This document shows positions 1 to 64,000 of a DNA stretch of 64,000 nt, one piece after another. The notes beneath the pieces were generated by a model. That model searched no databases, was not told where the DNA came from, and worked only from the letters and a program-made list of their open reading frames with translations. Origin of the DNA: an uncultured Candidatus Saccharibacteria bacterium (GTDB taxonomy: Bacteria > Patescibacteriota > Andersenbacteria > UBA10190). Every line of letters starts with the position of its first letter. Positions within the stretch are counted from its first letter, which is position 1. The stretch covers positions 2,297-66,296 of the forward strand of contig CAZLVG010000001.1 in NCBI GenBank assembly GCA_964562905.1, given 5' to 3'. A program made the translations under genes and the position numbers.

Positions 1-1
1 G

Positions 2-1039
2 GTCAGCGCCGACATCGCGGCCGGCTCTTTTATTTTCAGAGCTACCGGCAGCACGGTTGAATTCGACGGTTATGTCAAGGCGCTGGGAGCCAAAGCGGCC
101 TTTAAGGAAACCGTTTTGCCGAAGCTGGAAAAAGGAGACACCCCGCAGCTTCAGGAACTGCTTCCGGAACAACACTTTACCCAGCCGCCTCCCCGATATT
201 CAGAGGCAACGCTGGTTAAAGCCCTGGAAGAACACGGTATAGGCCGTCCCAGCACATACGCTCCCACCATTGACACTATCCAGCGCAGAGATTACGTCAT
301 CAAAAACGAAGATAAAAAATTTCAACCGACCGAGGTGGGCGCTTTAGTAACCAACCTCCTGAAAGAACATTTCCCGGATATAGTTGATACCAAATTCACC
401 GCCGGTATGGAAAATGACCTAGACCTGGTTGCGGCCGGTGATAAACAGTGGCAGCCCGTTATCAGGTCTTTTTATGAGCCATTTCACGCCAACTTAGAAA
501 AAAAGGAGCGTGAGATAAACAAGAAGGAGTTGACTCAGGAGAAAACGGGTGAATCCTGCCCGGAGTGCGGAGGAGAGCTGGCTATCAAGCTAGGCCGTTT
601 CGGCAAGTTCAAGGCTTGTACCGGATTTCCCGAGTGCAAATACACCGAGCCCGTAGGCGAAGAAAAGGAACTGCAACAACAGAACAATAATGAAGTCTGT
701 CCCGACTGCGGTCGGCAGCTGGTGGTCAGACGAGGCCGCTTCGGTCCCTTCATGGGCTGTTCAGGTTACCCAGACTGCAAACACATCAAAAAGATAGAGA
801 AATCCACCGGCGTACTTTGCCCCCAATGCAACCAGGGGGAAATCGTCGAAAAAACCTCCCGGCGAGGCCGCCTTTTCTACGCCTGCAATCAGTACCCGCA
901 CTGCAAAAACGCCTTTGCCAACAAGCCCACGGGCCACCAATGCCCGCAGTGTGGCAGTTTGTTAGTAAGCGGAGCTCAAAACACCGTCCGCTGCTCCGAC
1001 AAGCAGTGCCAGTTTCAAAACCCCGGCAACTCTACCTAA
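2..1039 (+). CDS. topA: DNA topoisomerase I, C-terminal part (5' end lies upstream of the window)
   Basis: The frame is open from position 2 (VSADIAAGSFIFRATGSTVEFDGY...). It carries the conserved TopA motif EATLVKALEEHGIGRPSTYAPTI. Four C4 zinc-ribbon repeats follow (CPECGG...C..C, CPDCGR..., CPQCNQ..., CPQCGS...). Confidence 0.9.
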   Translation, partial: VSADIAAGSFIFRATGSTVEFDGYVKALGAKAAFKETVLPKLEKGDTPQLQELLPEQHFTQPPPRYSEATLVKALEEHGIGRPSTYAPTIDTIQRRDYVIKNEDKKFQPTEVGALVTNLLKEHFPDIVDTKFTAGMENDLDLVAAGDKQWQPVIRSFYEPFHANLEKKEREINKKELTQEKTGESCPECGGELAIKLGRFGKFKACTGFPECKYTEPVGEEKELQQQNNNEVCPDCGRQLVVRRGRFGPFMGCSGYPDCKHIKKIEKSTGVLCPQCNQGEIVEKTSRRGRLFYACNQYPHCKNAFANKPTGHQCPQCGSLLVSGAQNTVRCSDKQCQFQNPGNST

Positions 1040-1082
1040 GAAACACCAGCCCACCCGCCTACCATGGCTTGCGGGTGCAGGT

Positions 1083-1195
1083 ATAGCTATCACATTACGC
1101 CATGCCGCTCTGCAAATAAACGGGTGGCGCGGGCGGGGGGTGCGGGGCCGCGATAAGGACGCGCTAATAAGCATAGCGGCCTTGCAAATGTTGCC
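1083..1195. mobile_element. MITE-like repeat, copy 1 (intact left TIR, degenerate right TIR)
   Basis: It shares atagctatcacattacgccatgccgctct plus aaataaacgggtggcgcg and a GC-rich core with the elements at 6659, 53539 and 60541. It lies in the convergent intergenic spacer between topA and parB. Confidence 0.6.
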
Positions 1196-1232
1196 TCTAT
1201 ATTATCTCCGCTTTTTTTAATTACCCGGCCCT

Positions 1233-2654
1233 TTACACGTCATCCTCTCCCTGCGGCAGCGGCTTGGTGCCCAACAAACGTCCCAACAACTCATTGACAT
1301 CGCCCCGGCTATAACACCTGAACCTTATTTCGTAATGGTTCTTCTCCGGGCTGAAACTGACACGGGCATTATATCCGTAGCGGTCTTCCAACTCTCCACT
1401 GTATTTGGACTCAAAAGGAGTACGGCCGCCCCGGCTGCGGCGGGCGGAGTCGTCCACCTCCATAGCTCTCTGAATACGCCTGGCTCGCGTCTCCGCCTTG
1501 CGCACAGTCAGTCCTTCAGCTACCAGATGGGAATAAAAGCGTTTTTGTTTCTCTTCGTCGGGAATCATAAGTATGGCCCGGGCGTGACCGGCCGAAATCA
1601 CGCCGTCAGTCAGTCCCTGGCGAATAACTTTCGGCAACTGCAATACGCGTAGCATATTAGTAATGCTGACCCGGCTGCGCCCGATACGCTCTCCTATTTC
1701 ATGATGCGTCATGCCGTACTCATCGCACAACCGTTTATACGCCATTGCCTCCTCCACGGGATTCAAGTTTTCCCGCTGAATATTCTCTATCAGGGCCATT
1801 TCCAGCCGCGTGGAGTCCTCCCCCACCCCCCGGCGCACCACGCAGGGTACGCGCTCCCAGCCCAACTGCTGGGCAGCTTTTAACCTTCTCTCACCGGCCA
1901 CCAGCTGATATTTATCACCATGCCTCCTGACCACCAGCGGCTGCAAAATGCCGTGCTGGGCGATAGAATCCATCAGCTCCTGCATCTCCGCTTTATCAAA
2001 GTGCCGCCGCGGCTGGGTAGGATTGGTTTCTATGTCCCTAATTATCACGCTCCGCACCTTCTCCTCGTGCTTATCCCAGGCAGCGCCCTTCCTATCCTCC
2101 GAGCTGACCACGTTATCAAGCAGCTCTTCATCCGGCTGCCGCGCGCTGCCGGCCGGGGTGCCTTCACCCTCTTTTTCCCGCTCTTCCCCTCCTCCGGAAG
2201 TTTCCTCTTCCTCGCCGCCATCCACGGTCAAAGGGGTTACTAACGGTTGTTTGGGCCGTAATGTTTTCTCTTCTTCCGCTCCCGCTTCCGTTCCGCTGTC
2301 CTCCTTCTCTTCCTCCTTCGTCCGCGTCTGCACGTCCTGCATCTTACGTTTCGCCGGACTGGACTTTCCCGACCGGACGGAAGTCCCGTCTCTTGCCTCG
2401 CTCTCCGCTTGCCCTGACGCCGGGGACGAATCCTCGCCCACCACGCTTACCCTCTGTCCTGCGCCTTTCTTATTAGCAGCAGCTTCCCCCTCTCCACCGT
2501 TCTCCTCTCCACCAGTGTGTCCGCTGCCGGCCGCGTCATTTGTCCGTAGCTCCTTTTCCTCTTCCTCAAGGCGATCCACTACGTCATCGGCGCTGTCCAC
2601 GCCCAGCCTGGGAATAAGAGACTTAAGTCCTCCTTTGAACATTCTTTTTCTCAT
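1233..2654 (-). CDS. parB: ParB/Spo0J partition protein with long acidic low-complexity N-terminal extension
   Basis: ParB box LQPLVVRRHGDKYQLVAGERRLKAAQQLG and an HTH region. About 200 aa of Gly/Glu/Ala-rich sequence precede the ParB domain. It overlaps parA by 4 nt. Confidence 0.85.
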   Translation of the reverse strand: MRKRMFKGGLKSLIPRLGVDSADDVVDRLEEEEKELRTNDAAGSGHTGGEENGGEGEAAANKKGAGQRVSVVGEDSSPASGQAESEARDGTSVRSGKSSPAKRKMQDVQTRTKEEEKEDSGTEAGAEEEKTLRPKQPLVTPLTVDGGEEEETSGGGEEREKEGEGTPAGSARQPDEELLDNVVSSEDRKGAAWDKHEEKVRSVIIRDIETNPTQPRRHFDKAEMQELMDSIAQHGILQPLVVRRHGDKYQLVAGERRLKAAQQLGWERVPCVVRRGVGEDSTRLEMALIENIQRENLNPVEEAMAYKRLCDEYGMTHHEIGERIGRSRVSITNMLRVLQLPKVIRQGLTDGVISAGHARAILMIPDEEKQKRFYSHLVAEGLTVRKAETRARRIQRAMEVDDSARRSRGGRTPFESKYSGELEDRYGYNARVSFSPEKNHYEIRFRCYSRGDVNELLGRLLGTKPLPQGEDDV

Positions 2655-3415
2655 GAATATAAATTTAATAATTCTTCTGAAAGATACTGATAAGCTTTAG
2701 CCCCGCGGGACCTGCCCGCGTAGTTAATTATACACTGCCCCGCGCTGGGCGCCTCCGCCAGCTCCGTATTGCGCGGAATAACGCTTTCAAACACGTGGCC
2801 GGGAAAGGTCTTGCGCACTTGGCGCACCACTTTTCTGGCCATAGACACTCTCCTGTCATACATAGTCAGTAGCGCCCCTAAAACCTGCAGCCGGGGGTTT
2901 AGGTGCGACCGCACCAGCTCCACCGTCTGCAAGAGCTGCTCCAGGCCTTCCAGCGCCAGATATTCGCACTGCACGGGTATGAGCAAACGATCGGCCGCCA
3001 CCAAGCCATTAATGGTCAGCAAACCCAGGCTGGGAGGACAATCCACCAGGATAAATTCAAAATGATCCTTCAACGGCTTAAGAGCCCGGCGCAGCCGATA
3101 TTCCCGGTAAGGCCGCTGCATCAGCTCTATAGCCGCGCCGGCTAAGTTAGGAGTGGAAGCTATCAGATTAAGATTCTGAACAGCGGTGGGCTGCAGGGCC
3201 CGCAAAGCACTCTCCTGGCCCGTCAGCACCTCGTACAAAGTGACAGACTCGGCCGACAGCCGCACCCCTACCCCGGTAGTAGCGTTAGCCTGCGGATCCA
3301 GGTCAATGACCACGGTGGGATAGCCGGCTGCCGCTAAGTAGCCACCCAAATTAACGCTGGTGGTCGTTTTGCCCACGCCCCCCTTCTGATTAGTGATGGC
3401 TACCACTTCCGCCAT
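2651..3415 (-). CDS. parA: ParA/Soj family ATPase
   Basis: Deviant Walker A motif VAITNQKGGVGKTTTSVNLG, typical ParA length (254 aa), and operon arrangement with parB. Confidence 0.9.
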   Translation of the reverse strand: MAEVVAITNQKGGVGKTTTSVNLGGYLAAAGYPTVVIDLDPQANATTGVGVRLSAESVTLYEVLTGQESALRALQPTAVQNLNLIASTPNLAGAAIELMQRPYREYRLRRALKPLKDHFEFILVDCPPSLGLLTINGLVAADRLLIPVQCEYLALEGLEQLLQTVELVRSHLNPRLQVLGALLTMYDRRVSMARKVVRQVRKTFPGHVFESVIPRNTELAEAPSAGQCIINYAGRSRGAKAYQYLSEELLNLYS

Positions 3416-3573
3416 GGCTACGAAGAGAAGGAATTTGCCGCTATATTAATCAGCATACTGCTATTATTGTAATATAACTGCCGGCTTTTACACAACAACC
3501 CTTTCAGTAAGCGCTTTTCCACAAGAAGGACAGCTACAAAGCTTGGCAACTATTCCTATCTCCTTGCGATCAG

Positions 3574-3610
3574 TAATTCGTAACTCGTAACTCGTAATTC
3601 GTAATTCGTA
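3574..3610. repeat. Tandem heptamer array (TCGTAAT/TCGTAAC) x ~5.5
   Basis: Direct reading shows gtaattcgtaactcgtaactcgtaattcgtaattcgtaa. Its reverse complement matches motifs at 39961 and 60723. Confidence 0.8.
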
Positions 3611-3632
3611 AAAAAAACTTCCTTGATTTTCC

Positions 3633-3858
3633 CCTCCCTTGATCATTACTATCTACACATCTTATGACTATGTTGAGCCACTACAGCCATATTGAGGTAA
3701 ATCGGTTAATCCAGATGTTTTAAGAACGCTTAATTAAGGCAAGATTACATACGCCTTGTTTAAGCGAATAACGTTTCTCTGCTCTATAATTGGCCTAACA
3801 GTAGCTTTGTTATGCCTCCTAATAGACTTGTGTAGATAGTAATGCCCTTGATGGGGGA
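3633..3858. repeat. AT-rich spacer bounded by a 16-bp inverted repeat (candidate replication origin or regulatory region)
   Basis: cattactatctacaca (3644-3659) pairs with tgtgtagatagtaatg (3829-3844). Each arm is flanked by a direct cccttgat. The intervening ~165 bp are markedly AT-rich relative to the window. Confidence 0.4.
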
Positions 3859-3944
3859 ATTTAAGGGGAGAAAATTAGGGAGCAGTTATCCGGTATTTCC
3901 TTGCTAGTTAGCTCTTTTAATGTAAGCTATCATACTTGCATGCG

Positions 3945-4031
3945 GCCGCGGTGACGGAATTGGCAGACGTGATGGCCTCAAAAGCCATTGGGAGCAATCC
4001 CGTGAGAGTTCGAGTCTCTCCCGCGGCACCA
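3945..4031 (+). tRNA. tRNA-Leu(CAA), class II with long variable arm, CCA encoded
   Basis: Acceptor stem GCCGCGG/CCGCGGC. Anticodon stem-loop ATGGC-CTCAAAA-GCCAT gives anticodon CAA. There is a long variable arm and a T-arm GAGAG-TTCGAGT-CTCTC. The 3' end is ACCA. Confidence 0.9.
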
Positions 4032-4106
4032 GTTGGATAAGTTCACCCCGACAAGGCGGCCGGGTGCCGCCGGGCGGGGGCGAAAGTCTTCCGCCGGACG
4101 TCATAC

Positions 4107-5258
4107 CTATAAGAACACATACATCAGCACCAGGGCCGCGGCTAAAAGCCAGGCTATGGTAAAACCGGTGAAAGGCAGCACCGTGGCAAAAACGGCCACC
4201 AGGACCAGTGCCACCACGCCTTTGGAAACAGCCAGCGCCATCTCCAGCGCCACCACGTACTGCAAAGCCCCGACTTGCCTCCCCTGCTTATACAGCCGGT
4301 ACCACATGGGGATCCTAATGCCTATGAAGGCCGTTTTTGACAGGGTGTCCGTCAGTAAAACTCTAAGCGGGGTGGAAGATACAGGACGAAACAGATAGCC
4401 CAGTATCATGAAAGGCATGTGCATCCTTATAATATTCTTCCTGGAAAAGCGGTCACTTATCTCACCGACAAAGAAGCCCACCAACATCATTACCAACACG
4501 TTCAGGGAAGCCACCAGGCCCAACCGCGCCGCGCCGCCTAGAATAATGAACATGAAAATGGGCCAGAGTACCATATCAATCAGATTTTCTCCCCACCCTA
4601 TCATGGTCAGCACCATCTTACGGTGCCGGGGGGAAGCGATAATACGCCAAGGAGTGCCGTAGTTAAACTTCAGGCGGCGGTAATCCTCTTTGGTACGCAG
4701 CAGCGGGAACACGGCTAATAAGGCCAGGCAGGCGGCGGCCACAAACAACACCGGAAAACCGAAATGAGCGGCGATCAGACCGCCGGCCAGCGGGCCCAGC
4801 ACTCCCGCGCCCCTGCTTAGCGCGTACAACCAGGACAGTTCCGTCCCTTGGTTGTTCGCTTCGCTAAACAGGCAGACTTCGGTGTGGTAGGCCGGCCAGT
4901 AAAACAGCTTGAACAAAGTCAGTAATATCCAGGCGACCCAAAACAATCCCGGCAGCCACGGCAGCGAGGCCAGCGTCAGAAAATAAATAACAAAAAGGGG
5001 CATGGCAAGGGAAAGCGAGCGTTCCGATCCGAACCGGCCCACGAATTTCCCTCCCAGCGGCATGAGGACCGCGTACAGGGCGTAGTGAAGGGCGTAATAA
5101 AAAGCTATCTTGGACAGGGTAATACCCTCTTGGTAAAAAAAGACTGGCTCAAAGATCAGTATCAGCGCGCTGGCAAACGAAAAAAGAACAGTAAACGCGT
5201 ACAGCTCTTTCATTTCCCGTCTGGGCCTGACAGCGAACAGCCGGTAAAAAATGTTCAT
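4107..5258 (-). CDS. MFS-type transporter (polytopic membrane protein)
   Basis: About 12 hydrophobic segments. The MFS-like loop motif GGKFVGRFGSER lies between TM2 and TM3. Confidence 0.6.
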   Translation of the reverse strand: MNIFYRLFAVRPRREMKELYAFTVLFSFASALILIFEPVFFYQEGITLSKIAFYYALHYALYAVLMPLGGKFVGRFGSERSLSLAMPLFVIYFLTLASLPWLPGLFWVAWILLTLFKLFYWPAYHTEVCLFSEANNQGTELSWLYALSRGAGVLGPLAGGLIAAHFGFPVLFVAAACLALLAVFPLLRTKEDYRRLKFNYGTPWRIIASPRHRKMVLTMIGWGENLIDMVLWPIFMFIILGGAARLGLVASLNVLVMMLVGFFVGEISDRFSRKNIIRMHMPFMILGYLFRPVSSTPLRVLLTDTLSKTAFIGIRIPMWYRLYKQGRQVGALQYVVALEMALAVSKGVVALVLVAVFATVLPFTGFTIAWLLAAALVLMYVFL

Positions 5259-5293
5259 TGCCGTCTAGTATAACATTCTGCTAACTTAACCCC

Positions 5294-6619
5294 ATGAAAA
5301 AAGAGTCTCAAAAAACAAAGCCTTACCGCCTGGCTTTCGTGGGAGCCGGCTACGTAGGGCTGGTTTCCGGCACCTGCCTGGCGGAGGTGGGCCACAGCGT
5401 TATCCTGGTCGATAACAATAAAGAAAAAATAGCCCGGCTAAAGCGAGGAGGCATCCCTATCTATGAACCGGGTCTGGAAAGGCTGGTGCGCAAAAACGCG
5501 AAAGCGGGCCGTCTTACCTTTACCACCAACTTGCCGTCCGCCATCAAGAAGTCAGAGGTTATCTTCATCGCCGTCAACACCCCTCCCCTGCCAGACGGCC
5601 AGGCGGATCTGTCCTACGTGGCCGGCGCGGCGCGGCAGATAGCGCAGGCGGCCAACTCTTACAAGGTTATTGTGGATAAGAGTACGGTTCCCGTGCAAAC
5701 CGGCGAAAGAGTGCTGGAAACTATTAAGCAGCACAACCAAAAAACCGTTGACGTGGACGTGGTCAGCAACCCTGAATTCCTGCGGGAGGGCTCCGCCGTT
5801 GAAGATTTTCTCCAGCCTGACCGCATAGTGGTGGGCGTGGATAACAAACGGGCGGAGAAAATCATGCGTGCTGTCTACCGCCCCTTTAAAGCGCCGTTTA
5901 TCGTGACGGATGTGAAAAGCGCCGAACTCATAAAGCACGCCAGCAATTCTTTCCTGGCCACTAAAATCTCGTTCACCAACGCTCTGGCCCGCCTCTGCGA
6001 GCTGTCAGGCGCTAACATTGACCAAGTGGTTAAAGGCATGGGGCTGGACCAGCGCATCGGCCGCCACTTCCTCAAAGCCGGGCTGGGCTACGGGGGAAGT
6101 TGTCTTCCGAAGGACGTATCGGCCTTTATCTCCATAGCGAGGGAGCTAGGCTACAACTTCGGCCTGCTGAAAGAAGTTGCTAAAATAAACAACCGGACCC
6201 GCAGTCTGTTCATGCGTAAGATAAATCGGGCCCTGTGGGTTATTAAGGGCAGGACCGTAGCCGTGTGGGGACTGGCCTTCAAACCGAACACCGACGACAT
6301 GCGCAACGCGCCCTCCATAGAGATTGTCAACCAACTGCACGCTGACGGCGCCGCCATTCAGGCTTATGATCCACAGGCAAACCAGACAGCCAAAGCCGTT
6401 TTAGGCAATAAAGTGCGCTATAAGAAAAATATGTATGACGCCTTAAAGGGCGCCGACGCCCTGGTGATAGTAACCGACTGGGACGAGTTCAAGGAAGTTG
6501 ACTGGGACAAAGCCGCCTCACTGCTTGACAATCCTATCATCATTGACGGCCGTAACATGTATGAGCCCCAGGAGATGGAGAAGAAAGGATTGGTGTATCA
6601 CAGCGTGGGACGAGGATAA
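5294..6619 (+). CDS. ugd: UDP-glucose 6-dehydrogenase
   Basis: N-terminal Rossmann motif FVGAGYVGLVSG, catalytic-Cys region GGSCLPKD, and 441 aa, typical of the UDP-glucose/GDP-mannose dehydrogenase family. Confidence 0.9.
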   Translation: MKKESQKTKPYRLAFVGAGYVGLVSGTCLAEVGHSVILVDNNKEKIARLKRGGIPIYEPGLERLVRKNAKAGRLTFTTNLPSAIKKSEVIFIAVNTPPLPDGQADLSYVAGAARQIAQAANSYKVIVDKSTVPVQTGERVLETIKQHNQKTVDVDVVSNPEFLREGSAVEDFLQPDRIVVGVDNKRAEKIMRAVYRPFKAPFIVTDVKSAELIKHASNSFLATKISFTNALARLCELSGANIDQVVKGMGLDQRIGRHFLKAGLGYGGSCLPKDVSAFISIARELGYNFGLLKEVAKINNRTRSLFMRKINRALWVIKGRTVAVWGLAFKPNTDDMRNAPSIEIVNQLHADGAAIQAYDPQANQTAKAVLGNKVRYKKNMYDALKGADALVIVTDWDEFKEVDWDKAASLLDNPIIIDGRNMYEPQEMEKKGLVYHSVGRG

Positions 6620-6658
6620 ATCCAGTCGTTAATCTTTAGGAGCCGGCCAGGCAGTTGC

Positions 6659-6787
6659 ATAGCTATCACATTACGCCATGCCGCTCTATACGCGTGACGG
6701 GTCCTTATCGCGGCCCTGCGCCCCCACGCCGCGGTGCAGTGGCTCCGGGGCGCGGGGGACCCCGCGCGCCGCGCCACCCGTTTATTT
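6659..6787. mobile_element. MITE-like repeat, copy 2 (single TIR, inverted relative to copy 1)
   Basis: It begins atagctatcacattacgccatgccgctct and ends gcgccacccgtttattt, which is the reverse complement of aaataaacgggtggcgc in copies 1 and 3. The core is GC-rich and palindromic. It lies in the convergent spacer between ugd and the nucleotidyltransferase. Confidence 0.55.
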
Positions 6788-6844
6788 ATTGTTATCCGCC
6801 TTCGCCGGCTGGCGAACGGCAAAGTCAAAGATTTAACCGCTAAA

Positions 6845-7534
6845 TCAGGAATATTCGGAAAGCTTTCTGTGTGCCTCTTCCAACTGCTCCTTGTCATTGA
6901 CCGGCAGCCACCAGTCCGCTTCCACCACTTTTATTTTTTTACCTTTTTCCGCCATCATCTTCATCCATACGTCCGGAGTCTCATACTCCCCCCGGGCCGA
7001 AGGAGACACTTCCACCTCAAAGAAGCTCTGCTCCATCACCATCGCCCCGTTCCAGGCCAGATCCGACACGAACTCTTTCGGTTTTTCCACAGATTTGACC
7101 AGATACCCGCTTTCATCCGTAACCAGAATGCCCCAGTTTTCCGGATTGCTAACTCTTGACGCCAGCACCGCCAAGTCATACTGAACCAGCTCCCGCAGAC
7201 CCCGCGGCCCGAAAATATCATCCCCTACCATCCCCAGCCACCGGCCTTTGACCAGGTGCTTAGCCGCCCCAAAGGCGTGCGCCAAGCCCAGCTGTTCTTC
7301 TTGAACAACAAAAGTAATCGGGCGTCCTTCGTATCTCTTTGTTTTAAAATGTTCCCGTATAGCTCTTTCATGGGGGCCGCCGACAACAAAAATGAGCCGG
7401 TCTACCTCTGCCGGCAGCATGCGCAGCGCGTGCTCCACCACCGGCCGGGCGGCCACCGGCAACAACTGTTTCGGTCCTTCATAATACTTGGCCATCCGCG
7501 TCCCCTTGCCGGCCATCAGCACCACCGCCTGCAT
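6845..7534 (-). CDS. Sugar-phosphate nucleotidyltransferase (NTP-transferase family)
   Basis: N-terminal motif MAGKGTRM...PKQLLPV, typical of RmlA/GlmU-type nucleotidyltransferases. Length is 229 aa. Confidence 0.75.
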   Translation of the reverse strand: MQAVVLMAGKGTRMAKYYEGPKQLLPVAARPVVEHALRMLPAEVDRLIFVVGGPHERAIREHFKTKRYEGRPITFVVQEEQLGLAHAFGAAKHLVKGRWLGMVGDDIFGPRGLRELVQYDLAVLASRVSNPENWGILVTDESGYLVKSVEKPKEFVSDLAWNGAMVMEQSFFEVEVSPSARGEYETPDVWMKMMAEKGKKIKVVEADWWLPVNDKEQLEEAHRKLSEYS

Positions 7535-7568
7535 AGCAGCGCCCCAGTCAATCTCTTACCATAAAACT

Positions 7569-8990
7569 CTAGCCGCTGGGGGTGGGGGTAGCGGAAGGCA
7601 AGGGGGACCCCCAAGGGGTAATATTGAACTTACAGGTGGTATCTGCAGACATTATAAACTTAATAGACTCCTCCTTCTGGCCGGCCACAATAAGCTCCTT
7701 CTCCTGGCCAGCCACCCGCCAACAGCTCCATTCCTGATCGTAACCCCTGTACGGGGGAAGATCTTCTCCCACACTACCACGCAAAATCACTGCCTGGCCC
7801 GACGGCACATTTGTCTCGCAACGCCGGCCCGCCTGGGGGCCAACGGTGCCCAACTCCACCTTTGGCGCCGGCAGCCAGCAGTCTATTATCACCACATCAC
7901 TTGCTGTACTCCCTGTAACCGTCGCGTACAAGCCCGAAGCCCAGGACATGGGGTATCGATTCTGCCAGGCTGGGTAGGCTTTTAGTACCGGGTTGGGAGG
8001 AGGAGTGGGCGCGGCACACGTTAGCTTACAATCGCTTACCACGTGCTTTGCCACCACGCATGTGTGTCTAGGATTCCCGCTCTCATCCTTCTCATAAGAA
8101 CAACTTGCGGAAGCCGTGGCAGGTCTGCTACGGTAACTACTGTTGCACCTGAAGGCGGGCATGTCGCCGTCCTCCGGCGGCATACAAGGCGACTCGCACC
8201 AGATCTTCTCTGCAGCCTTTCTCTCCGCATGCTCCACTACCTCTGACGCTTTACAATCGTCTGAAAATCCCGCGAGCCTGCACGCCCTCTTCTCGGCTTT
8301 CTCCCTGGCTATTCTATACGCTTCCCGCGGATCTCGCAGAGGCTTATCATTTGACCCCGTTCCCACCAAAAGGTCCGTAGTATTGGTACCAGCGTTATAG
8401 CCATAGTCCGACTCCGGACAGTTTACCACCACGTAGTCGTCGGAGGGCGGCTCCGGCACGCACTCATAATTGCAATCGCACCCCCCAAAAACTTCCCCCG
8501 TCACCGCCACGGAAGCCACCCCCTCCTCCACTTGTCGTTGGAAGCCGCCATCCTCCCAATCTACCCCCTTCACTTCTGGATTATCACAACTGGCACTGCC
8601 TTGCCTTAGGCAGGAGTCTCCACACTTGTCACTATAATCAGGCTTGTTCACTTTGGATTCCACTCGGCTGCACAATTCTTCTTTAGCTTTATCCAGGGCG
8701 TTGCCTTGAGCCTCTTCTATCAACTTCATCCAAATTATATCGGCAACATCGTCCTCACCCGTACCCGCTGGCAAGCCAGGCCAGGACGCCTCACCTTCTG
8801 CCGCTACCGTTTCAGTTTCCGCATGCGTGTCGCTACAAGAAAGAGGCGGCAACGCTGTCTTAAGCTGTCTGGCGTATCTCTCCCAGCCAGCCACATAGAC
8901 CACCACTACCACAACCCCAACTACAAGCAGGCCCAAAACTACAGGCTTAAGAAACAATAAATTATTCCTCTTTTTCCGTCTCGTCGTCAT
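7569..8990 (-). CDS. Cys-rich secreted/membrane-anchored hypothetical protein
   Basis: N-terminal TM anchor (LLVVGVVVVVVYVAGW). About 30 Cys lie in the extracellular part. No family is recognised. Confidence 0.5.
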   Translation of the reverse strand: MTTRRKKRNNLLFLKPVVLGLLVVGVVVVVVYVAGWERYARQLKTALPPLSCSDTHAETETVAAEGEASWPGLPAGTGEDDVADIIWMKLIEEAQGNALDKAKEELCSRVESKVNKPDYSDKCGDSCLRQGSASCDNPEVKGVDWEDGGFQRQVEEGVASVAVTGEVFGGCDCNYECVPEPPSDDYVVVNCPESDYGYNAGTNTTDLLVGTGSNDKPLRDPREAYRIAREKAEKRACRLAGFSDDCKASEVVEHAERKAAEKIWCESPCMPPEDGDMPAFRCNSSYRSRPATASASCSYEKDESGNPRHTCVVAKHVVSDCKLTCAAPTPPPNPVLKAYPAWQNRYPMSWASGLYATVTGSTASDVVIIDCWLPAPKVELGTVGPQAGRRCETNVPSGQAVILRGSVGEDLPPYRGYDQEWSCWRVAGQEKELIVAGQKEESIKFIMSADTTCKFNITPWGSPLPSATPTPSG

Positions 8991-9086
8991 TTTTCAGGTG
9001 GAGGGCTAACCATACGCTATTTATTTCTCATTCCTTATCCACAGAAGAGCTCGCCATGAAGATTAAGTATAGCACGTTTTTTTTGG

Positions 9087-12000
9087 CTACACCGCCGGGG
9101 CGGGACTTGCTTGGGGAACCACGGGCATAAGGTCAACCTTGAGTTGAAGCTTGGCGTCGCGGGCAGAGGTAATTTGAACATTGTCCCGGGTAAAAGGCGC
9201 GTAGCCCGGCTTGGACACCGTCACCGTGTAACGGCCGGGCGGCGGCAGAGCGAAAAAGCGCCCGCGGTTGTCCGCCACGCGCGTCATGACCAGGCGGTTG
9301 GTCCCCCGCTCGTACAACCTGACCACCGCCAGGCCCAGCGGCACGTGGCTGACAGCGTCCCGCACCAGGCCATAGGACGGCTGCCGGCGCGCTTCCGACA
9401 CGATCTTGGCCACCACCAGCAACACGTACCCCAGCTCCAGGGTAAGAAACAGAGAACCGGGCGACATCAACAGCAATACCGTATTAAGCAAGGAACCGGC
9501 GATAAACACGGGCCAAGACAGCCGGTGGCCTTGGTACTGCGCCGCCTGCCATAAGCCCAGCCAGCGGGCTCTGAACGAGCCCACCGCCTCGCCGGTGGGC
9601 TTTAGGGGAATAACCAGATCTATCGGCTTACCTTCATCAACAATACTCAATTTTCCACCCGTGTATACCACCTCGCCTTCTTTAGCCTCAAAAGCCGAGG
9701 CCGCGGGCGCGAAGGCGAAACCTTCCGCCCTGACGGCTAAAGTGTATTCCCCCGGTGGCAGCGCCACGGCAAATAGACCTTTAGTGTTAGTGTAGAGCTT
9801 GCGCTTAACATTCTTGAGGCGATTATAAACTGTCACCCGCGCCCCTACCACTGGCTCCCCCGTCCGGTGATGCACCACCCGGCCATGATGCCAGGGGCCT
9901 TTGCGCCCCCGCAGCAAGGAAACCGCTTTTTCCAAGCGCCTCTTCCCCACCAGTTGCCCGAGGCGCTCCAGCAGGGAAATAAGGCCGGCCAGCAGTGATA
10001 CCGCGAACAAAGCTATATCCAACGGCCGCAGCACCAGGGAGATCAACGGCGGCGTCTCACGGACAGGCTCCACCAACTCCTCCTGTTCCTCTTCAACGCC
10101 GGCCGCCTCTTCCGGCAAGGCTCTGGTCACCACGGTAACCGTGTCGCTGTCCGCCAGCCCCTCCGCGTCCCGGACCACCAAGCTGAATATGTAAACCTCA
10201 CTCTCGCCCACCGCCCTGAAAGACGAAGTGGCGGCATCAGACGAGCTCAAATCAACCACGGGGCCGTCCAGCTGGCGCCACTGGTAACTCAATGGCGTGC
10301 CCTCGGGGTCGCGGGAGTCCGTGCCGTTTAAAATGACCAGGTCATCAGAACTTACCACCTGGTCTTCGCCGGCATCGGCTTCCGGAGGCAAATTTTTCGG
10401 AGTAGGGGAAGGAGAAAGCCGCGGCCCGGACGGCGAGGGGGAGGCGGCGGGGGAGGCAGGCACGGACGCCCCGGGAGAGGCTGGCGCCGGCCCGGTGGGG
10501 GCGGGCGCGGGGCTGGCCGGCAACGCCGGCGAAGCGGTGACCGCCCGCGCGCTGGGCGCCCAGGCTTCATTGCCGTAACTGTCCGTGGCATACAACTTGA
10601 ATGAATAGCGAGTGTTGGAAGATAACCCCGTCACCGTGGTACCCGTCGCGTCAACATCAGCCATCGTCTCGTCGTCTTCCTTGTCCCACTTCTGTGACGC
10701 GCGCTCCAGCACCGCCGCGTGGTCAGTGCCATAATACAGTTCATAAGTAAAGGAGTTGCTGTCCGTCGCCCGGCTCCAGGTCAACTGCACCGAGTCGGTA
10801 CCGGCCTGCGACACTTGGAAACCGGATAAAGAAGAAGGGGCGGCATTATCCACCTGGAAGGTATCGCTGATTGTTACTTCGCCCAAACCGGCGTCATCCC
10901 GCGGAATGACACGCAGGCGGACCGATGACGGTTCGCCCACGATGGGCCCGCCGGTATTCAAGGTGGACTGCGTATCCCACTTAAGCGTCACCTTCACGCT
11001 GCCCTCGTTAGTGTCTATAGCATTGTCTGTTCCCACTTGATAGCCATTACCGTTGGACAGGTCAGCCGATCCCTTGTCCGTACTGGCAGAGGTCAGCCAG
11101 GGCTTGTACCAGTGATCACCGTCCAGCGAGTACTGCACCCGCAATTTGGTCTGGTCCCGGTCGCCATCCGATACAGTAGTGGCAAAGGTGACGGTACCGG
11201 AGCCGTCGGTGCTCTGGGATATACTCGACGGCGCCGTAGCCGCCGGCGCGGCCGCCGTGCGCTCGTACCAGTACACGGTGCCCCGGTGGTGGTCGCCCGC
11301 CACGATATCAAAATCATTGTCGCCGTCAAGGTCGGACACGGCCACTCCCAGCACGCTCTGCAGGGAGCTGGTTATGGTTTTTTTGGTAAATGATTCGCTG
11401 CCGTCGTTATCAAACCAGTAAATACTGTTATCATCCTGGGCCGCGGCCACGATATCCTCATCGCCGTCCTCGTCCAAATCAACCGGGACGGCCGTTACCG
11501 CGTCCACGCTGGTGGCCACTTCTCCGCGCTGAAAGGCGTAAAAGTCAAGGTTCCGATACAATAACAGCATGTCGCCGGCCGGCTCCGCCGCGATGATGTC
11601 CCGCTTGCCGTCGCCATTAACATCGGCTGTGTCCAGGTATGTCTGCCCGGTGTTCGAGTCATCAATATCAATACGTGACCAACTGTACCCGTCAGCGGTG
11701 GACCAGCGCTGCAAGCCGGCGCTGCCGCCGGTGATTATGTCGTTATAACCGTTGGCGTTCACGTCGGCAATAGTAATGGCCGTCACGCCGGTGCCGGTGC
11801 CCATGGTGGAAGAGGTAAAAGTGCCGGAGCCGTTATTCATCCAACGTTCCAGCGTTACCTGTTCCCCGGCAGTGGTGGCTGTTACCACGTCTGGCGCGCC
11901 GTCACCGTCAATATCTCCGGCGTAAGCCTTACCCTGGCCGCCCGTTCCGATATCGGTACCGGAAAACTCAACCTCGCCCGTATTGCGGTACCAGCGCACG

Positions 12001-12434
12001 CTGGGCTGGGCGCTGGTAAAAGTAACCAGCAGGTCCTGGGCTCCGTCGCCGTCCAGATCAACCACCCGCACCCGCTCACTGTCTACGTCGTCCACCAGCT
12101 TAGCGGTAAACGTGCCGTCGTCATTGTTGATGTACACTTTTACCCCGTCCAGTCCGGCCGTTACCACATCCACGTCACCGTCATCATCTATGTCAGACGC
12201 CGCCACGCCCAATACCCCCACCGCTGACGTTTCCACTCCCATGACGTGCGCGGTGAAGTCCAGCGCTCCGGCCGGCCGCGGTACGGATAGAAACCGTATG
12301 CCGCCATAGGCCAGCGCCGCTGCCAAGCCCAGCGACAGCACGATCCTTAGCGCCGGCAAAGCTGAGACCCAGTGTGGACTAATCCGCCGGATGCTAAGGC
12401 TGGCCCTCTGTTTCCGCACTTGTCCGTTCATCAT
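9087..12434 (-). CDS. Giant surface protein with FG-GAP/VCBS-like repeats, FN3-like domain, Pro/Ser/Ala linker, TM segments and CarboxypepD_reg-like domains
   Basis: Repeated DxDGDGxxD/FG-GAP-like motifs (DIDDDGDVDVV, DLDGDGAQDLLV, DVNGDGKRDII, DLDEDGDEDIV, DLDGDNDFDIV). An FN3-like stretch (LSGFQVSQAGTDSVQLTWS...YSFKLYATDSYGN). A linker PAPAPTGPAPASPGAS. Two CarboxypepD_reg-like modules (GARVTVYN...GEYTLAVRAEGF and RLYERGTN...GRYTVTVSKPGY). Confidence 0.7.
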   Translation of the reverse strand: MMNGQVRKQRASLSIRRISPHWVSALPALRIVLSLGLAAALAYGGIRFLSVPRPAGALDFTAHVMGVETSAVGVLGVAASDIDDDGDVDVVTAGLDGVKVYINNDDGTFTAKLVDDVDSERVRVVDLDGDGAQDLLVTFTSAQPSVRWYRNTGEVEFSGTDIGTGGQGKAYAGDIDGDGAPDVVTATTAGEQVTLERWMNNGSGTFTSSTMGTGTGVTAITIADVNANGYNDIITGGSAGLQRWSTADGYSWSRIDIDDSNTGQTYLDTADVNGDGKRDIIAAEPAGDMLLLYRNLDFYAFQRGEVATSVDAVTAVPVDLDEDGDEDIVAAAQDDNSIYWFDNDGSESFTKKTITSSLQSVLGVAVSDLDGDNDFDIVAGDHHRGTVYWYERTAAAPAATAPSSISQSTDGSGTVTFATTVSDGDRDQTKLRVQYSLDGDHWYKPWLTSASTDKGSADLSNGNGYQVGTDNAIDTNEGSVKVTLKWDTQSTLNTGGPIVGEPSSVRLRVIPRDDAGLGEVTISDTFQVDNAAPSSLSGFQVSQAGTDSVQLTWSRATDSNSFTYELYYGTDHAAVLERASQKWDKEDDETMADVDATGTTVTGLSSNTRYSFKLYATDSYGNEAWAPSARAVTASPALPASPAPAPTGPAPASPGASVPASPAASPSPSGPRLSPSPTPKNLPPEADAGEDQVVSSDDLVILNGTDSRDPEGTPLSYQWRQLDGPVVDLSSSDAATSSFRAVGESEVYIFSLVVRDAEGLADSDTVTVVTRALPEEAAGVEEEQEELVEPVRETPPLISLVLRPLDIALFAVSLLAGLISLLERLGQLVGKRRLEKAVSLLRGRKGPWHHGRVVHHRTGEPVVGARVTVYNRLKNVKRKLYTNTKGLFAVALPPGEYTLAVRAEGFAFAPAASAFEAKEGEVVYTGGKLSIVDEGKPIDLVIPLKPTGEAVGSFRARWLGLWQAAQYQGHRLSWPVFIAGSLLNTVLLLMSPGSLFLTLELGYVLLVVAKIVSEARRQPSYGLVRDAVSHVPLGLAVVRLYERGTNRLVMTRVADNRGRFFALPPPGRYTVTVSKPGYAPFTRDNVQITSARDAKLQLKVDLMPVVPQASPAPAV

Positions 12435-14871
12435 TATTGTTCACCACAAAATTTATCATGCGCCCTTCCACATAAATAACTTTTGCCAGCTTCCCTTTCT
12501 CCAAATATTTCCTGACGTTAGCCAGCTGTTCTGCCCGCCGCTGAAGTAGCTGGCGGGAATCGCCCGCGGCCGCCTTAACCTCTCCCCTCACCCGGCCGTT
12601 AACCTGCACCGGCAAACTCACCTCCGTGGCCGCCAGCTTGTCCTCGTCATACTCCGGCCAATCGGCCCGGCTAACAGAAGGCTTATGGCCTGCCTTTTCC
12701 CACAGCTCCTCCGCCAAATGCGGGGCAAAGGGGGATAAAAGGATAATAAATGTCTCCCAGGTCCGGCGGGCCACCACCGGCTGCTCTTCCAGTTCGTTCA
12801 ACATCTCCATCATAGCCGCCACGGCCGTATTGAACTTTAGCCTGTCAATCCCCTCTGTCACCCGTTTGACCGTCCGCTGAAGCGCCAGGTCTACTTCTGC
12901 CGGCACGTCATTTTTGTCGGCAACTCTTTCCCCTACTTGCCAGACACGGTCAAAGAATCTCCTCACCCCTCTAACGCCGGCAGTATTCCACTCCACCGCC
13001 TTCTCAAAGGGACCTATAAACATCTCGTACGTCCGCAGCGTATCGGCGCCAAACTGCTGTGCCACTTCATCCGGATTGATCACGTTGCCCCGCGATTTTG
13101 ACATCTTAACGCCTGCCTTCCCCAGCACCATGCCGTGCGAGGTGCGCTTGGTATAAGGTTCACTGCTTGGCACCAAGCGCAAATCGTACAAAAACTTATG
13201 CCAAAATCTGGAATACAGTAAATGTAAAGTGGTGTGCTCCATGCCGCCATTGTAAAGATCCACCGGCATCCAATACGCCATAAGCTTCCCGCCGGCCAAC
13301 TCCTGGTCATTGCGGGGGTCGGTATACCGCAGGTAATACCAGGACGACCCAGCCCAGTTAGGCATGGTGTCGGTTTCCCGCCGGCCCTTTCCTCCGCAGG
13401 TTGGGCATGAGGCGTTAACCCACTCGGCCACGTTGGCCAAAGGAGAGCGGCCGGTATCAGTTGGTTCGTACCGCTCAACTTTAGGCAGCTCCACCGGTAA
13501 ATCTTCCTCGGGAACGGGAACTTCACCACATTCGTTGCAATAAATGATAGGAATCGGCTCGCCCCAATAGTGCTGCCGGGAAAACACCCAGTCCCTTAAA
13601 CGATAGGTAACTGCCCTCTTCCCCCTGCCCCTCTCCTCCAAATAATCCATGACCTTCTCTTTGGCTTCACTAGTCTTAAGACCATTCAAAAATCCTGAAT
13701 TAACCATTCGGCCCTCGCCCTCTTCCACCTGCTCTGTCTTGGTTATGGGCAAATCGTCGCCGCCTGGTCCGACCACCACGCGTTTTATCGGAAGTCCTAC
13801 GGCCTGGGCGAAGTCAAAATCCCGCCTGTCGTGCCCGGGCACCCCGACTACGGCCCCCGTACCCACATAAGCCAGGACAAAATCTGCTACCCAGATGAGC
13901 ATTTTCTCGCCCGTCAGGGTGTTCTTGGCTGAATATCCGGTGAACACGCCCGTCTTTCTTCCGCCTTCCTCCTGTCTCTCCAGTTCGGACTTGCGCAAAG
14001 CCGCTTTGACGTATTCAGTTATCTTGTCCCTGTTTTCCGAAGGTAGCTCCCCTTTGATTATCTTCTTTACCCAATCATGCTCCGGCGCCAACACCACAAA
14101 AGTGGCGCCGAAATTAGTGTCCGGCCTGGTGGTAAAACAGGTAATGCCGCGTCCAGTCCCGCCGACTTCGTACGTTATTTCCATTCCCTCGCTGCGGCCG
14201 ATCCAGTTTTTTTGTTGCTCTTTCACCCGCCGGGGGAAGTCCACTTCTTCCAATCCCGCCAGCAATTTATCCGCGTAAGCCGTAATGCGCAGCATCCATT
14301 GCTCCATCTCGCGTCTCTCAACTCGGCCTTCACATCTTTCGCACGCACCGCCTGCCACCTCTTCGTTCGCCAGTCCAATTTTGCAGGATGGGCACCAGTT
14401 AATAGGAGCTTTCTGCTTGTAGGCCAGCCCGTTTTTATATAACTGCAGGAAAATCCACTGTGTCCATCGGTAATAACCAGGATCCGTGGTATTTATTTCC
14501 CGAGTCCAGTCAAAAGAAAAACCCAATGATTTCAGCTGTTTCCGGAAGGTGTCGGTATTTCTCCGAGTCGCCTGGGCGGGATGGATGCCGGTCTTAATAG
14601 CGTAATTTTCCGTGGGGAGACCAAAAGCGTCCCAGCCCATGGGGAATAAAACATTGTAGCCTTCCATGCGGCTCTTTCTGGCTACTACGTCCAGCGCCGT
14701 ATAACCGCGACAATGCCCGACGTGCAGACCGTCACCGGAAGGATAGGGAAATTCCACCAGAATATATTTTTTAGGCTTGCTAGAAAAATCTTCGGCTGTA
14801 AAGATCCCCCTTTCCTCCCAGTACCTCTGCCATTTTTTTTTGATTATTTTTGGATCGTACCTCGCGGACAT
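12394..14871 (-). CDS. leuS: Leucyl-tRNA synthetase
   Basis: N-terminus KKWQRYWEERGIF, HIGH motif PYPSGDGLHVGHCRGY, and KMSKS motif VKMSKSRGN. Length is 825 aa. Confidence 0.95.
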   Translation of the reverse strand: MSARYDPKIIKKKWQRYWEERGIFTAEDFSSKPKKYILVEFPYPSGDGLHVGHCRGYTALDVVARKSRMEGYNVLFPMGWDAFGLPTENYAIKTGIHPAQATRRNTDTFRKQLKSLGFSFDWTREINTTDPGYYRWTQWIFLQLYKNGLAYKQKAPINWCPSCKIGLANEEVAGGACERCEGRVERREMEQWMLRITAYADKLLAGLEEVDFPRRVKEQQKNWIGRSEGMEITYEVGGTGRGITCFTTRPDTNFGATFVVLAPEHDWVKKIIKGELPSENRDKITEYVKAALRKSELERQEEGGRKTGVFTGYSAKNTLTGEKMLIWVADFVLAYVGTGAVVGVPGHDRRDFDFAQAVGLPIKRVVVGPGGDDLPITKTEQVEEGEGRMVNSGFLNGLKTSEAKEKVMDYLEERGRGKRAVTYRLRDWVFSRQHYWGEPIPIIYCNECGEVPVPEEDLPVELPKVERYEPTDTGRSPLANVAEWVNASCPTCGGKGRRETDTMPNWAGSSWYYLRYTDPRNDQELAGGKLMAYWMPVDLYNGGMEHTTLHLLYSRFWHKFLYDLRLVPSSEPYTKRTSHGMVLGKAGVKMSKSRGNVINPDEVAQQFGADTLRTYEMFIGPFEKAVEWNTAGVRGVRRFFDRVWQVGERVADKNDVPAEVDLALQRTVKRVTEGIDRLKFNTAVAAMMEMLNELEEQPVVARRTWETFIILLSPFAPHLAEELWEKAGHKPSVSRADWPEYDEDKLAATEVSLPVQVNGRVRGEVKAAAGDSRQLLQRRAEQLANVRKYLEKGKLAKVIYVEGRMINFVVNNNDERTSAETEGQP

Positions 14872-14886
14872 AGTTTTCAGTATACT

Positions 14887-16209
14887 CTAATGTAGCAGCT
14901 TGCGTGCTACCTCCACGCGCCGCTTTACTTCCTTCTCAAATCCTTCTTCGCCCGGACAGTAATAAATATTTTCCTGTATTTCATCCGGACGGTACCGCTG
15001 TTTAACCACATGGCCGGGGAAATCATGAGGATATTTGTAACCTACGCCCCGGCCGTGCTTTTTCATGTCCTCCACTGGCGCGTTGGTAATATGTCCGGGA
15101 GGCCGGGCATTACCGTACTTTTCCACATCTTCCTTAGCCGCTTCCTTGGCCGCGTACACGCTGTTGCTCTTGGGAGCAGACGCCAGGTAAGTGGCCGCTT
15201 GCGCCAGGGCAAACTCTGCTTCCGGCAGTCCTACCCACTCCAGTGTTTGCGCCGCCGAGACTGCCACCATTAAAGAGTGCGGGTCGGCGTTGCCGATATC
15301 CTCGGAAGCGAAGATAAGCATGCGCCGCATGATAAATTTAGGGTCTTCCCCAGCCGCCAGCATACGAAAAAGATAAAACAGCGCCGCGTCGGGATCGGAG
15401 CCCCGCAGGCTTTTGATAAAAGCGGAAATGGTATCGTAGTGGACGTCTCCGGCTTTATCGTATTGAACAACGGTGTGTTGCGCGGCCGCTTCCACCTGCC
15501 GCCGGCCGATTTTACCTTCCCGCGTCGTTACTGCCGCTCTTTCAAGCACATTAAGCGCCCGGCGGGCGTCGCCTCCGGACATTTCCACCAACAGCTTCCC
15601 GGCCGCCGCCGATAAAGTAATTCCGGCATCGGCACCTTCGCCCAGCACAGACAGAGCGCGCTTTATTATCTTTTTCATAGCTGCCGGCCCCAACGCCTCC
15701 AACCGCACTACCTGCGCCCGGGACACCAAAGCCTTTATCACCTCAAAATAAGGGTTTTCCGTGGTCGCCCCCACTAAAGTAACCGTGCCCTCTTCCACGG
15801 CAGGCAGCAACACATCCTGCTGTGCCTTATTAAAACGGTGTATTTCATCCACTATCAGTACCGTCCTTTGGCCCAACCGCTGTCGGTTGCCAGCCGCGTC
15901 AATCACTTTCCGTAAATCCTTAACTCCGGCTGCCACGGCGCTTACTCTTTCCGGCGCTGCCTTCATTCTGTCCGCGATAAGGTAAGCCAGTGTGGTCTTG
16001 CCCGCCCCCGGCGGGCCCCATAGGATAAGCGATCCTGCCTGCCCCCGCTCCACGGCCCGGCGCAGCGCGGTGCCGGAACCCAATATCTTTTTCTGCCCCG
16101 CGAAGTCACCCAGCTTCCGCGGCCTGACCCGCGCGGCCAACGGCCGGCCCTGGCTTCGGTCGGAACTAGGCCAAAAATCATTATGTCGTTCTGCGGCAGT
16201 TCGCTTCAT
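14887..16209 (-). CDS. rarA: Replication-associated recombination protein A (AAA+ ATPase)
   Basis: Walker A motif [13 protein letters not shown]. The MgsA/RarA C-terminal region ([31 protein letters not shown]) is present. Confidence 0.9.
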
Positions 16210-16228
16210 ATCCTAAAAATACAAGTAA

Positions 16229-17794
16229 TCAGCGGTAACAGCGAACCGAGAATAAACTTTCTTTTTGGCTTACCTCCCGGAAAGATGCGTCGCCCGCCGG
16301 CTTCAAACTGCGATCGAGCACGTTATACACCAGACAGGATCCTTTTTGGACCGCTAGCGAACCGTACTCAACTGGAATGTCTTTATTGTCAATCAAACGG
16401 CGGTAAAAACCGACATCCGCCCAGTTAATACTTCCGTGCTTGTCATCCGACACAACTATTTCTTCCGGCCGCTGTCGCACGGCCGCCCGCAGCGCTTCCT
16501 TAAAGCCATAACCATTAAAAGCCTCCACGCTTTTGCCCGGATAAACCGTAAAATAGTTAGCCGTAAAAGCCGACGCCTCCAGCGCCAGTAAAACGAATAC
16601 GGCGGCAACCAATAATGTCTTCCCTCGGCTAAAAGTTTTCAGAATGTACGCCAGGCCATAACCGGAAACAATCAATATAATAAGCCCCATGCTCATGGTG
16701 CGCGTCACGTGTCCCGTGCCCGCGGTTAAGGTTAACGCCGCCGCGGTGGGCGCGGCGGCTAAGTTTAGCAGCAAAAACACGCCGTACCTATCCTTATCAG
16801 AACGTTTTTTCCAAAGAAATGCTGCCAGTCCCATCATAAAGAGCACAAAGACCGTTACCAATAACTCCCCTCCGTAGCCAATGGCGTGTCTTAGATTAGA
16901 GTCACCTTCCAAAAGCAAATAATAAGGGCCAAAATGACGGATGTAGTTAACAATGAAAGTCATAATTTTATACGGCCAATCCACGGCGGATGAATAAAGG
17001 TAAGTTATAGACTTAAAGCGGGCGGTCAGAGCGCCCGGGTGGGACAGCAGAAAATACAGGTAAGGCGTCACCGCGGCGGTAAAGGCCGCCGCCACCAGCC
17101 AGGCCTTCTTGATCCGGCGCCGACGCGCGTACACCAACACCCACGCCAGAAACATGGCCCAAGTCAAAAGCCGCCTCGGGGAATGGGTGTATATTGACAG
17201 GCCCATAAAAAGGCCGGCCAGCGCCTGGTACCATAAATTTCGTACGCCTCCGTTACGATGATACGCCAGGTACAAAAACAACAAGGCGTACACCACTACC
17301 GTCAACTCTGACACAGTTTCAAAGGCAACGCGCGACATAGTGAAAAACCACGGCAGAAAAGCGGCGGCGGCTAAAGTGTACAAAGTTACTATTCTGCTTC
17401 TGAACATCTGGTGCAGCAGAATGCCCGTCCCCACCCAAAAAGCCAGAAAAAATGCCGCGCTGGTAGCCCGCAGGGTAAATTCCGACGGTCCGAACAGATA
17501 AAACATCAGCGCGGCGCCGCATATATAAATCGGATTCTTGTACTCCCCGAACGCTTTGAAATACAAGGGGAGGAAGGCGCCGTGTTCATCCCGTCCGGTC
17601 TCGGCCACCAGGATTGCGTTATAACCAATGGAAGTCTCGTCCGCGTACAATCCCCTGGGAACACTGTCCAACTGCCACCCATGGACAAATAATGTTAACA
17701 GCAACAGCGCCAGTAAAGCCGCGCCGAACCATATTTTGCCGCTATTGAATATAGGCACCATCGGACTACTTAGTTCTTTAACCGTTCGTTTCAT
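16229..17794 (-). CDS. GT-C fold glycosyltransferase (GT39/PMT_2, ArnT-like) polytopic membrane protein
   Basis: Motif DETSIGYNA near the first periplasmic loop. More than 10 TM helices. Arrangement resembles ArnT/PMT_2. Confidence 0.7.
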   Translation of the reverse strand: MKRTVKELSSPMVPIFNSGKIWFGAALLALLLLTLFVHGWQLDSVPRGLYADETSIGYNAILVAETGRDEHGAFLPLYFKAFGEYKNPIYICGAALMFYLFGPSEFTLRATSAAFFLAFWVGTGILLHQMFRSRIVTLYTLAAAAFLPWFFTMSRVAFETVSELTVVVYALLFLYLAYHRNGGVRNLWYQALAGLFMGLSIYTHSPRRLLTWAMFLAWVLVYARRRRIKKAWLVAAAFTAAVTPYLYFLLSHPGALTARFKSITYLYSSAVDWPYKIMTFIVNYIRHFGPYYLLLEGDSNLRHAIGYGGELLVTVFVLFMMGLAAFLWKKRSDKDRYGVFLLLNLAAAPTAAALTLTAGTGHVTRTMSMGLIILIVSGYGLAYILKTFSRGKTLLVAAVFVLLALEASAFTANYFTVYPGKSVEAFNGYGFKEALRAAVRQRPEEIVVSDDKHGSINWADVGFYRRLIDNKDIPVEYGSLAVQKGSCLVYNVLDRSLKPAGDASFREVSQKESLFSVRCYR

Positions 17795-17835
17795 ACTCTG
17801 ACCTTACAACACCCGGCTGCCCGCGCCAATGTGGT

Positions 17836-19245
17836 ATGCTGGGGCCTAGCAAGTTTATGGCTCCAATTAATAAAACTTTTGCCGCGCTTCTCCTGGTAAT
17901 AACCTTGCTGGGTCTGGGCCTGCGGCTCGTACGCTATGACTCGGTACCGCCTTTTACCGAGACGGCCGATGAGTTTATCTATCCCTGGTACGGGATGTCG
18001 CTACTAAAAGAGGGTGTGCCTACCAGTTGGTCCAATTTTGCCGCTTATGAAGAATTTGAAGAAGTTGAAATATGGGGTCAATACTACCGCCTGGTGACTC
18101 CTTATCTGGACAAACCGCCCTTATATCCGCTGATCACCGGCGGCGCTGCGCTCATGACAGGAGCCTCTGCTTTTTCTGACGTGCGCCTTGCGGTATTAAG
18201 ACTTATACCGATAGCGTTGAGTGTAGTCACTATATTTTTGACTGGTCTTGTCGGACGGCGCTATTTCGACCGTAACACAGGTCTTTTGGCCGCTGCTTTG
18301 TACGCCACGATCCCAACCGTAGTTTTATCTAACAGACTTTCCGTCGCCGAAAACCTGCTAACCCCCCTCGTTCTGGCAGGCTTATTCCTGCTGGCCGGCC
18401 GGTTAAAGACAGAATTATCGCGCGCGGCCCTGATATTGCTAGGCTTGCTGTCGGGCCTGGCCGTTTTGACCAAACAAACCGGTCTGGCGCTGGCGGCGGT
18501 TTTTTGCTGCTTTTTTCTGTCGCGACGGCAGTGGAAAAGAGCTTTATTCATGGCCTTAGCCGCCTTGGCATCCCTGGAGATTTATTTTGCTTTCGCCGCC
18601 TATTATGACTGGCAGTTATTCGCCAGCGTTGTGCGTGAGTTCAGCGGCTATCACACCGCCGGCGCACCCGAAATAGCTTACGCGATTTTCCGCCTGCCCC
18701 TGGTCGGCCACGGCGGAGGCCTCTTCTTTGACGGCGCCGTGCTGGCCGGCTACATTCTGCTGTTTGCCTCTCCTTTTTGGCTGCTTAATGAACACAAAAA
18801 AGGTCTCTCCTATCTCCAAACGTCCCTGCTGCTTGGTTTTCCCTTTATTTATACGATTGTTTTGGGCCTTATGGAATCAGGACATAAGTCAGCCTACTTT
18901 TTCGGTTGGCACCTGTACCCTCTCTTTCCTTTTTTAACACTGTTACTGGCCAAGGCTATGCTGGACCTGTGGCAGCGGCCGGACATCTTAAAGGCGGCCT
19001 TCTTGTACCTTGTCTTGGGGTCATCCACTGTTAGTTTTCTTCTGTTCCTTTTTCCGCGTTTTCAAGACTGGTGGCAGTTTATTCTCACTGTTATGTTCGC
19101 GGCCGCCGCTGTGTTTTTTCTGTCGCCCCGCCCCAAAGACCGTCGCGCTTTGCTGACAGTCAGTTTTATCATTTTTATGGCCGTTAATATTACGACGGTG
19201 CTGTTCGCGTTCCACCTTTATCCCAGCGGGCCGCAGCCTCTTTAA
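17836..19245 (+). CDS. GT-C fold glycosyltransferase (PMT_2-like) polytopic membrane protein
   Basis: ADEF motif in the first loop and multiple TM helices. It is divergent from the previous GT-C gene. Confidence 0.6.
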   Translation: MLGPSKFMAPINKTFAALLLVITLLGLGLRLVRYDSVPPFTETADEFIYPWYGMSLLKEGVPTSWSNFAAYEEFEEVEIWGQYYRLVTPYLDKPPLYPLITGGAALMTGASAFSDVRLAVLRLIPIALSVVTIFLTGLVGRRYFDRNTGLLAAALYATIPTVVLSNRLSVAENLLTPLVLAGLFLLAGRLKTELSRAALILLGLLSGLAVLTKQTGLALAAVFCCFFLSRRQWKRALFMALAALASLEIYFAFAAYYDWQLFASVVREFSGYHTAGAPEIAYAIFRLPLVGHGGGLFFDGAVLAGYILLFASPFWLLNEHKKGLSYLQTSLLLGFPFIYTIVLGLMESGHKSAYFFGWHLYPLFPFLTLLLAKAMLDLWQRPDILKAAFLYLVLGSSTVSFLLFLFPRFQDWWQFILTVMFAAAAVFFLSPRPKDRRALLTVSFIIFMAVNITTVLFAFHLYPSGPQPL

Positions 19246-19254
19246 GCCGACTGC

Positions 19255-20889
19255 TTGACGCCGCCTATGCGCCCGCTTATCAGATGGATAGATAAGCACG
19301 CGGCAGTGATAATGGCCGCCATAGCGGCGCTTTACCTGGTTTACGCGGGCGCGTTGAGCGCGATGGATCACTTCGGCCTGCGCACCCAGCTGTCCGATCT
19401 GGGGCATATGGAGCAGGCTATTTGGCAGATAACCCAGGGGGACCCGGCCATGACACAGTCGGATCCCGCGCTTAACCTGCCGCGGATGCGGGTGCACGCC
19501 AATGTGATTTTTTATCTTATCGCGCCTTTTTACGCCCTTTTCCCCTCACCTGTCACTCTGTTGCTTCTGGGCACGGCCGCGGTGGCTTCCGCGGGCTTCC
19601 TGTTTTTTCTGCTGGCGCGCCATGTCTTAAACAGCCATTCGCTGGCGCTTCTCTTCGGCGTTGCCTTCCTGGCTAATCCGCTGGTCCAGGAAGCCAACCT
19701 TTACGATTTTCACCCCATAGTGCTGGCTTTCCCGCTTTTTCTGGCCGTCCTGCTGTTCCAGGAAAAACGCCAGTGGGCCGGTTATTGGCTAGCTTTGCTG
19801 CTGCTCCTGTCCGTCAAGGAAACCCTGCTGCCGGTGGCAGCCGCCATAGGCGTGTATGTGACCATCCGCTCCTCTAAAAAACACGGTCTTATAACCATAC
19901 TGGCCGCCGCCACGTACTTCTTCGCGCTAAGCGAACTGCTGCCGCTGGCAACCGGCTTCCCCGTGGCGGAGCTTCAGCCTAGATTTGATTATTTGGGCGC
20001 CACTCCCAAAGAAGCCCTGGTTAAGGCCTTGACCAGCCCGGGCGAGCTGCTGGGGGTAGTACTGCCACGTGATAAGTTAACCTATCTGGCCTATCTGGCA
20101 CCACAAGGCAGCTTCCTGGCCGTTCTTTCACCCCTGGCCGCCTTGTGGGCTCTGCCCCCCATTGCGTTCAACCTGCTTGACCTCCTTGGCTTCCAGGTCC
20201 GAATCACCGGCGCGTACCACTCCGGCCTGGTAATCACTGCCGCGTATGCCGCCGCTCTTTACGGACTGCGTTTTGTCAGCCGCCGGCGGCCTGGCTGGTC
20301 TCGCGGCCTGATAGGACTGTTTGTCCTGCAAGCGGCGGCTATCTCCCTGGTCATGAGCCCGACCCCTTACGGACTGCTGTCGTCTTGGCGAGACTTCCGT
20401 TTAAACCACGACTACGACAAATTTGCCGACATCGCCACTCTTATCCCTCCCCGCGCCGCTCTGTCCACCCAGAACGGCCCCGCCGCCCACCTGGCTGCCC
20501 GCGATATTGTTGTCAAATATCCCCATAACACCCAGGCTGTGGATTATATCCTGCTGCACGTACATGATCCCACCAACTGTAACAACGGGATGTTTTTTGC
20601 CGACAGCCCGTCGGTGGCTTTTCCATCATGGACCGGTAAGTATAAAAAAGAGACACTTGACCCGGCCTTCGCTGAAAACGATTTCGGGGTCTTGGCTTAC
20701 CGTCCGCCCTGGTATTTGTTTAAACGCGGCCACAACCGCCAGCTTAACGCTAAGGCGTACGAAAAAGCTATGAAAGACCTGCGCCGGTACCCGCCTTACG
20801 CGGTAAAGCGTCAGCTTAAGTGTAATTCCGTCGACAGGTTGCAGGAGCTATATGCCGAACAGTTGTCTCGTGTTGGTCTGGGTAGCTAA
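19255..20889 (+). CDS. DUF2079-like integral membrane protein (glycosylation-associated)
   Basis: N-terminal signature HFGLRTQLSDLGHMEQAIWQ, typical of DUF2079. The protein is polytopic and sits 9 bp after the GT-C gene. Confidence 0.55.
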   Translation: MTPPMRPLIRWIDKHAAVIMAAIAALYLVYAGALSAMDHFGLRTQLSDLGHMEQAIWQITQGDPAMTQSDPALNLPRMRVHANVIFYLIAPFYALFPSPVTLLLLGTAAVASAGFLFFLLARHVLNSHSLALLFGVAFLANPLVQEANLYDFHPIVLAFPLFLAVLLFQEKRQWAGYWLALLLLLSVKETLLPVAAAIGVYVTIRSSKKHGLITILAAATYFFALSELLPLATGFPVAELQPRFDYLGATPKEALVKALTSPGELLGVVLPRDKLTYLAYLAPQGSFLAVLSPLAALWALPPIAFNLLDLLGFQVRITGAYHSGLVITAAYAAALYGLRFVSRRRPGWSRGLIGLFVLQAAAISLVMSPTPYGLLSSWRDFRLNHDYDKFADIATLIPPRAALSTQNGPAAHLAARDIVVKYPHNTQAVDYILLHVHDPTNCNNGMFFADSPSVAFPSWTGKYKKETLDPAFAENDFGVLAYRPPWYLFKRGHNRQLNAKAYEKAMKDLRRYPPYAVKRQLKCNSVDRLQELYAEQLSRVGLGS

Positions 20890-21636
20890 CTCAACCCTAT
20901 CAAGCGGCACCCTTCTTAGTTCCGCTACTTTTCGAGCCACCAATTCCACATAGGCCGGCTCGTTGCGTTGCCCCCGATAAGGCTCCGGCGCCAGGAAAGG
21001 GCAGTCCGTTTCCAACAACATTCTGTCCAAAGGAACCACGCGGGTCGCCTCGGCCGCCTCCCCGGCATTCTTGAAAGTCACTACCCCGTTGAAAGCAAGA
21101 TACATGCCTAATTCAAGATACTCCTCCGCCTGCCGGCGGCTGCCGTTGAATGAGTGCATCACGCCTGGGGGCAGCTGGTCCTGGCTGTAAGAAGCCAACA
21201 GTTTGATGACTTCATCGTGCGCATCAATATCATCGCCGCTCCTTACATGAAAAACGATCGGCAGGCCATGCGATCGCGCCAGCGCCATAAAACCGGTCAG
21301 TGCCTTTAACTGCTTCGGCAAATTTCCCCCCCGATACAAGTCAATCCCTACCTCGCCCACTGCCTTAACCTCTTCTTCCCGCGCCAGCCCGCGCAGCCGC
21401 CTCCAGTCGCCCTCTTCCAAATCTTCCGCCTCGCTCGGGTGAACCCCCACCGTTGCCCCTACTCCCACACCCTGACCGCGGTACTGCCGCGCTAGACTAA
21501 TAGCCTTCTCGCTGCTCGCCACGCCCGTACCCACCTCAACCCAGCCTCCAACCCCGGCTTCCCGCGCCCTGCTAATAACCTCTTCCCTGTCACCGTCAAA
21601 CTGGGGAAAAGCGACGTGCGCGTGGCTGTCAATCAT
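20848..21636 (-). CDS. tatD: TatD family metal-dependent hydrolase
   Basis: Start MIDSHAHVAF, with the conserved His/Glu/Asp ligands of the TatD TIM-barrel family. Confidence 0.85.
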   Translation of the reverse strand: MIDSHAHVAFPQFDGDREEVISRAREAGVGGWVEVGTGVASSEKAISLARQYRGQGVGVGATVGVHPSEAEDLEEGDWRRLRGLAREEEVKAVGEVGIDLYRGGNLPKQLKALTGFMALARSHGLPIVFHVRSGDDIDAHDEVIKLLASYSQDQLPPGVMHSFNGSRRQAEEYLELGMYLAFNGVVTFKNAGEAAEATRVVPLDRMLLETDCPFLAPEPYRGQRNEPAYVELVARKVAELRRVPLDRVELATQTNTRQLFGI

Positions 21637-21637
21637 C

Positions 21638-21901
21638 CTAGCTCTCCCCCGCCCTTACTATCAGCCATAAATTCCTCACATACACCAATATACCCACACT
21701 CTGCCCCGCGATAAACACCGGATCCCTTATGTGTACAGCGTAAACCAGCAACCCCATGCCCCCCGCCAGGCTCAAATACCAAAAAGCTTTGGGTATCACC
21801 GACCGTCCCTGCTTCTCCGACACTACCCACTGCACAAAAAAACGCATAAAAAAGGCCGCCTGCGCCCCAAAACCCAGCCACAACCACAAATCTTCAGGCA
21901 T
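21638..21901 (-). CDS. Lipid-A-disaccharide synthase N-terminal domain (LAB_N) small membrane protein
   Basis: Signature W..LGF.AQA.FF.RF.VQW..SEK...S..P..FW..SL.G......Y......VF..GQ......Y.RN. This domain is typically coupled to polyprenyl-phosphate GT2 enzymes. Confidence 0.75.
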   Translation of the reverse strand: MPEDLWLWLGFGAQAAFFMRFFVQWVVSEKQGRSVIPKAFWYLSLAGGMGLLVYAVHIRDPVFIAGQSVGILVYVRNLWLIVRAGES

Positions 21902-22586
21902 ACTTTCCGAAGCCTTTCGCCCGGCGCACTTTAATCAAGCCCGCCGCCGCGCGCCATATCCTATTCCTGATACCGTATTTTGAACGCCCATGCCTCCTGG
22001 GAAAATGCCGCACCGTGTGCTGGGCAACCCTAAAACCAGCCGCTGCCATCAAGAAAGGGAAAAACCTGTGGGCCCCCTCGAAAGCATCAAGACAGGCTAC
22101 CACCTTCCGGTCAAATACCCGCAGCGGACAGCCAATGTCGCGAAAGTCGTCTTTCAAAACCAACCGCTGCGCCGCGTTAGCTATCCACGAAGACGCCTTC
22201 CTAACCAGTGAATCCCGCCTTCTTTCCCTCCACCCTACCACCGCGTCGTACCCCTCTTCCAGCCTTTTAAACATGGCCGGAATGGCAGCCACGTCGTCTT
22301 GGAGATCCCCATCCAAAGTAACTATTACCCTGCCCGCCGCCGCCCGAAAACCAGCCAACAAAGCCGCTGTCTTTTTCTTGTTATTCTCAAATCTAATGAC
22401 CCGCGCCGCGCCGTCTCCAATCTCATCCAAACGATTACAAGTGGCGTCACTCGACCCGTCATCCACAAAAATAACCTCGTACCCGCCGGCCAGCCCCATC
22501 CCGCTCAAAACTTTTTTTATCTGGTCAAAAAGCGGCTGCACCGAATCCTCCTCGTTATACACTGGAACCACCACGGAAATATCCAT
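21894..22586 (-). CDS. GT2 polyprenyl-phosphate glycosyltransferase (DPM1/GtrB-like)
   Basis: Start ISVVVPVYNEE and motif VIFVDDGSSD, typical of the GT-A fold dolichyl/undecaprenyl-phosphate sugar synthase family. Confidence 0.85.
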   Translation of the reverse strand: MDISVVVPVYNEEDSVQPLFDQIKKVLSGMGLAGGYEVIFVDDGSSDATCNRLDEIGDGAARVIRFENNKKKTAALLAGFRAAAGRVIVTLDGDLQDDVAAIPAMFKRLEEGYDAVVGWRERRRDSLVRKASSWIANAAQRLVLKDDFRDIGCPLRVFDRKVVACLDAFEGAHRFFPFLMAAAGFRVAQHTVRHFPRRHGRSKYGIRNRIWRAAAGLIKVRRAKGFGKYA

Positions 22587-22615
22587 ACCCTAATATAAAC
22601 ACCACTTCCCCGCTT

Positions 22616-23056
22616 ATGCTATCCTTCACTCACACCATCTTGAGTCTTCCCCTGGCCGACCTCTTCCACAATCCCGCCGCCATCTTCCTCGCCGCCTTCC
22701 TTCTCCACCTAGCCGCCGACGCCATCCTCCACTGGAACGTGGATCCGACCAGGCGGCCCTATCCCTACAAGTTCGTGGCTCTTGACGTGCTATCCGGCCT
22801 CGCCCTGGCCCTGCCCATCGCCGCCGGCCGCTGGCCAGTCCTGTCCACCCTGGCTGCCATTGCCGGCGGCAACGCGCCCGACGCCATTCACTCTTTGTGG
22901 TACATCTTTAAGCCCACCAAGTACAGCAAATATATTCATTGGCTAGAACCCTTCCTCTCCTTCCACAAAAAAATCCAGCGCGAGACCACCAGTGTCCCCC
23001 TCGGCCTAGCCTCGCAAATAATCCTCATCGCCCTGGCCCTTTCTCTCGTCTTATAA
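22616..23056 (+). CDS. Hypothetical small membrane protein
   Basis: Three to four hydrophobic helices and no recognised motif. Confidence 0.4.
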   Translation: MLSFTHTILSLPLADLFHNPAAIFLAAFLLHLAADAILHWNVDPTRRPYPYKFVALDVLSGLALALPIAAGRWPVLSTLAAIAGGNAPDAIHSLWYIFKPTKYSKYIHWLEPFLSFHKKIQRETTSVPLGLASQIILIALALSLVL

Positions 23057-23391
23057 TCCAAAACCCGGTACACTAATCCCGTGCCAAACAACAACAAACC
23101 CGCCACCAAAGGATGGCGTCCGCGAAGCCGCCGGCGAGCTAGCCGAAGCCGTTAAGATTGGCTTTGATCGCACGGCCACCAAAGACGATTTAGCGACACT
23201 TGACAAGAGAGTCGATGGCCCAGACAAGAAAGTTGACAATCTTGATAAGAAGTTCGGCAGACTCGCGCGCGGCCAAAAAGCCATGCTTGGCATTCTGGAC
23301 GAGAACAACAAACTGCCTAAAGAAATACGTCGTCTACCCGAACGCGTCGCTCGCCTCGAGCGATCAGTCTTCCACCGCTGATAACTCTACG

Positions 23392-24444
23392 TTAACCCGC
23401 TAGTTCTTCGCCAGTCTTAGAAGTTGACACTAAGTCATTAACAAAAGCACTCACTACCACCGCCGCCGGCACCGCCAGCAGCACCCCCACTACCCCTACC
23501 AGCCTCGCCCCCAAGAGCACCGCCAAAATCGTCACCAACGGATTTAAGCCCGTTGCCTTGCGCATGATGAAAGGAATCAGCAGGTGATTTTCCGCCTGCT
23601 GTACCAGCAGGTAGAACAACGCCACCCCCAAGCCCAACAGCCACGACTGGGTAAACCCAACCAAGACCGCCGGCACCGCCGCTATTATCGGCCCCATAAT
23701 CGGCACCAACTCCAGTACCCCCGCCACCAAACCCAACAGCAGTGAATACGGCACTCCCATAATCCACAAACCAGCCGCTACCGTAACGCCGACTATCACC
23801 CCCAGCGACAGCTGAGCCACTACCCAGCGCCCCATCACTCTCTGCGTCCGGTCAATCACCATTTCCACGTAAGCCAAATGTCTAGCCGGCACCACCATGC
23901 GGAACGGCTTTTTTACCGCCTCTTTGTCCACTACCAAATACAAAGCGATCACGAACATGAAAATCAGCGTAAACACCCCGGAGAACACCGTGCGCGTCTG
24001 TCGAAACAGCCCCGCCCCTACATTGGTCAAGTCCTTCCCCACTCCGGCCAGCGCCTGCTGCCACGCGCTGACGGCTCCCCTAACTTCCCCCGTAGAAGGA
24101 ATCAAGCCCCGAACGCTCAAATACTCCATCAAAGCCGGCAGGGCATGGGACAACTGCGTCAACTGCTCCGTCAGCGGCGGTATGATCAGCGATACCACCA
24201 CCGCCGCCACCACTAGCACCAGCCCGTACACCAGCGCCACCGACACCGCCCTTGGCACCAGGTACCTCTCCAGCCTGTCAGCTACCGGCCGGATGGCGCT
24301 GGCCACCACCACCGACGCGAACAACATCAGTAGAAAATCAAATATTATGTATATGAACCAGAAGCTTATCAGCACCAGAACAACCCTGAAGACCGTTCCC
24401 GTCGAGATATCCACGTTACTGTTAGCTTTTGGATTAACAGTCAT
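23392..24444 (-). CDS. AI-2E family transporter (UPF0118/PerM-like)
   Basis: 8-TM architecture with the C-terminal conserved stretch (LNPLVTILAVLLGARLVGVVGVLLAVP) characteristic of the AI-2E family. Confidence 0.75.
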   Translation of the reverse strand: MTVNPKANSNVDISTGTVFRVVLVLISFWFIYIIFDFLLMLFASVVVASAIRPVADRLERYLVPRAVSVALVYGLVLVVAAVVVSLIIPPLTEQLTQLSHALPALMEYLSVRGLIPSTGEVRGAVSAWQQALAGVGKDLTNVGAGLFRQTRTVFSGVFTLIFMFVIALYLVVDKEAVKKPFRMVVPARHLAYVEMVIDRTQRVMGRWVVAQLSLGVIVGVTVAAGLWIMGVPYSLLLGLVAGVLELVPIMGPIIAAVPAVLVGFTQSWLLGLGVALFYLLVQQAENHLLIPFIMRKATGLNPLVTILAVLLGARLVGVVGVLLAVPAAVVVSAFVNDLVSTSKTGEELAG

Positions 24445-24453
24445 GGTTAAATA

Positions 24454-25737
24454 TTAACCCGTTCGCAACTGCTGTTCAAAAACATCGGGCGAGGATTGCG
24501 GCCCCAGCACAGCCACCGCCCGCTGGTCTGTCCGCAGCAATGCTCGCGCCGTGCTCTGAATTTCCCGCGCCGTTACTGATAAAATTCTTCGTTCTATATC
24601 ATCCGGCGTCATCACTTTCTTCTGCAACAGTTCCTGCATTCCCGCAAATACAGCCAGGGAATTGGTTTCCTCCAGCTCCAGCGCCAGCCGGCCTTTTATC
24701 ATCTGCCTGGCCTTGTCTATTTCGGCCTGCGCCACCGCCTCCTGCATAATCCGGTCATACTGCCGCAAGATAAGCTTGAGGGCAAAACCGGCCTTATCGG
24801 TACGCAACCCAGCCTGCGTTTCAAATCCGCCGGTATCCGTAAGATTTTCCGAAGAAGTACGCAGGGAGTAAGCCAGACCCTTGTTTTCTCTTACTTCCAT
24901 AAACAAACGGCTGCTCATGCCGCCGCCCAGAATGACAGCCAGTACTTCAGTGGCCCACCGGCGTTCATCCCTCAGCGACGTGCCGGGCACACCCACTATC
25001 AAATGAGTCTGGTCCAGGGAAGACCTGTTTTCAAAGACAAGCCGCTGGGTTGGCCCTGCTCGCGCCCGCTCCGGTTTTGTTTCCTTACCGCGGGGAAGAC
25101 CCCGAAACCATCCCTCTATCTTGGATAGGATCCCGCGTTCTCTGAAGTTGCCCGCGACGACCACCACCGTGTTGCCCGTATGGTAGTGGCATCCCGTGTA
25201 ATTCAGAAAATCGTTTCTGGTAAACCGGGCTACCGTCTCTGGTGTTCCGTCGACCCGGCGCCCCAATGGATGTCCGCCGAACAGCGCCCGGCGCCAAAGA
25301 TGATTAACATGCCTCATCGGGGCATCCGTATGCATTTTAATCTCCTCCATAATAACTCCCCTCTCGCGCTCTATCTCGCGGGACGGGAAAACGGAATTAA
25401 GCAGAATGTCCGCCACGACATCCCCAGCCAAGTCCAGATGATCCTGAGCAGCCTTTACGTAATATCCCGTTACTTCTTCGCCTGTAAAAGCGTTATATTC
25501 CGCTCCCATATTGTCCAAGGTTTCGGCAATCTCCAGCTTGTCAGAGCGTTTACGGGTCCCCTTAAAAAACATATGTTCCAGAAAATGCGAAAGTCCGCTT
25601 TGCTTTTCTTTTTCATAACGGGAGCCCACACCGATCAACACCAGTAGGGTAAACGCCTTACCTTCCGTGCGCGGCAACAGCAGCACGCGCAAGCCGGACG
25701 GCAACCTCTTTTTTACTACCGGGAAATCTTCAGCCAC
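24454..25737 (-). CDS. M16 family zinc peptidase (insulinase-like)
   Basis: Inverted zinc-binding motif HFLEHMFFKGT (HxxEH) and the downstream Glu region. Length is 427 aa. Confidence 0.85.
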   Translation of the reverse strand: MAEDFPVVKKRLPSGLRVLLLPRTEGKAFTLLVLIGVGSRYEKEKQSGLSHFLEHMFFKGTRKRSDKLEIAETLDNMGAEYNAFTGEEVTGYYVKAAQDHLDLAGDVVADILLNSVFPSREIERERGVIMEEIKMHTDAPMRHVNHLWRRALFGGHPLGRRVDGTPETVARFTRNDFLNYTGCHYHTGNTVVVVAGNFRERGILSKIEGWFRGLPRGKETKPERARAGPTQRLVFENRSSLDQTHLIVGVPGTSLRDERRWATEVLAVILGGGMSSRLFMEVRENKGLAYSLRTSSENLTDTGGFETQAGLRTDKAGFALKLILRQYDRIMQEAVAQAEIDKARQMIKGRLALELEETNSLAVFAGMQELLQKKVMTPDDIERRILSVTAREIQSTARALLRTDQRAVAVLGPQSSPDVFEQQLRTG

Positions 25738-25760
25738 GCCTTCAACTTCGCGCTTTAAAC

Positions 25761-27077
25761 TTAACTGCCGAGTTTGCCGCTTACTACCCCCGGCACTTCG
25801 GCCAGCGGCACCCTCTCCTGTTCCATGGTGTCCCTGTCCCTGATGGTGACCGCTTTATCCTCTAACGTTTCAAAATCCACTGTCACGCACCAAGGAGTGC
25901 CTACCTCATCCTGACGCCGGTAGCGCTTGCCTATGGACTGCGTCACGTCATAGTCACAACTGAATTTTCCGGCCAGTCCGCGAGCCAGCGGCTCGGCCAC
26001 TTCCAGCAGTTTATCCTGGCGGGACAGCGGCAATACCGCCACCTGGTAGGGCGACATCCTGGCCGGGAATTTCATTACTACCCGCTTCTCCTGCCCGCCC
26101 TTGGCCGAAGGCGCCTTTTCTTCACGGTAGGCCGACACCATCATAGCCAACACAGTGCGGTCCACCCCAAAAGTGGGCTCCACCACATGCGGTACGAACT
26201 TCTCTCCCGTCTCCGGATCGGTATAACTCATGTCCCGGCCCGACTTTTCCATGTGCAAGCGCAAGTCATAATCAGCCCGGTAAGCCAAGCCGTAGAGTTC
26301 CTGCCTGCCGAAAGGAAAGTTAAACTCCAGGTCTACCGTCCGACGGGAATAGAAGGCCCTCTCCTCCTTGGAAATCTCGTGTTCATGAATTTTACTACCG
26401 TCAATGCCGCAAAGATTGACCCACTTGTGCATTTCTTCCAGCCATCTGTCAAACTGCGGCCGCCACTTTTCCGGACGTATGAAGTACTCAATTTCCATCT
26501 GTTCAAACTCACGCGTGCGGAAAATAAAGTTGCGGGGGGTAATTTCGTTGCGGAACGCTTTACCGAGTTGCGCTATGCCGAACGGAATTCTGTGCCGCCC
26601 GGACGCCAGCACCAGCGGGAAATTAACCAGCATGCCCTGAGCCGTTTCCGGACGTAAATACACCACCGAGGAATCGTCTTCCTTGGGACCCAAGAAAGTC
26701 TTGAACATCATATTAAAGGCCACCGGCTCCGTAAAGCTGTCTGCGGCCCGGCAACGCGGGCAAGGAGCGGACATATCTATCTCGTCGGACCGATAGCGGC
26801 GGCGGCACTGCCTGCATTCCGTAAGGGGATCGCTGAACTCGTCGAGATGGCCGCTGGCTTCCCATACTTTGGGATTCATTATCAGTGCGGAATCCAAACC
26901 AACCACGTCCAGCCGCCGGCGCACAAACATGTCCCACCACGCCTGCTTAATATTGTTTTTTAGCAACACGCCCAACGGGCCGTAATCCCAGCTGCTAGCT
27001 AAACCACCGTAGATTTCCGACCCGGGAAAAACAAACCCCCGCCTTTTGGCCAAAGAAACAATTTTTTTCATGTCCAT
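25761..27077 (-). CDS. glyQS: Glycyl-tRNA synthetase (alpha2 type)
   Basis: N-terminus IVSLAKRRGFVFPGSEIYGGLASSWDYGPLGVLLKNNIKQAWW is the canonical GlyRS class II motif 1 region. Length is 438 aa. Confidence 0.9.
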   Translation of the reverse strand: MDMKKIVSLAKRRGFVFPGSEIYGGLASSWDYGPLGVLLKNNIKQAWWDMFVRRRLDVVGLDSALIMNPKVWEASGHLDEFSDPLTECRQCRRRYRSDEIDMSAPCPRCRAADSFTEPVAFNMMFKTFLGPKEDDSSVVYLRPETAQGMLVNFPLVLASGRHRIPFGIAQLGKAFRNEITPRNFIFRTREFEQMEIEYFIRPEKWRPQFDRWLEEMHKWVNLCGIDGSKIHEHEISKEERAFYSRRTVDLEFNFPFGRQELYGLAYRADYDLRLHMEKSGRDMSYTDPETGEKFVPHVVEPTFGVDRTVLAMMVSAYREEKAPSAKGGQEKRVVMKFPARMSPYQVAVLPLSRQDKLLEVAEPLARGLAGKFSCDYDVTQSIGKRYRRQDEVGTPWCVTVDFETLEDKAVTIRDRDTMEQERVPLAEVPGVVSGKLGS

Positions 27078-27157
27078 GCCCTTAACTTACCAGTTTATGC
27101 TCCTCCACCTAAAGTAAACTGGCCGGCCTCCAAAAACAATGTTTACGTCCTGCGCCA

Positions 27158-27682
27158 CTACACATTCCAGGGCATTTGCCTCTCGGCCGGCATCCCTCGC
27201 CGGCGGCGCGCCTCCCGTTGCAAGTCCTTGGTAATTTCGCGATACCGTTCGTCGCGCGCCCGTGCCAACTCATGTTCCCGCCTCCGCCAGCTGGTGTCAA
27301 ATCCCCGCTCCGCCTCCTTTTTTCTTAACTCAAACCTTTTCCTGGCTTTTTCCTCGGCTCGCTCTTCTCCCAAAACACCCGCTTTCCGCTCGTAATAACT
27401 AGCTATACTTTGCTTTTGTCGGCGCAGCTTACCTTTCAACTCGCCCCTCGCCTTTCGTCTATCTTTTACTAGCCGCCTGCGCTTGGCCTGATAATTTTCT
27501 CTAGCCTCGCGCCTTCGTTTCCGCTTCTTCACCTCGTAACTGCTAAGGCTCCCGGCCAGGGGATTTAGCTGCTGTATCGGTCCGGGCGGCCCCAGGCGGC
27601 CCTTCCACGCGCGATCCTCCGAGCCGAGCCCTTCTCTTGGTGAAGAGCTAAGACCGAATAATCTGGAGATAAAGCCGGGCAT
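27158..27682 (-). CDS. K/R/E-rich hypothetical protein (predicted coiled-coil/charged)
   Basis: About 45% charged residues (KKRKRRREARENYQAKRRRLVKDRRKARGELKGKLRRQK...). No TM segment. It is followed 4 bp later by the stop of the upstream gene. Confidence 0.45.
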   Translation of the reverse strand: MPGFISRLFGLSSSPREGLGSEDRAWKGRLGPPGPIQQLNPLAGSLSSYEVKKRKRRREARENYQAKRRRLVKDRRKARGELKGKLRRQKQSIASYYERKAGVLGEERAEEKARKRFELRKKEAERGFDTSWRRREHELARARDERYREITKDLQREARRRRGMPAERQMPWNV

Positions 27683-27686
27683 GGCT

Positions 27687-29669
27687 CTACTGAACTCTCC
27701 CTTTGCCCGGCGCCGCCGTCTCCGTGTCCGGAAACGACGGCAAAGTTGCGCTTATGGCTTCGTCCGTAAACTGGTCCACCGCCGTCAGGTTAGTCTTATT
27801 GAGCAACGGCACGCTTTCTCCCCTCTTGTTCTCGCCCGGTGTGATAGCTACCTGCATATGCAGTTCCTGGTAAGGAACAGCTTTGCCTGTCAATCCCTCC
27901 ATGTAAGGAACAGTCCACTTAAGAGTCCCGGTGCGTTCATTAAATTCAAATTGTCCCGCAGTTTTATACATCTGACCCGTGTAGCTGACGCCATCCGGCA
28001 AAACGGCCGTCAGGCGCACGTCTCCCACATCATTCAGTGTTGATCCTATGCGCCAGCGGACAGTGTAAGTCGTTTCTTCGCCAACCTGCGGCGGCAGGGG
28101 GCCGGAGCTGATCAAACCCAAACGCCCGTCGTCATACAAGGCCGCGGCCTGTAAAATTAGGTTCGTGCGCACCGAGATAACCGCCCGGTCGGAGATCACC
28201 CGGCGCGGCTGTCCGGCCGGGGCCGGCAGGTCGGGGCTGTCCACGGTAGCCGTCGTTACCAGCACGTGGTTCTTGGCTTCCGCAGTATCGGCCAGCGTGT
28301 CGGTATCAAAAACGGAGAAAGAGTAGTTGACGGTTCCCTCCTGCTGCGGCTGCAGCACGGCTAATTCGGGCACCGTGGCCGCGGACCAGAAAATCTTTTT
28401 CTCCACCGGATCGTAAAAGCCGGATGACAGCTCCAGAGAGACGGGATTAAAGCTGGCGCCTTCAAACTTCACTTCCACGATCACGTCCTTAAGACCCACC
28501 GTGCCCACGTTGCGGTAGCGAACCTCTCCCGATATTCTGCTCCCCGCCCGTACAGCAACGGGCTGCGTGCTGCCGTTGTAAACCTGCTGCACTACCACTT
28601 CGGAAGTTGAAATATTTACCACGTGGCTAAGCTCACGCTGCACGAAATTTTCCCCTCGCTGCGAAATACCCGCCTCAAAATCTATCACCCGTTTTTCACC
28701 AGTCTGTCCCTCTACATAGAATACCAGCGTCAGCTCCTTATCCCCCAACGGCTCTAACCGAGACAGACGCCAACTGGAATCCACCGTGGAAAAACCGGGC
28801 GTAAAATCAATATCTTCCAAAGCCAGTTGTACTCCCGGAGCAGGTTTCACCTGCAAATACACGCCTTCCAGGGCTCTGCCGCTTAAATTACGCACCATCA
28901 CGCTGGACATAACGCGCTCGCCGCTGGCCGCGTCATCAGCAATGTTAAGCGAGACGTCCAAAGGCAGAGCCGTAATGGTAGTCGCCTTGGCTGCCGTTTT
29001 AGGAAACCTGCCGCTGGGAAAATTCTCGGGCGTCAGTACTAACTTGGTTCGGACCGTAGCCGTCTCATTCTGCTCTCCAATCAACTGTCCTCTGACTATG
29101 AGCTCTCCCTCTTCCCCGCTATTCAAGCGGCCTATTTTAAACACTATCTGCCTCCCTGAACGTTCAATTTCCTTGCTGGCGCTACGATAAGTGAAACCGC
29201 GGGGCACGTCTACCACCAGCTCCACGTCCAGCCAATTAACCCGGCTGGCATTGCCGTAAGAGATGCGGTACACAATTTCGTCACCGGCGGTGAACTCCGG
29301 CGGAGCCCCTACCTCCAAGACCACCTGGTTTTTCGTAACCGTCCTCGCCGACCTGTACATAACCGTAGCGGCGACGGCCACAATCATAATTATCAACAGC
29401 AGAGCCAGTATGCCTGAAAACCGCAATACTCTGCCCCACCGCTTCGCCCTGATCAAAGACAGATTTTTAAACTTGAGCGCGTTAAGAATGTCTGACGCTT
29501 TTTGAGGTTTTACTACCGGTCGCTGCCTCTTTACGCCAAGACGTTGGAGCTCTTCCTGCCTGTGACGCACTTCCTCCGACTGCTCTCTGGCGTATAAGTC
29601 ACGGCGAATAACGCCCAGCTCATCCCCCCTGTCTTCTTCTTTTCTCTTCTCTTCTTCCTCGCCTGCCAT
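27687..29669 (-). CDS. Membrane-anchored surface protein with DUF11/CARDB-like repeats
   Basis: Charged cytoplasmic N-terminus, a single TM (ILALLLIIMIVAVAATVMY), then about 550 aa of beta-rich repeats resembling conserved-repeat-domain surface proteins. Confidence 0.5.
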   Translation of the reverse strand: MAGEEEEKRKEEDRGDELGVIRRDLYAREQSEEVRHRQEELQRLGVKRQRPVVKPQKASDILNALKFKNLSLIRAKRWGRVLRFSGILALLLIIMIVAVAATVMYRSARTVTKNQVVLEVGAPPEFTAGDEIVYRISYGNASRVNWLDVELVVDVPRGFTYRSASKEIERSGRQIVFKIGRLNSGEEGELIVRGQLIGEQNETATVRTKLVLTPENFPSGRFPKTAAKATTITALPLDVSLNIADDAASGERVMSSVMVRNLSGRALEGVYLQVKPAPGVQLALEDIDFTPGFSTVDSSWRLSRLEPLGDKELTLVFYVEGQTGEKRVIDFEAGISQRGENFVQRELSHVVNISTSEVVVQQVYNGSTQPVAVRAGSRISGEVRYRNVGTVGLKDVIVEVKFEGASFNPVSLELSSGFYDPVEKKIFWSAATVPELAVLQPQQEGTVNYSFSVFDTDTLADTAEAKNHVLVTTATVDSPDLPAPAGQPRRVISDRAVISVRTNLILQAAALYDDGRLGLISSGPLPPQVGEETTYTVRWRIGSTLNDVGDVRLTAVLPDGVSYTGQMYKTAGQFEFNERTGTLKWTVPYMEGLTGKAVPYQELHMQVAITPGENKRGESVPLLNKTNLTAVDQFTDEAISATLPSFPDTETAAPGKGRVQ

Positions 29670-29679
29670 ACTGTCAATT

Positions 29680-30435
29680 CTACCGCAAAATCGCTGCTTG
29701 TGGCACGGTTAGGGATACAACGTATTCGCGCCAGGCTCTAACCAGTTGCTTAGCCTGCTCGGAGGACAAGGATATGTTGAGCGCTTTTTCTGGATATTCA
29801 GAGACATACCGTAGAACTTTCAGCATGTCAGGCGTCAGCGACGACCTGGCCCGCGACATTACGCTGAGGCTGTTTCGGCGAACAGACAGGCAGGACAAGC
29901 AGAACCAGCTACCCTGTCCGGGGTCCAACACCACCGCTTCCGAGGGGATCTTCGTCCGGCAACGCTGACAACGGCCAAGCAGCGGCAGCACGCCGGCCTC
30001 TCGCAATGATAACAAAACCAGAGCTGTCTCCAGAAGGCACCTCTTGGCGTAGGGTAGGGAGGGCCACAGTTCACATGCCTGCAGCAGCGCGTCATAAAGC
30101 CTGGCATAGACAGCTTCCTCCTCCAGAACATTCATCATGACATGTACTACCCTCTGGACGCCCTTTACCGCCTCCTGGTCGTCGTGCAGGGGTCTGAAAT
30201 ACTGCTGCGTATCCGCCGCCTGCAGAAAAAAACGTCCCTGGCTGCCTGTCACCAGTGCCACTACCTGCGTCAACGGCTCACCATGCCCGCCCCGCCGGGA
30301 CGGTATACGGCGCACCCCCTTAGCCACCACTTTTATGATGCCTTTTTCCCTGCTAAACAACGTCATCAGCCTGTCGGCCTCGCCCACGCTGCGCCGGGAC
30401 AGTACCAGTGCCTGCAATTTATCCCGATACACCAC
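29680..30435 (-). CDS. recO: DNA repair protein RecO
   Basis: N-terminal OB-fold signature ALVLSRRSVGEADRLMTLFSREKGIIKVVAKG and a C-terminal Cys4 zinc motif (CQRC...CLSC). Confidence 0.8.
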   Translation of the reverse strand: MVYRDKLQALVLSRRSVGEADRLMTLFSREKGIIKVVAKGVRRIPSRRGGHGEPLTQVVALVTGSQGRFFLQAADTQQYFRPLHDDQEAVKGVQRVVHVMMNVLEEEAVYARLYDALLQACELWPSLPYAKRCLLETALVLLSLREAGVLPLLGRCQRCRTKIPSEAVVLDPGQGSWFCLSCLSVRRNSLSVMSRARSSLTPDMLKVLRYVSEYPEKALNISLSSEQAKQLVRAWREYVVSLTVPQAAILR

Positions 30436-30447
30436 CTCTTCACCCCC

Positions 30448-33375
30448 TTATGACACTTTGACCACGCCAAGGTGCGTCCCTCGGCCGTCCACTTCAAAGT
30501 AACCGCCAGTCTGTTTCTCCCCGCTTGCCTCCTCCACTTTGTCTGCCTGCAAGGCGGAAGTAATTTCGTTACGATGCTCCTTGAAGGCCCGTCTTAACTG
30601 TTCATCTTCTGTGCTGAACAACAATATTATACGATCATTTAAGGTGTAACCGGCTTGGCGCCGTAATACCTGACCGCGCCGCACTACCTCCCGCGCCACC
30701 CCTTTTCGCCACAAGTCGGGTGTTATAACACAGTCAACTTCCACTGCCACCGGTGGCCTGCCCCCGAGGGAGTAACTTTCCATTCCCTCGCTTGGCTCCT
30801 CAATATAGGCCAGCTCTCCCACGTTTACCTCTTCCCTGACCAGTTCGGCAATCTCCTCGGGAAGTTCAGCTTCGCCCTTCCTTCGGTGTACTTTCATACC
30901 GCGTAGCGGCTGCCTTACTTTGCCCACCCCGCGCTTTACCCTGTCTGCCAGGCCAGCGTATGCGTACTCCTGCGCCGTTCGCATCAGCCGCCGCAACTGC
31001 CTGGTTTCTTCAATTACTTTTTTGTCAGCCGGCTGCCAATCCGTAAGATGAACTGACAAAGGCACTTTTTTGTTTAAGCCGACAACTAGATGCTGGTACA
31101 TTGCTTCCGCGGAAAAGGGCAGTAAAGGTGCCAACACTCCCGACAAGCGGACTAGGACGTCATACAAGGTCCGCAAGGCCTGCTTGTCGCCCGCCACAAA
31201 CCTGGAACGTGAGCGTCTGATATACCAGTTAGACAGGTCTTCCACCACGGGCCTGACGGCCCGGGCGGCCGTCACGTAGTCGTACCTGCTCAAGGCAATA
31301 TCAATCTTCTCGGCCAGCTGTTCCACCTGGCCCGCAATCCACATGTCCAGCGTGTGTCTGCCACCTTCTCTTCCCGTTGGCTCAAACTTGTGTAAGTCGG
31401 CATAGGTTAAGAAGTAGCGGTAACTGTTCCACAAAATCAACATAGTTTTGCGGTAGTGATCCGTCATGTCGTCTTCCGACACGCTCATATCTTCGCCGTA
31501 CATTATGGGACTGGACATAAAGTACAGGCGCAACGTCTCGCCACCGTATTTCTTTATTATTTCCTTGGGGTCAGGGTAATTGTTATACGATTTTGACATT
31601 TTACGGCCGTCGTCGCCTTTCATCACGCCCGTAACCACCGCGTTCCTGAAAGCCGGAGATTGCCACATAGCGCCTGCTATAACATGCAGGTAGTAAAACC
31701 ATCCCCGCAGCTGACCAGTGTATTCCACCACAAAATCAGCCGGGAAGCTGTCTTTGAATTCTCGCCTGTTTTCAAAGGGAAAATGCCGCTGGGCCGCCGG
31801 CATGGAGGCCGATTCAAACCATACGTCAAGTACTTCCTTAACCCGGACCATCCGGCCTGTACACGAGCAGTCCCAGGTAATTTCATCAATATCCGGACGG
31901 TGCAAGTCAGCTACTTTTTTACCCGACGCCCTCTCAATTTCTTCAACAGAACCCTTAACCTGTACACGGCCGCAAGCAGCGCACTTCCAAACCGGAAGCG
32001 GCGTGCCCCAGTAACGGGAACGAGACAGGCACCAGTCGGGGGCAGTTCTAAGATTGTAAGCAAACCTCCCCTGCTTAAAATGCTCCGGCACCCAGTTCAC
32101 TGCCTCATTCTCCTGCAGAAGCCGGCTGCGCAGCCCGTCCAGGCGCATATACCATGCCCGCTGTGCCCGATAGATTAGAGGAGTTTCACAGCGATAGCAA
32201 AAAGGGTAAGAGTGTTTTATGGCGCCTTTATCAAACAGCAACCCGCGCGCGGACAGACGATCAACTATACCCGGGTCAGCCTCCTTGTAATAAACGCCCC
32301 GCCAAGGAGGTAGTTCGCTGGAAATCATGCCTTCTTCATTCACGGTCACAAAAACGCTCAAGCCTTCTTTCTGCCCCAGATCAAAATCGTCCTGGCCGAA
32401 AGCAGGAGCTATATGCACCACGCCAGTTCCTTCTTCCGTAGTCACGAAAGACGCCGGGTACACTTGGAAATCGTTATCTCCCCTGGGTCCATACGGAAAC
32501 AAGGGTTCATATTTTAAGCCCACCAGTTCTTTGCCTTCAAACTCGCTGGTTATTTCCTGAAGCCTGTCCTTGTACCTTTCATACGCAGTCCGCGCCAGCA
32601 CAACCTTTTGACCGTCATCAGCAATTGCCTCCACATACTCAACTTCAGGATCAACCGCCAAAGCTCTGTTAGCCGGCAAGGTCCAGGGGGTAGTCGTCCA
32701 AGCCAAAAAATACCGGTTGCGTCCGCGCTCTTTGAATTTAACCGTCACCGCTGGATCTTCTACTTCCCGGTAAAAACCTTCATCCATAGTAATCTCAAAC
32801 TTGGACAAAGGCGTGGCGCAGCGCGGGCAATATAAAGAGGAACGCACCCCTTCATAAATGAAATCTTTTTCGTACAACTGCTTAAAGATCCATATCACTG
32901 ACTCCATGTAGTCCCTGTCCATGGTCCTGTACGCTCCTTTCATGTCCACCCAACGGCCTATATGATTGACGTACCAGTGCCATTCCGAAGACACATCCGA
33001 CACGTAATCCCGGCAGGCCGACACAAACTTGTCCACGCCCAGCTCTTCAATATCCTTCTTGCTTTTTATACCCAGCTTTTTTTCCACTTGCGTTTCCGCC
33101 GGCAAGCCGTGGCAATCCCAGCCCCACACCCGCCGTACCCGCTTGCCCTTCATGGTCTGGAACCGGGGTATGATATCCTTGGCGATGCTGGGCAACAAGG
33201 TGGCGTAATGAGGAATACCGGTCACGAAGGGAGGACCGTCGTAAAAAGAATAACTGTTGTCCTTAGGACGTTGCCTAATCGATTCTTTAAAAACGCCAGT
33301 TTCCTCCCACAGCTTCAGAATTTCTTCCTGCATCTCAAAAAGATCCAGGTCTTGTTTTAACGGCTTGAATTTCAT
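30448..33375 (-). CDS. ileS: Isoleucyl-tRNA synthetase, type 2 (eukaryote/archaea-like)
   Basis: Motif SFYDGPPFVTGIPHY (type-2 HIGH-region signature), WDCHGLP and KMSKS. Length is 975 aa. Confidence 0.9.
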   Translation of the reverse strand: MKFKPLKQDLDLFEMQEEILKLWEETGVFKESIRQRPKDNSYSFYDGPPFVTGIPHYATLLPSIAKDIIPRFQTMKGKRVRRVWGWDCHGLPAETQVEKKLGIKSKKDIEELGVDKFVSACRDYVSDVSSEWHWYVNHIGRWVDMKGAYRTMDRDYMESVIWIFKQLYEKDFIYEGVRSSLYCPRCATPLSKFEITMDEGFYREVEDPAVTVKFKERGRNRYFLAWTTTPWTLPANRALAVDPEVEYVEAIADDGQKVVLARTAYERYKDRLQEITSEFEGKELVGLKYEPLFPYGPRGDNDFQVYPASFVTTEEGTGVVHIAPAFGQDDFDLGQKEGLSVFVTVNEEGMISSELPPWRGVYYKEADPGIVDRLSARGLLFDKGAIKHSYPFCYRCETPLIYRAQRAWYMRLDGLRSRLLQENEAVNWVPEHFKQGRFAYNLRTAPDWCLSRSRYWGTPLPVWKCAACGRVQVKGSVEEIERASGKKVADLHRPDIDEITWDCSCTGRMVRVKEVLDVWFESASMPAAQRHFPFENRREFKDSFPADFVVEYTGQLRGWFYYLHVIAGAMWQSPAFRNAVVTGVMKGDDGRKMSKSYNNYPDPKEIIKKYGGETLRLYFMSSPIMYGEDMSVSEDDMTDHYRKTMLILWNSYRYFLTYADLHKFEPTGREGGRHTLDMWIAGQVEQLAEKIDIALSRYDYVTAARAVRPVVEDLSNWYIRRSRSRFVAGDKQALRTLYDVLVRLSGVLAPLLPFSAEAMYQHLVVGLNKKVPLSVHLTDWQPADKKVIEETRQLRRLMRTAQEYAYAGLADRVKRGVGKVRQPLRGMKVHRRKGEAELPEEIAELVREEVNVGELAYIEEPSEGMESYSLGGRPPVAVEVDCVITPDLWRKGVAREVVRRGQVLRRQAGYTLNDRIILLFSTEDEQLRRAFKEHRNEITSALQADKVEEASGEKQTGGYFEVDGRGTHLGVVKVS

Positions 33376-33383
33376 CTTCCGCT

Positions 33384-34064
33384 TTACGCTTTACCCCGGC
33401 GCACTGTCTCTTCCTTTCTTTCCTTATTGGCTAAACCTCCCGCTGGTGAAGGCTCCTTCTGAACCATCTCCTGATAAACCTTCGTCAGCTTTTTCACCCG
33501 GCGTTTCCAGGCTCCCCTGTCAGAGCCTTCCAGAGGCATCACCACCACCCGGCTTTCAGGATAGCCGTGCCGCTTGGTTAATGTCTTTTTATCCTCGGAA
33601 GAACCAACTATTATCCGCTTAGCTCGCTTGCAAAGCCTACTGAAGGCCACTCGGGTCCCCAGCATAAATGAACGGACAAATAAATTACTCTCACTTTTTC
33701 CCCGCGGCACGTAATGAAAAGTCGTAACTATACGCCCAGGATACAAATACGGAATCAGTCCTTCGGGAGAATGGAATACGTCCAGCCGGGCTGCTGCTAG
33801 AAAAGAAGAAATCAGCATGTGAGAATACACTACGGGCAAGTAGCGACGGTACTGAATGAAAGGAAAACGCTTTATAACCACGTTGGACCTAGCGAATTTT
33901 TTGGTACTTTTCATGCGCTTGTCAAAAAAAAGCACCCAAGTGTGTTCCTTTTTTTTATCGGCGTCTATCAAATTCATAATCAGTTCTTCCGTATAACGAG
34001 CGATCTTGGGGTCATATCTTTTGTGCTGGCGCAGTATTATGTGCGCGTCAATTCCTATTCTCAT
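33384..34064 (-). CDS. Glycosyltransferase family 4-like N-terminal domain protein (C-terminal catalytic half missing; possible pseudogene or truncated GT)
   Basis: Start MRIGIDAHIIL, typical of GT4. The inter-domain segment KRAKRIIVGSSEDKKTLTKRHGYPESRVVVMPLEGSD is then followed by a K/R-rich tail instead of the GT-B C-terminal domain. The annotated ORF start at 34283 is probably too far upstream. Confidence 0.45.
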   Translation of the reverse strand: MRIGIDAHIILRQHKRYDPKIARYTEELIMNLIDADKKKEHTWVLFFDKRMKSTKKFARSNVVIKRFPFIQYRRYLPVVYSHMLISSFLAAARLDVFHSPEGLIPYLYPGRIVTTFHYVPRGKSESNLFVRSFMLGTRVAFSRLCKRAKRIIVGSSEDKKTLTKRHGYPESRVVVMPLEGSDRGAWKRRVKKLTKVYQEMVQKEPSPAGGLANKERKEETVRRGKA

Positions 34065-34282
34065 AGATATGAGGCCAGTATATAGGACTTGCTCCTTCAA
34101 GCCAAGTATGAGTCCGGCGGAGCCGCGGCCAGAGAAGCGACGGACAGGCGGAGAGAATCTCTTATAAAAGGGGGCGGGGAGGCCGGCGCGGCCGGCCGCC
34201 GTCCGAACTCGCTCGCCAGGCTCAAGCCAGCTCCGCTCCGGACGGACCGATAAAAGGCAGACGAGGCACAGGTCCTGCACCA

Positions 34283-35992
34283 TTACATCACATCAGGCTT
34301 GCTAATGCCCAAAAGGTCAAAAACACGTCCCAAGACAGCGCGCGCCGCCAGCACCAGCTGCAACCGACTGCTGGCTATTCTTTTATTGTCAGCCGCCAGC
34401 ACAGGCACATGGCGGTAAAAAACGTGCAGGGCGCGGGCCATATCCCTGGCATAGTAAGCCAATAAATGAACATTATGAGTGTTCACAATGTCTTGAACAA
34501 TTTCCGGAAAACGGTACAGTTGTCGTATCAGTTCCAGCTCCAGGGTGTGGGTCAGGGCAGGCCTGTCCGTAAGTTCCATCCTGTATCCAATCTGGTCTAT
34601 TATCCCTTTTTCCTTAGCGCGCCGCAGAATGGACTGTAAGCGTACATAAGCGTACTGGAGGTAATAGACGGGATTACGCTCGCTGCGCTCTTTGGCTAAG
34701 TCCAAGTCAAGATCCATGTGCGAGTCCAGCCGGTGTTGTACCAAGAAGAATCGCGCGGCGTCGTAACCTATCTCCCGTATAAGGTCCTGGGGGGCGAACA
34801 CCTCGCCTTTTCTCTTGGAAAGCCTGACTGGCTTGCCTTGGCGCACCAGGCCGAACCACTGGGACACCACCAAATGCAGCTTGCTCGTATCGTTGCCCAA
34901 CATTTCTAGCGCCGCTTTTAACTTAGGCAAATGACCCTGGTGATCCGCTCCCACCACCGTCACTATGACATCAAAACCTCTGTTATATTTATCCTGGTGA
35001 TAACCTATATCCGGTGCTATGTAAGCGTACTGCCCGTCACTTTTGACCAGTATCCTGTCTTTGTCGTCTCCGAACAATGTCGTCTTTAGGTACACCGCGC
35101 CGCCTTTGCTAAAAGTTACCCCCCGCTTTTGCAACTGCTGCACTGTCTTTTCTATTACGCCTCTCTCGCGCAGTTCTTTCTCGCTGGTCCATACGTCAAA
35201 ATGTATCTTGAGGACATCGGCCACGGTCTTCTTTATCAGTTCCAGTACCTCTTCCGCCGCTTGCTCCCCTGCTTGCTGCACTATTTCTTTATCATCAAGG
35301 TCACGGGGCACAAACTCTTTGCCTTCGTCTTCCCGCCACTTTTCACCTATATCCCTGGCTAACTCCTTCACGTATTCCCCCTGATACAAGTCCCCTGGTA
35401 GCTCTACGTCATACCCGCTCTCTTGCAATAGTCTCAACAGCACCGACCGTCCTAGGCGCGTGATCTGACTGCCCGCGTCATTTATGTAATACTCCCTGGT
35501 CACATTGTAGCCAGCGCATTCCATAACCCGTCCCAGCGTGTCCACGCTGAAAGCCGTGCGGCAATTGGCCAGAGTTAAGGGGCCAGTGGGGTTAGCCGAA
35601 ATGAATTCCAGGTTTATTCTTTTGCCGCGGCCGATGTTGATGCCGCCACAAACATCTTCCTCAATGACGTTATCTAGCCGCGAAGTTAGCCAGCCGACAT
35701 TAAGACGGATATTCAGGAACCCGCGTTTGGCTGCCGTGAGACGGCCCACGTACATCTTCTTGGGCATGTGCCGCGCTATGGCCTTCACGATTTCCAGGGG
35801 TTGTTTACTCCGGATAAGCGGAGCTAGCCGCAGAGCCACGGGACTGGCGTAGTCGCCCCGTTCGCGGTTATCCTGCCACTCCACTGTCACCTCTGGCCAC
35901 TGCTTCCCCCATGCCGGCAGCTCGCCTGCCTGTACGGCTGCCCGCACGCCTTCCTGGATATCCTGCCTTAACGCTTCTTTAAGATTCAGCAT
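34283..35992 (-). CDS. argS: Arginyl-tRNA synthetase
   Basis: Motif FISANPTGPLTLANCRTAFSVDTLGRV (HIGH-like region of ArgRS) and C-terminal DALR anticodon-binding domain motifs. Length is 569 aa. Confidence 0.9.
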   Translation of the reverse strand: MLNLKEALRQDIQEGVRAAVQAGELPAWGKQWPEVTVEWQDNRERGDYASPVALRLAPLIRSKQPLEIVKAIARHMPKKMYVGRLTAAKRGFLNIRLNVGWLTSRLDNVIEEDVCGGINIGRGKRINLEFISANPTGPLTLANCRTAFSVDTLGRVMECAGYNVTREYYINDAGSQITRLGRSVLLRLLQESGYDVELPGDLYQGEYVKELARDIGEKWREDEGKEFVPRDLDDKEIVQQAGEQAAEEVLELIKKTVADVLKIHFDVWTSEKELRERGVIEKTVQQLQKRGVTFSKGGAVYLKTTLFGDDKDRILVKSDGQYAYIAPDIGYHQDKYNRGFDVIVTVVGADHQGHLPKLKAALEMLGNDTSKLHLVVSQWFGLVRQGKPVRLSKRKGEVFAPQDLIREIGYDAARFFLVQHRLDSHMDLDLDLAKERSERNPVYYLQYAYVRLQSILRRAKEKGIIDQIGYRMELTDRPALTHTLELELIRQLYRFPEIVQDIVNTHNVHLLAYYARDMARALHVFYRHVPVLAADNKRIASSRLQLVLAARAVLGRVFDLLGISKPDVM

Positions 35993-36074
35993 ACTTTATA
36001 AGTATAACCAGAAAGCGTTAAAAAACCCCATTACTCATCCTGGTAACGGGGTGAACGAACAGAAATAGCCTTGG

Positions 36075-37181
36075 TCAGACGCGCCGAAGCTTCTGCTCGT
36101 AACGAACCCTTCGGCAGCGCTGAAAACCGTATTTATGCAACCGGCAGTCGCCGCCCCGGCAAGCCTTCTGGCACTCGTCCTTGGTACGCTGGCCCAAGAA
36201 GGAAGTGTCTAGGGACATTTTGACCAGACTGGCCACCGTCTCCAGCGACAGGCGGGTAACGGGGTACTCAAAGTGCTCCGTGCCGTTGTGCAGCTGGCCG
36301 TAAGGCTTGGCGTAATACCATCGGCCTTCCCGGTACGGTACGCCCTCGCCGCGCAACTTCTCCCAGTCGCGCTCCCGGACGTCGTCTTGAGCTTCCTGCT
36401 CGGCAATATTCACCGCCTGGGCCAAGTCGTCCAAGTTAAGGTTGGCTTTGTTGTTGGTGAAAACGTGAATATGACCGTCAGGATCCTGCTGTACCACGAC
36501 GTCGGCTTTAAACCAGGCGCGGGCGGCCGTACTCACGTGCCAGTTGTGGTCCTCGTCGGCGGGAACCGCCACCACTACCAGCCGCAGCTCTTTTCCTTTC
36601 GGGCCATTTATGGTCTCGTGTCTTCCCTGCCGGCGAATGAGCTGCGCCGCCCTGTGAAACACTTCCTGGTCCCACACAAACATCCTCACCAGGTCCTTCA
36701 GGTGCTCAATCACCCTGTGCTGCTCTGGCTCCGTGAAGGTGCCGCCGCTGGCTTCGGCCAGGTGGCGCCGCCAGCGAAACAGCAGGCGCGTCAAGGAATA
36801 TACGTCATAAGGGTGCCGCGCTTCCACGGCCTCCCTGCGCCCAGGATTCATCTGCCCGCCGGTTTCAGCAAAGTTGCAGAAAGCCACCATCTGCCTCCAC
36901 CAGGGGGCTTTCTCAACCAGGTTGAGGGCCTTGGCTACCAGCGCCAGGCAACAGCCCTTCTTGCGTCCTTCTCCCGTGTCAGGGTCGGGGTGCTCATCAA
37001 AAGGACCGCCGCCCACCCCCAGCCACAGCCTCCCGTCGGGACAGTATTTGTCCAGGAAAGCTCTGTCTCCGTATTCCTCTACGGCCACTAAAGCCGCAAC
37101 TTCCTCCAGGTGAGGGTAAGCATGCAGCTCCACTGGCACATTCTCCGCGGCCACCGAGATTTCACAGGTCACCGTGTCCAT
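36075..37181 (-). CDS. Hypothetical protein with C-terminal Cys cluster (zinc-ribbon-like)
   Basis: No family recognised. Contains LGVGGGPFDEHPDPD and C-terminal CQKACRGGDCRLHKYGFQRC. Confidence 0.4.
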   Translation of the reverse strand: MDTVTCEISVAAENVPVELHAYPHLEEVAALVAVEEYGDRAFLDKYCPDGRLWLGVGGGPFDEHPDPDTGEGRKKGCCLALVAKALNLVEKAPWWRQMVAFCNFAETGGQMNPGRREAVEARHPYDVYSLTRLLFRWRRHLAEASGGTFTEPEQHRVIEHLKDLVRMFVWDQEVFHRAAQLIRRQGRHETINGPKGKELRLVVVAVPADEDHNWHVSTAARAWFKADVVVQQDPDGHIHVFTNNKANLNLDDLAQAVNIAEQEAQDDVRERDWEKLRGEGVPYREGRWYYAKPYGQLHNGTEHFEYPVTRLSLETVASLVKMSLDTSFLGQRTKDECQKACRGGDCRLHKYGFQRCRRVRYEQKLRRV

Positions 37182-37319
37182 CGCTATCTCCCTTCAAATT
37201 CGGGGGCGCCAAAAAATTCCCAAAGAAACTGCCTCTTTGGGTTGGGTAAGAACAACTTGTCAAGCTACTCAAGCTGCCTCAAGCTACCTCGACAAGTTAC
37301 TATTATATGCTACAACAGG

Positions 37320-37868
37320 TCATCTTGTCAAGGGAGGCACCTCGCTGGGCGCTTTCCGCGGTCCAGGCTGCTGGCTAACCGCGTACCAATGCTTGTACAC
37401 ATCAGACTTAACCTTCAAAGGTCCATTAATATGCCGCAGATGCAGCTCCACGTTCTGGCTGCCGGCTGTGTTTAAACCTAAAGAGCCGGTGTTAGTAAGC
37501 AGCCGTTCCATAATGGTTTCGTTCACCGTTATATCTGTAATGTAGTCGTGACGCACCGTAACCATACGCTTATGCAACAGCCCCTCTCTGGACATAACGC
37601 GGCTGTCAGTAACGGCGTAATGCACGAAGAAAGTCAGGTAGAGCGCCGGCACCACCATCAAAACGGCCACCAGAAGTAACAACACGCCCAGCAGCGGGAT
37701 CCAAAAGGACAGCGCTACCGCCGCTCCTGCCAGTAACAACACTGGCAGCCACCAGAAGACAAACAGATACCTGCCGCTTACGCCGAAAGTGCGCAACACT
37801 TTCTCACCCGGCATCAGAAATTTTTTCCAGTACCGTTCGTGCCGTTGGTGGCCCATACGGTAAAGCAT
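37320..37868 (-). CDS. Bacterial PH-domain (bPH_2/YdbS-like) membrane protein
   Basis: Two N-terminal TM helices followed by a PH-like beta domain. Architecture typical of the YdbS/YdbT family. Confidence 0.55.
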   Translation of the reverse strand: MLYRMGHQRHERYWKKFLMPGEKVLRTFGVSGRYLFVFWWLPVLLLAGAAVALSFWIPLLGVLLLLVAVLMVVPALYLTFFVHYAVTDSRVMSREGLLHKRMVTVRHDYITDITVNETIMERLLTNTGSLGLNTAGSQNVELHLRHINGPLKVKSDVYKHWYAVSQQPGPRKAPSEVPPLTR

Positions 37869-37990
37869 ATAAGGCTTACCCCTTCAAGCCAAGGGCGTCC
37901 CGCCGGTCTTAAGCCAGCCTATCTCCGCCTGGACCGGGACACGGGGACAGCCGGAGCGCGAGTCCCACGTATATAACTTTCTTTTTTTGA

Positions 37991-38458
37991 GTGAGGGAGC
38001 ACAATAGAAACATGCCCACCCTGGCTTACAACCGCCGGGCTAAATTTGACTACCACCTCCTGGAAACACTGGAGGGAGGGCTGGCGCTGCTCGGCACTGA
38101 AGTAAAATCGGCTAAAGCCGGCAATCTAAGCCTGCGCGGAGCTTTCGTGACCATACACCATAATGAAGCTTACCTTACCAACGCCACCATACCGCCCTGG
38201 CAGGTAAAAAATACGCCCCGCGGCTACGATCCCGCCCGCCCGCGCAAAGTACTGTTGAAAAGAAGTGAGCTTAAGCACCTTATCGGCAGTAAACAATCAA
38301 AAGGCTTGACAGTTATCCCTATAAGCGTTTATACTAAAGGACCGCGCGTAAAGCTTGAACTGGCACTGGCCCGGGGAAAAAAGAAGCATGACCGCAAACT
38401 GGAGAAAAAGGAAAGAGACATCCGGCGCGAGGTGGCCAGAACGTTGCGCGGAAAATAG
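37991..38458 (+). CDS. smpB: SsrA-binding protein
   Basis: Motif NRRAKFDYHLLETLEGGLALLGTEVKS. Length 155 aa. It lies immediately upstream of the tmRNA. Confidence 0.95.
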   Translation: MREHNRNMPTLAYNRRAKFDYHLLETLEGGLALLGTEVKSAKAGNLSLRGAFVTIHHNEAYLTNATIPPWQVKNTPRGYDPARPRKVLLKRSELKHLIGSKQSKGLTVIPISVYTKGPRVKLELALARGKKKHDRKLEKKERDIRREVARTLRGK

Positions 38459-38859
38459 GGGCGCGTTATGGCCTCGACGGGTTGTTGTTTACCCAATCTG
38501 CGTGCTGTGTGCTGTGAGCCGCTCACATAAATAAAAGGGTTCACCAAAGTTCAAGTGCGAACTTATTTAAGCGGGTGAAGACGGCTTTGGCCCCTTCATT
38601 TGCTACCGCTGCCGCTTAAACACCGGCAGCCATCGCCTCGCTCCTGCCGCCGGGCGCGAGCAGCGGTGCCAGATCAGGCGGATAGGGCGGTTTGGTTTGA
38701 GAGACAAGCTGCCTGACTTAAAGCACATTCTCCTCACGTGCGCCTGAAGTCTTTGCCGGTCTGTTGCTGCCCGCGTACGTAAAACTGCCAGACCGGCTAC
38801 GCGCGTAGATGATTGCGTATCCACATCCCGCACGCGAGTTCAACTCTCGCCGCGTCCAC
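38459..38859 (+). ncRNA. ssrA: tmRNA (ssrA)
   Basis: The 5' end GGGCGCGTTATGGCCTCGACGGG matches the tmRNA 5' consensus. The 3' tRNA-like end has T-arm GCGAG-TTCAACT-CTCGC. Acceptor 3' strand CGCGTCC pairs with 5' GGGCGCG, including the G3:U70 alanine identity pair. Discriminator A is followed by CC. An internal reading frame ends ...FATAAA-TAA, resembling a proteolysis tag. Confidence 0.85.
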
Positions 38860-39416
38860 CGACCTTCGCTCTCCATCTTTGGCGGAGGGTGCCGTCCACA
38901 GCCTCCGAGCTTTAGCAAGGAGCGACGGACGGCTGCAATAATTGCATGCGGCAATATGTTTATGTATTGCGGAATAACAGAAAAGATCAGCAAACAGATA
39001 GCCTGAATAAAAGGCTGCAGCAACATAACCAAGGTGCGTTCCAGCAACAACAGATAGTAGGCCTTGGTACGTCCATTGGTTCTGCGGATTCAGAACAAAG
39101 AAGGAAGCGCTAATCTTCGAAAAATATCTTAGGGGCGGTTCAGGCGCCATGTTCAGGTATAGGCATTTAGCGCCAAAACAGTAACCCCTAGGCTTCGCTT
39201 TCCGTAAGCCAGCGGCTAGTTTTGACAAATCCAGCCCTAAGCCGAATGAAGCTTAAGATGAACGATAACATAACGGAGATACTGGCATTTCCTGGAAAAG
39301 GAGAGTTTTTTCGCTTTGCCTCCCGGTCGGCTTTCCACAGCCTCCCGGCCGGCAGCGCGCGAGATTTTTCAAGCCCGCGACTATAATACCCAGGACATTT
39401 AAGTTACGGTTACTGT

Positions 39417-39917
39417 GTGTTTAAGTTCTGCCCGCGCTGCCGGAGAAAAATACGGAAAAGGCGCGACCGCTACGAATGTGCGAGCTGCGGGTTTTGTCTT
39501 TTTGTTAACCCGCCGGCCGCTGTGGCCGCCATAATTTACGACAACCAAAGACAAGTTCTGCTAACGCGAAGGGCCCGCTCCCCGCGCCGGGGATATTGGG
39601 AACTGCCGGGCGGTTTTGTTAACACCGGCGAATCGGCGGAGGAGGCGCTGCGGCGCGAAGTGCGCGAAGAGCTGGGAATATATTTGAAGTCCAGCCGTTA
39701 TCTGTGCTCCCGCCCTAATGTGTACCGCTACCGGAAAATGACTTACCGCCCGTTGGACCTGTTCTTCACCGCGCCGCTGCCGCCGGCAGCTAACATTGCC
39801 CCAGACCAAAGTGAGGTGTCCCGCTGGCGCTTGTTCCCCCCGCCGGAGGTGCCCTGGTCCAACATAGCCTTTAAATCCTACCGGCCCGTGCTGCGCCGCT
39901 GGTTCCAGCCGTCTTAA
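39417..39917 (+). CDS. NUDIX hydrolase with N-terminal zinc ribbon
   Basis: CPRC...CASCG zinc ribbon, then NUDIX box GGFVNTGESAEEALRREVREELGI. Confidence 0.85.
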   Translation: MFKFCPRCRRKIRKRRDRYECASCGFCLFVNPPAAVAAIIYDNQRQVLLTRRARSPRRGYWELPGGFVNTGESAEEALRREVREELGIYLKSSRYLCSRPNVYRYRKMTYRPLDLFFTAPLPPAANIAPDQSEVSRWRLFPPPEVPWSNIAFKSYRPVLRRWFQPS

Positions 39918-39960
39918 GGGACGCAACCGCGCCTGCACTTCCGCCCCGCCAATACAAATC

Positions 39961-39990
39961 ACGAGTTGCGAATTACGGATTACGAACCAC
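39961..39990. repeat. Dispersed ACGAGTT(A/G)CGAATTACG motif copy (upstream of infC)
   Basis: acgagttgcgaattacggattacgaacc matches the heptad arrays at 3574 and 60723. Confidence 0.6.
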
Positions 39991-39994
39991 AAAT

Positions 39995-40576
39995 TTGCTA
40001 AAAAAGCCAACTTCGGCTATAGTAGCCAACATGCCCAGCAGGCGCAGACGCTTCCGGTCGCGACCCAAACCGCAACCCCAAAAACCTCCCGTTAATCAGG
40101 AGATAAAAGCTCCTGAAGTGAGGCTGGTCGGCCGGGATGGACAGCAACATGGCGTGGTACCTTTAAAAGAAGCGCGCGTTCAGGCGGCCCAACAGGGCAC
40201 GGACCTGGTCATGGTGGCTGAAAAGGCCGATCCCCCGGTAGTGCGTCTTATGGATATAGGCAAGCACATGTACGAAAAAAGAAAGAAACAAGCTAAACAA
40301 AAAACAAAAAGCAAGGGGGGAGATATCAAGGGAATACGTATAGGTTTTCAAATGGGACAGCACGACTGGGAGAACCGTACCAAGCAAGCAGCTAGATTCC
40401 TTGAACAAGGCAATAAAGTCCGCCTGGAGATCCGGCTGCGCGGGAGAGAACGAGGACGGCTTGCCTTAGCTGAGAAAACCATGCAAGAATTCATAGCCGC
40501 CATACCGGCCGGCGCTAAAATTGAGGATACCATCAGCAAATCACCGCGGGGGCTGAATGTCCTTCTGGTCAGATAA
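39995..40576 (+). CDS. infC: Translation initiation factor IF-3
   Basis: Motifs EVRLVGRDGQQHGVVPLKEA...VMVAEKADPPVVRLMD and C-terminal domain IKGIRIGFQMGQHDWENRTKQAARFLEQGNKVRLEIRLRGRE. It has a basic N-terminal extension. The true start may be a non-ATG codon. Confidence 0.85.
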   Translation: MLKKPTSAIVANMPSRRRRFRSRPKPQPQKPPVNQEIKAPEVRLVGRDGQQHGVVPLKEARVQAAQQGTDLVMVAEKADPPVVRLMDIGKHMYEKRKKQAKQKTKSKGGDIKGIRIGFQMGQHDWENRTKQAARFLEQGNKVRLEIRLRGRERGRLALAEKTMQEFIAAIPAGAKIEDTISKSPRGLNVLLVR

Positions 40577-40669
40577 GAGTAAGGAAGCGGTCGCGGCTTT
40601 TCCCCCGACAACCAGTTAATTCAGCCCCATAACCTGGCTTAAAAGATGTCTAACTCCACCGGACTATAA

Positions 40670-40867
40670 ATGATGAAGCAGAAAACTAACCAAGCGGCTC
40701 GCAAGCGTTTTACAATGTCAGCCAGAGGCAAGGCTAAACGCCGTCCCGTGCATCAATCCCACTTTAACGGCAAGGACACGGGGGAAGAAACCCGGCACAA
40801 ACACGTCTCGGCTCCGGTTTCGCCGGCCGACAGGCAGCGTCTTAGAAATCTGCTGCCCTACCAATAA
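40670..40867 (+). CDS. rpmI: 50S ribosomal protein L35
   Basis: 65 aa, basic, with motif KQKTNQAARKRF, in the conserved infC-rpmI-rplT order. Confidence 0.8.
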   Translation: MMKQKTNQAARKRFTMSARGKAKRRPVHQSHFNGKDTGEETRHKHVSAPVSPADRQRLRNLLPYQ

Positions 40868-40894
40868 ATTTTCTTAATCCTTATCGTCAACACC

Positions 40895-41293
40895 ATGCCC
40901 AAAGCCAAAAGAAGCGCGACCAAAAGAGCCCGGCACAAAAAATGGCTTAAGCGAGCCAAGGGGTACCGCGGATCCCGCAGTCGGGTGTTCAAGAGAGCGA
41001 AAGAAGCCGTGCTGAAGGCCGGCCAGCACGCCTACCATGACCGCCGCAAGAAGAAAAGTGTCCAGCGCGGCACCTGGCAGATCCGAATCAACGCCGCCGT
41101 CCGCGAGCACGGTATGTCCTACGCCCGTTTTATCCACGGCTTGCGCCAGGCCGGCATCTCGCTGGACCGGAAAGTCCTGTCCCACCTGGCCGGTCGGCAG
41201 CCAGAGATATTTGCCAGGATAGCAAAAACGGCCAAGAGTGAAACCGAGGGCCGGCCAGAGCCCAGCAGGCGTGCGCCGGCAAAAAGAGGTTGA
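40895..41293 (+). CDS. rplT: 50S ribosomal protein L20
   Basis: Start MPKAKRSATKRARHKKWLKRAKGYRGSRSRVFKRAKEAVLKAGQHAYHDRR and ...WQIRINAAVREHGMSYARFIHGL. Confidence 0.95.
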   Translation: MPKAKRSATKRARHKKWLKRAKGYRGSRSRVFKRAKEAVLKAGQHAYHDRRKKKSVQRGTWQIRINAAVREHGMSYARFIHGLRQAGISLDRKVLSHLAGRQPEIFARIAKTAKSETEGRPEPSRRAPAKRG

Positions 41294-41320
41294 CGGCTTG
41301 CCTGCGAAAAGCCGCTGCTG

Positions 41321-43645
41321 ATGAGCAAAATATTAGTAACCGGCGGAGCAGGATTTCTGGGCAGCCATCTGTGCGACCGGCTAGTACAACGCGGAGATGA
41401 AGTCATATGTGTGGACAACTTTTTCACCGGCCAGAAAAGAAACATCACCCACCTGCTGAAAAACCCTTTGTTCGAGCTTATACGCCACGACATCGTGGAG
41501 CCACTGGCGGTGGAAGTAGACCAGATTTACAACCTGGCCTGTCCGGCCTCGCCGGTACATTACCAGCACAACCCCATCAAAACCATAAAAACTTCCACGG
41601 TGGGCATGGTTAACATGCTGGGGCTGGCCAAGCGCGTGGGAGCTCGGCTGCTGCAGACATCCACCTCGGAAGTTTACGGAAATCCCGCTGTCCACCCCCA
41701 GCCTGAAACGTATTGGGGGAACGTCAATCCTATAGGAACCCGCTCCTGTTACGATGAAGGCAAGCGCGTAGCCGAAACCCTGTGCATGGATTACCACCGG
41801 CAGAACCATGTTGATATTCGCATTGCCCGGATTTTCAATAGCATCTTAGCCAATGAAACAGTCTTACTATTCAACAACAAGCACATTCACACAGAGTCAA
41901 TAGAAAAATACGTCGATTCTCACCTAGCCTCGCGCCTGGATCCGAACCCGCCACGCGTACTGATCCCCACGTTTGATCCCAGATCATGCCGAACCCGCTT
42001 AGCAGAGGCAAGCGCAGTCACCAAACACCGATGCAGAACCGATTGTTATGAACTCTCACTCCGCTACGGCAGAAACGTCAAAGTCACTGGAGATCACAGC
42101 GTGTTCACCCGAGGACAAAACGGAAGGCCCACGGCAATACCAGTACGCCAGCTGAGTGTTGGTGATTACGTAGCCATCCCGGCAAAGCTGCCGGTAGTCG
42201 AGCAAAACCGCCAACGCGTAGAGCTTGGTGAAGCCCTGCTCCGGTCACTACCAGATACCGAATTATGGGACTACGCAGTACGTGCTACAACTCTTCAAAA
42301 AGTCATTACAGAACGGCGAAACGAAATCATAAAAATTATAGAAAAAAGCAGGCGATTTAACGCCGAACGGCAGCGCAATGCTTACACATGCGCCTACAAT
42401 AAATACCGACGAAGATCACTCCTGCCACTCTATGTGCTCAAACGTCTCCGCATTTCAGTACCCAAAGAAGGCAAAATTCGCGTGTACAAATCCGGCGCAC
42501 ACATCTGGCTTCCCGCCACCATCAATGTCACACCCGATCTACTGTGGTTGATCGGCCTTTTCATCGCGGAAGGAACATCTCACTTCCAGAAAGGAAAGAG
42601 CGCGTTTATATCCCTCTGCTCCGACGAGCACCTACTCAAACGAGCACAAAAAATTCTTGAAGCGCTTGGTTGCCATGTTGTGTATCGTCCTGCCTATGAT
42701 AATAAGGGACCGTCTATCTTTGCGCACTCAAAACTTCTGTACTTTCTGTTTGACCACGTCCTAGACATCTTACCCGACAAGCAGTTCCCAGCCTGGATTA
42801 TGCAACTACCACTCTCAAAAATAAAGCACGTCCTAGAAGGATACCGCGAGGGAGACGGCACGCACAGTGGTAAAAAAATAGGCAGCGAACTCTGTTTCAA
42901 CACTACGAGCAAAAACCTGGCAGACCAGTTAACCTATACCCTTCTACGCTTTGGCATTGTCGCTTCAGTTGGCAAGTACAACACTACCTTCAGAAAGCGC
43001 TATGAGAACCGGCGGTTCCCATTTTATAGAATAACTATTTGTGCGCTAGACAATTTCGATATACTCAGTTGGGACAGCAAAGTTCAACAAACCCTCAACG
43101 CCAAAAGAACTGGCGATATCGTGTGGTCAAAAATCAGAAGCATTAAACCAGTCGCCAGATCAGCCTACGTGTACGATTTCACCGTCCCAGGCTCTGAAAA
43201 TTTTATTGCCGGCAATGGGATATTTTGCCACAACACCTACGGTCCCCGTATGCACCCGGCAGACGGCCGCGTCGTCAGTAATTTCATCATGCAAGCTCTG
43301 GAGGAAGCGCCCCTCACGGTTTACGGAGACGGCAGCCACACCCGCTCTTTTTGTTACGTGGATGACATGGTAGAGGCTCTTACAAGGCTCATGGATCAAG
43401 AAAAGGAGACGGGGCCGGTTAATCTGGGTAACCCCGAAGAAACTTCCATGCGGGAGCTGGCCCGCCTAATCATAAAATTGACTCGCAGCCGCTCTCCCAT
43501 CTCCCGTCATCCCCTGCCGGCCGACGATCCCCAAAAACGGCGCCCCGACATAACGAAAGCCGGACAAATTATTAACTGGCGGCCGGGCACTTCCCTAAAG
43601 GCGGGTTTGCAAAAAACTATTGCTTACTTTAAGAGCTTGCCGTAA
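41321..43645 (+). CDS. UDP-glucuronate decarboxylase / UDP-xylose synthase-like extended SDR, interrupted by an in-frame intein (host protein ~309 aa + 465-aa intein)
   Basis: N-extein: [19 protein letters not shown]...YDEGKRVAE...RIARIFN. C-extein: [49 protein letters not shown]. The two exteins are contiguous in UXS/RmlB-like homologs (ARIFNTYGPRM). Confidence 0.85.
41840..43234 (+). mobile_element. Intein with LAGLIDADG homing-endonuclease domain, inserted in the UXS-like gene
   Basis: Block [11 protein letters not shown] (Ser1), block [12 protein letters not shown], two LAGLIDADG motifs ([11 protein letters not shown] and [11 protein letters not shown]), C-terminal blocks [22 protein letters not shown], and +1 Thr. 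The insertion point lies within the conserved RIFN|TYGPR substrate-binding motif. Confidence 0.85.
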
Positions 43646-43654
43646 TTTCCTGGC

Positions 43655-44179
43655 CTATTTCAGCAAGCAGTCTGGTCCGGGCGGCAACAGCTTCATCTGT
43701 TTACTTTGCGCCAGTATGGCTTGAGTTTTGTTGTCAACCAGCACCAGCCGCACGTTTTCTCCCTGGGATTCAGCCAGCACCTCGCCGTCACAAGGCACCA
43801 TCAGGCTGAAACTACCTGACGAAAGCTGCTCCGGACTTAAGTTGCCTACCTTTAAACTGACTCGGGGCAGCCGCAGCATCAACGCGGACGACTGGCTGCG
43901 GATGGCGGACACGTTCTCAGCCAAGCTGACTGTCACCGGCACCCCGGGCAGCAAGCGGGTAGTAGATGTTTCCAGGACGCCTATCTCGTAAGTAAGCGAG
44001 GCTCCTCTTATGGAAAGACCTCCCACCTGCAAAGCCAACCACACCAACACCAGCAGCGCCGCCACGCTCACGCCCCCTGCCAGGTAATATTTGTTCATAG
44101 TCGCTCCTCTTTTTTCAGCTCTCTTAAAAATGTATACCTTAGGCGTCGCTCGCGCAACCAGGGAGCGTGCACGTTCCAT
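43655..44179 (-). CDS. Hypothetical secreted/membrane-anchored protein
   Basis: N-terminal TM anchor (AALLVLVWLALQVGG). No recognised domain. Confidence 0.4.
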   Translation of the reverse strand: MERARSLVARATPKVYIFKRAEKRGATMNKYYLAGGVSVAALLVLVWLALQVGGLSIRGASLTYEIGVLETSTTRLLPGVPVTVSLAENVSAIRSQSSALMLRLPRVSLKVGNLSPEQLSSGSFSLMVPCDGEVLAESQGENVRLVLVDNKTQAILAQSKQMKLLPPGPDCLLK

Positions 44180-45063
44180 GGCGACTCAAAACGCTTAAAA
44201 AGGCGGCGGATCAGCCTGGCTTTGGGCATGTCCGGCGCTTCCTGCTGCGCCAGCAGGCGGCCTTCTTTGCGCGCCACCGCGAAGAAATCCCGGCGCGTTG
44301 TCCATGACGCCAGTACCATCAGAGTAGGAACCATCATCAGCACGGCGTACGCCGCCAGGTTCACGCCTAATAGTAAATCATACAATCCGTGTAGAAACCA
44401 CGGGATGACGAAGGCCAGAAAATAAAATTTGCGCGGGCGCCATAAATCCAGCGCAGCCCGGGCCAGCCAAGCGCCCATCAGACCTCCGAAACTTACGTGG
44501 GCCAGCGTGGAGACAAGGAACCGCAAAAAGAAAACGAACACCAGCGTGTCGTAACTGCCCGCCGTAAACAGATTGAGGAAATACAGCGTGTTTTCCAGCG
44601 TGGCAAATCCCAGCCCCGCCGCTATACCCACCACCAGTCCGTCAAAAACCTGGTCAATAGACTTGCTGCGGACGATCCACAGCCGCAGTAATACGTACCT
44701 CAAACCCTCTTCCACCATGGCCACCATCAGAAAAGCGCCCACCGCCGGCAACACAATATCCAGCGGGCTGCGCAACGGCGTAATCGCTCCCACAAAATAA
44801 TGGGAGGTGGCCGGCGACAGCTGATGCCACAGCTGCGACAGCCATTTTTCCGCCCGGAAAGCCGGCCAGACCAGCACCAGACCGGCGGCGAAAGCGCCGG
44901 CTACCAGAGTGGCGGGAACGGGCCGGTCACTGCGCCTCAGATACCACAACCAGATGAATAGCGTGGCTGGCAGTAAACTTAGGAGAAAAGCGATGATGCC
45001 TATAGCCAGTCCCGGCGGCAGATAAATAGCGGGAGTCACGCCGTTAAGTATAACACCGGTCAA
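44095..45063 (-). CDS. PrsW-family intramembrane metalloprotease-like protein
   Basis: Polytopic membrane protein with the MVEEGLRY (EExxK/R-type) and GFATLEN motifs characteristic of the PrsW/CAAX protease superfamily. Confidence 0.55.
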   Translation of the reverse strand: MTGVILNGVTPAIYLPPGLAIGIIAFLLSLLPATLFIWLWYLRRSDRPVPATLVAGAFAAGLVLVWPAFRAEKWLSQLWHQLSPATSHYFVGAITPLRSPLDIVLPAVGAFLMVAMVEEGLRYVLLRLWIVRSKSIDQVFDGLVVGIAAGLGFATLENTLYFLNLFTAGSYDTLVFVFFLRFLVSTLAHVSFGGLMGAWLARAALDLWRPRKFYFLAFVIPWFLHGLYDLLLGVNLAAYAVLMMVPTLMVLASWTTRRDFFAVARKEGRLLAQQEAPDMPKARLIRRLFKRFESPWNVHAPWLRERRLRYTFLRELKKEERL

Positions 45064-45183
45064 AATAACCCGCTACGCCACGGCCTAAAAAGCGCCTAAA
45101 AAGCGGCGGCTGTCTTTTTTTCTCCTATACCCTTTTCCCCGCCGCTATTTCCACCCGCCAGGCGGGAATGGTCAACCCAAAAT

Positions 45184-45588
45184 TCAAAGGGAAGACGACT
45201 TAAACACTTCCGGCCGATAGGGTTTCAGCCTGACCACTTTAACCTCTTCCTTGCCCGCGCGTTCAAGTAGACGGCGTACGGTATCGTCATCCGGCTTCTG
45301 GTCGTACCCGAGAGCCAGAACGTCAAACTCCAGTTCCTCTAGGAGACGGTAGGGACGAGGGTTAGGCCACTCGTCACCTAACAAAGCTTTACGCACAACG
45401 GACAGAGCTAATACTTTTTCAAGACGGACCCGTTGCGGCAGTCTTGGTTCTCTCCTTTTCACGTGCCTGATATAACTGTCCCGCGCTACTACCACCGTCA
45501 GGCGGTCTCCCCATGCCAAAGCTTGGCGGAAAAAATAACGGTGGCCCGCGTGCAAGGAGTCAAAAGTCCCGAACACCAGCACCGTCAT
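45184..45588 (-). CDS. Cytidylyltransferase-like nucleotidyltransferase (small, 134 aa)
   Basis: The GTFDSLHAGH (T/HxGH) motif at the N-terminus is typical of the FAD synthetase/CTP-transferase-like family. Confidence 0.6.
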   Translation of the reverse strand: MTVLVFGTFDSLHAGHRYFFRQALAWGDRLTVVVARDSYIRHVKRREPRLPQRVRLEKVLALSVVRKALLGDEWPNPRPYRLLEELEFDVLALGYDQKPDDDTVRRLLERAGKEEVKVVRLKPYRPEVFKSSSL

Positions 45589-45914
45589 TCAGGATTTTTT
45601 CTAAAAACGCGGTCATACGAGGCATAATCACGAGTGAGGTGCCTAGTCCTTTTCAACCTCTGCTCATCAATAGACCGCAGCATTTCTGTATTGATAAGCG
45701 GCGCGCCTTCCTTCACGGTCGCCGGCGGACCGGGATCACGCCGCAGTCTGGTCCACGCATAATTATATACCAGCCAAAGACCTATCCCGGCAAACATGAC
45801 GGCTAACAAATATCTGAAGCGCGAGTCCGCTAATACCAACCACAGGGACGCCCCGGCGTTTTTCACGCGTCCGTACCAGCCGCGTAGCCAGTCTTTATTT
45901 CTAACGTTGTTCAT
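45585..45914 (-). CDS. Hypothetical small membrane protein
   Basis: One TM segment (FRYLLAVMFAGIGLWLVY). It is translationally coupled to neighbours. Confidence 0.4.
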   Translation of the reverse strand: MNNVRNKDWLRGWYGRVKNAGASLWLVLADSRFRYLLAVMFAGIGLWLVYNYAWTRLRRDPGPPATVKEGAPLINTEMLRSIDEQRLKRTRHLTRDYASYDRVFRKNPE

Positions 45915-46470
45915 TTTTCTGTAGATAAAAAACTATTGACATATCCAGATTAAAGTTCTGGCCCTCGCCAGGCCTAATAAGTAAAGAGTCTATTTGCACC
46001 AACCCTTGTATATGCTCCATGGCCTCCAAGTACCGCAGCAGCATGGACGGTCGGGCCGAGGCTGACACTGAGATAGTGAGAGGGAAGATGGGTACACTGT
46101 GGCCTTCTTGATCCTTAAGGTCATGACCTTCCCTGATATTGACCACGTCAATTTCCAGGCCGGTACGTTGCGCCACGCTTTCCACGCGCTCCAGCACCTG
46201 AATAGTGTCCCTATCTTGGGGAACTACCACCGCTAGCCGTTCCAGGGAGCCTTTTTCCCTCTTTATACCCTCTGCCAGCTTTTCCGCGCGTTCTTTCACG
46301 TCCGCCGCCTGCTTAATCTGGGAACGGCTTCTTTGTACCATGGTGGCCATGGCGGCCGCCTTTCTCCACAAGTACGGCTGGACCGCCATCAGGCCGGCCG
46401 CCACCAGGACAGTGACAACCAACACCCGCAGACGCTTCCTTACCCGGGGGCGCAAGTTATTGATCCACAT
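45901..46470 (-). CDS. pilO: PilO-like type IV pilus assembly protein (set 2)
   Basis: N-terminal TM then periplasmic coiled-coil and ferredoxin-like domain. Position after pilM-pilN. Confidence 0.55.
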   Translation of the reverse strand: MWINNLRPRVRKRLRVLVVTVLVAAGLMAVQPYLWRKAAAMATMVQRSRSQIKQAADVKERAEKLAEGIKREKGSLERLAVVVPQDRDTIQVLERVESVAQRTGLEIDVVNIREGHDLKDQEGHSVPIFPLTISVSASARPSMLLRYLEAMEHIQGLVQIDSLLIRPGEGQNFNLDMSIVFYLQKNEQR

Positions 46471-47110
46471 AGTCCTCCTTAAGCGTTAAAGTAAATTCAT
46501 AGGGCGCGTTGACAGGATTCAACAGGTTAGCGCGAGGAGCTTTCACGTCTTTTACCCAGGGCAGCTCGCCAAGCCGTTCTTCAAAAACCACCAGCGAACT
46601 GCGCGCCACAGAGGAACCGGAGAAATAAATGGTATTGCTCTCGCGGTCGGCTTCTAATCTCCCAATGATTATGCCGGACGGAACAATATCCAGCAAGTCG
46701 GGAATAATATCGGACCAAACCAGTCTTTCCCGCCCCAGGGAATCTATAACTTCCAACAAGCTGTTATACCTTTTTACCTCACTTTTCTTTCTGTCGTAAG
46801 CGGCGACCTGCCGCCCCAGTTCAGACTCCGCCGTTCTGTTGGACGTTAAGTTGGCAAAACCCCACAAGCCGACACTGACCGCCGCCGCCAACAACGCCAG
46901 GGACAAGAGTCCGACTGCCACCGCGCGCGCAAAACGAGTCACAGCGTTCAGCGTAACTTCCTGGCGCAAGCTCCAACGCCTAGCGGGAGGCAGCAGGTTC
47001 ATCTGTTTTTGCGCCATAGCGTCAAGGTTAGTCCCCCAAGTTTTCGTCTCTAAGAGCCAGGCCGATGGCCGTAGTAAAATGCATGGCGTCAGCCGTGGAG
47101 ATGTTGGCAC
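46457..47110 (-). CDS. pilN: PilN-like type IV pilus assembly protein (set 2)
   Basis: Short cytoplasmic N-terminus (NLLPPARR motif region), one TM, periplasmic domain. Overlaps pilM and pilO. Confidence 0.6.
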   Translation of the reverse strand: MPTSPRLTPCILLRPSAWLLETKTWGTNLDAMAQKQMNLLPPARRWSLRQEVTLNAVTRFARAVAVGLLSLALLAAAVSVGLWGFANLTSNRTAESELGRQVAAYDRKKSEVKRYNSLLEVIDSLGRERLVWSDIIPDLLDIVPSGIIIGRLEADRESNTIYFSGSSVARSSLVVFEERLGELPWVKDVKAPRANLLNPVNAPYEFTLTLKEDYVDQ

Positions 47111-48140
47111 CTCCCGTCGTTACTTTCCCTCCCACGTTAGTCCAGGGACTGCCTAGCTGTACAGGAACTCCGGAAAAAATCTTTCCGAACTCCCCGGTCA
47201 TGCCGCTTAAATTAGATCCGCCGCCGGCCAGCAGTATAGCTCTTACCCTTTCCTCGGGCGGCAGTTGCACCACCATCTCCTTAACCACCCGCTCCACCTG
47301 CCGTATCAGCTCCAGCACTCCTTCTTTCAAAACTTCCCTAAGTTGCGTGCCCTCTTTCCCGGCTGGCCCCGCGGCTGACTTTTTCTCGGCCGCTTCGGAC
47401 AAGGATAGGCCGAGCCTGGCGGCCAGCCGCCGCGTAAGGTCGTCGCCCCCCGTCTGAATGCTGGCCGTATACCGCATGGCACCACGGTCAAAAAACACCA
47501 CGTTAGTCGAGGTAGCGCCCAGATCAATAACCAGCACACCCCGTATGTCCGCCGCTTCCTCTCTTGACCGAGGCAGCAGGCAGCGTACCACCGACCTGGC
47601 TTCTAGCTCCAGCGCCATGACATTCAAACCCAAGCCGTCCAGCACAGCCAACAAAGGATCAACAACTTCGCGCTGAGCCACGCCTACCAGTACCTGGTGG
47701 TAGCGGCCTTCCCGCGACGAGTCCACCGGTTCCCAGTCAAGATAAACCTTGTCTAGGTCAAAAGGGATGTGGCGCCTGATCGCCCAACGTACAGCCTCAT
47801 CAGCTTCCCGTTCTTTCATAGTAGGCAAATCAATAACCCGCAGAAAAGATTGCATCTCTGGTATGGAAGCTACCGCGTATTTTTCTTTCACCGGTAAAGG
47901 GGAACAACGGGTCATAGCTTGGCCGAGTGCTTTAGTAACGGCTGGTATGTCTTGCACTATTCCTCTTCGCATAAGACGGGGAGCCAGCGGCGACCAGCAC
48001 ACCGTGCGCAATAGCGGATAATCCCCGCCCGTCACCTCGGCCACCTTTATGGACTTGTCAGAGATGTCTATACCAATCATAGAATTCCGTCGGGAACCGA
48101 CATGCCTGACGACAGCTCGGCATCCCACTGCTCTATCCAT
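47028..48140 (-). CDS. pilM: PilM type IV pilus assembly ATPase-like protein (set 2)
   Basis: Actin-like fold motifs IGIDISDKSIKVAEV and LVIDLGATSTNVVFF. Length 370 aa. Confidence 0.85.
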   Translation of the reverse strand: MDRAVGCRAVVRHVGSRRNSMIGIDISDKSIKVAEVTGGDYPLLRTVCWSPLAPRLMRRGIVQDIPAVTKALGQAMTRCSPLPVKEKYAVASIPEMQSFLRVIDLPTMKEREADEAVRWAIRRHIPFDLDKVYLDWEPVDSSREGRYHQVLVGVAQREVVDPLLAVLDGLGLNVMALELEARSVVRCLLPRSREEAADIRGVLVIDLGATSTNVVFFDRGAMRYTASIQTGGDDLTRRLAARLGLSLSEAAEKKSAAGPAGKEGTQLREVLKEGVLELIRQVERVVKEMVVQLPPEERVRAILLAGGGSNLSGMTGEFGKIFSGVPVQLGSPWTNVGGKVTTGGANISTADAMHFTTAIGLALRDENLGD

Positions 48141-48418
48141 AACTCCAAGCGATCAATCAAGTCCGTGGACAGGTCCAAAGTATTCGCCGGCTGCTCGACT
48201 GTCCCGGGCGGCTCCAGATACAACAAGGTTAAAACCAGATACAGCCCCAGCAGTAATACCAAAACGGCGGCCATAATGTCTAGAGCGTGGCTGTGGCCGG
48301 TCAACACCCAGCGCCCAACCGAACGAAACTTGTTCTTGAGCTTGTGGGTTAAGCGCAACCAGTTCTCTTTATCCGTGAGTAGTTTTACGTCAATCTTCAT
48401 AACCACTTTCTTGACCAT
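48077..48418 (-). CDS. Hypothetical small membrane protein (low confidence)
   Basis: 113-aa ORF with one TM (IMAAVLVLLLGLYLVLTLLYL), lying between the two pilMNO sets and overlapping the pilM start by about 60 nt. Confidence 0.3.
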   Translation of the reverse strand: MVKKVVMKIDVKLLTDKENWLRLTHKLKNKFRSVGRWVLTGHSHALDIMAAVLVLLLGLYLVLTLLYLEPPGTVEQPANTLDLSTDLIDRLELWIEQWDAELSSGMSVPDGIL

Positions 48419-49070
48419 CGCCCTCTTCGGCCAATATGGATATCACCGCTTGCGCGCTAAGATGCCCTGTTTTTTGCGGCTGCTGGCTGTCTTTTTCGGA
48501 CGAGCCGGGCGGTCCGCCGGGCGGCGCCGGCAGTCCCGCTCCGAGTGGCCTTTTGACCGACTCTCTCACTGTAAACTGCCAGTCAGCCACCTGTACCAAG
48601 TACGGCTGGTACTCCAGATAATGGAGCCAGCGCAGCGTATTTTCAGGGTCGCCGGCAGCGACAAGATGCATCCTAACTTCTCGCAAAGGCCCTGATGGTT
48701 TTATTATGTTGCCTTTTTCATCTTTCTTTATCTCTTCTTCCACATCCGGTATGGTCAGTCTGACATTGAAATCAGCAGCAGATTTTTCCAGTCTCCCTAT
48801 CACACTGCTCAAGTCGTCCCGACGAGGCACGAAGGCCAAAATACGGTTGATATCGTGCCGGCGGTCAGCCAGCTTCTCCTCCAGCTCCGTCAGGCGGCTG
48901 GCGCTGGCCAGGCTTTGCTCCAGCGCCGACCGGAGGCTGGCCGCGGCGCGCCGCTTATCTTGAATAAAGGAATGCAGTCCCAGCACCACTCCCAGTAGCG
49001 CCAGGATCAGTACGGCCTCAACTACTCTCCATATTATCAGCTGCTTGATTGTCCGCTTGGCCAGCAACAT
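48390..49070 (-). CDS. pilO: PilO-like protein (set 1)
   Basis: TM then coiled-coil (LTELEEKLADRRHDINR). Position after pilN. Confidence 0.6.
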   Translation of the reverse strand: MLLAKRTIKQLIIWRVVEAVLILALLGVVLGLHSFIQDKRRAAASLRSALEQSLASASRLTELEEKLADRRHDINRILAFVPRRDDLSSVIGRLEKSAADFNVRLTIPDVEEEIKKDEKGNIIKPSGPLREVRMHLVAAGDPENTLRWLHYLEYQPYLVQVADWQFTVRESVKRPLGAGLPAPPGGPPGSSEKDSQQPQKTGHLSAQAVISILAEEGDGQESGYED

Positions 49071-49076
49071 ATTCTC

Positions 49077-49604
49077 CTACCTTCTGTGTAATTTAAAGGA
49101 AAAAGTGGGCTCCGGCTCCAGGGCAAAATTACGCAGCGGCGCTTCCACTTGCCGCACCCAGTCTAGCCCTTTCAGCTTTTGCTGGTATTCTACCACCGCC
49201 TGGCGTTCGGAAGCGGTTCCGTTAATAACCAGTACTGAAGGTTCTTCTTCGTGAACCTCTAAGCCGGTCAGGCGCAAAGCCGGCGGCATAATCTCTAACG
49301 CGTCCTCCACACTGTCCGACCAGGGCTGGTAACTTACACGTCGCTGCTCAAACTCGCGCAGTAACCGGTTAACTTCCTCCACCTCCCTGACCACCTCGGA
49401 GTGAAAACCATCTCCTTCCGTTTTGCTGCCAGCCATCCCTTCTTCGATCTGCTGAAAAACCACAAAGATAGCCGCCAGTGCTCCTACCAGCAGCAGCAAC
49501 AGCAGGTAGATCCTGTTTAAAAAGCGTCCCAAGCGGCACAAGTATAAACGCCTGGTGCGCTTTCTCAGAAGAGGTTTAGGCAGGAGGTTTATTTCTTTAC
49601 TCAT
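49077..49604 (-). CDS. pilN: PilN-like protein (set 1)
   Basis: N-terminus EINLLPKPLLRKR (PilN N-terminal PilM-binding motif), one TM, periplasmic domain. Confidence 0.7.
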   Translation of the reverse strand: MSKEINLLPKPLLRKRTRRLYLCRLGRFLNRIYLLLLLLVGALAAIFVVFQQIEEGMAGSKTEGDGFHSEVVREVEEVNRLLREFEQRRVSYQPWSDSVEDALEIMPPALRLTGLEVHEEEPSVLVINGTASERQAVVEYQQKLKGLDWVRQVEAPLRNFALEPEPTFSFKLHRR

Positions 49605-49629
49605 ACGTTACCGCCGCAACTGCTCCTAC

Positions 49630-50655
49630 TTATTCTACCTGCCTAAGAGACAGGCCTAAGGCAGTGGAAAAGTGCACTGACTCTCGTAATGACAAGGGTA
49701 TCTTCTTCTTAGCCGATTTTAAAGGCAAGATATTGACCCAGGGATTGCCGCGCTGCACATGGACGTTATCAAAAAAGCGCAGAAAAACCCGATCTAGTCC
49801 AGGAAAGTTAGCGCCGCCGCCGGTTAACAATATCTCTCTGACCTCGTGCTGCTCGTCAATACTGTTATAAAACTCCACAATGCCCAATATCTCCATAACC
49901 AACCCTTCCTGCGCCGCTCGCATTCTCTCTGCCATCAAGGCTGCCTCTTCCTCCGGCAGCTCCTCTTCCCTAGGAAAAGACAACTCTTTAGCCTCGCGGG
50001 CAGGCAACGCTTTGAGGAGGTCCTGTCCCCCCCGCTGCAAACTAGCCGTAAACCGAATAGTCCCGTGGTCATGAATCACCACGTTGGTAGCTGTCCCCCC
50101 CAAATCAACCAGTAACAGGCCCTGATGAGCTTTAAGCTCTCGCGAAACCAAAGCCCGCACAATGGCCTGACTTTCCAGCTCCAGCGCCGCCACGTCCAGC
50201 TGTAACTCATACAGAACCTCTAACAGCGGATCTACCACCTTTTTCTGAGCTGCTCCCACCAACACCTCCTGCTTACCTTCAACCACTTTATGCCCCGACT
50301 TAACAGGCTGCCAGTCAACATATACGTTCTCCAGTCCAAAGGGAATATGCCGCGCCACTTCCCACGGCACTGCTTCTTCTATCTCCTCCGGGTCCATAAT
50401 GGGCAACTGCGTCACCCGCAAAAATGACTGCGTTTCCGGCACGGAAACCGTTACCGGATCGTCCCACGACAACAGCCGGCAATATTTCCTAGCCCGGGAC
50501 AGTGTCTTTTTTAAAATGGAAGGTTGTTGTATTACGCCCCGCTCAATAACTCCGTTAGGGATTGGTTGCCAGCAGTGGGCCAGCAGCCGACGTGGAGAAC
50601 TTTCCGACAGCTGAACCACCTTCACGGAACGGTCCGATATGTCTAGGCCTATCAT
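49630..50655 (-). CDS. pilM: PilM (set 1)
   Basis: Motifs MIGLDISDRSVKVVQL and LLVDLGGTATNVVIHDHG. Length 341 aa. Confidence 0.85.
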   Translation of the reverse strand: MIGLDISDRSVKVVQLSESSPRRLLAHCWQPIPNGVIERGVIQQPSILKKTLSRARKYCRLLSWDDPVTVSVPETQSFLRVTQLPIMDPEEIEEAVPWEVARHIPFGLENVYVDWQPVKSGHKVVEGKQEVLVGAAQKKVVDPLLEVLYELQLDVAALELESQAIVRALVSRELKAHQGLLLVDLGGTATNVVIHDHGTIRFTASLQRGGQDLLKALPAREAKELSFPREEELPEEEAALMAERMRAAQEGLVMEILGIVEFYNSIDEQHEVREILLTGGGANFPGLDRVFLRFFDNVHVQRGNPWVNILPLKSAKKKIPLSLRESVHFSTALGLSLRQVE

Positions 50656-52064
50656 TGCACCTCCTCCCAGGAAATAAACTTATACTGCCCGGTGGTGGGG
50701 AAATAAGGCGGGGGTAAGTATAGCATGTTGGGATCGTACTCGGAGACCCCTTCCTGGTAGCCGCTGACTACCGTGCCGTCAGAGTCAACCCAACTGGTGA
50801 CGGGCACCAAGTTACTGGCTATCATGCCGTAGCGGGTGATCCTGGTTTTCAGTCGGTGCTCTCCATAATAATAGTACCGGCGGCCGAACCTCCCTTTCTG
50901 GGCTATATAAGCACCGTCCAGCTGCAGGTAATCGGGAGCGGCGGAATAAGGAATGAGCACGTGGCGCTGGGCTATAGCTCCCAGCGCGCGCGAGCCGTCC
51001 TTCACCCCGCCATAGCTGATGTCACCATTAACAATAATGTCCACGTTAGTGCCGGGCGCGTCGGGAAATCTGCCCGCGGCCACCGTAACGCGGTCCCTTA
51101 CTTCTCCTTCCATCCACAGCGTATCTTCCACATATATCACGCCCCCGGACGGCACCAACTGTGTTCCCAAAAAGGTTTCCTGGCCGATATCGTGCGAAGT
51201 CCATTGCCAGCCCGTCTCCGGAAACCACGACCATATGTTTGACCCTTTACTGTTCACTTCGTACATGGAGTAAGTGTTGTCCGCGTTAAAAACCAGATGG
51301 TAGCCATAATTACCTGAAGTACCGTAATAAGTGCCGGCCTGCTGCGCCAGGTCTTTCATGTCCAGCAGGTCCAGCGTCAACGAAGCGTAATCCACCACCG
51401 GCACCGGAAATTCCCATAAATCCCGCATCTCCCCGCTTCCCCACACCCCCGGCTTCTCTTCGTAGTCGCACCCGTGATGCGGCTGGCAAATGTAAGTTTC
51501 TTTAGCGCTGGCCATTAGGCTCTCCGAATAACCGTCCATCCTTATCCCTCCGTTAGCGTGTACCGGACCGTTTATCTCGCCGCCGTACCACACGTCACTG
51601 TTGGTTATAGACGAGTACCGCGCCAGCGACTCTTTGCCATACCGTGCCTTTAGGGTAACTTCCCGGCTTGGCTGGCTGGACGTGGTGCCTACTGACTGGA
51701 TCATAACCACGTCACTCCCGGACAGTGACTGAAACGTAACCTCAAAGGAGCCCAGCACCCCCGCGTATTGATCTTCCACTTCCCGTGTTTCGGAGGAAAA
51801 ATCTTCCGTGCTGTGCGCCAGCCGCCAGCGGCCGTAGTTGAGACCGGCTTCCGCGATCTGAAAAGCCAGCTCGTCGCCGGACTGCAGTACGGCCTCGTGG
51901 TAAGTGCGGCTGACTAAGCCCGCCAGGCCCGTAAAAATGACCACGAACATAACTACGAATACCAGTGTCATTATCAGCACGCCGCCTCGCTGGCGGCTAA
52001 CGCCGCCGGAAGCTCCTGCGCCAAAGCAATCCCTCAAGAAGGACATGAATATATAATAACACAC
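50652..52064 (-). CDS. PilX-N-like minor pilin / pilus-associated protein
   Basis: N-terminus QRGGVLIMTLVFVVMFVVIFTGLAGL followed by AFQIAEAGLNYGRW (PilX_N-like). The C-terminal domain is large and beta-rich. Confidence 0.6.
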   Translation of the reverse strand: MCYYIFMSFLRDCFGAGASGGVSRQRGGVLIMTLVFVVMFVVIFTGLAGLVSRTYHEAVLQSGDELAFQIAEAGLNYGRWRLAHSTEDFSSETREVEDQYAGVLGSFEVTFQSLSGSDVVMIQSVGTTSSQPSREVTLKARYGKESLARYSSITNSDVWYGGEINGPVHANGGIRMDGYSESLMASAKETYICQPHHGCDYEEKPGVWGSGEMRDLWEFPVPVVDYASLTLDLLDMKDLAQQAGTYYGTSGNYGYHLVFNADNTYSMYEVNSKGSNIWSWFPETGWQWTSHDIGQETFLGTQLVPSGGVIYVEDTLWMEGEVRDRVTVAAGRFPDAPGTNVDIIVNGDISYGGVKDGSRALGAIAQRHVLIPYSAAPDYLQLDGAYIAQKGRFGRRYYYYGEHRLKTRITRYGMIASNLVPVTSWVDSDGTVVSGYQEGVSEYDPNMLYLPPPYFPTTGQYKFISWEEVQ

Positions 52065-52086
52065 CGCGGTTATTCAAAAACCGCGG

Positions 52087-53547
52087 TTACCGCCACGTGG
52101 AAAACCAGAACAGTTTTTCGTACAAATCATGCGGTAAAAAGAAGCCGTACGTTAAGGGACTGAACACTAAAAACATAGCCGCCGCCGCTCCCAGCAGTAC
52201 ATAATAATAGGGGGGCTGCTTCATCAAGCTCCCTTTTCTGAAAAACCCGGTTCCGTCCAACCAGAGCAGACCCGCCAGTAAAGCGAACAAAAGAGGCGTA
52301 AGGTAATGATAAAGAAACAGCGCCCGCGGTACGCGCGCCAAAGGTACATAAGAGATAATATAACCGGCCAGCGGAATGAAAACGGCTTTATTATAGCCGT
52401 CAGAACCTAACCTTTTCAGAGATTCCAATTTATAAGCCGCGAAAAAATCTCTTATTTGTTTACTCCGCCTGTACAGGAATGAATAACACATGCCAAGCAG
52501 TGAAATAATCAACAGAGCGCCTATGCTCCACCAGACAACCAGATTACCCAGAAAATAAATGGAGGCTACGCGGCCTTCACCGCCGCTTTGCGTCCAGTAA
52601 AAAACGGGGGTGCCGACATACGGCCAACTCCACCAGCGACTGGCATCCGGATGGGTAGCTTCAAGGTTGTAGTTAGCGTCAAACATGATCCGATGTAATT
52701 CTATCGTTTCTTTGACAAAAGTTACGGGCAGCCAACCTTCGTCCCACTGCGGTACCCGCCAGGCATCTCCCGGTCCGGACTGTGTGAGCAAAGCAAAATG
52801 CAGCGCCCAGCCTGCCCCGTAGACAGTCAGGCCGCTGGCCGCGATTAGCAGAGCAACTGCCAGATAACGAGCTAACATCTTGTAAGATGAGACATTAAGC
52901 ACGCGCCAGGCCAGTATTACCGCCAGCACACCCGCGGCCACCAAGCCGGTAAACTTCGCGCCTACGGCCAGTCCGGCCAAGGCTCCTGCCGCGCACGCGC
53001 GCCACGCCCATCTCTGCCAGTGAAAAGGACTTTTCCTGAATGATTTTTCCATCCCCAAGTAGGCGCTTAGACAACCAAAAACAGCTACCAGCAGCACGCC
53101 GTCCAGGGATATTACGCGATTTTGCACGGTCAGAGCGTTATCAAATATAACCATCATGCTCCCTAAAAAAGCTGCCGCCTGTCCGGCTCCCAACTGTCTT
53201 AACAATATAAAAATCACGAGCGGCAGCAACATTCCCATAAGCGCCGGTACGGCCCGCAGTCCGATAGGAGACACAGCACCGTACCTCTGCCCTATATTGG
53301 AAAACGACAAGTCTCCCTCATAACCAGCCAGTTTAGCGGCGCCCGCCACCAGCAGCTTGGCGTGGGGCGGATGGATATCAAAAAATCTCTCTCCCGTACA
53401 GCAGTAGGCCGTAACGAACTTTCCAAAATGAACCTCGTCAAAAACCACTTGCCGCGGATAGCTTAGCCACATAAATTGAGTGGCCGCGGCCAGCGCGAGG
53501 ATAACCAACAATAATTTGAACCGCTGCGACATAAGTACAGATATCAC
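52087..53547 (-). CDS. Protein O-mannosyltransferase family (GT39/PMT) GT-C glycosyltransferase
   Basis: Strong PMT signature VFDEVHFGKFVTAYCCTGERFFDIHPPHAKLL (loop-1 DE motif). About 11 TM helices. Confidence 0.8.
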   Translation of the reverse strand: MISVLMSQRFKLLLVILALAAATQFMWLSYPRQVVFDEVHFGKFVTAYCCTGERFFDIHPPHAKLLVAGAAKLAGYEGDLSFSNIGQRYGAVSPIGLRAVPALMGMLLPLVIFILLRQLGAGQAAAFLGSMMVIFDNALTVQNRVISLDGVLLVAVFGCLSAYLGMEKSFRKSPFHWQRWAWRACAAGALAGLAVGAKFTGLVAAGVLAVILAWRVLNVSSYKMLARYLAVALLIAASGLTVYGAGWALHFALLTQSGPGDAWRVPQWDEGWLPVTFVKETIELHRIMFDANYNLEATHPDASRWWSWPYVGTPVFYWTQSGGEGRVASIYFLGNLVVWWSIGALLIISLLGMCYSFLYRRSKQIRDFFAAYKLESLKRLGSDGYNKAVFIPLAGYIISYVPLARVPRALFLYHYLTPLLFALLAGLLWLDGTGFFRKGSLMKQPPYYYVLLGAAAAMFLVFSPLTYGFFLPHDLYEKLFWFSTWR

Positions 53548-53655
53548 ATTATGCCATGCCGCTCTTCAAAATAAACGGGTGGCGCGGGGTGGAGGGTGCA
53601 GGGCCGTGCCAGGGCCCGTTATAAGTATAGCGGCATGGCATAATGTTACCTCTGT
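53539..53655. mobile_element. MITE-like repeat, copy 3 (complete, both TIRs)
   Basis: The perfect TIR tcacattatgccatgccgct ... agcggcatggcataatgt is embedded in longer imperfect terminal similarity (agatatcacattatgcc... / ...ggcataatgttacctctgt). The element is near-identical to the reverse complement of the 60541-60656 copy. Confidence 0.75.
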
Positions 53656-53821
53656 AGATGTTTATTTTATGCGACAGTATTATTTTCCTCCACTGTCGTC
53701 AACGGCCATGTCTGTGCTCTGCGCTAATTAATCTAACTACGTCAAGCGCTAGCCGCTGGCTGTCCGGGCTAGACCGTCGGTACCGGCTGGCAACCGCCGC
53801 CGTAACGACCGCCGGCTGAAA

Positions 53822-55639
53822 TCAAGGCGAGGGCGAAGGGCTGGGAGAGGGCGAAGGGCTGGGAGAGGTGTCATCGTCAACTATAATTACCCCGGCCGGC
53901 GGGCCTAAAGACACGCTGTGGGCGTGGCTAAAGGCGCGGGCCAACGCCGCCGCGAAGTCTTCGTCCCCCTCCACCTGATCGTCGCCCTCCACCGCCGCCG
54001 GCACCGTTTGACTTAAGGAACCGCCCGGTTCAAAGGTGAGCGTGATGTCACTGCCGCTGTAATCGCCATCCGACCGCGCGGCCGACCCGTCCTGAAATTC
54101 CAGCCGGACGGTCAACGTATCATCCACCGATGACGACAAAGACACCTTAAAAGCAATCGGCGTGCTGTCGGAGGCATCCCCTTCAGTCACCGGCAGCGGG
54201 TTGGACAATACTACGTCAGGATCGGCTGGGTCCACGTTCTGAACGGTCACCGCTACCGGAGAGAGAACTTCTTCCGCCGCGCAAGTGCCGGCCGGACCCT
54301 GGCAGCTGCCGCCGACCACGCTGCAGCCGGAGGGACCTTCAGCGACCACTTGAGTCTCGCAGCCGCTCTCCCATCCCCCCCAGTACCAGCTGCAGCCGGC
54401 GTCATCGGCGCAAATAGTGCGGCAGGTGCCGCCAGCGCCGCACATTTCACCCGCGGGACAGTCAGTGTCCTGTGAGCAAGCCGCGTCGCTTGATGATACA
54501 TGGCACTCTTCACCGTTAGCGCACCAGCTCCTGTCCGAATCCACCAGCGGGTCGGGTTCCGGACACGCCATCGGGCCACATTCCAGTCCGGGGCAGGCCC
54601 CGCCGGCGTCATATCCCCCCCGGCAGGAAGCCGACGCGCCTCCGCCGGACGCCGCCCGGCAATCAGGCGTCCACGTGGTCCGGCACTGGCTGACTACCCG
54701 CCAGCGGCCGCAGCCAGTAAAGGTGCCGGAATCTATATATTGGCAGTCAGTAACACAGCTGCCCGGGCAGTCCAGCGAGGTGGCACAGCTGTCCTGTTCG
54801 CAAAACATAGCAGTATCGTCGGCCGGTCCTCCTTCGTCATAGGAAGCGAAAGTAAGCTCGTACCAGTCATTTTCGTAACAGTAACCGTTAAAACAGGCGC
54901 TGCCGGCCGGACAAGTCCAGTCCGGACAGCTAGCCGTGGGGCAAGTACCGCTAAGCGGGCACAGCGCTCCCGTACCGCACCACGTACCGGGCCGGCAAGA
55001 CTCCCCTTGGACCGGCAAATCCGGCGCCGTCACTCCGCAAAAGCCGGTCAGGGGGCACAGCTGCCCGTCGTCGCACAGCAGGCCCGGCGTGCAAGCGGTA
55101 CCCGAAGTCGGCGGCCCCGGTCCCGGCGGAGGGTCGCACACCCCCGTGGAAACGTCGCAATCGCGCCCGTCGGGACATGAAACACAGGAGGCGGGCCGTC
55201 TTTTCTCCGTCACGTAAGTTACGGTCCGCACGTCACGCGCCTCTCCTCCGGCTGTGGTCCAGGCCACTTCTATCTCAACCTTTTTAAAATCCTCCGCTTC
55301 ATCAGCAGTCAGCGGGTCATCCACATAGGCAATACTGGTTGTCATCTGATACTGTTCATTATCCCGGCTAACCGTCTGCGGAGCCGCGTCTATCACTCCC
55401 TCCGGCTCTGCCGGGTCCGGGGACGTATAGCCCACGTCGCTGTAAGGCAAGGAGTCGATGTACCCTTTCTGCTCGTTCAAAATGGACAGCGCCGACAACT
55501 GGCGCTCCGCTCCGGTAAGCAGGCGCGTAGTCAGAACGGAAAGTCCCAGCACACTGACGCTCACAAACCCGATAATAAAGACTGACACCAACACGCCGAC
55601 AAGGCTCTGTCCTCTACAAACTTCCCCTGTGTCCTTCAT
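53822..55639 (-). CDS. Cys-rich cell-surface protein with C-terminal Calx-beta domain and (SP)n tail; pilus-associated adhesin candidate
   Basis: N-terminal hydrophobic anchor. About 60 Cys in repeated CxxGxxC modules. Calx-beta motif DYSGSDITLTFEPGGSLSQTVPAAVEGDDQVEGDEDF. The C-terminus is SPSPSPSPSPSP. It is co-oriented directly upstream of the PMT gene. Confidence 0.6.
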   Translation of the reverse strand: MKDTGEVCRGQSLVGVLVSVFIIGFVSVSVLGLSVLTTRLLTGAERQLSALSILNEQKGYIDSLPYSDVGYTSPDPAEPEGVIDAAPQTVSRDNEQYQMTTSIAYVDDPLTADEAEDFKKVEIEVAWTTAGGEARDVRTVTYVTEKRRPASCVSCPDGRDCDVSTGVCDPPPGPGPPTSGTACTPGLLCDDGQLCPLTGFCGVTAPDLPVQGESCRPGTWCGTGALCPLSGTCPTASCPDWTCPAGSACFNGYCYENDWYELTFASYDEGGPADDTAMFCEQDSCATSLDCPGSCVTDCQYIDSGTFTGCGRWRVVSQCRTTWTPDCRAASGGGASASCRGGYDAGGACPGLECGPMACPEPDPLVDSDRSWCANGEECHVSSSDAACSQDTDCPAGEMCGAGGTCRTICADDAGCSWYWGGWESGCETQVVAEGPSGCSVVGGSCQGPAGTCAAEEVLSPVAVTVQNVDPADPDVVLSNPLPVTEGDASDSTPIAFKVSLSSSVDDTLTVRLEFQDGSAARSDGDYSGSDITLTFEPGGSLSQTVPAAVEGDDQVEGDEDFAAALARAFSHAHSVSLGPPAGVIIVDDDTSPSPSPSPSPSPSP

Positions 55640-55650
55640 ATGCGGCTCGG

Positions 55651-56325
55651 TTATGGAAAGGCCGGAGCGGCCGGCGGCAGCGGAGGAGCGCTGCCGGCCG
55701 CGGTATCTCTTAACCGTCCCCGCCGCGGCGTGACCTGGGTTTTGATAACCGCCGCCGGCGGGTCCTGGTCCTCGTCGGCATCAACTAAAAAGGTAATCTC
55801 TACCCGATCAACCGCCTTTAAGTCGTAGGCGGGATCCACTGCCTGCGCGCCGGCCCCGCCCAGCGAATAATAAACCAACAGCGGCTTGGCTTGCGCCGCG
55901 TTCCTGAAGCCGCGGGCCAGCACCTGCGGCGACTCGGTCCCCGTGCCTCCCATTTCCGTCACTCGGCGCATAAGTTTATCGCCGTCCACCCAGTACTGCA
56001 CCATCTCCGGCTCACTGTCGTCGTCGGCGTTGGTGTATATCACTATCTCTCCCGGGCCGGCGCGCCTTAACCACCTTTCCGCCTCACCGCTGAATTGGCC
56101 GTCATCGTCAAAATCCACGTTGCCGGCGTTGCGGATAGCGTCGCTCATCCTGTCCATTTCCGCCTTGGCCTCTTCCACTATCCTGCCCTGCTCTATCTGA
56201 AAGCGCGAGATACCCGCCACCCTCACCGCCAGCGCGAACAAGGCCGTCAACACCAGCGCGCCCGCCGCCGCCACCAGCAATACCTCAATAAAGGTCAGGC
56301 CTCTTTTGTCATTCTCAATCATCAT
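55651..56325 (-). CDS. Type IV pilin-like protein (prepilin N-terminal cleavage/methylation domain)
   Basis: Class III signal KRGLTFIEVLLVAAAGALVL (G|LTFIE). Confidence 0.8.
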   Translation of the reverse strand: MMIENDKRGLTFIEVLLVAAAGALVLTALFALAVRVAGISRFQIEQGRIVEEAKAEMDRMSDAIRNAGNVDFDDDGQFSGEAERWLRRAGPGEIVIYTNADDDSEPEMVQYWVDGDKLMRRVTEMGGTGTESPQVLARGFRNAAQAKPLLVYYSLGGAGAQAVDPAYDLKAVDRVEITFLVDADEDQDPPAAVIKTQVTPRRGRLRDTAAGSAPPLPPAAPAFP

Positions 56326-57172
56326 CCAGAATTCTCACCTGGCGCGTGCTAACGGTCAGGTTAGCGTTAACGGGATCGCTAAGCACGGCCTGGAAGCTTT
56401 CATTCCCCTCCGGCTCGGTATCAGCCACGATATCCACCATAATCATCTTTGACGTCTGGCCGGGATCAAAGACCACCGTCTCCGTTTTGGACACATAATC
56501 CTGGCCGGCCGTCGCCGAATCGGGCTGGGTGGCAAAATCAACCGTCACCCGCAGGGGATACTCATGGGACAGAACCACGGTCAGCGGAGCCTGATTATCG
56601 TCGGGCGGGTCGCCTTCATTAACGCTTAACGGCGAAGACGGATCAAATTTAACGTTCGGCAACGAGGTGGTCAGGCCCAGCGCCCCGCATTCCACGTCCA
56701 GTTCATGATCCCAGGACCTGACATAATACCGCGTTCCGCCTACCGCCCCGGTCATGTCCGCGGCTTCGGCCGTAATAAGCTGGCATCTTCGCTCCACCGT
56801 CAAATCATGGCCCAGCGAGGACACCTTAAGCGGAACCCCCGCTCCGCCAGGCTGAAACGACAGCTCGGCAGCGCCGATAATATTACCGCTACTGTCTGAC
56901 ACCGCCCGCACCAGCGAACCTTCACTTATCAGGCCGGTCGGCGCGTAGGTCCCGCTATTTAAAAGAAACAAAGTGTACTCTACTCCCGCTTCCGCTATGT
57001 GAAAGGCTTGTTCTTCCTGCTCCTGGTCGACTACCTGGTGCGACTGCCTGACCGCGAAGTTCAGCCAGGCCGTTACCACCACCAGCAATATCACCAAGAA
57101 CATCAACGTTATGGTCATCACCGCTCCCCGCTGGCCGCGCCGCGCTCGGGCCCGTCTTCCGTAGTCCAGCAT
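56315..57172 (-). CDS. PilX-N-like pilin with Calx-beta domain
   Basis: N-terminus QRGAVMTITLMFLVILLVV...AFHIAEAGVEY and C-terminal Calx-beta-like motif VDFATQPDSATAGQDYVSKTETVVFDPGQTSKMIMVDIVADTEPEGNESFQ. Confidence 0.6.
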   Translation of the reverse strand: MLDYGRRARARRGQRGAVMTITLMFLVILLVVVTAWLNFAVRQSHQVVDQEQEEQAFHIAEAGVEYTLFLLNSGTYAPTGLISEGSLVRAVSDSSGNIIGAAELSFQPGGAGVPLKVSSLGHDLTVERRCQLITAEAADMTGAVGGTRYYVRSWDHELDVECGALGLTTSLPNVKFDPSSPLSVNEGDPPDDNQAPLTVVLSHEYPLRVTVDFATQPDSATAGQDYVSKTETVVFDPGQTSKMIMVDIVADTEPEGNESFQAVLSDPVNANLTVSTRQVRILDDD

Positions 57173-57177
57173 AGTGT

Positions 57178-57798
57178 TTACTCCTCTATTACCTCTCCTA
57201 AATTAGTTTTTAGGTTGCGCAGCTGCACCTGCGACATTACTTCCACCGGATCCGGTTCCTGATTAGGATCAACATCTATAATAAGGCGAAATTGCAGGTA
57301 TTTTACCTCCGTTACGTCCGAAGACGATAAAGGCTCGCTGTCGGCCGGGTAATCGCCGGAATAATAAATAAAAATGGGCGTAGCCCCGTTGCGCACGGCG
57401 CCCACCGCCGTGGATACCTCTTCCGTATTTTCATCATAAACTAGAGGATCTCCCCCTGGTACGATCACCCCTCGCTTAAGGTCAGTCCCCTCCAGCTCGT
57501 AACGTATTCTTTCAGTAAGTCCGTCCTGGTCCACGTCGGAATAAAAAACTATCTTTTGCGGCTGTGCCGCGGCCAGCGGATAAGCGCCCGTGTCGGACAC
57601 GCGCAGCTCCCTCAACGACTTAGACAGCCGCTTTAAATGTACCCTGGCCGACTCCGTGGAACTGGCTTGCATAAACACTAAACGCGACAGAGGATATCCC
57701 GCGGCCATTAAGCGCAACAGCGCTACCAGAATAACAGAGCTGAAAAAAGCCACCAGTATCACTTCAATAAACGTGACTCCTGGTGATGGCCGGCTCAT
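57178..57798 (-). CDS. Type IV pilin-like protein
   Basis: Class III signal SPGVTFIEVILVAFFSSVILVALL. Confidence 0.8.
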   Translation of the reverse strand: MSRPSPGVTFIEVILVAFFSSVILVALLRLMAAGYPLSRLVFMQASSTESARVHLKRLSKSLRELRVSDTGAYPLAAAQPQKIVFYSDVDQDGLTERIRYELEGTDLKRGVIVPGGDPLVYDENTEEVSTAVGAVRNGATPIFIYYSGDYPADSEPLSSSDVTEVKYLQFRLIIDVDPNQEPDPVEVMSQVQLRNLKTNLGEVIEE

Positions 57799-59309
57799 TG
57801 CTGCAAGGTCATTTCAATCCTGGCTCGGGTGCTTCCTTCCGACACCGTGACTGTCTGCTGGCCTTCTTCAAACCCGGGCGCGCTCACCGTCAGCTCGTAA
57901 TCTCCCCCCGACGGCAAATCGCTGAACAGCACCTGTCCCACCGCGCCCGTGCCCAGTTCCTCGTCAATGCCCTGGCCTACCAGCCGGACGGTGGCGTTGT
58001 CCACCGGCTGCCCCTCGGGATCAACCACCGTCACGTGCAGCGAATAAGGGGTGTAGGGCACCAACGTTACCGTCATGTCCAGGTTGTCACCAGGATTGAC
58101 GTTCAAAGGCAGCACGAAGCTGGTCTCTTTTATATCGTAACCCGTCGCCGCCCCTGGGATGGTAAAGTCATACTGATCCCACACTAAGTCATCATAACCG
58201 GCCTGTCCCGCGTCGTCCGTGCTGCCGTCATGGTCCAGTACGTACACGTTATCTCCCTCGCCGTCCACCCCTATGGTTTTAGTGCCCCGCAAATTGTAGT
58301 CCAGGCTGACCGGCGTTCCGTCTTCTTCCCGCGTTGTTATAGAAAGGCCGGCCAGGCTATCTATGGCAAAGGTTTTACTGGTTACCTCGCCAATTATGAT
58401 GGACAGGTGGGCGTGGTCCGCGTCGGGCACGAAATCGACCGTGGTATCGTAAGTCTGCTCGGACGTGTAGCCGGGCGTGCTTACCGCCAGCTCATAACTG
58501 TCAGAACTTTCCGGCAGTCCCGGCAGCACCAGCCTGCCCTCGCTGTTGGTCTGGGTGTTTATATCAATGGGCGGGTCCACCGTCTCGTTCACTAGCCGCA
58601 CATCGGCTCCTTCTACCCCCTCGGCGGCGGCGTTCAAAGCCTGGAAATCCAAGGTGCCGCCCTCTTCTCCTCCCTCCATGCCCGGCGGCGCCACGTAGGT
58701 TACCAGCAAGACCGATCCTGTCTTGTTAGGCTGCTGCCAGGTAACTTCCACCCGGACCTGTTTGTAATCGGCGTTATACTCGTCTCCGGGCGGCGTGCCT
58801 TCACCGCCCTCACCGCACGCTCCCGTCACGTCACCGTGCGCCAGGTGAGCGTCCAGCGCCGAATCGGGCACCTGCAGCGTTCTCTCCGATGACGTGCCCG
58901 GCTTGTGGCAAATAGTTACCGTCTCTTCTCCCTCGCTGCTGCCGGCCGCTTGTCCGTCAAAGTAGTCGTCCACGTACCTGATGTCGGTATACACCGTGTA
59001 AGTTACGCCGCCGCGCTCCACCTGCTCTTCTTGTGGTATGCTGCCGCTGGGCACCCCGCCTTCCGTTCCCACCTCCGCGTAGGGAAGATTGCGCACCATC
59101 TCCATTCTCTCATTAGCCAGCGCCACCGCCATTATCCGTCGCTCTCCTTCCTGTACCGTGCGCAGATTAAGCACGAACAGTCCAAATATGCCCGTCAGGG
59201 TGGTACCAATAATAAAAGCGGCGATGAGCAATTCAATCAGCGTGAATCCCCTATCATTTGGCAGCTTGATAAAATAGCTTATTAACTTTGATAGCGGTTT
59301 AAATGACAT
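57795..59309 (-). CDS. Large pilin-like protein with CarboxypepD_reg-like domains
   Basis: Prepilin signal DRGFTLIELLIAAFIIGTTL. The 450-aa C-terminal region contains CarboxypepD_reg-like repeats (ATVRLVGQGIDEELGTGAVGQVLFSDLPSGGDYELTVSAPGFE). Confidence 0.75.
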   Translation of the reverse strand: MSFKPLSKLISYFIKLPNDRGFTLIELLIAAFIIGTTLTGIFGLFVLNLRTVQEGERRIMAVALANERMEMVRNLPYAEVGTEGGVPSGSIPQEEQVERGGVTYTVYTDIRYVDDYFDGQAAGSSEGEETVTICHKPGTSSERTLQVPDSALDAHLAHGDVTGACGEGGEGTPPGDEYNADYKQVRVEVTWQQPNKTGSVLLVTYVAPPGMEGGEEGGTLDFQALNAAAEGVEGADVRLVNETVDPPIDINTQTNSEGRLVLPGLPESSDSYELAVSTPGYTSEQTYDTTVDFVPDADHAHLSIIIGEVTSKTFAIDSLAGLSITTREEDGTPVSLDYNLRGTKTIGVDGEGDNVYVLDHDGSTDDAGQAGYDDLVWDQYDFTIPGAATGYDIKETSFVLPLNVNPGDNLDMTVTLVPYTPYSLHVTVVDPEGQPVDNATVRLVGQGIDEELGTGAVGQVLFSDLPSGGDYELTVSAPGFEEGQQTVTVSEGSTRARIEMTLQQ

Positions 59310-60516
59310 TGACCAGGTTGTAGATGGGTGAAATAACGGATACCGCCAGCGCTCCCACCGCCAGACCTATGAGCACCATCAGAATGGGCTCCATAATGGA
59401 AGTCAGGTTCTTCATGGTCTGGTCAACTTCACCTTCATAAAACTGCGCCGTCTCTTTCAATACTTGGTCCAACGCGCCCGTCTCTTCTCCTACCCTTATT
59501 ATATTAACGACAATCGGAGGAAACAGACGGCCGAAACCTTCCAGAAATTCACTTAATTCCTTGCCTCCCTTTACGTGCTCGCGCGCCTGCGCCAGCACGC
59601 GCGCGTAGCTAGGGTGGGGAGTGTTGGATCCCAGAATATCCAGAGCCTTAATGTAAGACACGCCGCTGGACAGCAGCGCGCCCAAGTTACGAGAAAAACG
59701 GGCTAAGTTTATCTCTTGCATGATAGGGCCAATCACCGGCGTATAGAGCAGCCCGTGCATGACAGCGGCCTTAACAGACTGCAGACGCAAAAGACCCCAG
59801 GCCGCGGCCACCAGAACAAACGCGCCTACGAAGAAAAGCAGCCAGTGAGCTTGAAAAGCGTCGCTGATGGCTATCAATATCCTGGTGGGCAGCGGCAGCT
59901 CCACGTCAAAACCTTCAAAGACCTCCACCAGCTTGGGCACCACGAAGAACATCATGGCCACCCCTACGGCAATAAGGGACAAAATAATCACTATGGGATA
60001 CATAAGGCCTCCCTTGACCGCCCGGCCCAGCTCATATTCTTTATGCAGCTGCTCCGCCAATACTTCTAAAGATTCTTGCAGCCGGCCGGTCGTCTCCCCT
60101 ACTCGCACAAAACTGACAAACAGCGGCGGAAACACATTAGGGAAAACCGACATCCCCTCGGCCAGCGTTTTGCCGCGGTCTATGTCACTGTGTAATGACT
60201 TCAAAGCCGTTCTCATGGCCCTACTACGGGTTTGCTCCTGTAAGGTCACCAGCGATCTTTTGACATCCAAGCCAGAACGCAACATGAGCGCGAAGTAGCG
60301 GGCGAACAGCGCGCGCTCCAGGGAGGATGCCCGGTTAAATAAGCCGGAAAAAACAGCCGCTCCCGGCAGCCGCTGTGCCTTTCTGCTGTAACTTGTCAGC
60401 AGTATACCCTCGCCTAACAGGTTCTGTCCCAAAACGGAGTGGTCGGGCGCCTCGCGCATCCCCCGCACTATCTCACCCGTCTTCTCCCGCCGTCCTTCAA
60501 AGGAATATATAGGCAT
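59299..60516 (-). CDS. pilC: Type IV pilus inner-membrane platform protein PilC (GspF family)
   Basis: Two GspF repeats, each with 3 TM. Motifs LEQ.G...AL..M.YP..I. Confidence 0.9.
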   Translation of the reverse strand: MPIYSFEGRREKTGEIVRGMREAPDHSVLGQNLLGEGILLTSYSRKAQRLPGAAVFSGLFNRASSLERALFARYFALMLRSGLDVKRSLVTLQEQTRSRAMRTALKSLHSDIDRGKTLAEGMSVFPNVFPPLFVSFVRVGETTGRLQESLEVLAEQLHKEYELGRAVKGGLMYPIVIILSLIAVGVAMMFFVVPKLVEVFEGFDVELPLPTRILIAISDAFQAHWLLFFVGAFVLVAAAWGLLRLQSVKAAVMHGLLYTPVIGPIMQEINLARFSRNLGALLSSGVSYIKALDILGSNTPHPSYARVLAQAREHVKGGKELSEFLEGFGRLFPPIVVNIIRVGEETGALDQVLKETAQFYEGEVDQTMKNLTSIMEPILMVLIGLAVGALAVSVISPIYNLVNVI

Positions 60517-60540
60517 CCCGGCAACAATTAATGCTAATAT

Positions 60541-60656
60541 ACAGAGGTAACATTATGCCATGCCACTATACTTGTGACGGGCTCTGGCGCGGCCCATGCA
60601 CCCCCGCGCCGCGCCACCCGTTTATTTAAAGAGTGGCATGGCATAATGTGATATCT
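60541..60656. mobile_element. MITE-like repeat, copy 4 (complete, both TIRs; inverted relative to copy 3)
   Basis: acagaggtaacattatgccatgcc...ggcatggcataatgtgatatct. It is about 90% identical to the reverse complement of copy 3, including the GC-rich core and the aaataaacgggtggcgc box. Confidence 0.75.
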
Positions 60657-60722
60657 ATAACTCACAGGTTTAAGTATAAATAATTATCCCTCCACCGACC
60701 AACCTCACCTCGCCCACACTAG

Positions 60723-60752
60723 CTACGAATTACGAGTTACGAATTACTGATT
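60723..60752. repeat. Dispersed heptad motif copy ACGAATTACGAGTTACGAATTACTG
   Basis: Near-identical to the reverse complement of 3574-3610, including the flanking attactgat. It lies immediately downstream of the pilB stop. Confidence 0.7.
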
Positions 60753-60760
60753 ACAAAACC

Positions 60761-62506
60761 TCATTCCCTGGCTACGCGCAACACTTCTTCTAAGCTGGTT
60801 ACTCCGCTGGCCACTTTCATAAAACCGTCCTCCACCATGCTTACCATGTTCTGTCCTTTGCGCGCCGCCTCTTCCAGCTGTCCAGAAGTAGTCTGCGGCT
60901 TTATTATCTGCTGCATTTCGGACGTTATTTCCATAACCTCGTAAATACCGATTCGCCCCTTGTAGCCGTCGTGACACCGCTGGCAGCCGCCCGCTTCGCC
61001 CGTCTTATAAAGCGGCATCTCCGTCCAGTCGGCATTGCTTTCAACTACTCCTTCCTTTCGTAAAACATTCAATACGCTGTCCATGTCAAACTCGTCCTGC
61101 AAATCTTTAACCAAAGCCGGCGTGAACTTCGACCGCCGCCGGCACTTGTCGCACAACCGTCTCACCAGGCGCTGGGCCAGAACTAGGTTTAAGGTGGAAG
61201 CCAGCAGAAAAGCTTCCACTTTCATGTCCCGCAACCGCGGCAAAGCGCCGGCCGCGCTGTTAGTGTGCAGCGTAGACAGCACTAGGTGCCCCGTCAGCGC
61301 CGCGTTAACGGCCAGCGAAGCCGTCTCCTCGTCCCGGATCTCACCTACCATAATAATGTCCGGGTCCTGCCGTACCAGCGACCGCAGGCCGTTGGCAAAC
61401 GTAAGCCCGATGCGGGAACGCACCTGGGTCTGATTAATGCGGGGCATACGGTATTCTATCGGGTCTTCAATAGTGCTGATGTTCACTTCCGAAGTGTTTA
61501 CCTCCTTCATAACCGCGTACAGCGTGGTGGTTTTGCCGGAACCGGTAGGACCTGTGACCAGTATCATACCGTGCGGGTGGTGAATGGCCTGGCGCAGTAC
61601 CTTTAACTGTTTTTTGTTTATTCCCAGGTCATCCAATCCCAGCCCCTGCCCTGATTCGTCCAACAGGCGCATTACTATTTTTTCACCGTCATAGACCGGC
61701 AGGGTGGACACGCGGAAGGCCACTTTGTAATTGTCGGACTCTATTTTAAAACGGCCGTCCTGCGGCAAACGGTGTTCATCAATTTTCAAATTAGCCAGCA
61801 CCTTCACCCTGGCCACCAGGCCGGGCAACACCGTCTTAGGCAGTATCAGCATATCCCGCAGAATCCCGTCTATACGGTAGCGAACGATAACTTTCTTCTC
61901 GGCGGGCTCTATGTGAATATCCGAGGCGCCTTCCAGAATGGCGTGCTTCAAAATTGCCTGGGCGATACGTATAACCGGCAGGTCGTCAGCCGATTCAACT
62001 TGCTCCCCCTGCTCCACTACATTTTTAAGTTCTTCGCCGACTACGTCTGAAAGCTCCGCCTTCAAGCTCTCTTGGTATTGGTTCAGCACGTTCTGTATGG
62101 AGGCAACGCTGGCCTGAGCCACCTCCACGGGCATGTCCACCTTTTTGCGCAAGAACTCCACCATTTGCCGATCGCTGGGGCTGGCCATGGCCACCCGCAG
62201 CCCTTTATCCGTCTGCTCGTAAGCTATGATCATGTGGCCGCGCGCCGTGGATTCAGGAAGAACGTTAAGCACTTCCCGCGGAACTCTCTTATCTCTCAAA
62301 TCAACGTAAGGCACCTGCGCCGCCTCCGCCTGAACTTTGGCCAAGTCTTCGCCGTCCACCAGGCCGCTGTCCACTAAAGCAGCCTGCCAGCCGGCACCGG
62401 CCTCCAGCTGCCGCTTTATCTCCTCCAGCTCTACCTCTTTCTTGAACAAATCTCTGCTAGCCAGCGTTTGCAGGATATTACCAATGGCGACAGTATCCTC
62501 TACCAT
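60761..62506 (-). CDS. pilB: Type IV pilus assembly ATPase PilB (GspE family)
   Basis: Walker A motif LVTGPTGSGKTTTLYA, Asp/His boxes, and tetracysteine CDKC...CQRC. An N-terminal GSPII_E_N domain is present. Confidence 0.95.
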   Translation of the reverse strand: MVEDTVAIGNILQTLASRDLFKKEVELEEIKRQLEAGAGWQAALVDSGLVDGEDLAKVQAEAAQVPYVDLRDKRVPREVLNVLPESTARGHMIIAYEQTDKGLRVAMASPSDRQMVEFLRKKVDMPVEVAQASVASIQNVLNQYQESLKAELSDVVGEELKNVVEQGEQVESADDLPVIRIAQAILKHAILEGASDIHIEPAEKKVIVRYRIDGILRDMLILPKTVLPGLVARVKVLANLKIDEHRLPQDGRFKIESDNYKVAFRVSTLPVYDGEKIVMRLLDESGQGLGLDDLGINKKQLKVLRQAIHHPHGMILVTGPTGSGKTTTLYAVMKEVNTSEVNISTIEDPIEYRMPRINQTQVRSRIGLTFANGLRSLVRQDPDIIMVGEIRDEETASLAVNAALTGHLVLSTLHTNSAAGALPRLRDMKVEAFLLASTLNLVLAQRLVRRLCDKCRRRSKFTPALVKDLQDEFDMDSVLNVLRKEGVVESNADWTEMPLYKTGEAGGCQRCHDGYKGRIGIYEVMEITSEMQQIIKPQTTSGQLEEAARKGQNMVSMVEDGFMKVASGVTSLEEVLRVARE

Positions 62507-62529
62507 CCGTATAGTGTACCATAAAACCC

Positions 62530-63276
62530 ATGGACGACCGCGCTCTGGAAGTGAAAGACCTCACCGTAAAGTTGGGGGGGCACACCGTACTTGATAACAT
62601 TAACTTCGCTGTGGAGGCGGGTTCCGTTACCGCCATCATTGGTCCTAACGGCGCCGGCAAGTCCGTATTGTTGAAAGCCGTGCTGCGCCTTACTCCCAAG
62701 GCCAGCGGCCGCGCGCGCATATTCGGAATTGACCATGAAAAATACCGGCAGGTCTCCCCCTTAGTTTCGTACATCCCGCAATCCCCCGCCTTTGATCCTG
62801 CCTTTCCCTTGACTGTGCAAGGACTTTTCTCTTTAAAATCCCTCCGCCCCTTAGGCATGAGTCGCGGCGAAAAGTTGCGCGCGGATGAGCTGCTGGATAT
62901 GGTGGGAGCCAAACACCTGTCGTCAAAACGGTTGAGCGCCCTGTCAGGGGGCCAGCTCCAACGCGTGCTGCTGGCTTACAGTCTTATGGACGAACCGAAG
63001 CTCCTGCTGCTGGACGAACCAGCAGCCGGTATAGACGTCAGCGGACAGGAAACTATCTATCCCCTGCTGGCCCGTATTCAGAAAAAAGAAAACCTTACTT
63101 TAATCATAGTCAGCCACGAATTGCAGATCGTTATGGAATACGCCAGCCAAGTGCTTTGCCTTAACAGGAAAATTCTTTGTGCCGGTCTGCCCCACAAAGT
63201 GCTGTCCAACGAAATACTGAAAAAAATGTACGGCACGGAAGTGCGGCACTTCACTCATAACCAGCACCATCTGTGA
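62530..63276 (+). CDS. Metal (Zn/Mn-type) ABC transporter ATP-binding protein
   Basis: Walker A motif GPNGAGKSVLLKA, ABC signature LSGGQLQRV, Walker B LLLLDEP. ZnuC-like, 248 aa. Confidence 0.85.
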   Translation: MDDRALEVKDLTVKLGGHTVLDNINFAVEAGSVTAIIGPNGAGKSVLLKAVLRLTPKASGRARIFGIDHEKYRQVSPLVSYIPQSPAFDPAFPLTVQGLFSLKSLRPLGMSRGEKLRADELLDMVGAKHLSSKRLSALSGGQLQRVLLAYSLMDEPKLLLLDEPAAGIDVSGQETIYPLLARIQKKENLTLIIVSHELQIVMEYASQVLCLNRKILCAGLPHKVLSNEILKKMYGTEVRHFTHNQHHL

Positions 63277-64000
63277 CCGCTGACTTTATCGTCATATTGT
63301 CACTGCCCTTCTTCCAGCGCGCCCTGGCAGTGGGGCTGATCCTGGGCGCCTTGATGGCACTGCTGGGAGTGATAGTGGTACTGCGGCGCCTGTCATTTTT
63401 TTCCGACGCCATCGGCCACTCCGCGCTGACCGGCATCGCGCTCGGCCTGCTGCTGCAGATCGACCCGTTTGTCAGCGCTTTTGTGTACACGCTGTTGGTG
63501 GCAGCGGCCATCTCGGGTGTGCGCCTGAAATCCCGCCTGCCGCTTGATTCCCTGCTGGGCGTCTTTTTTGCCGCCTCCGTGGCTCTGGGTGTGATTATCA
63601 TTCAACTTATACCCGGCTACCAGGCTAATCTTATAGCTTTCCTGTTTGGTGACATTCTGACCGTCAGCCGTTTTGACGTCATCCTCTCCCTGGCAGTGGC
63701 CGGCGCGGGGGCGCTGGTTATGCTGCTGGCCGGAAAAACGTTCGTGGCTATAGCTTTTGACGCCTCGCTGGCCCAAGCCGAAGGCGTGCCGGTAAGCGTC
63801 TATGAGCTGGTGCTCATGTTGCTGTTGGCGGCCGTAGTGGCTTTAGCCATAAAGTTCATCGGGGTTATTCTGGTCACGGCTATGCTTATCATTCCCGCCG
63901 CCAGCGCGCACAACATATGCCGCACCTTGTCCTCCATGTTCGTTGTCAGTGTGCTCATCGGCCTCGTCTCCGTAGCGGCGGGCATGACGGCCAGTGCCGC
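63273..64000 (+). CDS. ABC-3 family metal transporter permease (ZnuB-like), 3' end beyond window
   Basis: GTG start overlapping the znuC stop (GTGA). Polytopic membrane protein with motifs SFFSDAIGHSALTG and IIPAASA, typical of ABC-3 permeases. The frame is open to the window end. Confidence 0.8.
   Translation, partial: MTADFIVILSLPFFQRALAVGLILGALMALLGVIVVLRRLSFFSDAIGHSALTGIALGLLLQIDPFVSAFVYTLLVAAAISGVRLKSRLPLDSLLGVFFAASVALGVIIIQLIPGYQANLIAFLFGDILTVSRFDVILSLAVAGAGALVMLLAGKTFVAIAFDASLAQAEGVPVSVYELVLMLLLAAVVALAIKFIGVILVTAMLIIPAASAHNICRTLSSMFVVSVLIGLVSVAAGMTASA

Follow-up and report, generated by a model that had tools for sequence, protein, structure and literature searches.

The DNA analysed here, a stretch of 64,000 nucleotides that we call the window, carries three arrays of a tandemly repeated heptamer, ACGARTT (ACGAATT or ACGAGTT), which can be read directly in the sequence and which in all three instances lie between annotated genes. 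The best named matches of the PilB, IF3 and ParA encoded in the window are to Candidatus Andersenbacteria of the CPR (Patescibacteria), and the closest retrievable relatives share its gene order at 72-84% protein identity. The features at the three sites, which we number in the order of the window, are as follows:

1233-2654, minus strand: ParB (NCBIfam).
2651-3415, minus strand: ParA (NCBIfam).
3500-3944: lineage-specific extra DNA of about 400 bp, from the 5' end of the tRNA-Leu gene to the conserved promoter-proximal segment of parA.
3568-3611, minus strand: array 1, TTTTTTTT-ACGAATT-ACGAATT-ACGAGTT-ACGAGTT-ACGAATT-ACTGATC.
3945-4031, plus strand: tRNA-Leu(CAA), divergent from parA (Rfam and ARAGORN).
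4107-5258, minus strand: MFS transporter (NCBIfam).
38459-38861: tmRNA, placed by Rfam and ARAGORN, away from the arrays.
39417-39917, plus strand: Nudix hydrolase (NCBIfam).
39954-39995, plus strand: array 2, ACAAATC-ACGAGTT-GCGAATT-ACGGATT-ACGAACC-ACAAATT.
39995-40023, plus strand: infC promoter, TTGCTA-17 nt-TATAGT, conserved in four relatives.
39995/40031-40576, plus strand: IF3, the infC gene (NCBIfam).
59299-60516, minus strand: PilC (NCBIfam).
60517-60760: pilB-pilC spacer of 244 bp, containing array 3 and a hairpin element at 60537-60662.
60718-60759, plus strand: array 3, ACTAGCT-ACGAATT-ACGAGTT-ACGAATT-ACTGATT-ACAAAAC.
60761-62506, minus strand: PilB (NCBIfam).

Array 1 comprises five full units at 3575-3609 (ACGAATT twice, ACGAGTT twice and ACGAATT) followed by the degenerate unit ACTGATC at 3568-3574, and is reported by Tandem Repeats Finder with a period of 7, 5.6 copies and 93% matches. 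Array 3 is reported by the same program with a period of 7 and 3.4 copies, and the units of array 2 are degenerate or decayed, yet stand in a 7-nt register. Searching the window with the pattern ACGARTTACGARTTACG at up to three mismatches gave 11 overlapping matches, every one of them within the three arrays, as against 0.37 expected from shuffles of the window, with none of 100 shuffles reaching 11. The arrays are thus statistically non-random and constitute a real dispersed family beyond chance simple repeats, so that direct reading and counting alike bear out an earlier, sequence-only reading of this DNA, which had reported a dispersed heptad-repeat motif at three loci. ACGAATT and ACGAGTT occur seven times each in the 64 kb, both strands taken together, and mostly inside the three arrays. 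A period scan of the window allowing no more than two mismatches, a threshold that the degenerate array 2 escapes, found four period-7 stretches, namely arrays 1 and 3 and two short unrelated ones at 38498 and 40294, along with 12 and 11 stretches of periods 5 and 6, respectively. Since the period-7 count does not exceed those for periods 5 and 6, there is no general excess of heptamers in the window and the ACGARTT family alone stands out. The single strands of the arrays are predicted to be unstructured and fold no better than shuffles, with z-scores of +1.2 to -0.4.

Arrays 1 and 3 have an exact 20-mer, ACGAGTTACGAATTACTGAT, in common, and match over 28 nt at 96% identity. As this stretch includes the variant unit ACTGAT and has the variants in the same order, it suggests that the two arrays descend from a common copy. 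The sequence-only reading had described an identical flank at these two places and had regarded its conservation as the sign of a defined element. The string concerned, cgaattactgat, is indeed found at both arrays, but ACTGAT(T/C) keeps the heptamer register, so we read this "flank" as a degenerate, twice-mutated repeat unit rather than as unique sequence. In a scan of metagenomes with the 20-mer, four contigs were obtained, the match lying inside a heptamer array in each; these contigs range in GC from 0.35 to 0.53 and show no protein homology to the window. Recurring as it does in the heptamer arrays of apparently unrelated contigs, the flank was rejected as the marker of an element with defined ends. 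Sequence comparison found no mutual similarity among the three regions outside the arrays, and the defined ends, inverted repeats and common flanks of a MITE- or REP-type element were not found; the hairpin elements near the arrays are separate and distinct from them. To judge from these comparisons, no larger element with defined ends lies behind the arrays.

At the first site, the arrangement of parA with a divergent tRNA-Leu gene is kept in the relatives. Between these two genes, array 1 is about 155 nt from the parA start and about 335 nt from the tRNA gene, upstream of both; the earlier label "parA upstream" passes over the tRNA-Leu gene that also flanks the spacer. An ORF at 3904-4104 beside the array was discarded as spurious, as the tRNA-Leu gene overlaps it. 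The spacer measures 529 nt in the window versus 118-134 nt in three relatives (L311, L312 and L313), in whose spacers no array was found. The approximately 100 promoter-proximal nucleotides nearest parA are recognisably conserved between the window and the relatives. The extra DNA at 3500-3944 contains, in addition to array 1, a 253-nt inverted-repeat element (3618-3870) that directly adjoins the array via an A8/T8 run at 3610-3617. This element has imperfect arms of 42 nt with perfect inner arms of 16 bp (3644-3659 and 3829-3844), and its RNA fold has a z-score of -3.7; it has no Rfam match and is absent from the tRNA-Leu/parA spacer of the three relatives. In a blastn comparison with annotated phages, the site-1 insertion likewise had no match.

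At the second site, array 2 begins 37 nt past the stop codon of the Nudix hydrolase gene and extends to the -35 box of infC. The promoter, TTGCYA-17-TATAGT, is kept in four relatives (L124, L125, L126 and L131). The infC ATG at 40031 comes 7 nt after the TATAGT -10 box, and the IF3 proteins of the relatives, mostly of 181 aa, align over their full length from this ATG. The infC mRNA is thus probably leaderless, and array 2, which had been assigned to an infC leader, lies just upstream of the -35 box and not in a leader. The IF3 genes of many bacteria have an unusual AUU start codon that is used for autoregulation. Upstream of the -35 box in L124, L125 and L126 there is no array, and the sequence is unrelated and G+C-rich; the contig of the fourth relative ends just upstream of that box. 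Arrays 1 and 2 have the same orientation, and each has a TTGC(C/T)A hexamer 7-24 nt downstream of it, TTGCCA in the case of array 1. Between the tmRNA and infC, the window (38459-40030) has the Nudix hydrolase gene, where L124 (7252-10000) has a GIY-YIG gene and small ORFs. This segment is a variable island beside the tmRNA gene, and array 2 is situated at its edge.

At the third site, a single nucleotide separates array 3 from the pilB stop codon (minus strand, 60761-60763), and pilC follows after about 200 nt. The array is antisense to the pilB-pilC transcript and is not terminator-like, contrary to the suggestion that it belongs to a pilB terminator. The pilB-pilC spacer of 244 bp in the window compares with one of only 9 bp both in L121 and in the independent L314, and neither of these contains an array. 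A palindromic hairpin element of 126 nt (60537-60662), which folds at -37.2 kcal/mol with a z-score of -8.7, lies 55 nt from array 3. Four intergenic copies of this element occur in the window (60537-60662, 53536-53659, 1079-1163 and 6657-6790), two of them full length, 90% identical and in opposite orientation, and two partial or variant. It was not seen at the loci fetched from the relatives, and in appearance it resembles a REP or MITE.

The homologous spacers of the relatives, wherever they could be read, have no array at any of the three sites, and the window exceeds the relatives by about 235 bp of intergenic DNA at site 3 and 400 bp at site 1. On the evidence of these neighbourhoods, parA, infC and pilBC do not have conserved regulatory sites in the three arrays. 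The sequence-only reading had allowed that the motif might be restricted to these three places and lack conservation; the relatives' spacers indeed have no array, but the motif proves to be widespread elsewhere. A related array of five units (AGTTACC, AGTTACC, AGTTACT, GGTTACT and GGTTACG) occurs at another place in L121 (GCA_043811915.1), which suggests that the Andersenbacteria-like lineage gains and loses such arrays. It is located at 821-860 in a glycoside-hydrolase-like gene, whose predicted N-terminal signal-like segment, MRKLPVTSYWLLVTVAALG, contains it. As a change in unit number there would shift the frame, this array is a candidate for, and could be, a phase-variable switch.

We then consider the occurrence of the same unit, also written as AATTACG, in other organisms. 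A scan of genomes, with one genome per species and 596 Gb in all, gave at least 120 loci, which were tallied from the titles of the matches listed. Among the 120 loci listed, about 45 are from Cyanobacteria (mostly Nostocales), 31 from Bacteroidota, nine from Planctomycetota, eight from Chloroflexota, seven from Acidobacteriota, four from Ignavibacteriota or Calditrichota, two from Verrucomicrobiota and two from CPR, with only a handful from Proteobacteria and Firmicutes. Altogether, ACGARTT arrays were found in at least 10 phyla as well as in viral contigs. The query was a 17-mer with two R positions, for which our own arithmetic gives about 1,000 chance matches in 596 Gb, so that the raw count of genome loci means little. 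Most of the matches, however, run on into longer arrays, many have other heptamer arrays as neighbours and several are paired in inverted orientation. At distances of more than 300 nt from the seed arrays, the same genome loci contain 124 period-7 arrays as against 11-15 for periods 5, 6 and 8, and, when all arrays at these loci are counted, 93 distinct units are represented. In the Nostocales, at six of the loci (L006, L071, L038, L060, L067 and L103), a sequence of 24-30 nt, for example ttagcgcagcgttagcgacgcaggagcgtc, splits an AATTACG array and has units on both its sides; these interrupters presumably resemble the small dispersed repeats of Nostoc, reportedly described by Elhai et al. in 2008. 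A MAG of the Caldilineales (L040) has a higher-order tandem repeat of 64 bp, each unit of which consists of a short ACGAGTT array and about 47 nt of other sequence.

Viral contigs gave at least 120 ACGARTT loci, compared with 36 and 23 for two permuted heptamers of matched composition, and with a 31-mer the real unit gave eight loci as against none for the control. All eight of the 31-mer loci are among the viral loci listed, so these probably cover most of the viral collection, and AATTACG is thus enriched in viral contigs roughly three- to fivefold over permuted controls. It is thus a favoured unit within a general but lineage-patchy tendency to form heptamer arrays, and no unique signal. 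Some compact viral contigs have six separate AATTACG arrays in 10 kb. Six to seven such arrays per 10-18 kb are present in IMGVR_UViG_3300020045_012626 (L191) and IMGVR_UViG_3300009868_000138 (L164/L183), one of which is a genome of 64% GC, and some of these arrays form inverted pairs around short spacers. On the array-rich viral contigs, a Shine-Dalgarno sequence and an ATG often follow about 23 nt after an array in sense orientation; this placement and the enrichment hint at a function in at least some hosts. A survey of orientation and distance for 224 arrays from other genomes and viruses, which relied on crude ORF calling, found no clear sense or antisense bias upstream of starts, although the viral loci differ next to stop codons. 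Comparison of the proteins encoded on array-rich viral contigs gave few weak or moderate matches between contigs, none of them prominent.

Cyanobacterial heptamer repeats have been on record since 1990, and those of Bacteroidetes, Beggiatoaceae and Xanthomonas since the 2000s and 2010s. The arrays of the window belong to this long-known class. Among its members, the classic STRR units are CCCCAGT, TTGGTCA and CAACAGT, all differing from ACGARTT. Both the STRRs and the window arrays are tandem, intergenic and dispersed, and consist of 7-nt units in a few to tens of copies. As to particulars, the window arrays are made of head-to-tail 7-nt units in at least three copies, one unit recurs at several dispersed intergenic places, and turnover is fast, with the presence of arrays differing at the homologous spacers of close relatives. 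AATTACG itself is abundant in the Nostocales, to which most of the approximately 45 cyanobacterial loci among the 120 listed belong. The window differs in its host, a CPR bacterium of small genome with 55% GC, and in having three short arrays in 64 kb with no general period-7 excess. The STRR heptanucleotides were described in heterocystous cyanobacteria, in Calothrix PCC 7601 (ref. 39 in PMC4692102, as referred to there). According to the summaries in PMC4679880 and PMC4692102, Mrazek et al. 2007 found that, in most of the genomes examined, units of seven nucleotides were commonest among the long SSRs, and invoked slippage of the polymerase; the LSSRs of their survey (5-11-nt units), as there summarised, and the loci fetched here have the same period-7 excess. 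That survey predates CPR genomes, and in these two summaries ACGARTT is not singled out.

Also close to the window arrays are the TAACTGA arrays of marine Beggiatoaceae, Cyanobacteria and Bacteroidetes, whose mechanism is not known (MacGregor 2015, PMC4679880). They show indels in 7-nt steps between Cyanothece strains, are missing from the shorter spacers of relatives, are mixed with other heptamers and lie upstream of starts (PMC4679880). Like the arrays of the window, they are intergenic direct repeats of a heptamer in 2-6 or more copies, with a patchy spread across phyla, an admixture of other heptamers and absence from the shorter spacers of close relatives; moreover, the variant unit TTACTGA of the window is one base from TAACTGA (MacGregor 2015, PMC4679880). 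In the BOGUAY genome, the TAACTGA repeats are mostly a few nucleotides upstream of start codons and in one orientation, whereas the window arrays have mixed distances and orientations. The GGGAATC and GGGGAYT arrays of Xanthomonas and Nostoc include inverted pairs and vary rapidly (Rehm et al. 2015, PMC4692102). They share with ACGARTT the character of intergenic heptameric SSRs, sometimes in inverted pairs, with much variation between relatives. In contrast to ACGARTT, which is A+T-rich and predicted to be structure-free, they are G-rich and form G-quadruplexes. A literature search for the exact string AATTACGAATTACG found no paper.

Taking these observations together, we think it probable that the arrays are STRR-like intergenic heptanucleotide SSRs that arise and are resized by slippage and have no conserved sequence-specific role here. 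Copies of ACGARTT would arise head-to-tail and change in length via slipped-strand mispairing, in spacer DNA that appears to be non-conserved and dispensable. The 7-nt register, the A/G variants of the unit and the decay of units at the edges of the arrays fit an origin of this type, in keeping with the slippage already suggested from unit number. Any effects on expression would be incidental: array 2 may provide A+T-rich sequence in the roughly 1-40 bp ahead of the infC -35 box, and array 3 would lengthen the intercistronic gap between pilB and pilC. The weak point of this explanation is that all three arrays use one unit family, so that copying, a preference for the unit or selection must act besides independent slippage; slippage alone leaves both the single unit family and the enrichment of AATTACG elsewhere unexplained.

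These same two facts are among those that would favour the arrays being recognition sites of a factor that binds DNA or RNA, for example a nucleoid protein, a regulator or, on transcripts, a protein of S1/Csp type, and that tunes how the genes nearby are transcribed or translated, in parallel to what has been proposed for the TAACTGA repeats of Beggiatoaceae and the recF/recO heptamers of Nostoc. Array 2 reaches directly to the -35 box of a promoter that is conserved, a TTGCCA hexamer follows array 1, and the viral arrays in sense orientation upstream of Shine-Dalgarno sequences, like the upstream-of-start placement in PMC4679880, would also agree with such a role. At the Nostoc recO promoter, moreover, deletion of the heptamers altered the effects of NtcA and LexA on a reporter (bioRxiv 10.1101/2022.06.06.494920). 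We nonetheless hold a role of this kind to be unlikely for the window arrays. Relatives that keep the promoters and the gene order lack an array at all three homologous places, and the orientation of the arrays to the flanking genes is inconsistent, that of array 3 being antisense. Elsewhere, the crude survey of 224 arrays found no orientation bias upstream of starts, no outstanding protein is common to the array-rich viral contigs, and AATTACG loci carry dozens of other heptamer units, which speaks against one dedicated binding protein.

A second alternative, which the sequence-only reading had also raised in naming a tiny mobile or recombinogenic repeat, is that the arrays were left or copied by insertion or recombination, being tiny mobile or templated repeats, or targets or scars of small mobile elements, and mark the junctions of recent insertions. 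All three do lie in lineage-specific or variable intergenic DNA: array 1 beside the 253-nt inverted-repeat element, array 2 at the edge of the tmRNA-infC segment and array 3 at 55 nt from the four-copy 126-nt hairpin. The match of arrays 1 and 3 over 28 nt at 96% and the sequences of 24-30 nt that interrupt AATTACG arrays at several loci in the Nostocales could be understood in the same way. However, the sites have nothing beyond the arrays in common, no remnants of arrays were found beyond the elements next to them, and there is no target-site duplication, no terminal structure and no transposase or integrase among the annotated flanking genes; the co-location may mean only that arrays survive solely in dispensable spacer DNA. 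We consider this alternative unlikely as well. We also entertained IS200/IS605-type targeting of the TTAC core, as IS608 inserts 3' of TTAC, and rejected it, given that the hairpin elements are not immediately 3' of TTAC and leave no array remnant on their far side. In a bolder version, AATTACG arrays would not come from passive slippage but would be minimal mobile or templated repeats: an active process with a sequence preference, common to many phyla and their viruses, would deposit or copy them where DNA is inserted or rearranged, and the window arrays would be its fresh footprints. We think this improbable.

Array 1 is near parAB, and the type IV pilus genes pilB and pilC could serve DNA uptake, but that the arrays are iterons, ParB (parS-like) sites, DNA-uptake signals or transcription terminators has almost no probability left. 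Iterons, DNA uptake sequences and parS are alike in being short repeated words that can cluster near parAB or gene ends, and they differ from the window arrays in unit length, symmetry, genomic density and context. Iterons are direct repeats of about 17-22 bp beside a rep gene or an origin that has DnaA boxes and an unwinding element rich in A+T; the unit here has 7 bp, its neighbours are parA, tRNA-Leu, Nudix, infC, pilB and pilC, no rep or dnaA is present among the annotated ORFs, and the cumulative GC skew runs monotonically through the window, without the turn of an origin, all of which speaks against the iteron role once suggested. The uptake-type signal proposed along with it fails on density: DNA uptake sequences (DUS/USS) occur about once per kb genome-wide, coding DNA included, as single copies or inverted pairs, as against the seven copies of each unit in 64 kb, mostly in arrays. 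The site of ParB, parS, is a 16-bp palindrome near parAB that is conserved among relatives. The arrays, proposed as targets of ParB, are not palindromic, are found at infC and pilB-pilC too, and are missing from the relatives' parA-upstream spacers; no match to the parS consensus (TGTTNCACGTGAAACA-like) at up to three mismatches was found in the window. Intrinsic terminators consist of a G+C-rich hairpin followed by a T run. Scans of sites 1 and 3 for terminators and promoters found nothing of the first kind there and nothing of the second on the arrays, whose strands are in any case unstructured. Structured RNA was rejected as well, and the sequence-only reading's own reservation that the motif might be a tRNA or rRNA fragment did not materialize. 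An Rfam scan at gathering thresholds found only the tmRNA and the tRNA-Leu, both away from the arrays, Rfam scans by E-value found nothing in the larger two of the spacers, those of sites 1 and 3, and the only tRNA from ARAGORN is the tRNA-Leu.

In annotation, the arrays should not be labelled as origins, parS, uptake signals, terminators or RNA genes, nor should conserved regulation of parA, infC or pilBC be read into them. They add an example of heptamer repeats from a reduced CPR genome, of an Andersenbacteria-like bacterium, which is an unusual host for such repeats. They also offer a clean comparison at three gene neighbourhoods, in which the spacers of relatives are without the array and two of the arrays lie in recently gained spacer DNA. 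The most worthwhile aspect is the recurrence of AATTACG across at least 10 phyla and in viral contigs, in the latter at three to five times the level of composition-matched controls, together with its link to newly gained spacer DNA.

Follow-up and report, generated by a model that had tools for sequence, protein, structure and literature searches.

Seven four-stranded FG-GAP blades with DxDxDGxxD calcium-type hairpin loops form the beta-propellers of the integrin alpha head, CRTAC1, ITFG2 and aldos-2-ulose dehydratase. In integrin alpha, the propeller head is followed by a beta-sandwich leg (thigh and calf), one membrane helix and a short GFFKR tail. In addition, the soluble, single-domain fungal lectins PVL of Psathyrella velutina and AAL-2 of Agrocybe are seven-bladed, integrin-like propellers of the FG-GAP type; they contain calcium and recognise terminal GlcNAc. 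Generic FG-GAP/VCBS surface proteins, often with T9SS or GEVED, are found in Planctomycetes, Bacteroidota and others. An attached life on other cells is assumed for Patescibacteria and, to our knowledge, type IV pili are almost the only part of their surface machinery that has been described. In other Patescibacteria, large integrin/FN3-containing surface proteins have been proposed as host-recognition factors (PMC13059738), and Cys-rich extracellular surface proteins of ~1650 aa occur in Peregrinibacteria (PMC4736985). In our literature search, no paper tied FG-GAP or carboxypeptidase-regulatory domains to Andersenbacteria, and the only CPR mention of FG-GAP concerned the unrelated Cys-rich Peregrinibacteria proteins.

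Here, we found that the longest open reading frame of the window (the whole 64-kb stretch of DNA that was analysed) encodes a 1115-aa protein with an FG-GAP propeller of this kind. An identical protein is present in NCBI (P0001). There were ~73 full-length orthologues with 43-63% identity, followed by a sharp fall to generic FG-GAP proteins; because of these homologues, the reading frame is no chance feature. From the N to the C terminus, the protein includes a signal/anchor helix, the FG-GAP propeller, an unassigned beta-sandwich (domX), FN3, a Pro/Ala/Ser linker, PKD, a TM helix, CarboxypepD_reg, a TM hairpin and a second CarboxypepD_reg:

9087..12434, minus strand: whole gene, 1115 aa plus stop, with a 41-nt overlap with the 3' end of LeuRS (12394-14871)
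12264..12434, minus strand: residues 1-57, Arg/Lys-rich N-tail, hydrophobic helix 22-49 and conserved AGA/L site
11250..12263, minus strand: residues 58-395, seven-bladed FG-GAP (integrin-alpha-type) beta-propeller, one DxDxDGxxD calcium-type loop per blade
10839..11243, minus strand: residues 398-532, domX, unassigned and highly conserved beta-sandwich (AF2 pLDDT ~95)
10539..10838, minus strand: residues 533-632, FN3 domain (Pfam fn3 and AF2 beta-sandwich)
10395..10538, minus strand: residues 633-680, Pro/Ala/Ser-rich flexible linker, disordered (pLDDT <50)
10125..10394, minus strand: residues 681-770, PKD domain, K319L-like (Pfam PF22352, E=1e-15)
9957..10124, minus strand: residues 771-826, acidic linker and then TM2 (796-826), where the portable module begins
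9597..9893, minus strand: residues 848-946, CarboxypepD_reg/transthyretin-like domain 1, basic, predicted cytoplasmic
9393..9521, minus strand: residues 972-1014, TM3-turn-TM4 hairpin with conserved polar residues
9123..9371, minus strand: residues 1022-1104, CarboxypepD_reg/transthyretin-like domain 2, predicted cytoplasmic

The gene order RarA-LeuRS-X-NTP_transferase-UGDH-MFS-ParA-ParB, where X is the 1115-aa gene, is fixed in at least 21 genomes, although conserved synteny in streamlined genomes need not imply functional linkage. The same order was found in 21 species-level genomes, 3 additional contig look-ups brought 5 further loci with it, and a genome-collection scan with strict peptide patterns recovered only Andersenbacteria-type loci. 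Within the same loci, the identity was 45-63% for the big protein versus 51-67% for LeuRS, which suggests that it diverges about as slowly as LeuRS. It is a strongly conserved core protein of Candidatus Andersenbacteria.

For the propeller, Pfam FG-GAP_3 (PF13517) matched in six stretches (E=3e-38, 130.7 bits against a cutoff of 26.9) and FG-GAP (PF01839) matched at E=7e-12 (45.3 bits against 22.1). The first-pass annotation, made from the letters of this DNA, had counted at least five calcium-type blades. The blades are confirmed, and the count is corrected to seven DxDxDG-type loops (residues 81, 126, 174, 224, 271, 319 and 368). The Asp residues of these loops are invariant or at least 90% conserved in the 73 orthologues, and the loops are of the calcium type by sequence. 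Furthermore, the propeller fold proposed there was borne out by the AF2 model, in which 28 strands form seven four-stranded blades with a pLDDT of ~95. The model of the entire protein was made with 73 sequences and has a mean pLDDT of 84 overall, and the inter-domain geometry in the AF2 models is unreliable (pTM 0.52 and 0.37).

The big protein and integrin alpha share the same logic, from propeller head through beta-sandwich leg to membrane. However, the sequence identity with the integrin alpha head and related FG-GAP propellers is 10-17%, and calcium-type loops are found in all seven blades versus 3-4 in integrin-type propellers. The leg is made of the unassigned sandwich, FN3 and PKD instead of thigh and calf, and three C-terminal membrane helices with two folded, predicted cytoplasmic domains stand in place of one helix and a short tail. 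No GFFKR motif was found in the 1115-aa protein; by leg, number of TM helices and tail, it is not an integrin alpha subunit of the eukaryotic type. The best compact Foldseek propeller matches were PVL and AAL-2 (TM-score ~0.55 on the target, 18-22% identity), and the matches also included ITFG2; unlike the two lectins, the big protein is multi-domain and membrane-anchored. The generic FG-GAP/VCBS proteins match it in the propeller repeats (E=1e-50 to 1e-100, covering 5-35% of the query), but none of them has the stalk or the C-terminal membrane module.

The stalk begins with domX, a beta-sandwich that the first-pass annotation did not include. It carries an Asp-box-like YSxDGxxW motif, and 30% of its columns are at least 90% conserved. 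There was no significant Pfam or PDB sequence match for domX, the best being FlgE_D2 below the cutoff (E=0.002). A match to Csm5 (E=1.8) is spurious. The FN3-like domain described earlier is upheld by fn3 (PF00041) at residues 537-627, a marginal match above threshold (E=8e-7, 29.6 bits against a cutoff of 25), and by a confidently modelled beta-sandwich. The Pro/Ala/Ser stalk is also present, with ~48 aa (633-680) and not the 60 aa first reported; it has the lowest conservation, and its length varies between orthologues. The PKD domain is new to the description. It matched PF22352 and PF18911 over residues 681-768 (57.7 and 34.4 bits against a cutoff of 27), and 39% of its columns are at least 90% conserved. 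In addition, all ectodomains are acidic across the 73 orthologues.

The Pfam domains and the hydrophobic helices agree with the earlier description of a multi-domain membrane or surface protein. On balance, we lean towards reading it as an Andersenbacteria-wide membrane-anchored, integrin-alpha-like surface receptor, with an exported propeller head and stalk and with cytoplasmic transthyretin-like domains held by a TM hairpin. The AGA/L site aligns with the classical signal peptide AWA/LQF of one orthologue (L024). The N-terminal helix could be a signal anchor but is more likely a signal peptide, presumably cleaved at AGA/L; there was no GFxxxE prepilin motif and no N_methyl (PF07963, TIGR02532) match in the 1115-aa protein. 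The head and stalk would end up outside the cell. TM2 would then cross inward, and both transthyretin-like domains would lie on the cytoplasmic face, linked by a hairpin dipping across the membrane. With such a topology, the protein may work as a head-on-a-stalk ligand binder. The candidate ligand would most plausibly be a glycan, either of the cell's own envelope polymer or of the surface of a partner cell. The membrane module may be more than a tether and may tie the ectodomain to the cytoplasmic side or within the membrane, via anchoring, assembly or transmembrane coupling. Coupling is a conjecture. LeuRS and the nucleotide-sugar genes downstream are probably expressed together with this gene; promoter and terminator scans of the locus gave scores no better than shuffles.

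The nucleotide-sugar genes bear on a second reading, which we regard as possible and give clearly less weight. Here the role would lie within the envelope and not be directed at a host: the propeller and stalk might bind a uronic-acid-containing glycan or S-layer of the cell itself, or organise it, with the neighbours making the precursor (UDP-glucose to UDP-glucuronate), and the Pro/Ala/Ser linker may be glycosylated. Two conserved neighbours are concerned:

6845-7534, minus strand: AglF/GlmU-like sugar-1-phosphate nucleotidylyltransferase
5294-6619, plus strand: TuaD/AglM-like UDP-glucose 6-dehydrogenase

The two genes follow the big gene in every locus examined, and the nucleotidyltransferase assignments rest on matches below curated cutoffs. 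In addition, a distant stand-alone module protein (P0133) is directly preceded by Bac_transf and a GT4 glycosyltransferase, Foldseek gives GlcNAc-binding lectins as the closest small solved propellers, and slow housekeeping-like divergence suits a structural function. However, gene neighbourhood is the sole link to such an envelope-internal role, and several lineages that dropped the propeller still keep the sugar genes.

The C-terminal ~320 aa of the surface receptor that we favour include a TM helix, a transthyretin-like domain, a TM hairpin and another transthyretin-like domain. CarboxypepD_reg (PF13620) was found twice in the 1115-aa protein (Pfam, E=5e-23), and both domains are seven-strand sandwiches of the transthyretin-like type. 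The hairpin and the second transthyretin-like domain are the most conserved parts of the protein. The hairpin has the conserved polar residues G980, N984, P992, E1000, Y1003 and K1010; among 56 module sequences, Y1003 is kept in 56, G980 in 55, K1010 in 48 and P992 in 47. The hairpin lies outside all Pfam and NCBIfam models, and among solved structures none matches the TM-sandwich-hairpin-sandwich arrangement, the longest alignment reaching 150 of 321 residues. The known PF13620 structures (carboxypeptidase D TTL, SlaB, SusC NTE) differ from it by arrangement, hairpin and predicted cytoplasmic location. This three-helix membrane module is without earlier description or database family.

The two internal hydrophobic segments reported earlier are confirmed, with a single helix at 796-826 and a helix-turn-helix hairpin at 972-1014, and both are kept in all orthologues. 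The topology is derived only from hydrophobicity, the positive-inside rule and the secondary structure in the AF2 models. In the 73 orthologues, the net charge is +4.5 in the N-tail, -2.1 before TM2, +2.9 after TM2, +2.5 before TM3 and +1.7 after TM4, and the hairpin loop (~3-6 residues) is uncharged. In 55 distant module-bearing proteins, the charge is +4.1 after TM2 (positive in 100%) and +2.6 after TM4 (96%), and 48 of 58 such proteins have a hydrophobic N-terminal signal. This pattern suggests that both CarboxypepD_reg domains of the big protein are probably cytoplasmic, against the extracellular position implied by the first reading. CarboxypepD_reg/PEGA-type domains are usually extracellular, just ~3 residues separate the two hydrophobic stretches of 972-1014, and the model confidence in the hairpin region is moderate. 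Thus, this region might span the membrane once, or one helix might be interfacial, and at least the second CarboxypepD_reg would be an extracellular, membrane-proximal surface module. We consider this unlikely. Both AF2 runs gave two separate helices around the turn at Pro992, which is conserved, and either stretch is long enough for a membrane span. Furthermore, the flank behind TM4 is net positive in 96% of the sequences, in the 73 orthologues and the 55 distant proteins alike.

The original interpretation was domain shuffling among surface adhesins, with the big protein and its Cys-rich neighbour as candidate host-interaction factors. Spelled out, this would make the big protein a mosaic, mix-and-match adhesin, whose CarboxypepD_reg domains are extracellular modules for adhesion or for the stalk, exchanged with type IV pilins, and which, with its neighbour, is a fast-evolving host-interaction factor. 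The two further genes are as follows:

57795-59309, minus strand: 504-aa pilin-like protein with N_methyl and two CarboxypepD_reg
7569..8990, minus strand: 473-aa orphan, membrane-anchored, with 22 Cys and a Pro/Ser/Thr tail, in a variable slot directly downstream of the big gene

PF13620 domains do occur in both proteins, the window also contains a type IV pilus cluster, and the host-recognition proposal for integrin/FN3 surface proteins in other Patescibacteria (PMC13059738) points the same way. However, between the big protein and the pilin the CarboxypepD_reg domains are just 34-38% identical over ~47 aa, which is the family core motif, and the whole-module profile matches the pilin at the level of a generic domain (E=2.7e-6). 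Since the domains of the big protein are predicted to be cytoplasmic by charge and those of the pilin are extracellular, the likeness is only at family level; it is tempting, and wrong, to take the shared Pfam domains as a sign of recent domain exchange. The fixed synteny and the LeuRS-like divergence of a core gene are also the opposite of a rapidly diversifying adhesin. Moreover, the closest relative (L021) lacks the 473-aa gene, as do most others, which means that it and the big gene are no obligate pair. We thus hold this combined interpretation to be quite improbable, and on sequence either protein may or may not be a host-interaction factor.

The 473-aa protein has an N-terminal TM helix and, as stated earlier, no recognisable family. 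It had no Pfam match, the only NCBIfam match was sub-threshold (CrgA, E=0.072, 13.4 bits against a cutoff of 109), and among 5.8 billion proteins it matched itself alone. In pairwise comparisons with the proteins at the matching position in L004 and L014, the shuffle z-scores were 3.0, 1.1 and 2.4, too weak for a homology claim. It resembles the C-rich proteins of Peregrinibacteria in being Cys-rich and membrane-anchored or secreted. However, no sequence similarity to them was detected, and its length is 473 aa versus ~1650 aa.

Domain shuffling does hold at another level, since the entire ~320-aa C-terminal membrane module is joined to many unrelated ectodomains. A homologue search with the C-terminal 321 aa gave mostly gene fragments because of word-index limits, and the exhaustive profile search revealed a wider family, with 769 matches at E<=1e-30 among 1.84 billion representatives. 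The window protein itself scored 355 bits (E=3.6e-108) against a profile of 56 module sequences, which includes its own C-terminal region. Among the best 150 of the 769, 63 fresh representatives match the whole module in one stretch, and P0126, P0127, P0133 and others were found again. In those 63, the match stops a median of 9 residues before the C-terminus, behind N-terminal parts of 37-2585 aa. The ectodomains joined to the module include fn3, Big_5, Big_13, Gly_rich_2, other FG-GAP, YWTD/SGL, GLUG and PATR. Taxon names were recovered for few of these distant proteins, and they were Andersenbacteria and 'Patescibacteria group' only.

The slot between LeuRS and NTP_transferase is occupied in some lineages by shorter proteins: the module alone (L023, 307 aa), PKD plus module (L028, 550 aa), a 668-aa protein (L024) and one in which only the first transthyretin-like domain is missing (L025). 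The C-terminal unit is a portable module, kept at this locus even where the ectodomain is shortened or lost. A sorting or processing signal like PEP-CTERM, PGF-CTERM or T9SS CTD, removed or modified by a dedicated machine and without function in the mature protein, would explain why the unit stands strictly at the C-terminus of many secreted proteins that have nothing else in common, and why a basic cluster follows the conserved TM helix. It is very improbable, as the unit, with its 320 aa, three helices and two folded domains, is far above any known sorting tag, the stand-alone 307-aa protein persists in the conserved slot, the predicted cytoplasmic domains are the most conserved part, and the 1115-aa protein has no LPXTG, PEP-CTERM, PGF-CTERM or T9SS signature, no corresponding Pfam/NCBIfam match and no sortase-family model match.

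Tentatively, the unit could be an undescribed autonomous membrane device of Patescibacteria that joins diverse heads to the cytoplasm, a bacterial counterpart of integrin TM/cytoplasmic coupling, with a function of its own that outlives ectodomain loss; this LeuRS-linked gene would be its conserved founding example in Andersenbacteria. The largest gene of the window, which adjoins LeuRS in every genome examined, is a class-wide conserved surface candidate. The module can be defined and searched, it flags a whole repertoire of surface proteins in Patescibacteria, and its placement of folded domains in the cytoplasm is a testable prediction. Should the module serve for coupling or assembly, it would represent a new principle by which ultra-small bacteria organise their envelope; should it be an anchor only, its profile can still be used to annotate surface proteomes.

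In addition, the GC content has a bump at 10-12 kb (0.61 versus ~0.55). Horizontal transfer was considered as its source and rejected on account of the fixed synteny, and the Asp/Gly-rich codon content is the preferred explanation.

The 1115-aa protein is an integrin-alpha-like head-and-stalk protein and the product of a core gene of Andersenbacteria, and its anchor is a portable, previously unannotated membrane module with three helices. The feature is more orderly than the first-pass annotation supposed, and the module is the part worth follow-up. The gene is located as follows:

9087-12434, minus strand: big gene, 1115 aa, longest ORF in the window

Since the database search returned an identical NCBI protein and ~73 full-length homologues, the big gene cannot be a chance ORF. 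In the Pfam search, FG-GAP_3 matched six stretches (E = 3e-38; FG-GAP, E = 7e-12), fn3 matched residues 537-627 (E = 8e-7; 29.6 bits vs a cutoff of 25), and two CarboxypepD_reg domains were found (E = 5e-23). These matches, together with the ORF length, bear out the earlier description of the largest gene in the window with an FN3-like domain and two CarboxypepD_reg-like sandwiches. In addition, a K319L-like PKD domain that had not been listed was found at residues 681-770 (E = 1e-15). The motif scan gave seven DxDxDG-type loops with a spacing of ~48 residues (81, 126, 174, 224, 271, 319, and 368), where at least five DxDGDGxxD-type blades had been proposed, and hydrophobic helices at residues 22-49, 796-826, 972-990, and 993-1014. 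It found no cysteine in the 1115 aa.

An AlphaFold2 model of the protein was built from an alignment of 73 sequences (mean pLDDT 84.2 over the whole model). Residues 58-394 were modelled as 28 strands, which make seven four-stranded blades (pLDDT ~95). The FG-GAP motifs are thus predicted to fold into a propeller, and the earlier propeller claim stands. Three more beta-sandwiches were modelled with confidence at residues 398-532 (domX), 533-632 (FN3), and 681-770 (PKD), with disorder at 638-679 (the Pro/Ala/Ser linker) and 775-790. The C-terminal part consists of a long helix (796-841), a sandwich (848-946), helices 954-990 and 994-1017 parted by a three-residue turn, and a last sandwich (1037-1100). 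DomX had no Pfam match and no PDB sequence match, yet it is one of the best-conserved regions in the 73 orthologues.

The top ~73 database matches were full length (1085-1170 aa, 43-63% identity), and the source organisms named among them are Candidatus Andersenbacteria. Beyond these orthologues, only generic FG-GAP proteins were found, covering ≤35% of the query. The gene order, established from three contig look-ups and by scanning GTDB species genomes, is constant: TatD, RarA, LeuRS, big gene, sugar-1-phosphate nucleotidyltransferase, UDP-glucose dehydrogenase (on the opposite strand), MFS, ParA, and ParB. This order is kept in 21 species-level genomes and the window, and the big gene abuts or overlaps LeuRS across the loci (41-nt overlap in the window). 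With the window protein as reference, the big protein is 45-63% identical across the loci (77% for a partial sequence from the closest relative); the same loci gave 51-67% for LeuRS and 35-70% for ParB. These identities and the synteny mark the big gene as a core gene under purifying selection; they are not the pattern of a rapidly diversifying adhesin.

The order is interrupted by small extra genes in some genomes. L004 carries a 223-aa protein without a family match between the nucleotidyltransferase and the UDP-glucose dehydrogenase (13188-13859, minus strand), and L028 carries an ORF of 82 aa that weakly matches LAGLIDADG_3 (8722-8970, minus strand). Ten of the contigs (L010, L011, L014, L016, L019-L021, and L024-L026) are titled 'uncultured Candidatus Saccharibacteria' despite their Andersenbacteria-type orthologue and synteny; for such MAG contigs, the taxon name in the title is probably generic or wrong.

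The membrane topology was predicted by applying the positive-inside rule to the flank charges of the 73 orthologues. The net charge is +4.5 in the N-terminal tail, -2.1 in the 25 residues ahead of TM2, +2.9 after TM2, +2.5 before TM3, and +1.7 after TM4. The loop of the TM3-TM4 hairpin consists of a few uncharged residues, and every ectodomain is acidic (propeller, -36). The pattern recurs in 55 distant module proteins, where the charge is +4.1 after TM2 (positive in 100%) and +2.6 after TM4 (96%). We infer that the head and stalk lie outside and that the CarboxypepD_reg domains, the two transthyretin-like domains of the module, are probably cytoplasmic. Furthermore, the N-terminal helix is probably a cleaved signal peptide, because the conserved AGA|L (residues 55-58) lines up with the cleavage site AWA|LQF of the classical signal peptide of the L024 orthologue. 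After this cleavage, the mature protein would be held in the membrane by the C-terminal module only.

The module comprises TM2, the first CarboxypepD_reg domain, the TM3-TM4 hairpin, and the second CarboxypepD_reg domain. Among the 73 orthologues, the best-conserved parts are the second CarboxypepD_reg domain, with a mean majority frequency of 0.79, and TM3, with 0.72; within the hairpin, N984, T985, E1000, and Y1003 do not vary. When a profile built from residues 795-1115 was run against 1.84 billion representative proteins, 769 matches had E ≤ 1e-30. Among the best 150 of these, 63 fresh representatives aligned with the whole module in one stretch, as did a few already known proteins, P0126, P0127, and P0133 among them. 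In the 63 proteins, the match stops a median of 9 residues short of the C-terminus and is preceded by N-terminal parts of 37 to 2585 aa; of the 58 with an intact N-terminus, 48 carry a hydrophobic signal there. Their ectodomains are mutually unrelated (fn3, Big_5, Big_13, Gly_rich_2, another FG-GAP array, YWTD/SGL propellers, GLUG, and PATR). In this wider set, the hairpin keeps Y1003 (56/56), G980 (55/56), K1010 (48/56), and P992 (47/56). No Pfam or NCBIfam model spans the hairpin, and solved structures match at most a single sandwich of the module.

Two giant proteins also end in the module: P0181 (2671 aa) carries a separate FG-GAP array, Big_5, and fn3, and P0189 (2163 aa, Andersenbacteria) carries YWTD/SGL propellers and four fn3 domains. 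Thus, genomes of the Andersenbacteria group likely encode several module-anchored surface proteins.

In several genomes, the orthologue in the slot between the LeuRS and nucleotidyltransferase genes is reduced, in steps that lead down to the module only. All the reduced forms sit in this slot:

L025, 3496-6528: 1010 aa, complete except for the first CarboxypepD_reg domain
L024, 4774-6780: 668 aa, classical signal peptide, partial propeller, PKD, and module
L028 (P0128), 3361-5013: 550 aa, anchor, linker, PKD, and module
L023, 6001-6924: 307 aa, module only, beginning five residues ahead of TM2

A module that served as nothing but a tether would not persist after the loss of its cargo, and an independent function of the module is therefore most likely.

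CarboxypepD_reg domains had also been noted in a pilin of 504 aa, and domain shuffling among surface adhesins had been proposed. The pilin-like protein belongs to a type IV pilus cluster (53822-62506, minus strand):

57795-59309, minus strand: pilin-like protein, 504 aa, N_methyl and two CarboxypepD_reg domains
59299-60516, minus strand: PilC-like platform protein
60761-62506, minus strand: PilB-like ATPase

The domains were thus confirmed in the pilin. Between the two proteins, their identity is 34-38% over ~47 residues, a stretch that forms the core motif of the family, and the module profile scored the pilin at E = 2.7e-6 vs 3.6e-108 for the big gene itself. We regard the resemblance as one of superfamily level only, because the membrane probably separates the two domain sets. 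Shuffling holds for the whole module with other ectodomains, but not with pilins.

The cluster contains five pilin-like genes in a row; one encodes a 605-aa protein with 41 Cys, Calx-beta, and an (SP)n tail, and another encodes a 285-aa protein with Calx-beta. The GC content peaks at 0.61 (10001-12000) and 0.63 (54001-56000), vs ~0.55 for the window. The peaks overlap the Asp/Gly-rich propeller and the Cys/Gly-rich pilin-like gene, respectively, so that composition, and not gene transfer, probably explains them.

Directly after the big gene is a slot that behaves as an insertion hot spot:

7569-8990, minus strand: Cys-rich neighbour, 473 aa, one N-terminal TM helix, 22 Cys

As described earlier, this protein has no recognisable family: there was no Pfam match, and the sole NCBIfam match, CrgA, was below threshold (E = 0.072, 13.4 bits vs a cutoff of 109). 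Among 5.8 billion proteins it matched itself only. In L004 (11358-12446) and L014 (7083-8078), the slot is occupied, on the same strand, by different proteins (362 and 331 aa, respectively) with the same layout of N-terminal anchor, 16-20 Cys, and Pro/Ser/Thr tail; the shuffle z-scores of the comparisons (3.0, 1.1, and 2.4) are too weak to prove homology. Since the protein matches only itself and neither the closest relative (L021) nor most other genomes have a gene in the slot, it is a lineage-specific, probably extracellular orphan in a variable slot, and the big protein does not have it as an obligate partner.

The conserved downstream genes (5294-7534), found in all loci examined, resemble an AglF/GlmU-type nucleotidyltransferase, with matches under the curated cutoffs, and a TuaD/AglM UDP-glucose dehydrogenase. 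As judged from sequence, the nucleotidyltransferase and UDP-glucose 6-dehydrogenase would supply UDP-glucuronate as a pair; this may point to an acidic glycan in the envelope. In addition, the gene of P0133, a distant stand-alone module protein, comes after Bac_transf and GT4 glycosyltransferase genes. Together with the sugar-gene neighbours, this context weakly suggests that the big gene and its module are tied to envelope glycans.

Follow-up and report, generated by a model that had tools for sequence, protein, structure and literature searches.

Genes at the locus

The window, meaning the whole 64-kb stretch of DNA analysed, contains a GT2 gene overlapping a small LAB_N gene, two divergent GT-C glycosyltransferase genes (GT-C1 and GT-C2), and genes for a DUF2079 membrane protein and a TatD-family hydrolase. 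Nucleotide-sugar genes and a protein O-mannosyltransferase homologue lie elsewhere in the window (Table 1). All of the ORFs named in a first-pass annotation of this DNA were recovered where it had placed them. Its observations are confirmed by the analysis below, and its interpretation is partly supported.

Table 1. Features of the window, with positions counted from its first nucleotide
Feature	Position	Strand	Size and evidence
UDP-glucose 6-dehydrogenase (ugd)	5294..6619	+	all three UDPG_MGDP_dh domains
Sugar-1-phosphate nucleotidylyltransferase (AglF/RmlA-like)	6845..7534	-	NTP_transferase 4e-20
GT-C1, divergent ArnT/PMT_2-like GT-C glycosyltransferase	16229..17794	-	521 aa; AlphaFold model and homologues
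GT-C2, PMT_2-type GT-C glycosyltransferase, divergent from GT-C1	17836..19245	+	469 aa; PMT_2 9.2e-12
DUF2079 membrane protein, predicted GT-C fold	19255..20889	+	DUF2079 1.2e-46; 9 nt downstream of GT-C2
TatD-family hydrolase	20848..21636	-	TatD_DNase 1.9e-72; packed immediately behind LAB_N
LAB_N three-helix membrane protein	21638..21901	-	87 aa; PF07578 2.8e-30
GT2 polyprenyl-phosphate sugar synthase (putative), catalytic domain only	21894..22586	-	230 aa; Glycos_transf_2 8e-29
UDP-glucuronate decarboxylase (UXS) with LAGLIDADG intein	41321..43645	+	Intein_splicing, LAGLIDADG_3
Bacterial PMT-type protein O-mannosyltransferase homologue	52087..53547	-	PMT 2.9e-39, PMT_4TMC 1.2e-34

The GT2 and LAB_N proteins

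The best solved relative of the GT2 is ArnC (1e-29, residues 3-207 against residues 10-215 of 327), and other solved relatives are GtrB (1.6e-22) and archaeal DPMS (1.6e-17), in keeping with the first-pass assignment to the polyprenyl-phosphate sugar synthases. The alignment stops at about residue 215 of these solved enzymes, which are 320-370 aa long, and no hydrophobic or transmembrane (TM) segment is predicted in the GT2. It is thus a member of the ArnC/GtrB/DPMS family of polyprenyl-phosphate glycosyltransferases without their C-terminal membrane hairpin. Its scores fall below the NCBIfam equivalog cut-offs (ArnC, 122 bits vs. 529; PgfS, 113 bits vs. 500).

The proposed pairing of the GT2 with LAB_N is borne out by an 8-nt overlap of the LAB_N ATG with the GT2 stop codon, ATGCCTGA. 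A 27-sequence LAB_N alignment spanning phyla has 25 invariant columns and a motif set comprising Q14, R20, Q24-W25, E29, S34, P37, D60-P61 and R76-N77, and many of the conserved positions are polar residues in the helices. The only PDB matches of the LAB_N profile are SemiSWEETs, which are likewise about 90 aa long with three helices; at E about 0.06 the similarity is weak, and it is confined to helices 2-3. In the profile alignment, W41 of LAB_N falls on a Trp of the SemiSWEETs and G66-Q67 on a Gly-Asn pair; a Trp and an Asn near these positions line the SemiSWEET sugar pocket. However, LAB_N differs from SemiSWEETs in having its own motif set, and in a genomic context of glycolipid synthesis rather than sugar uptake. 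The LAB_N signature has been grouped with that of MPDU1 among the PQ-loop family signatures (PMC3281891).

A conserved two-gene cassette

A sample of 80 LAB_N loci, selected by LAB_N similarity to the query, was searched for GT2 homologues ending no more than 150 nt upstream of LAB_N on the same strand. Such a GT2 was present in 66 of the 80, from many phyla. Recurrence in so many unrelated loci is far beyond chance expectation. The GT2 proteins of these loci are 233-283 aa long after correction, all but two of the 66 are without a TM segment, and overlaps of 8 or 4 nt between the two genes are also present in other phyla. On this comparison, a TM-less GT2 with LAB_N is a conserved two-gene cassette across bacterial phyla, a new finding of this analysis; no functional study of the pair was found in the literature.

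LAB_N is also better conserved than its enzyme partner, a second new observation. In the LAB_N core, 29 of 80 columns are conserved at 90% or more, whereas the GT2 has 42 such columns out of 227. Pairwise identity averages 60% for LAB_N and 47% for the GT2, and of 2080 genome pairs 98% have the higher identity in LAB_N (r = 0.74), although the LAB_N identities are inflated in this comparison because the loci were picked by LAB_N similarity to the query.

The usual neighbor of the cassette, also a new finding, is a PMT_2 GT-C protein. PMT_2 proteins account for 22 of the 26 large membrane ORFs immediately downstream of LAB_N and for 21 of the 29 immediately upstream of the GT2 (43 of 55 when both flanks are pooled), as in a metagenomic locus with the order GT2-LAB_N-PMT_2 and in the Mesorhizobium locus L082 described below. 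The link extends to a GT-C::LAB_N fusion encoded in one MAG, likewise new. Across many phyla, at least 39 of the 80 loci have a GT-C immediately beside the cassette; such proximity is thus the norm, and comparative genomics argues strongly for a general link between GT2-LAB_N and GT-C proteins.

GT-C proteins of the window

Profiles and model folds place GT-C enzymes within 5 kb of GT2-LAB_N, in support of the first-pass annotation. GT-C1 has no direct match in Pfam, NCBIfam or PDB sequences; most of its homologues carry PMT_2, and D52-E53 is invariant in the first outer loop of the family. Its AlphaFold model (pLDDT 90.3, pTM 0.91) predicts a GT-C fold with ArnT as the top structural match (Foldseek, 5ezm, E 1.5e-9, TM 0.59), followed by ALG12, Pmt4, STT3, PglB and AftA/B. 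GT-C2 has 1283 representative relatives, with a best identity of 45% and an N-terminal PA14 in some. In hhalign, GT-C2 gave 97.6% against the PMT_2 proteins linked to the cassette; against the GT-C1 family it gave 89%, in an alignment that superposes the DE motifs. Both GT-C1 and GT-C2 are remote from the cassette-linked PMT_2 proteins, and neither is specifically close.

The DUF2079 family has invariant H81 and E189 and a nearly invariant D48. For the AlphaFold model of the window protein (pLDDT 85, pTM 0.87), the top 21 PDB matches in Foldseek are all GT-C proteins (STT3, DPY19, ArnT, ALG12, PglB, ALG9). The DUF2079 protein is thus predicted to have the GT-C fold itself, so that the window holds four GT-C proteins and not the three first counted, of which GT-C1, GT-C2 and the PMT homologue are all real. 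This PMT homologue lies in a type IV pilus locus (two PilM, T2SSF, T2SSE and an N_methyl pilin-like protein), and is a possible further consumer of a lipid-linked donor. The first-pass annotation had also raised the alternative that the GT-C proteins are generic ArnT-type enzymes. None of the three beside GT2-LAB_N reaches a curated NCBIfam cut-off, for ArnT or any other family (GT-C1 and DUF2079 have no match, and GT-C2 has two far below threshold), and no ArnT_C domain is present.

Nucleotide-sugar genes

The ugd assignment holds, with 565 bits to the TuaD model and 473 bits to the NDP-sugar dehydrogenase subfamily. The nucleotidylyltransferase scores 133 bits with AglF and 122 bits with RmlA_long, both under the cut-off. 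The UXS-like ORF is interrupted by a 465-aa intein (nt 41840-43234; boundaries RIARIFN|S...HN|TYGPRM), and the spliced protein of 309 aa matches human UXS1 at 8e-126 and 423 bits, with the next family at 131 bits. The gene is accordingly a true UDP-glucuronate decarboxylase split by an intein; the dTDP-glucose dehydratase identity named as an alternative in the first-pass annotation was ruled out, at no more than 94 bits. The suggested link to xylose was not upheld: nothing ties UDP-xylose to the GT2, and ugd and UXS lie 15 kb and 19 kb away.

Synteny of the locus

A backbone of MgsA, TatD, a 150-aa ORF and AI-2E is kept in two syntenic contigs from related genomes (L007 and L088), with TatD at the matching place in both; because it is part of this conserved backbone, TatD is probably outside the glycosylation function. 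Of the three GT-C genes that occupy this slot in the window, L007 has only GT-C1 and L088 only DUF2079 (55% and 61% identical to the window proteins, respectively), and GT2-LAB_N is absent at this position in both contigs. Co-location may therefore be recent or coincidental. Within the window, GT-C1, GT-C2 and DUF2079 are on transcription units other than that of GT2-LAB_N, with TatD between. The cluster had been taken for one module; it appears instead to be a mosaic built in a variable genomic slot, and not an inherited unit.

Proposed function and comparison with known systems

The region is best read, with reasonable but far from complete confidence, as a set of genes for glycosylation beyond the cytoplasmic membrane via a lipid-linked single sugar, with LAB_N as the membrane subunit of the synthase. 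By homology to the model enzymes ArnC, GtrB and DPM synthase, the 230-aa GT2 would place one nucleotide-sugar-derived sugar on polyprenyl phosphate at the cytoplasmic face. Sequence and comparative genomics show that this enzyme, lacking the family's C-terminal hairpin, is made together with the 87-aa LAB_N. LAB_N, probably as a SemiSWEET-like dimer, would form the membrane subunit and may help to present or translocate the polyprenyl-phosphate-sugar to the outer face, a role long suspected for MPDU1, its distant eukaryotic relative. Such flipping of the donor is suggested by the weak SemiSWEET similarity, the high conservation of LAB_N and one fusion to a GT-C (see below). GT-C1, GT-C2, DUF2079 and possibly the pilus-locus PMT, which profiles and models place among the GT-C proteins, would then use the donor outside, with surface proteins or polymers as likely acceptors. 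A GT-C1 homologue elsewhere that has a short GT2 immediately behind it also speaks for this reading.

This arrangement resembles the ArnC/ArnT (with ArnE/F) and GtrB/GtrA/GtrC systems, which combine an inside GT2, a small membrane mover and an outside GT-C transferase, and which supply the best solved matches of the GT2 (ArnC, GtrB) and the best structural match of GT-C1 (ArnT). The small partners there are SMR-type (ArnE/F) and of the GtrA family. However, ArnC and GtrB have two C-terminal TM helices of their own, which are missing from the window GT2; its small partner is the PQ-loop-like LAB_N, and no equivalog model is reached. The galacturonosyl system of rhizobia, RgtE/RgtA-D,F (with LpxE), is a further parallel. 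Locus L082 of Mesorhizobium has the order GT2-LAB_N-PMT_2(547 aa)-PAP2(273 aa), with a TM-less GT2, and the published rhizobial layout is rgtE-rgtF(549 aa)-lpxE(271 aa) (PMC5644692). Given this match, which equates the L082 GT2 with RgtE by gene order and sizes only, the cassette probably includes the genetically studied bactoprenyl-phosphate-GalA synthase. A TM-less catalytic subunit needing a separately encoded membrane protein recalls DPM1-DPM2/3 with MPDU1, and Ppm1/Ppm2 with Pmt; the latter system also has its counterpart to the PMT-type GT-C of the window. LAB_N, a half-size protein of three helices with only weak SemiSWEET similarity, has no homology to DPM2/3 or Ppm2. MPDU1, a PQ-loop family member, is needed for GT-C use of Dol-P-Man and Dol-P-Glc (PMC3281891, PMC9169118). 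[quoted passage not shown]

Alternative explanations

LAB_N could instead be merely a passive anchor for a helix-less synthase, with the donor crossing by an unlinked flippase or spontaneously. This is a credible minority reading, given a GT2 without a TM segment that is translationally coupled to LAB_N, and the precedents of separate anchors for human DPM1 (DPM3) and mycobacterial Ppm1 (Ppm2). The peripheral enzyme LpxB of chlamydiae also carries LAB_N, at its N-terminus (NCBIfam PRK01021 match), where it would most simply serve as an anchor. Anchors tend to be poorly conserved, yet LAB_N surpasses the catalytic domain in conservation and has many polar or charged residues within its helices, and its sole structural relatives by sequence are transporters. 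In a Planctomycetota locus known from one MAG assembly (L031), moreover, LAB_N is fused not to the GT2 but to the GT-C, as a single PMT_2::LAB_N ORF followed by the GT2.

About equally credible is a coincidental neighborhood, in which the slot gathered independent envelope genes. The three GT-C proteins would use donors from another source, e.g. a different polyprenyl-phosphate or -diphosphate sugar, and GT2-LAB_N would serve another consumer, e.g. only the PMT or an enzyme beyond the window. In its favor are the contents of L007 and L088, a GT-C1 homologue elsewhere that immediately precedes a short GT2 different from the cassette GT2, and a more distant DUF2079 homologue that has no LAB_N nearby but adjoins a 309-aa GT2, a Wzx-type flippase and a nucleotidyltransferase. 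Against this stand the many phyla in which a GT-C adjoins the cassette, and the failure to find a second polyprenyl-phosphate sugar synthase among the ORFs scanned in the 64-kb window.

Ordinary modification of LPS or lipid A, of the ArnC/ArnT or RgtE/RgtF type, with a uronic acid or amino sugar derived from UDP-glucuronate, is distinctly improbable. The cassette does occur in such settings among diderms, as in the rgtE-LAB_N-rgtF-lpxE order of the Mesorhizobium locus L082. The cassette adjoins ugd, also present in the window, in four Rhizobiales loci, and a Thermoanaerobaculia cassette adjoins PagL, Wzy_C and TamB. However, the window GT2 averages 40% identity to 64 sampled cassette GT2s, with the rhizobial ones among its weaker, only distantly related matches, and neither an ArnT, ArnC or other equivalog nor an ArnT_C domain was reached. 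The window ORFs scanned include no UDP-GlcA 4-epimerase, LpxE, lipid A or outer-membrane gene, and the pilus locus has no secretin match. Lipid A is an unlikely acceptor here. Relatives of GT-C1 are found in archaea and in Berkelbacteria, which to our knowledge are without LPS.

Finally, a soluble GT2 acting on an acceptor other than a lipid carrier, with LAB_N functionally unrelated, is very improbable. The GT2 does lack the membrane part by which the solved members of the family are defined, and it matches the 228-aa soluble structure 6p61 (E 7e-8). However, the matches to ArnC and GtrB are the best, with a lead of more than 20 orders of magnitude, and extend over the entire catalytic domain into the interface-helix region; dozens of phyla keep both the LAB_N pairing and the GT-C at its flank.

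A proposed split polyprenyl-phosphate sugar synthase

The ORFs reported in the first-pass annotation were all recovered at the positions assigned to them there, and are collected in the table below with further features of the window. The GT2 protein is homologous along its full length to solved members of the ArnC/GtrB/DPMS group, and corresponds to their GT-A catalytic domain. The closest solved structure is ArnC, the undecaprenyl-phosphate Ara4FN transferase (1e-29; residues 3-207 aligned with ArnC 10-215), followed by Synechocystis GtrB (1.6e-22; GtrB 27-240) and an archaeal dolichol-phosphate mannose synthase (1.6e-17). The acidic nucleotide-sugar/metal motifs are present in the translation as FVDDGSSD and TLDGDLQD. 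By homology, the protein is a predicted polyprenyl-phosphate sugar synthase domain.

The alignments end near residue 215 of the solved enzymes, which are themselves 320-370 aa long. The GT2 chain stops at residue 230, contains zero hydrophobic segments and lacks the C-terminal transmembrane hairpin. It therefore comprises the catalytic domain and the start of the interface helices, without the membrane hairpin of the family. The protein scores below every NCBIfam equivalog cut-off (ArnC, 122 bits against 529; PgfS, 113 against 500; PpgS, 51 against 370), so that these models assign no sugar to it.

Features of the window, with family assignments
Feature	Position (nt)	Strand	Assignment
tRNA	3945-4028		Rfam match
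ugd	5294-6619	+	UDP-glucose 6-dehydrogenase, confirmed
Sugar-1-phosphate nucleotidylyltransferase	6845-7534	-	AglF/RmlA-like; adjoins ugd
473-aa cysteine-rich protein	7569-8990		
1115-aa surface protein	9087-12434		FG-GAP/PKD/CarboxypepD_reg
GT-C1	16229-17794	-	ArnT-like GT-C model; D52-E53 motif
GT-C2	17836-19245	+	PMT_2 (PF13231), 9e-12, 45.9 bits against a gathering score of 26.1
DUF2079	19255-20889	+	Pfam, 1e-46, 160 bits; starts 9 nt after GT-C2
TatD hydrolase	20848-21636	-	Between DUF2079 and LAB_N
LAB_N	21638-21901	-	PF07578 end to end, 3e-30
GT2	21894-22586	-	230 aa; Glycos_transf_2, 8e-29
tmRNA	38459-38861		Rfam match, 97.5 bits
UXS with intein	41321-43645	+	774-aa ORF; intein at nt 41840-43234
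470-aa ORF	50652-52064		
PMT and PMT_4TMC protein	52087-53547	-	2.9e-39 and 1.2e-34; type IV pilus locus

The LAB_N protein

The ATG of the LAB_N gene overlaps the GT2 stop codon by 8 nt (ATGCCTGA). Its product covers positions 1-71 of the 71-position PF07578 model, with 104.7 bits against a gathering score of 26.7. The public annotation of this gene (database protein P0001) gives only 69 aa, which is too short and truncates the first helix; the annotated start is considered wrong because the conserved residues of the family alignment begin at W6 of the 87-aa ORF.

In a cross-phylum alignment of 27 sequences, 25 of the 87 positions are invariant, many of them polar and located within predicted helices (Q14, R20, Q24, W25, E29, S34, P37, W41, S44, Y54, P61, Q67, Y74, R76 and N77). 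Loop 1 has a conserved motif, SE-x3-SVIP. Across 64 loci and the window, mean pairwise identity is 60% for the LAB_N core as opposed to 47% for the GT2 catalytic domain, LAB_N identity exceeds that of the partner GT2 in 98% of 2080 pairs, and 36% of LAB_N columns are at least 90% conserved as opposed to 18.5% of GT2 columns, in a comparison that favours LAB_N because the loci were picked for how closely their LAB_N resembles the query. LAB_N and GT2 distances are correlated (r = 0.74).

LAB_N presumably belongs to the PQ-loop/SemiSWEET clan, a placement taken from the literature, where its signature appears alongside that of MPDU1 among the PQ-loop signatures (PMC3281891). A search of the PDB with the LAB_N profile returned just two matches, the SemiSWEETs 9kon and 4qnd, which are weak (E 0.06-0.07) and cover helices 2-3. 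In this weak alignment, W41 is matched with a SemiSWEET tryptophan and G66-Q67 with a Gly-Asn pair. The sugar pocket of SemiSWEETs is lined by a Trp and an Asn, which are possibly the same as those aligned with LAB_N. The distribution of charges (K30, R33 and K38 in loop 1, and basic C-tails in homologues) predicts, by the positive-inside rule, that the N-terminus lies outside and the C-terminus inside.

In human cells, MPDU1 is needed for the use of Dol-P-Man and Dol-P-Glc by a mechanism that is unknown, and glycolipid scrambling has been demonstrated for CLPTM1L, which is also a PQ-loop protein (PMC9169118). The literature under PF07578 and related identifiers yielded no functional study of LAB_N, a search on SemiSWEETs and undecaprenyl gave none either, and nothing on LAB_N was found in the literature on Bordetella lgmA-D.

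The cassette in other genomes

Proteins consisting of LAB_N only, 85-125 aa in length, are abundant, with 449 database matches at 55-75% identity from Proteobacteria, Acidobacteriota and even one Altiarchaeota MAG. Scanning a single genome of each species gave at least 600 LAB_N matches, and the best 80 loci were kept, a sample that is biased towards similarity. The hosts of these 80 loci include Alpha-, Gamma- and 'Delta'-proteobacteria, Acidobacteriota, Gemmatimonadota, Nitrospirota, Nitrospinota, Campylobacterota, Planctomycetota, Elusimicrobiota, Omnitrophota and Victivallis.

In 66 of the 80 loci, LAB_N is preceded on its own strand by a homologue of the window GT2 that ends no more than 150 nt away, often with start/stop overlaps of 4 or 8 nt; several of the 14 exceptions lie at contig ends or have a GT2 just downstream. 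Once over-long ORF calls are corrected, the cassette GT2s are 233-283 aa long, and no transmembrane segment is predicted in 64 of the 66. Large membrane ORFs beside the cassette (at least 350 aa and at least 7 transmembrane segments) number 55, from 51 loci. PMT_2 was detected in 22 of the 26 located directly downstream of LAB_N and in 21 of the 29 directly upstream of GT2, which places a GT-C right beside the cassette in at least 39 of the 80 loci. In a metagenomic locus, L091, the order is GT2 (242 aa), LAB_N (103 aa) and PMT_2 (469 aa). As judged from gene order and sequence, the window GT2 has no membrane anchor of its own and is translated together with LAB_N, the pair forming a cassette normally found beside a GT-C. 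The combination of a TM-less GT2, LAB_N and a GT-C is a widespread three-part variant for which no functional description was found.

A single natural fusion was detected, in one Planctomycetota MAG (L031). Here, an uninterrupted 715-aa ORF (8147-10294) encodes a PMT_2 GT-C, with 11 predicted transmembrane segments and a soluble domain of about 130 aa, followed by a C-terminal LAB_N; the TM-less GT2 comes after it (10499-11233). The predicted LAB_N topology is consistent with this fusion. In a Methylobrevis locus (L067, 8317-9948), a PAP2-GT2 fusion precedes LAB_N. An apparent GT2-LAB_N fusion in a further locus (L021) was rejected and not counted, as it stems from a frameshifted long-read assembly with the middle of the GT2 in another frame.

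One locus resembles a characterized system. In Mesorhizobium sp. 65-26 (L082, 9028-12789), the order is GT2, LAB_N, PMT_2 (547 aa) and an lpxE-like PAP2 protein (273 aa), which matches the published Mesorhizobium loti arrangement of rgtE, rgtF (549 aa) and lpxE (271 aa) (PMC5644692). By gene order and sizes, the L082 GT2 is probably RgtE, the bactoprenyl-phosphate galacturonate synthase. The LAB_N gene sits between the probable rgtE and rgtF, and mention of it was not found in the rgt literature consulted. Of the components of an Rgt system the window has only ugd; neither a PAP2 domain nor a 4-epimerase was found among the window ORFs scanned. In four Rhizobiales loci, including Brucella (L023, L069, L073 and L078), ugd lies beside the cassette; these genes encode proteins of 436-445 aa that match the window Ugd at about 1e-116, and three of the four are immediately adjacent and convergent. 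This proximity is a hint that these Rhizobiales may use a uronic-acid donor.

GT-C proteins of the window

The three GT-C enzymes initially proposed for the window are present, including the one in the pilus locus, but the count rises to four when DUF2079 is included. Profile assignment succeeded with PMT_2 for GT-C2 and PMT for the pilus-locus protein, but not for GT-C1, which has no match in Pfam, NCBIfam or PDB sequence searches, PMT_2 included. Most GT-C1 homologues have PMT_2. Direct PDB sequence searches gave no usable match for GT-C1, for GT-C2 or for the GT-C1 family profile, and the GT-C fold was therefore established by modelling.

The AlphaFold model of GT-C1 (pLDDT 90.3, pTM 0.91) has ArnT as its best Foldseek match (E 1.5e-9, TM 0.59, with 13-14% identity in the structural alignment), followed by ALG12, Pmt4, STT3/PglB and AftA/B; its 33 best matches, through E 0.012, are all GT-C proteins. 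The Asp-Glu pair D52-E53, in the first outer loop, is invariant in an alignment of 38 sequences. GT-C1 and GT-C2 are remote homologues (hhalign, 89%) with aligned DE motifs, and the corresponding loop-1 motif of the pilus-locus PMT is VVFDEV (hhalign). For DUF2079 (model pLDDT 85, pTM 0.87), the 21 best PDB matches are GT-C proteins only (E 1e-5 to 2e-3, TM 0.36-0.45), whereas a profile search against the PDB gave no more than a weak match to GPI mannosyltransferase 1 (E 0.07). On its predicted structure, DUF2079 should be counted as the third GT-C-fold protein of the cluster. A literature search on DUF2079 (PF09852) found no paper.

The concern that these might be generic ArnT-type enzymes is not borne out, in that Pfam and NCBIfam searches of GT-C1, GT-C2 and DUF2079 gave neither an ArnT equivalog nor ArnT_C. 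The pilus-locus PMT likewise falls below the NCBIfam Pmt equivalog (26.7 bits against 800).

The GT-C2 family comprises 1283 representative clusters, although a scan of JGI metagenome contigs found no close relatives of GT-C2. An N-terminal PA14 carbohydrate-binding domain is present in 5 of the 10 relatives of 665-814 aa that were scanned (database proteins P0307, P0316, P0317, P0330 and P0375), which suggests that part of the family may act on glycan acceptors. The N-terminal extension of about 220 aa in many GT-C2 relatives had been considered as a fused GT2, and this was rejected since the extension is PA14. Neither GT-C1 nor GT-C2 stands out as the cognate GT-C of the cassette, both being remote from the cassette-linked PMT_2 proteins.

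Gene order in related genomes

Two contigs, L007 and L088, have the backbone of the window (14887-33375 compared). In L007, which encodes a GT-C1 that is 55% identical, the order is AI-2E, 150-aa gene, TatD and GT-C1. In L088, with a DUF2079 that is 61% identical, it is MgsA, DUF2079, TatD, 150-aa gene, AI-2E, M16, and further on a class II tRNA synthetase (tRNA-synt_2b), a 174-aa gene, DUF11, RecO and IleRS. The GT2-LAB_N pair is absent between TatD and the 150-aa gene in both contigs. The slot between MgsA/RarA and TatD thus varies among the three genomes, containing GT-C1 alone, DUF2079 alone, or GT-C1, GT-C2 and DUF2079 together, and among these genomes GT2-LAB_N and GT-C2 have so far been seen only in the window. 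This slot appears to be a small variable envelope-glycosylation region within a syntenic block of housekeeping genes, and the particular gene combination of the window is not inherited as a unit. Composition gave no sign of a foreign origin for the cassette. In other genomic settings, a short GT2 of a different kind comes after a GT-C1 homologue, together with two further GT-C-like genes, and a DUF2079 homologue adjoins a 309-aa GT2, a Wzx-type flippase and a nucleotidyltransferase; these neighbourhoods indicate that both families are habitually tied to lipid-carrier glycosylation.

Proposed mechanism and alternatives

The overall scheme that is favoured, and that we regard as reasonably likely, is a split synthase with LAB_N as its membrane subunit, feeding GT-C enzymes. 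LAB_N, likely as a SemiSWEET-like dimer, would be the membrane subunit of the synthase and would help to bring the lipid-linked sugar to the outer face and pass it to the GT-C. The donor would then be used on surface proteins or polymers by GT-C1, GT-C2 and DUF2079, and perhaps also by the PMT of the pilus locus. A specific role of LAB_N in translocation is doubtful. Such a system would work like ArnC/ArnT, GtrB/GtrC, RgtE/RgtF and Ppm1/Pmt; it would differ from them in having a split synthase and a small partner of the PQ-loop/SemiSWEET type rather than ArnE/F or GtrA.

One alternative is that LAB_N serves merely as an anchor for the GT2. Separate anchors have precedents in DPM3 and Ppm2, but LAB_N is conserved, has polar residues in its helices and is fused to a GT-C rather than to a GT2, all of which argues against so limited a role, and this alternative is on the unlikely side. 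Coincidental neighbourhood within a variable slot is supported by the related contigs L007 and L088; it is weakened by the adjacency of cassette and GT-C across phyla, and is on the unlikely side. An ordinary LPS/lipid A modification system, an explanation that does hold for the cassette in diderm bacteria, is improbable here: the window proteins lack equivalog matches, no LPS or outer-membrane genes were found among the ORFs scanned in the 64 kb, no secretin match was found among the pilus-locus ORFs scanned, and GT-C1 has relatives in archaea and Berkelbacteria. Action of the GT2 on something other than a lipid carrier is very improbable.

A more ambitious form of the split-synthase scheme, which is speculative, is that LAB_N proteins are bacterial half-size counterparts of MPDU1, acting as a SemiSWEET-like dimer and an obligatory subunit of a split polyprenyl-phosphate-sugar synthase that moves or hands the lipid-linked monosaccharide directly to a GT-C. 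Synthase, LAB_N and GT-C would be one three-part machine that gene transfer has distributed among bacterial phyla, here feeding up to four GT-Cs including that of the pilus locus. How lipid-linked monosaccharides such as Dol-P-Man, Dol-P-Glc and Und-P-sugars cross the membrane has been an open question for many years. If the proposal is true, LAB_N, as a small and highly conserved relative translationally coupled to a synthase, beside a GT-C and in one instance fused with it, would lend itself to genetic, reconstitution and structural work as a simple system. The proposal would further assign a function to a widespread Pfam family with the misleading name 'lipid A biosynthesis N-terminal', and would identify an overlooked gene within the rhizobial rgtE-rgtF locus.

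Nucleotide sugars and candidate targets

The UXS ORF encodes an SDR protein split by a 465-aa LAGLIDADG homing-endonuclease intein (residues 174-638). The insertion site lies within the conserved RIARIFN|TYGPRM motif, and the intein ends are Ser1 ... His-Asn | Thr+1. Sugar-nucleotide enzymes seem unusual hosts for an intein. After splicing, the protein has 309 aa and its best match is human UXS1 at 8e-126 (423 bits, residues 3-306); the score drops to 131 bits for the next family and to at most 94 for dTDP-glucose dehydratases. The gene, formerly described as UXS-like, is thus a true UXS and not a dTDP-glucose dehydratase. The only Rfam matches in the window are the tmRNA and the single tRNA.

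The window encodes the route from Glc-1-P through UDP-Glc and UDP-GlcA to UDP-Xyl. The nucleotide-sugar route of the first-pass annotation is therefore encoded, but nothing links it to the GT2. Among candidate sugars, mannose would suit the PMT, whereas the Rgt parallel and ugd would fit a uronic acid. Xylose is possible, but a bacterial polyprenyl-phosphate-xylose donor would be without precedent to our knowledge. Four GT-Cs and a UDP-GlcA/UDP-Xyl route suggest heavy surface glycosylation in the source organism.

The PMT gene is accompanied by two PilM, a PilC-like T2SSF, a PilB-like T2SSE and an N_methyl pilin-like protein, and is followed by the 470-aa ORF. This ORF and the 473-aa cysteine-rich protein each have one helix, at the N-terminus, and match no known family. 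The cysteine-rich protein adjoins the 1115-aa FG-GAP/PKD surface protein, and these two neighbours are candidate glycosylation targets.
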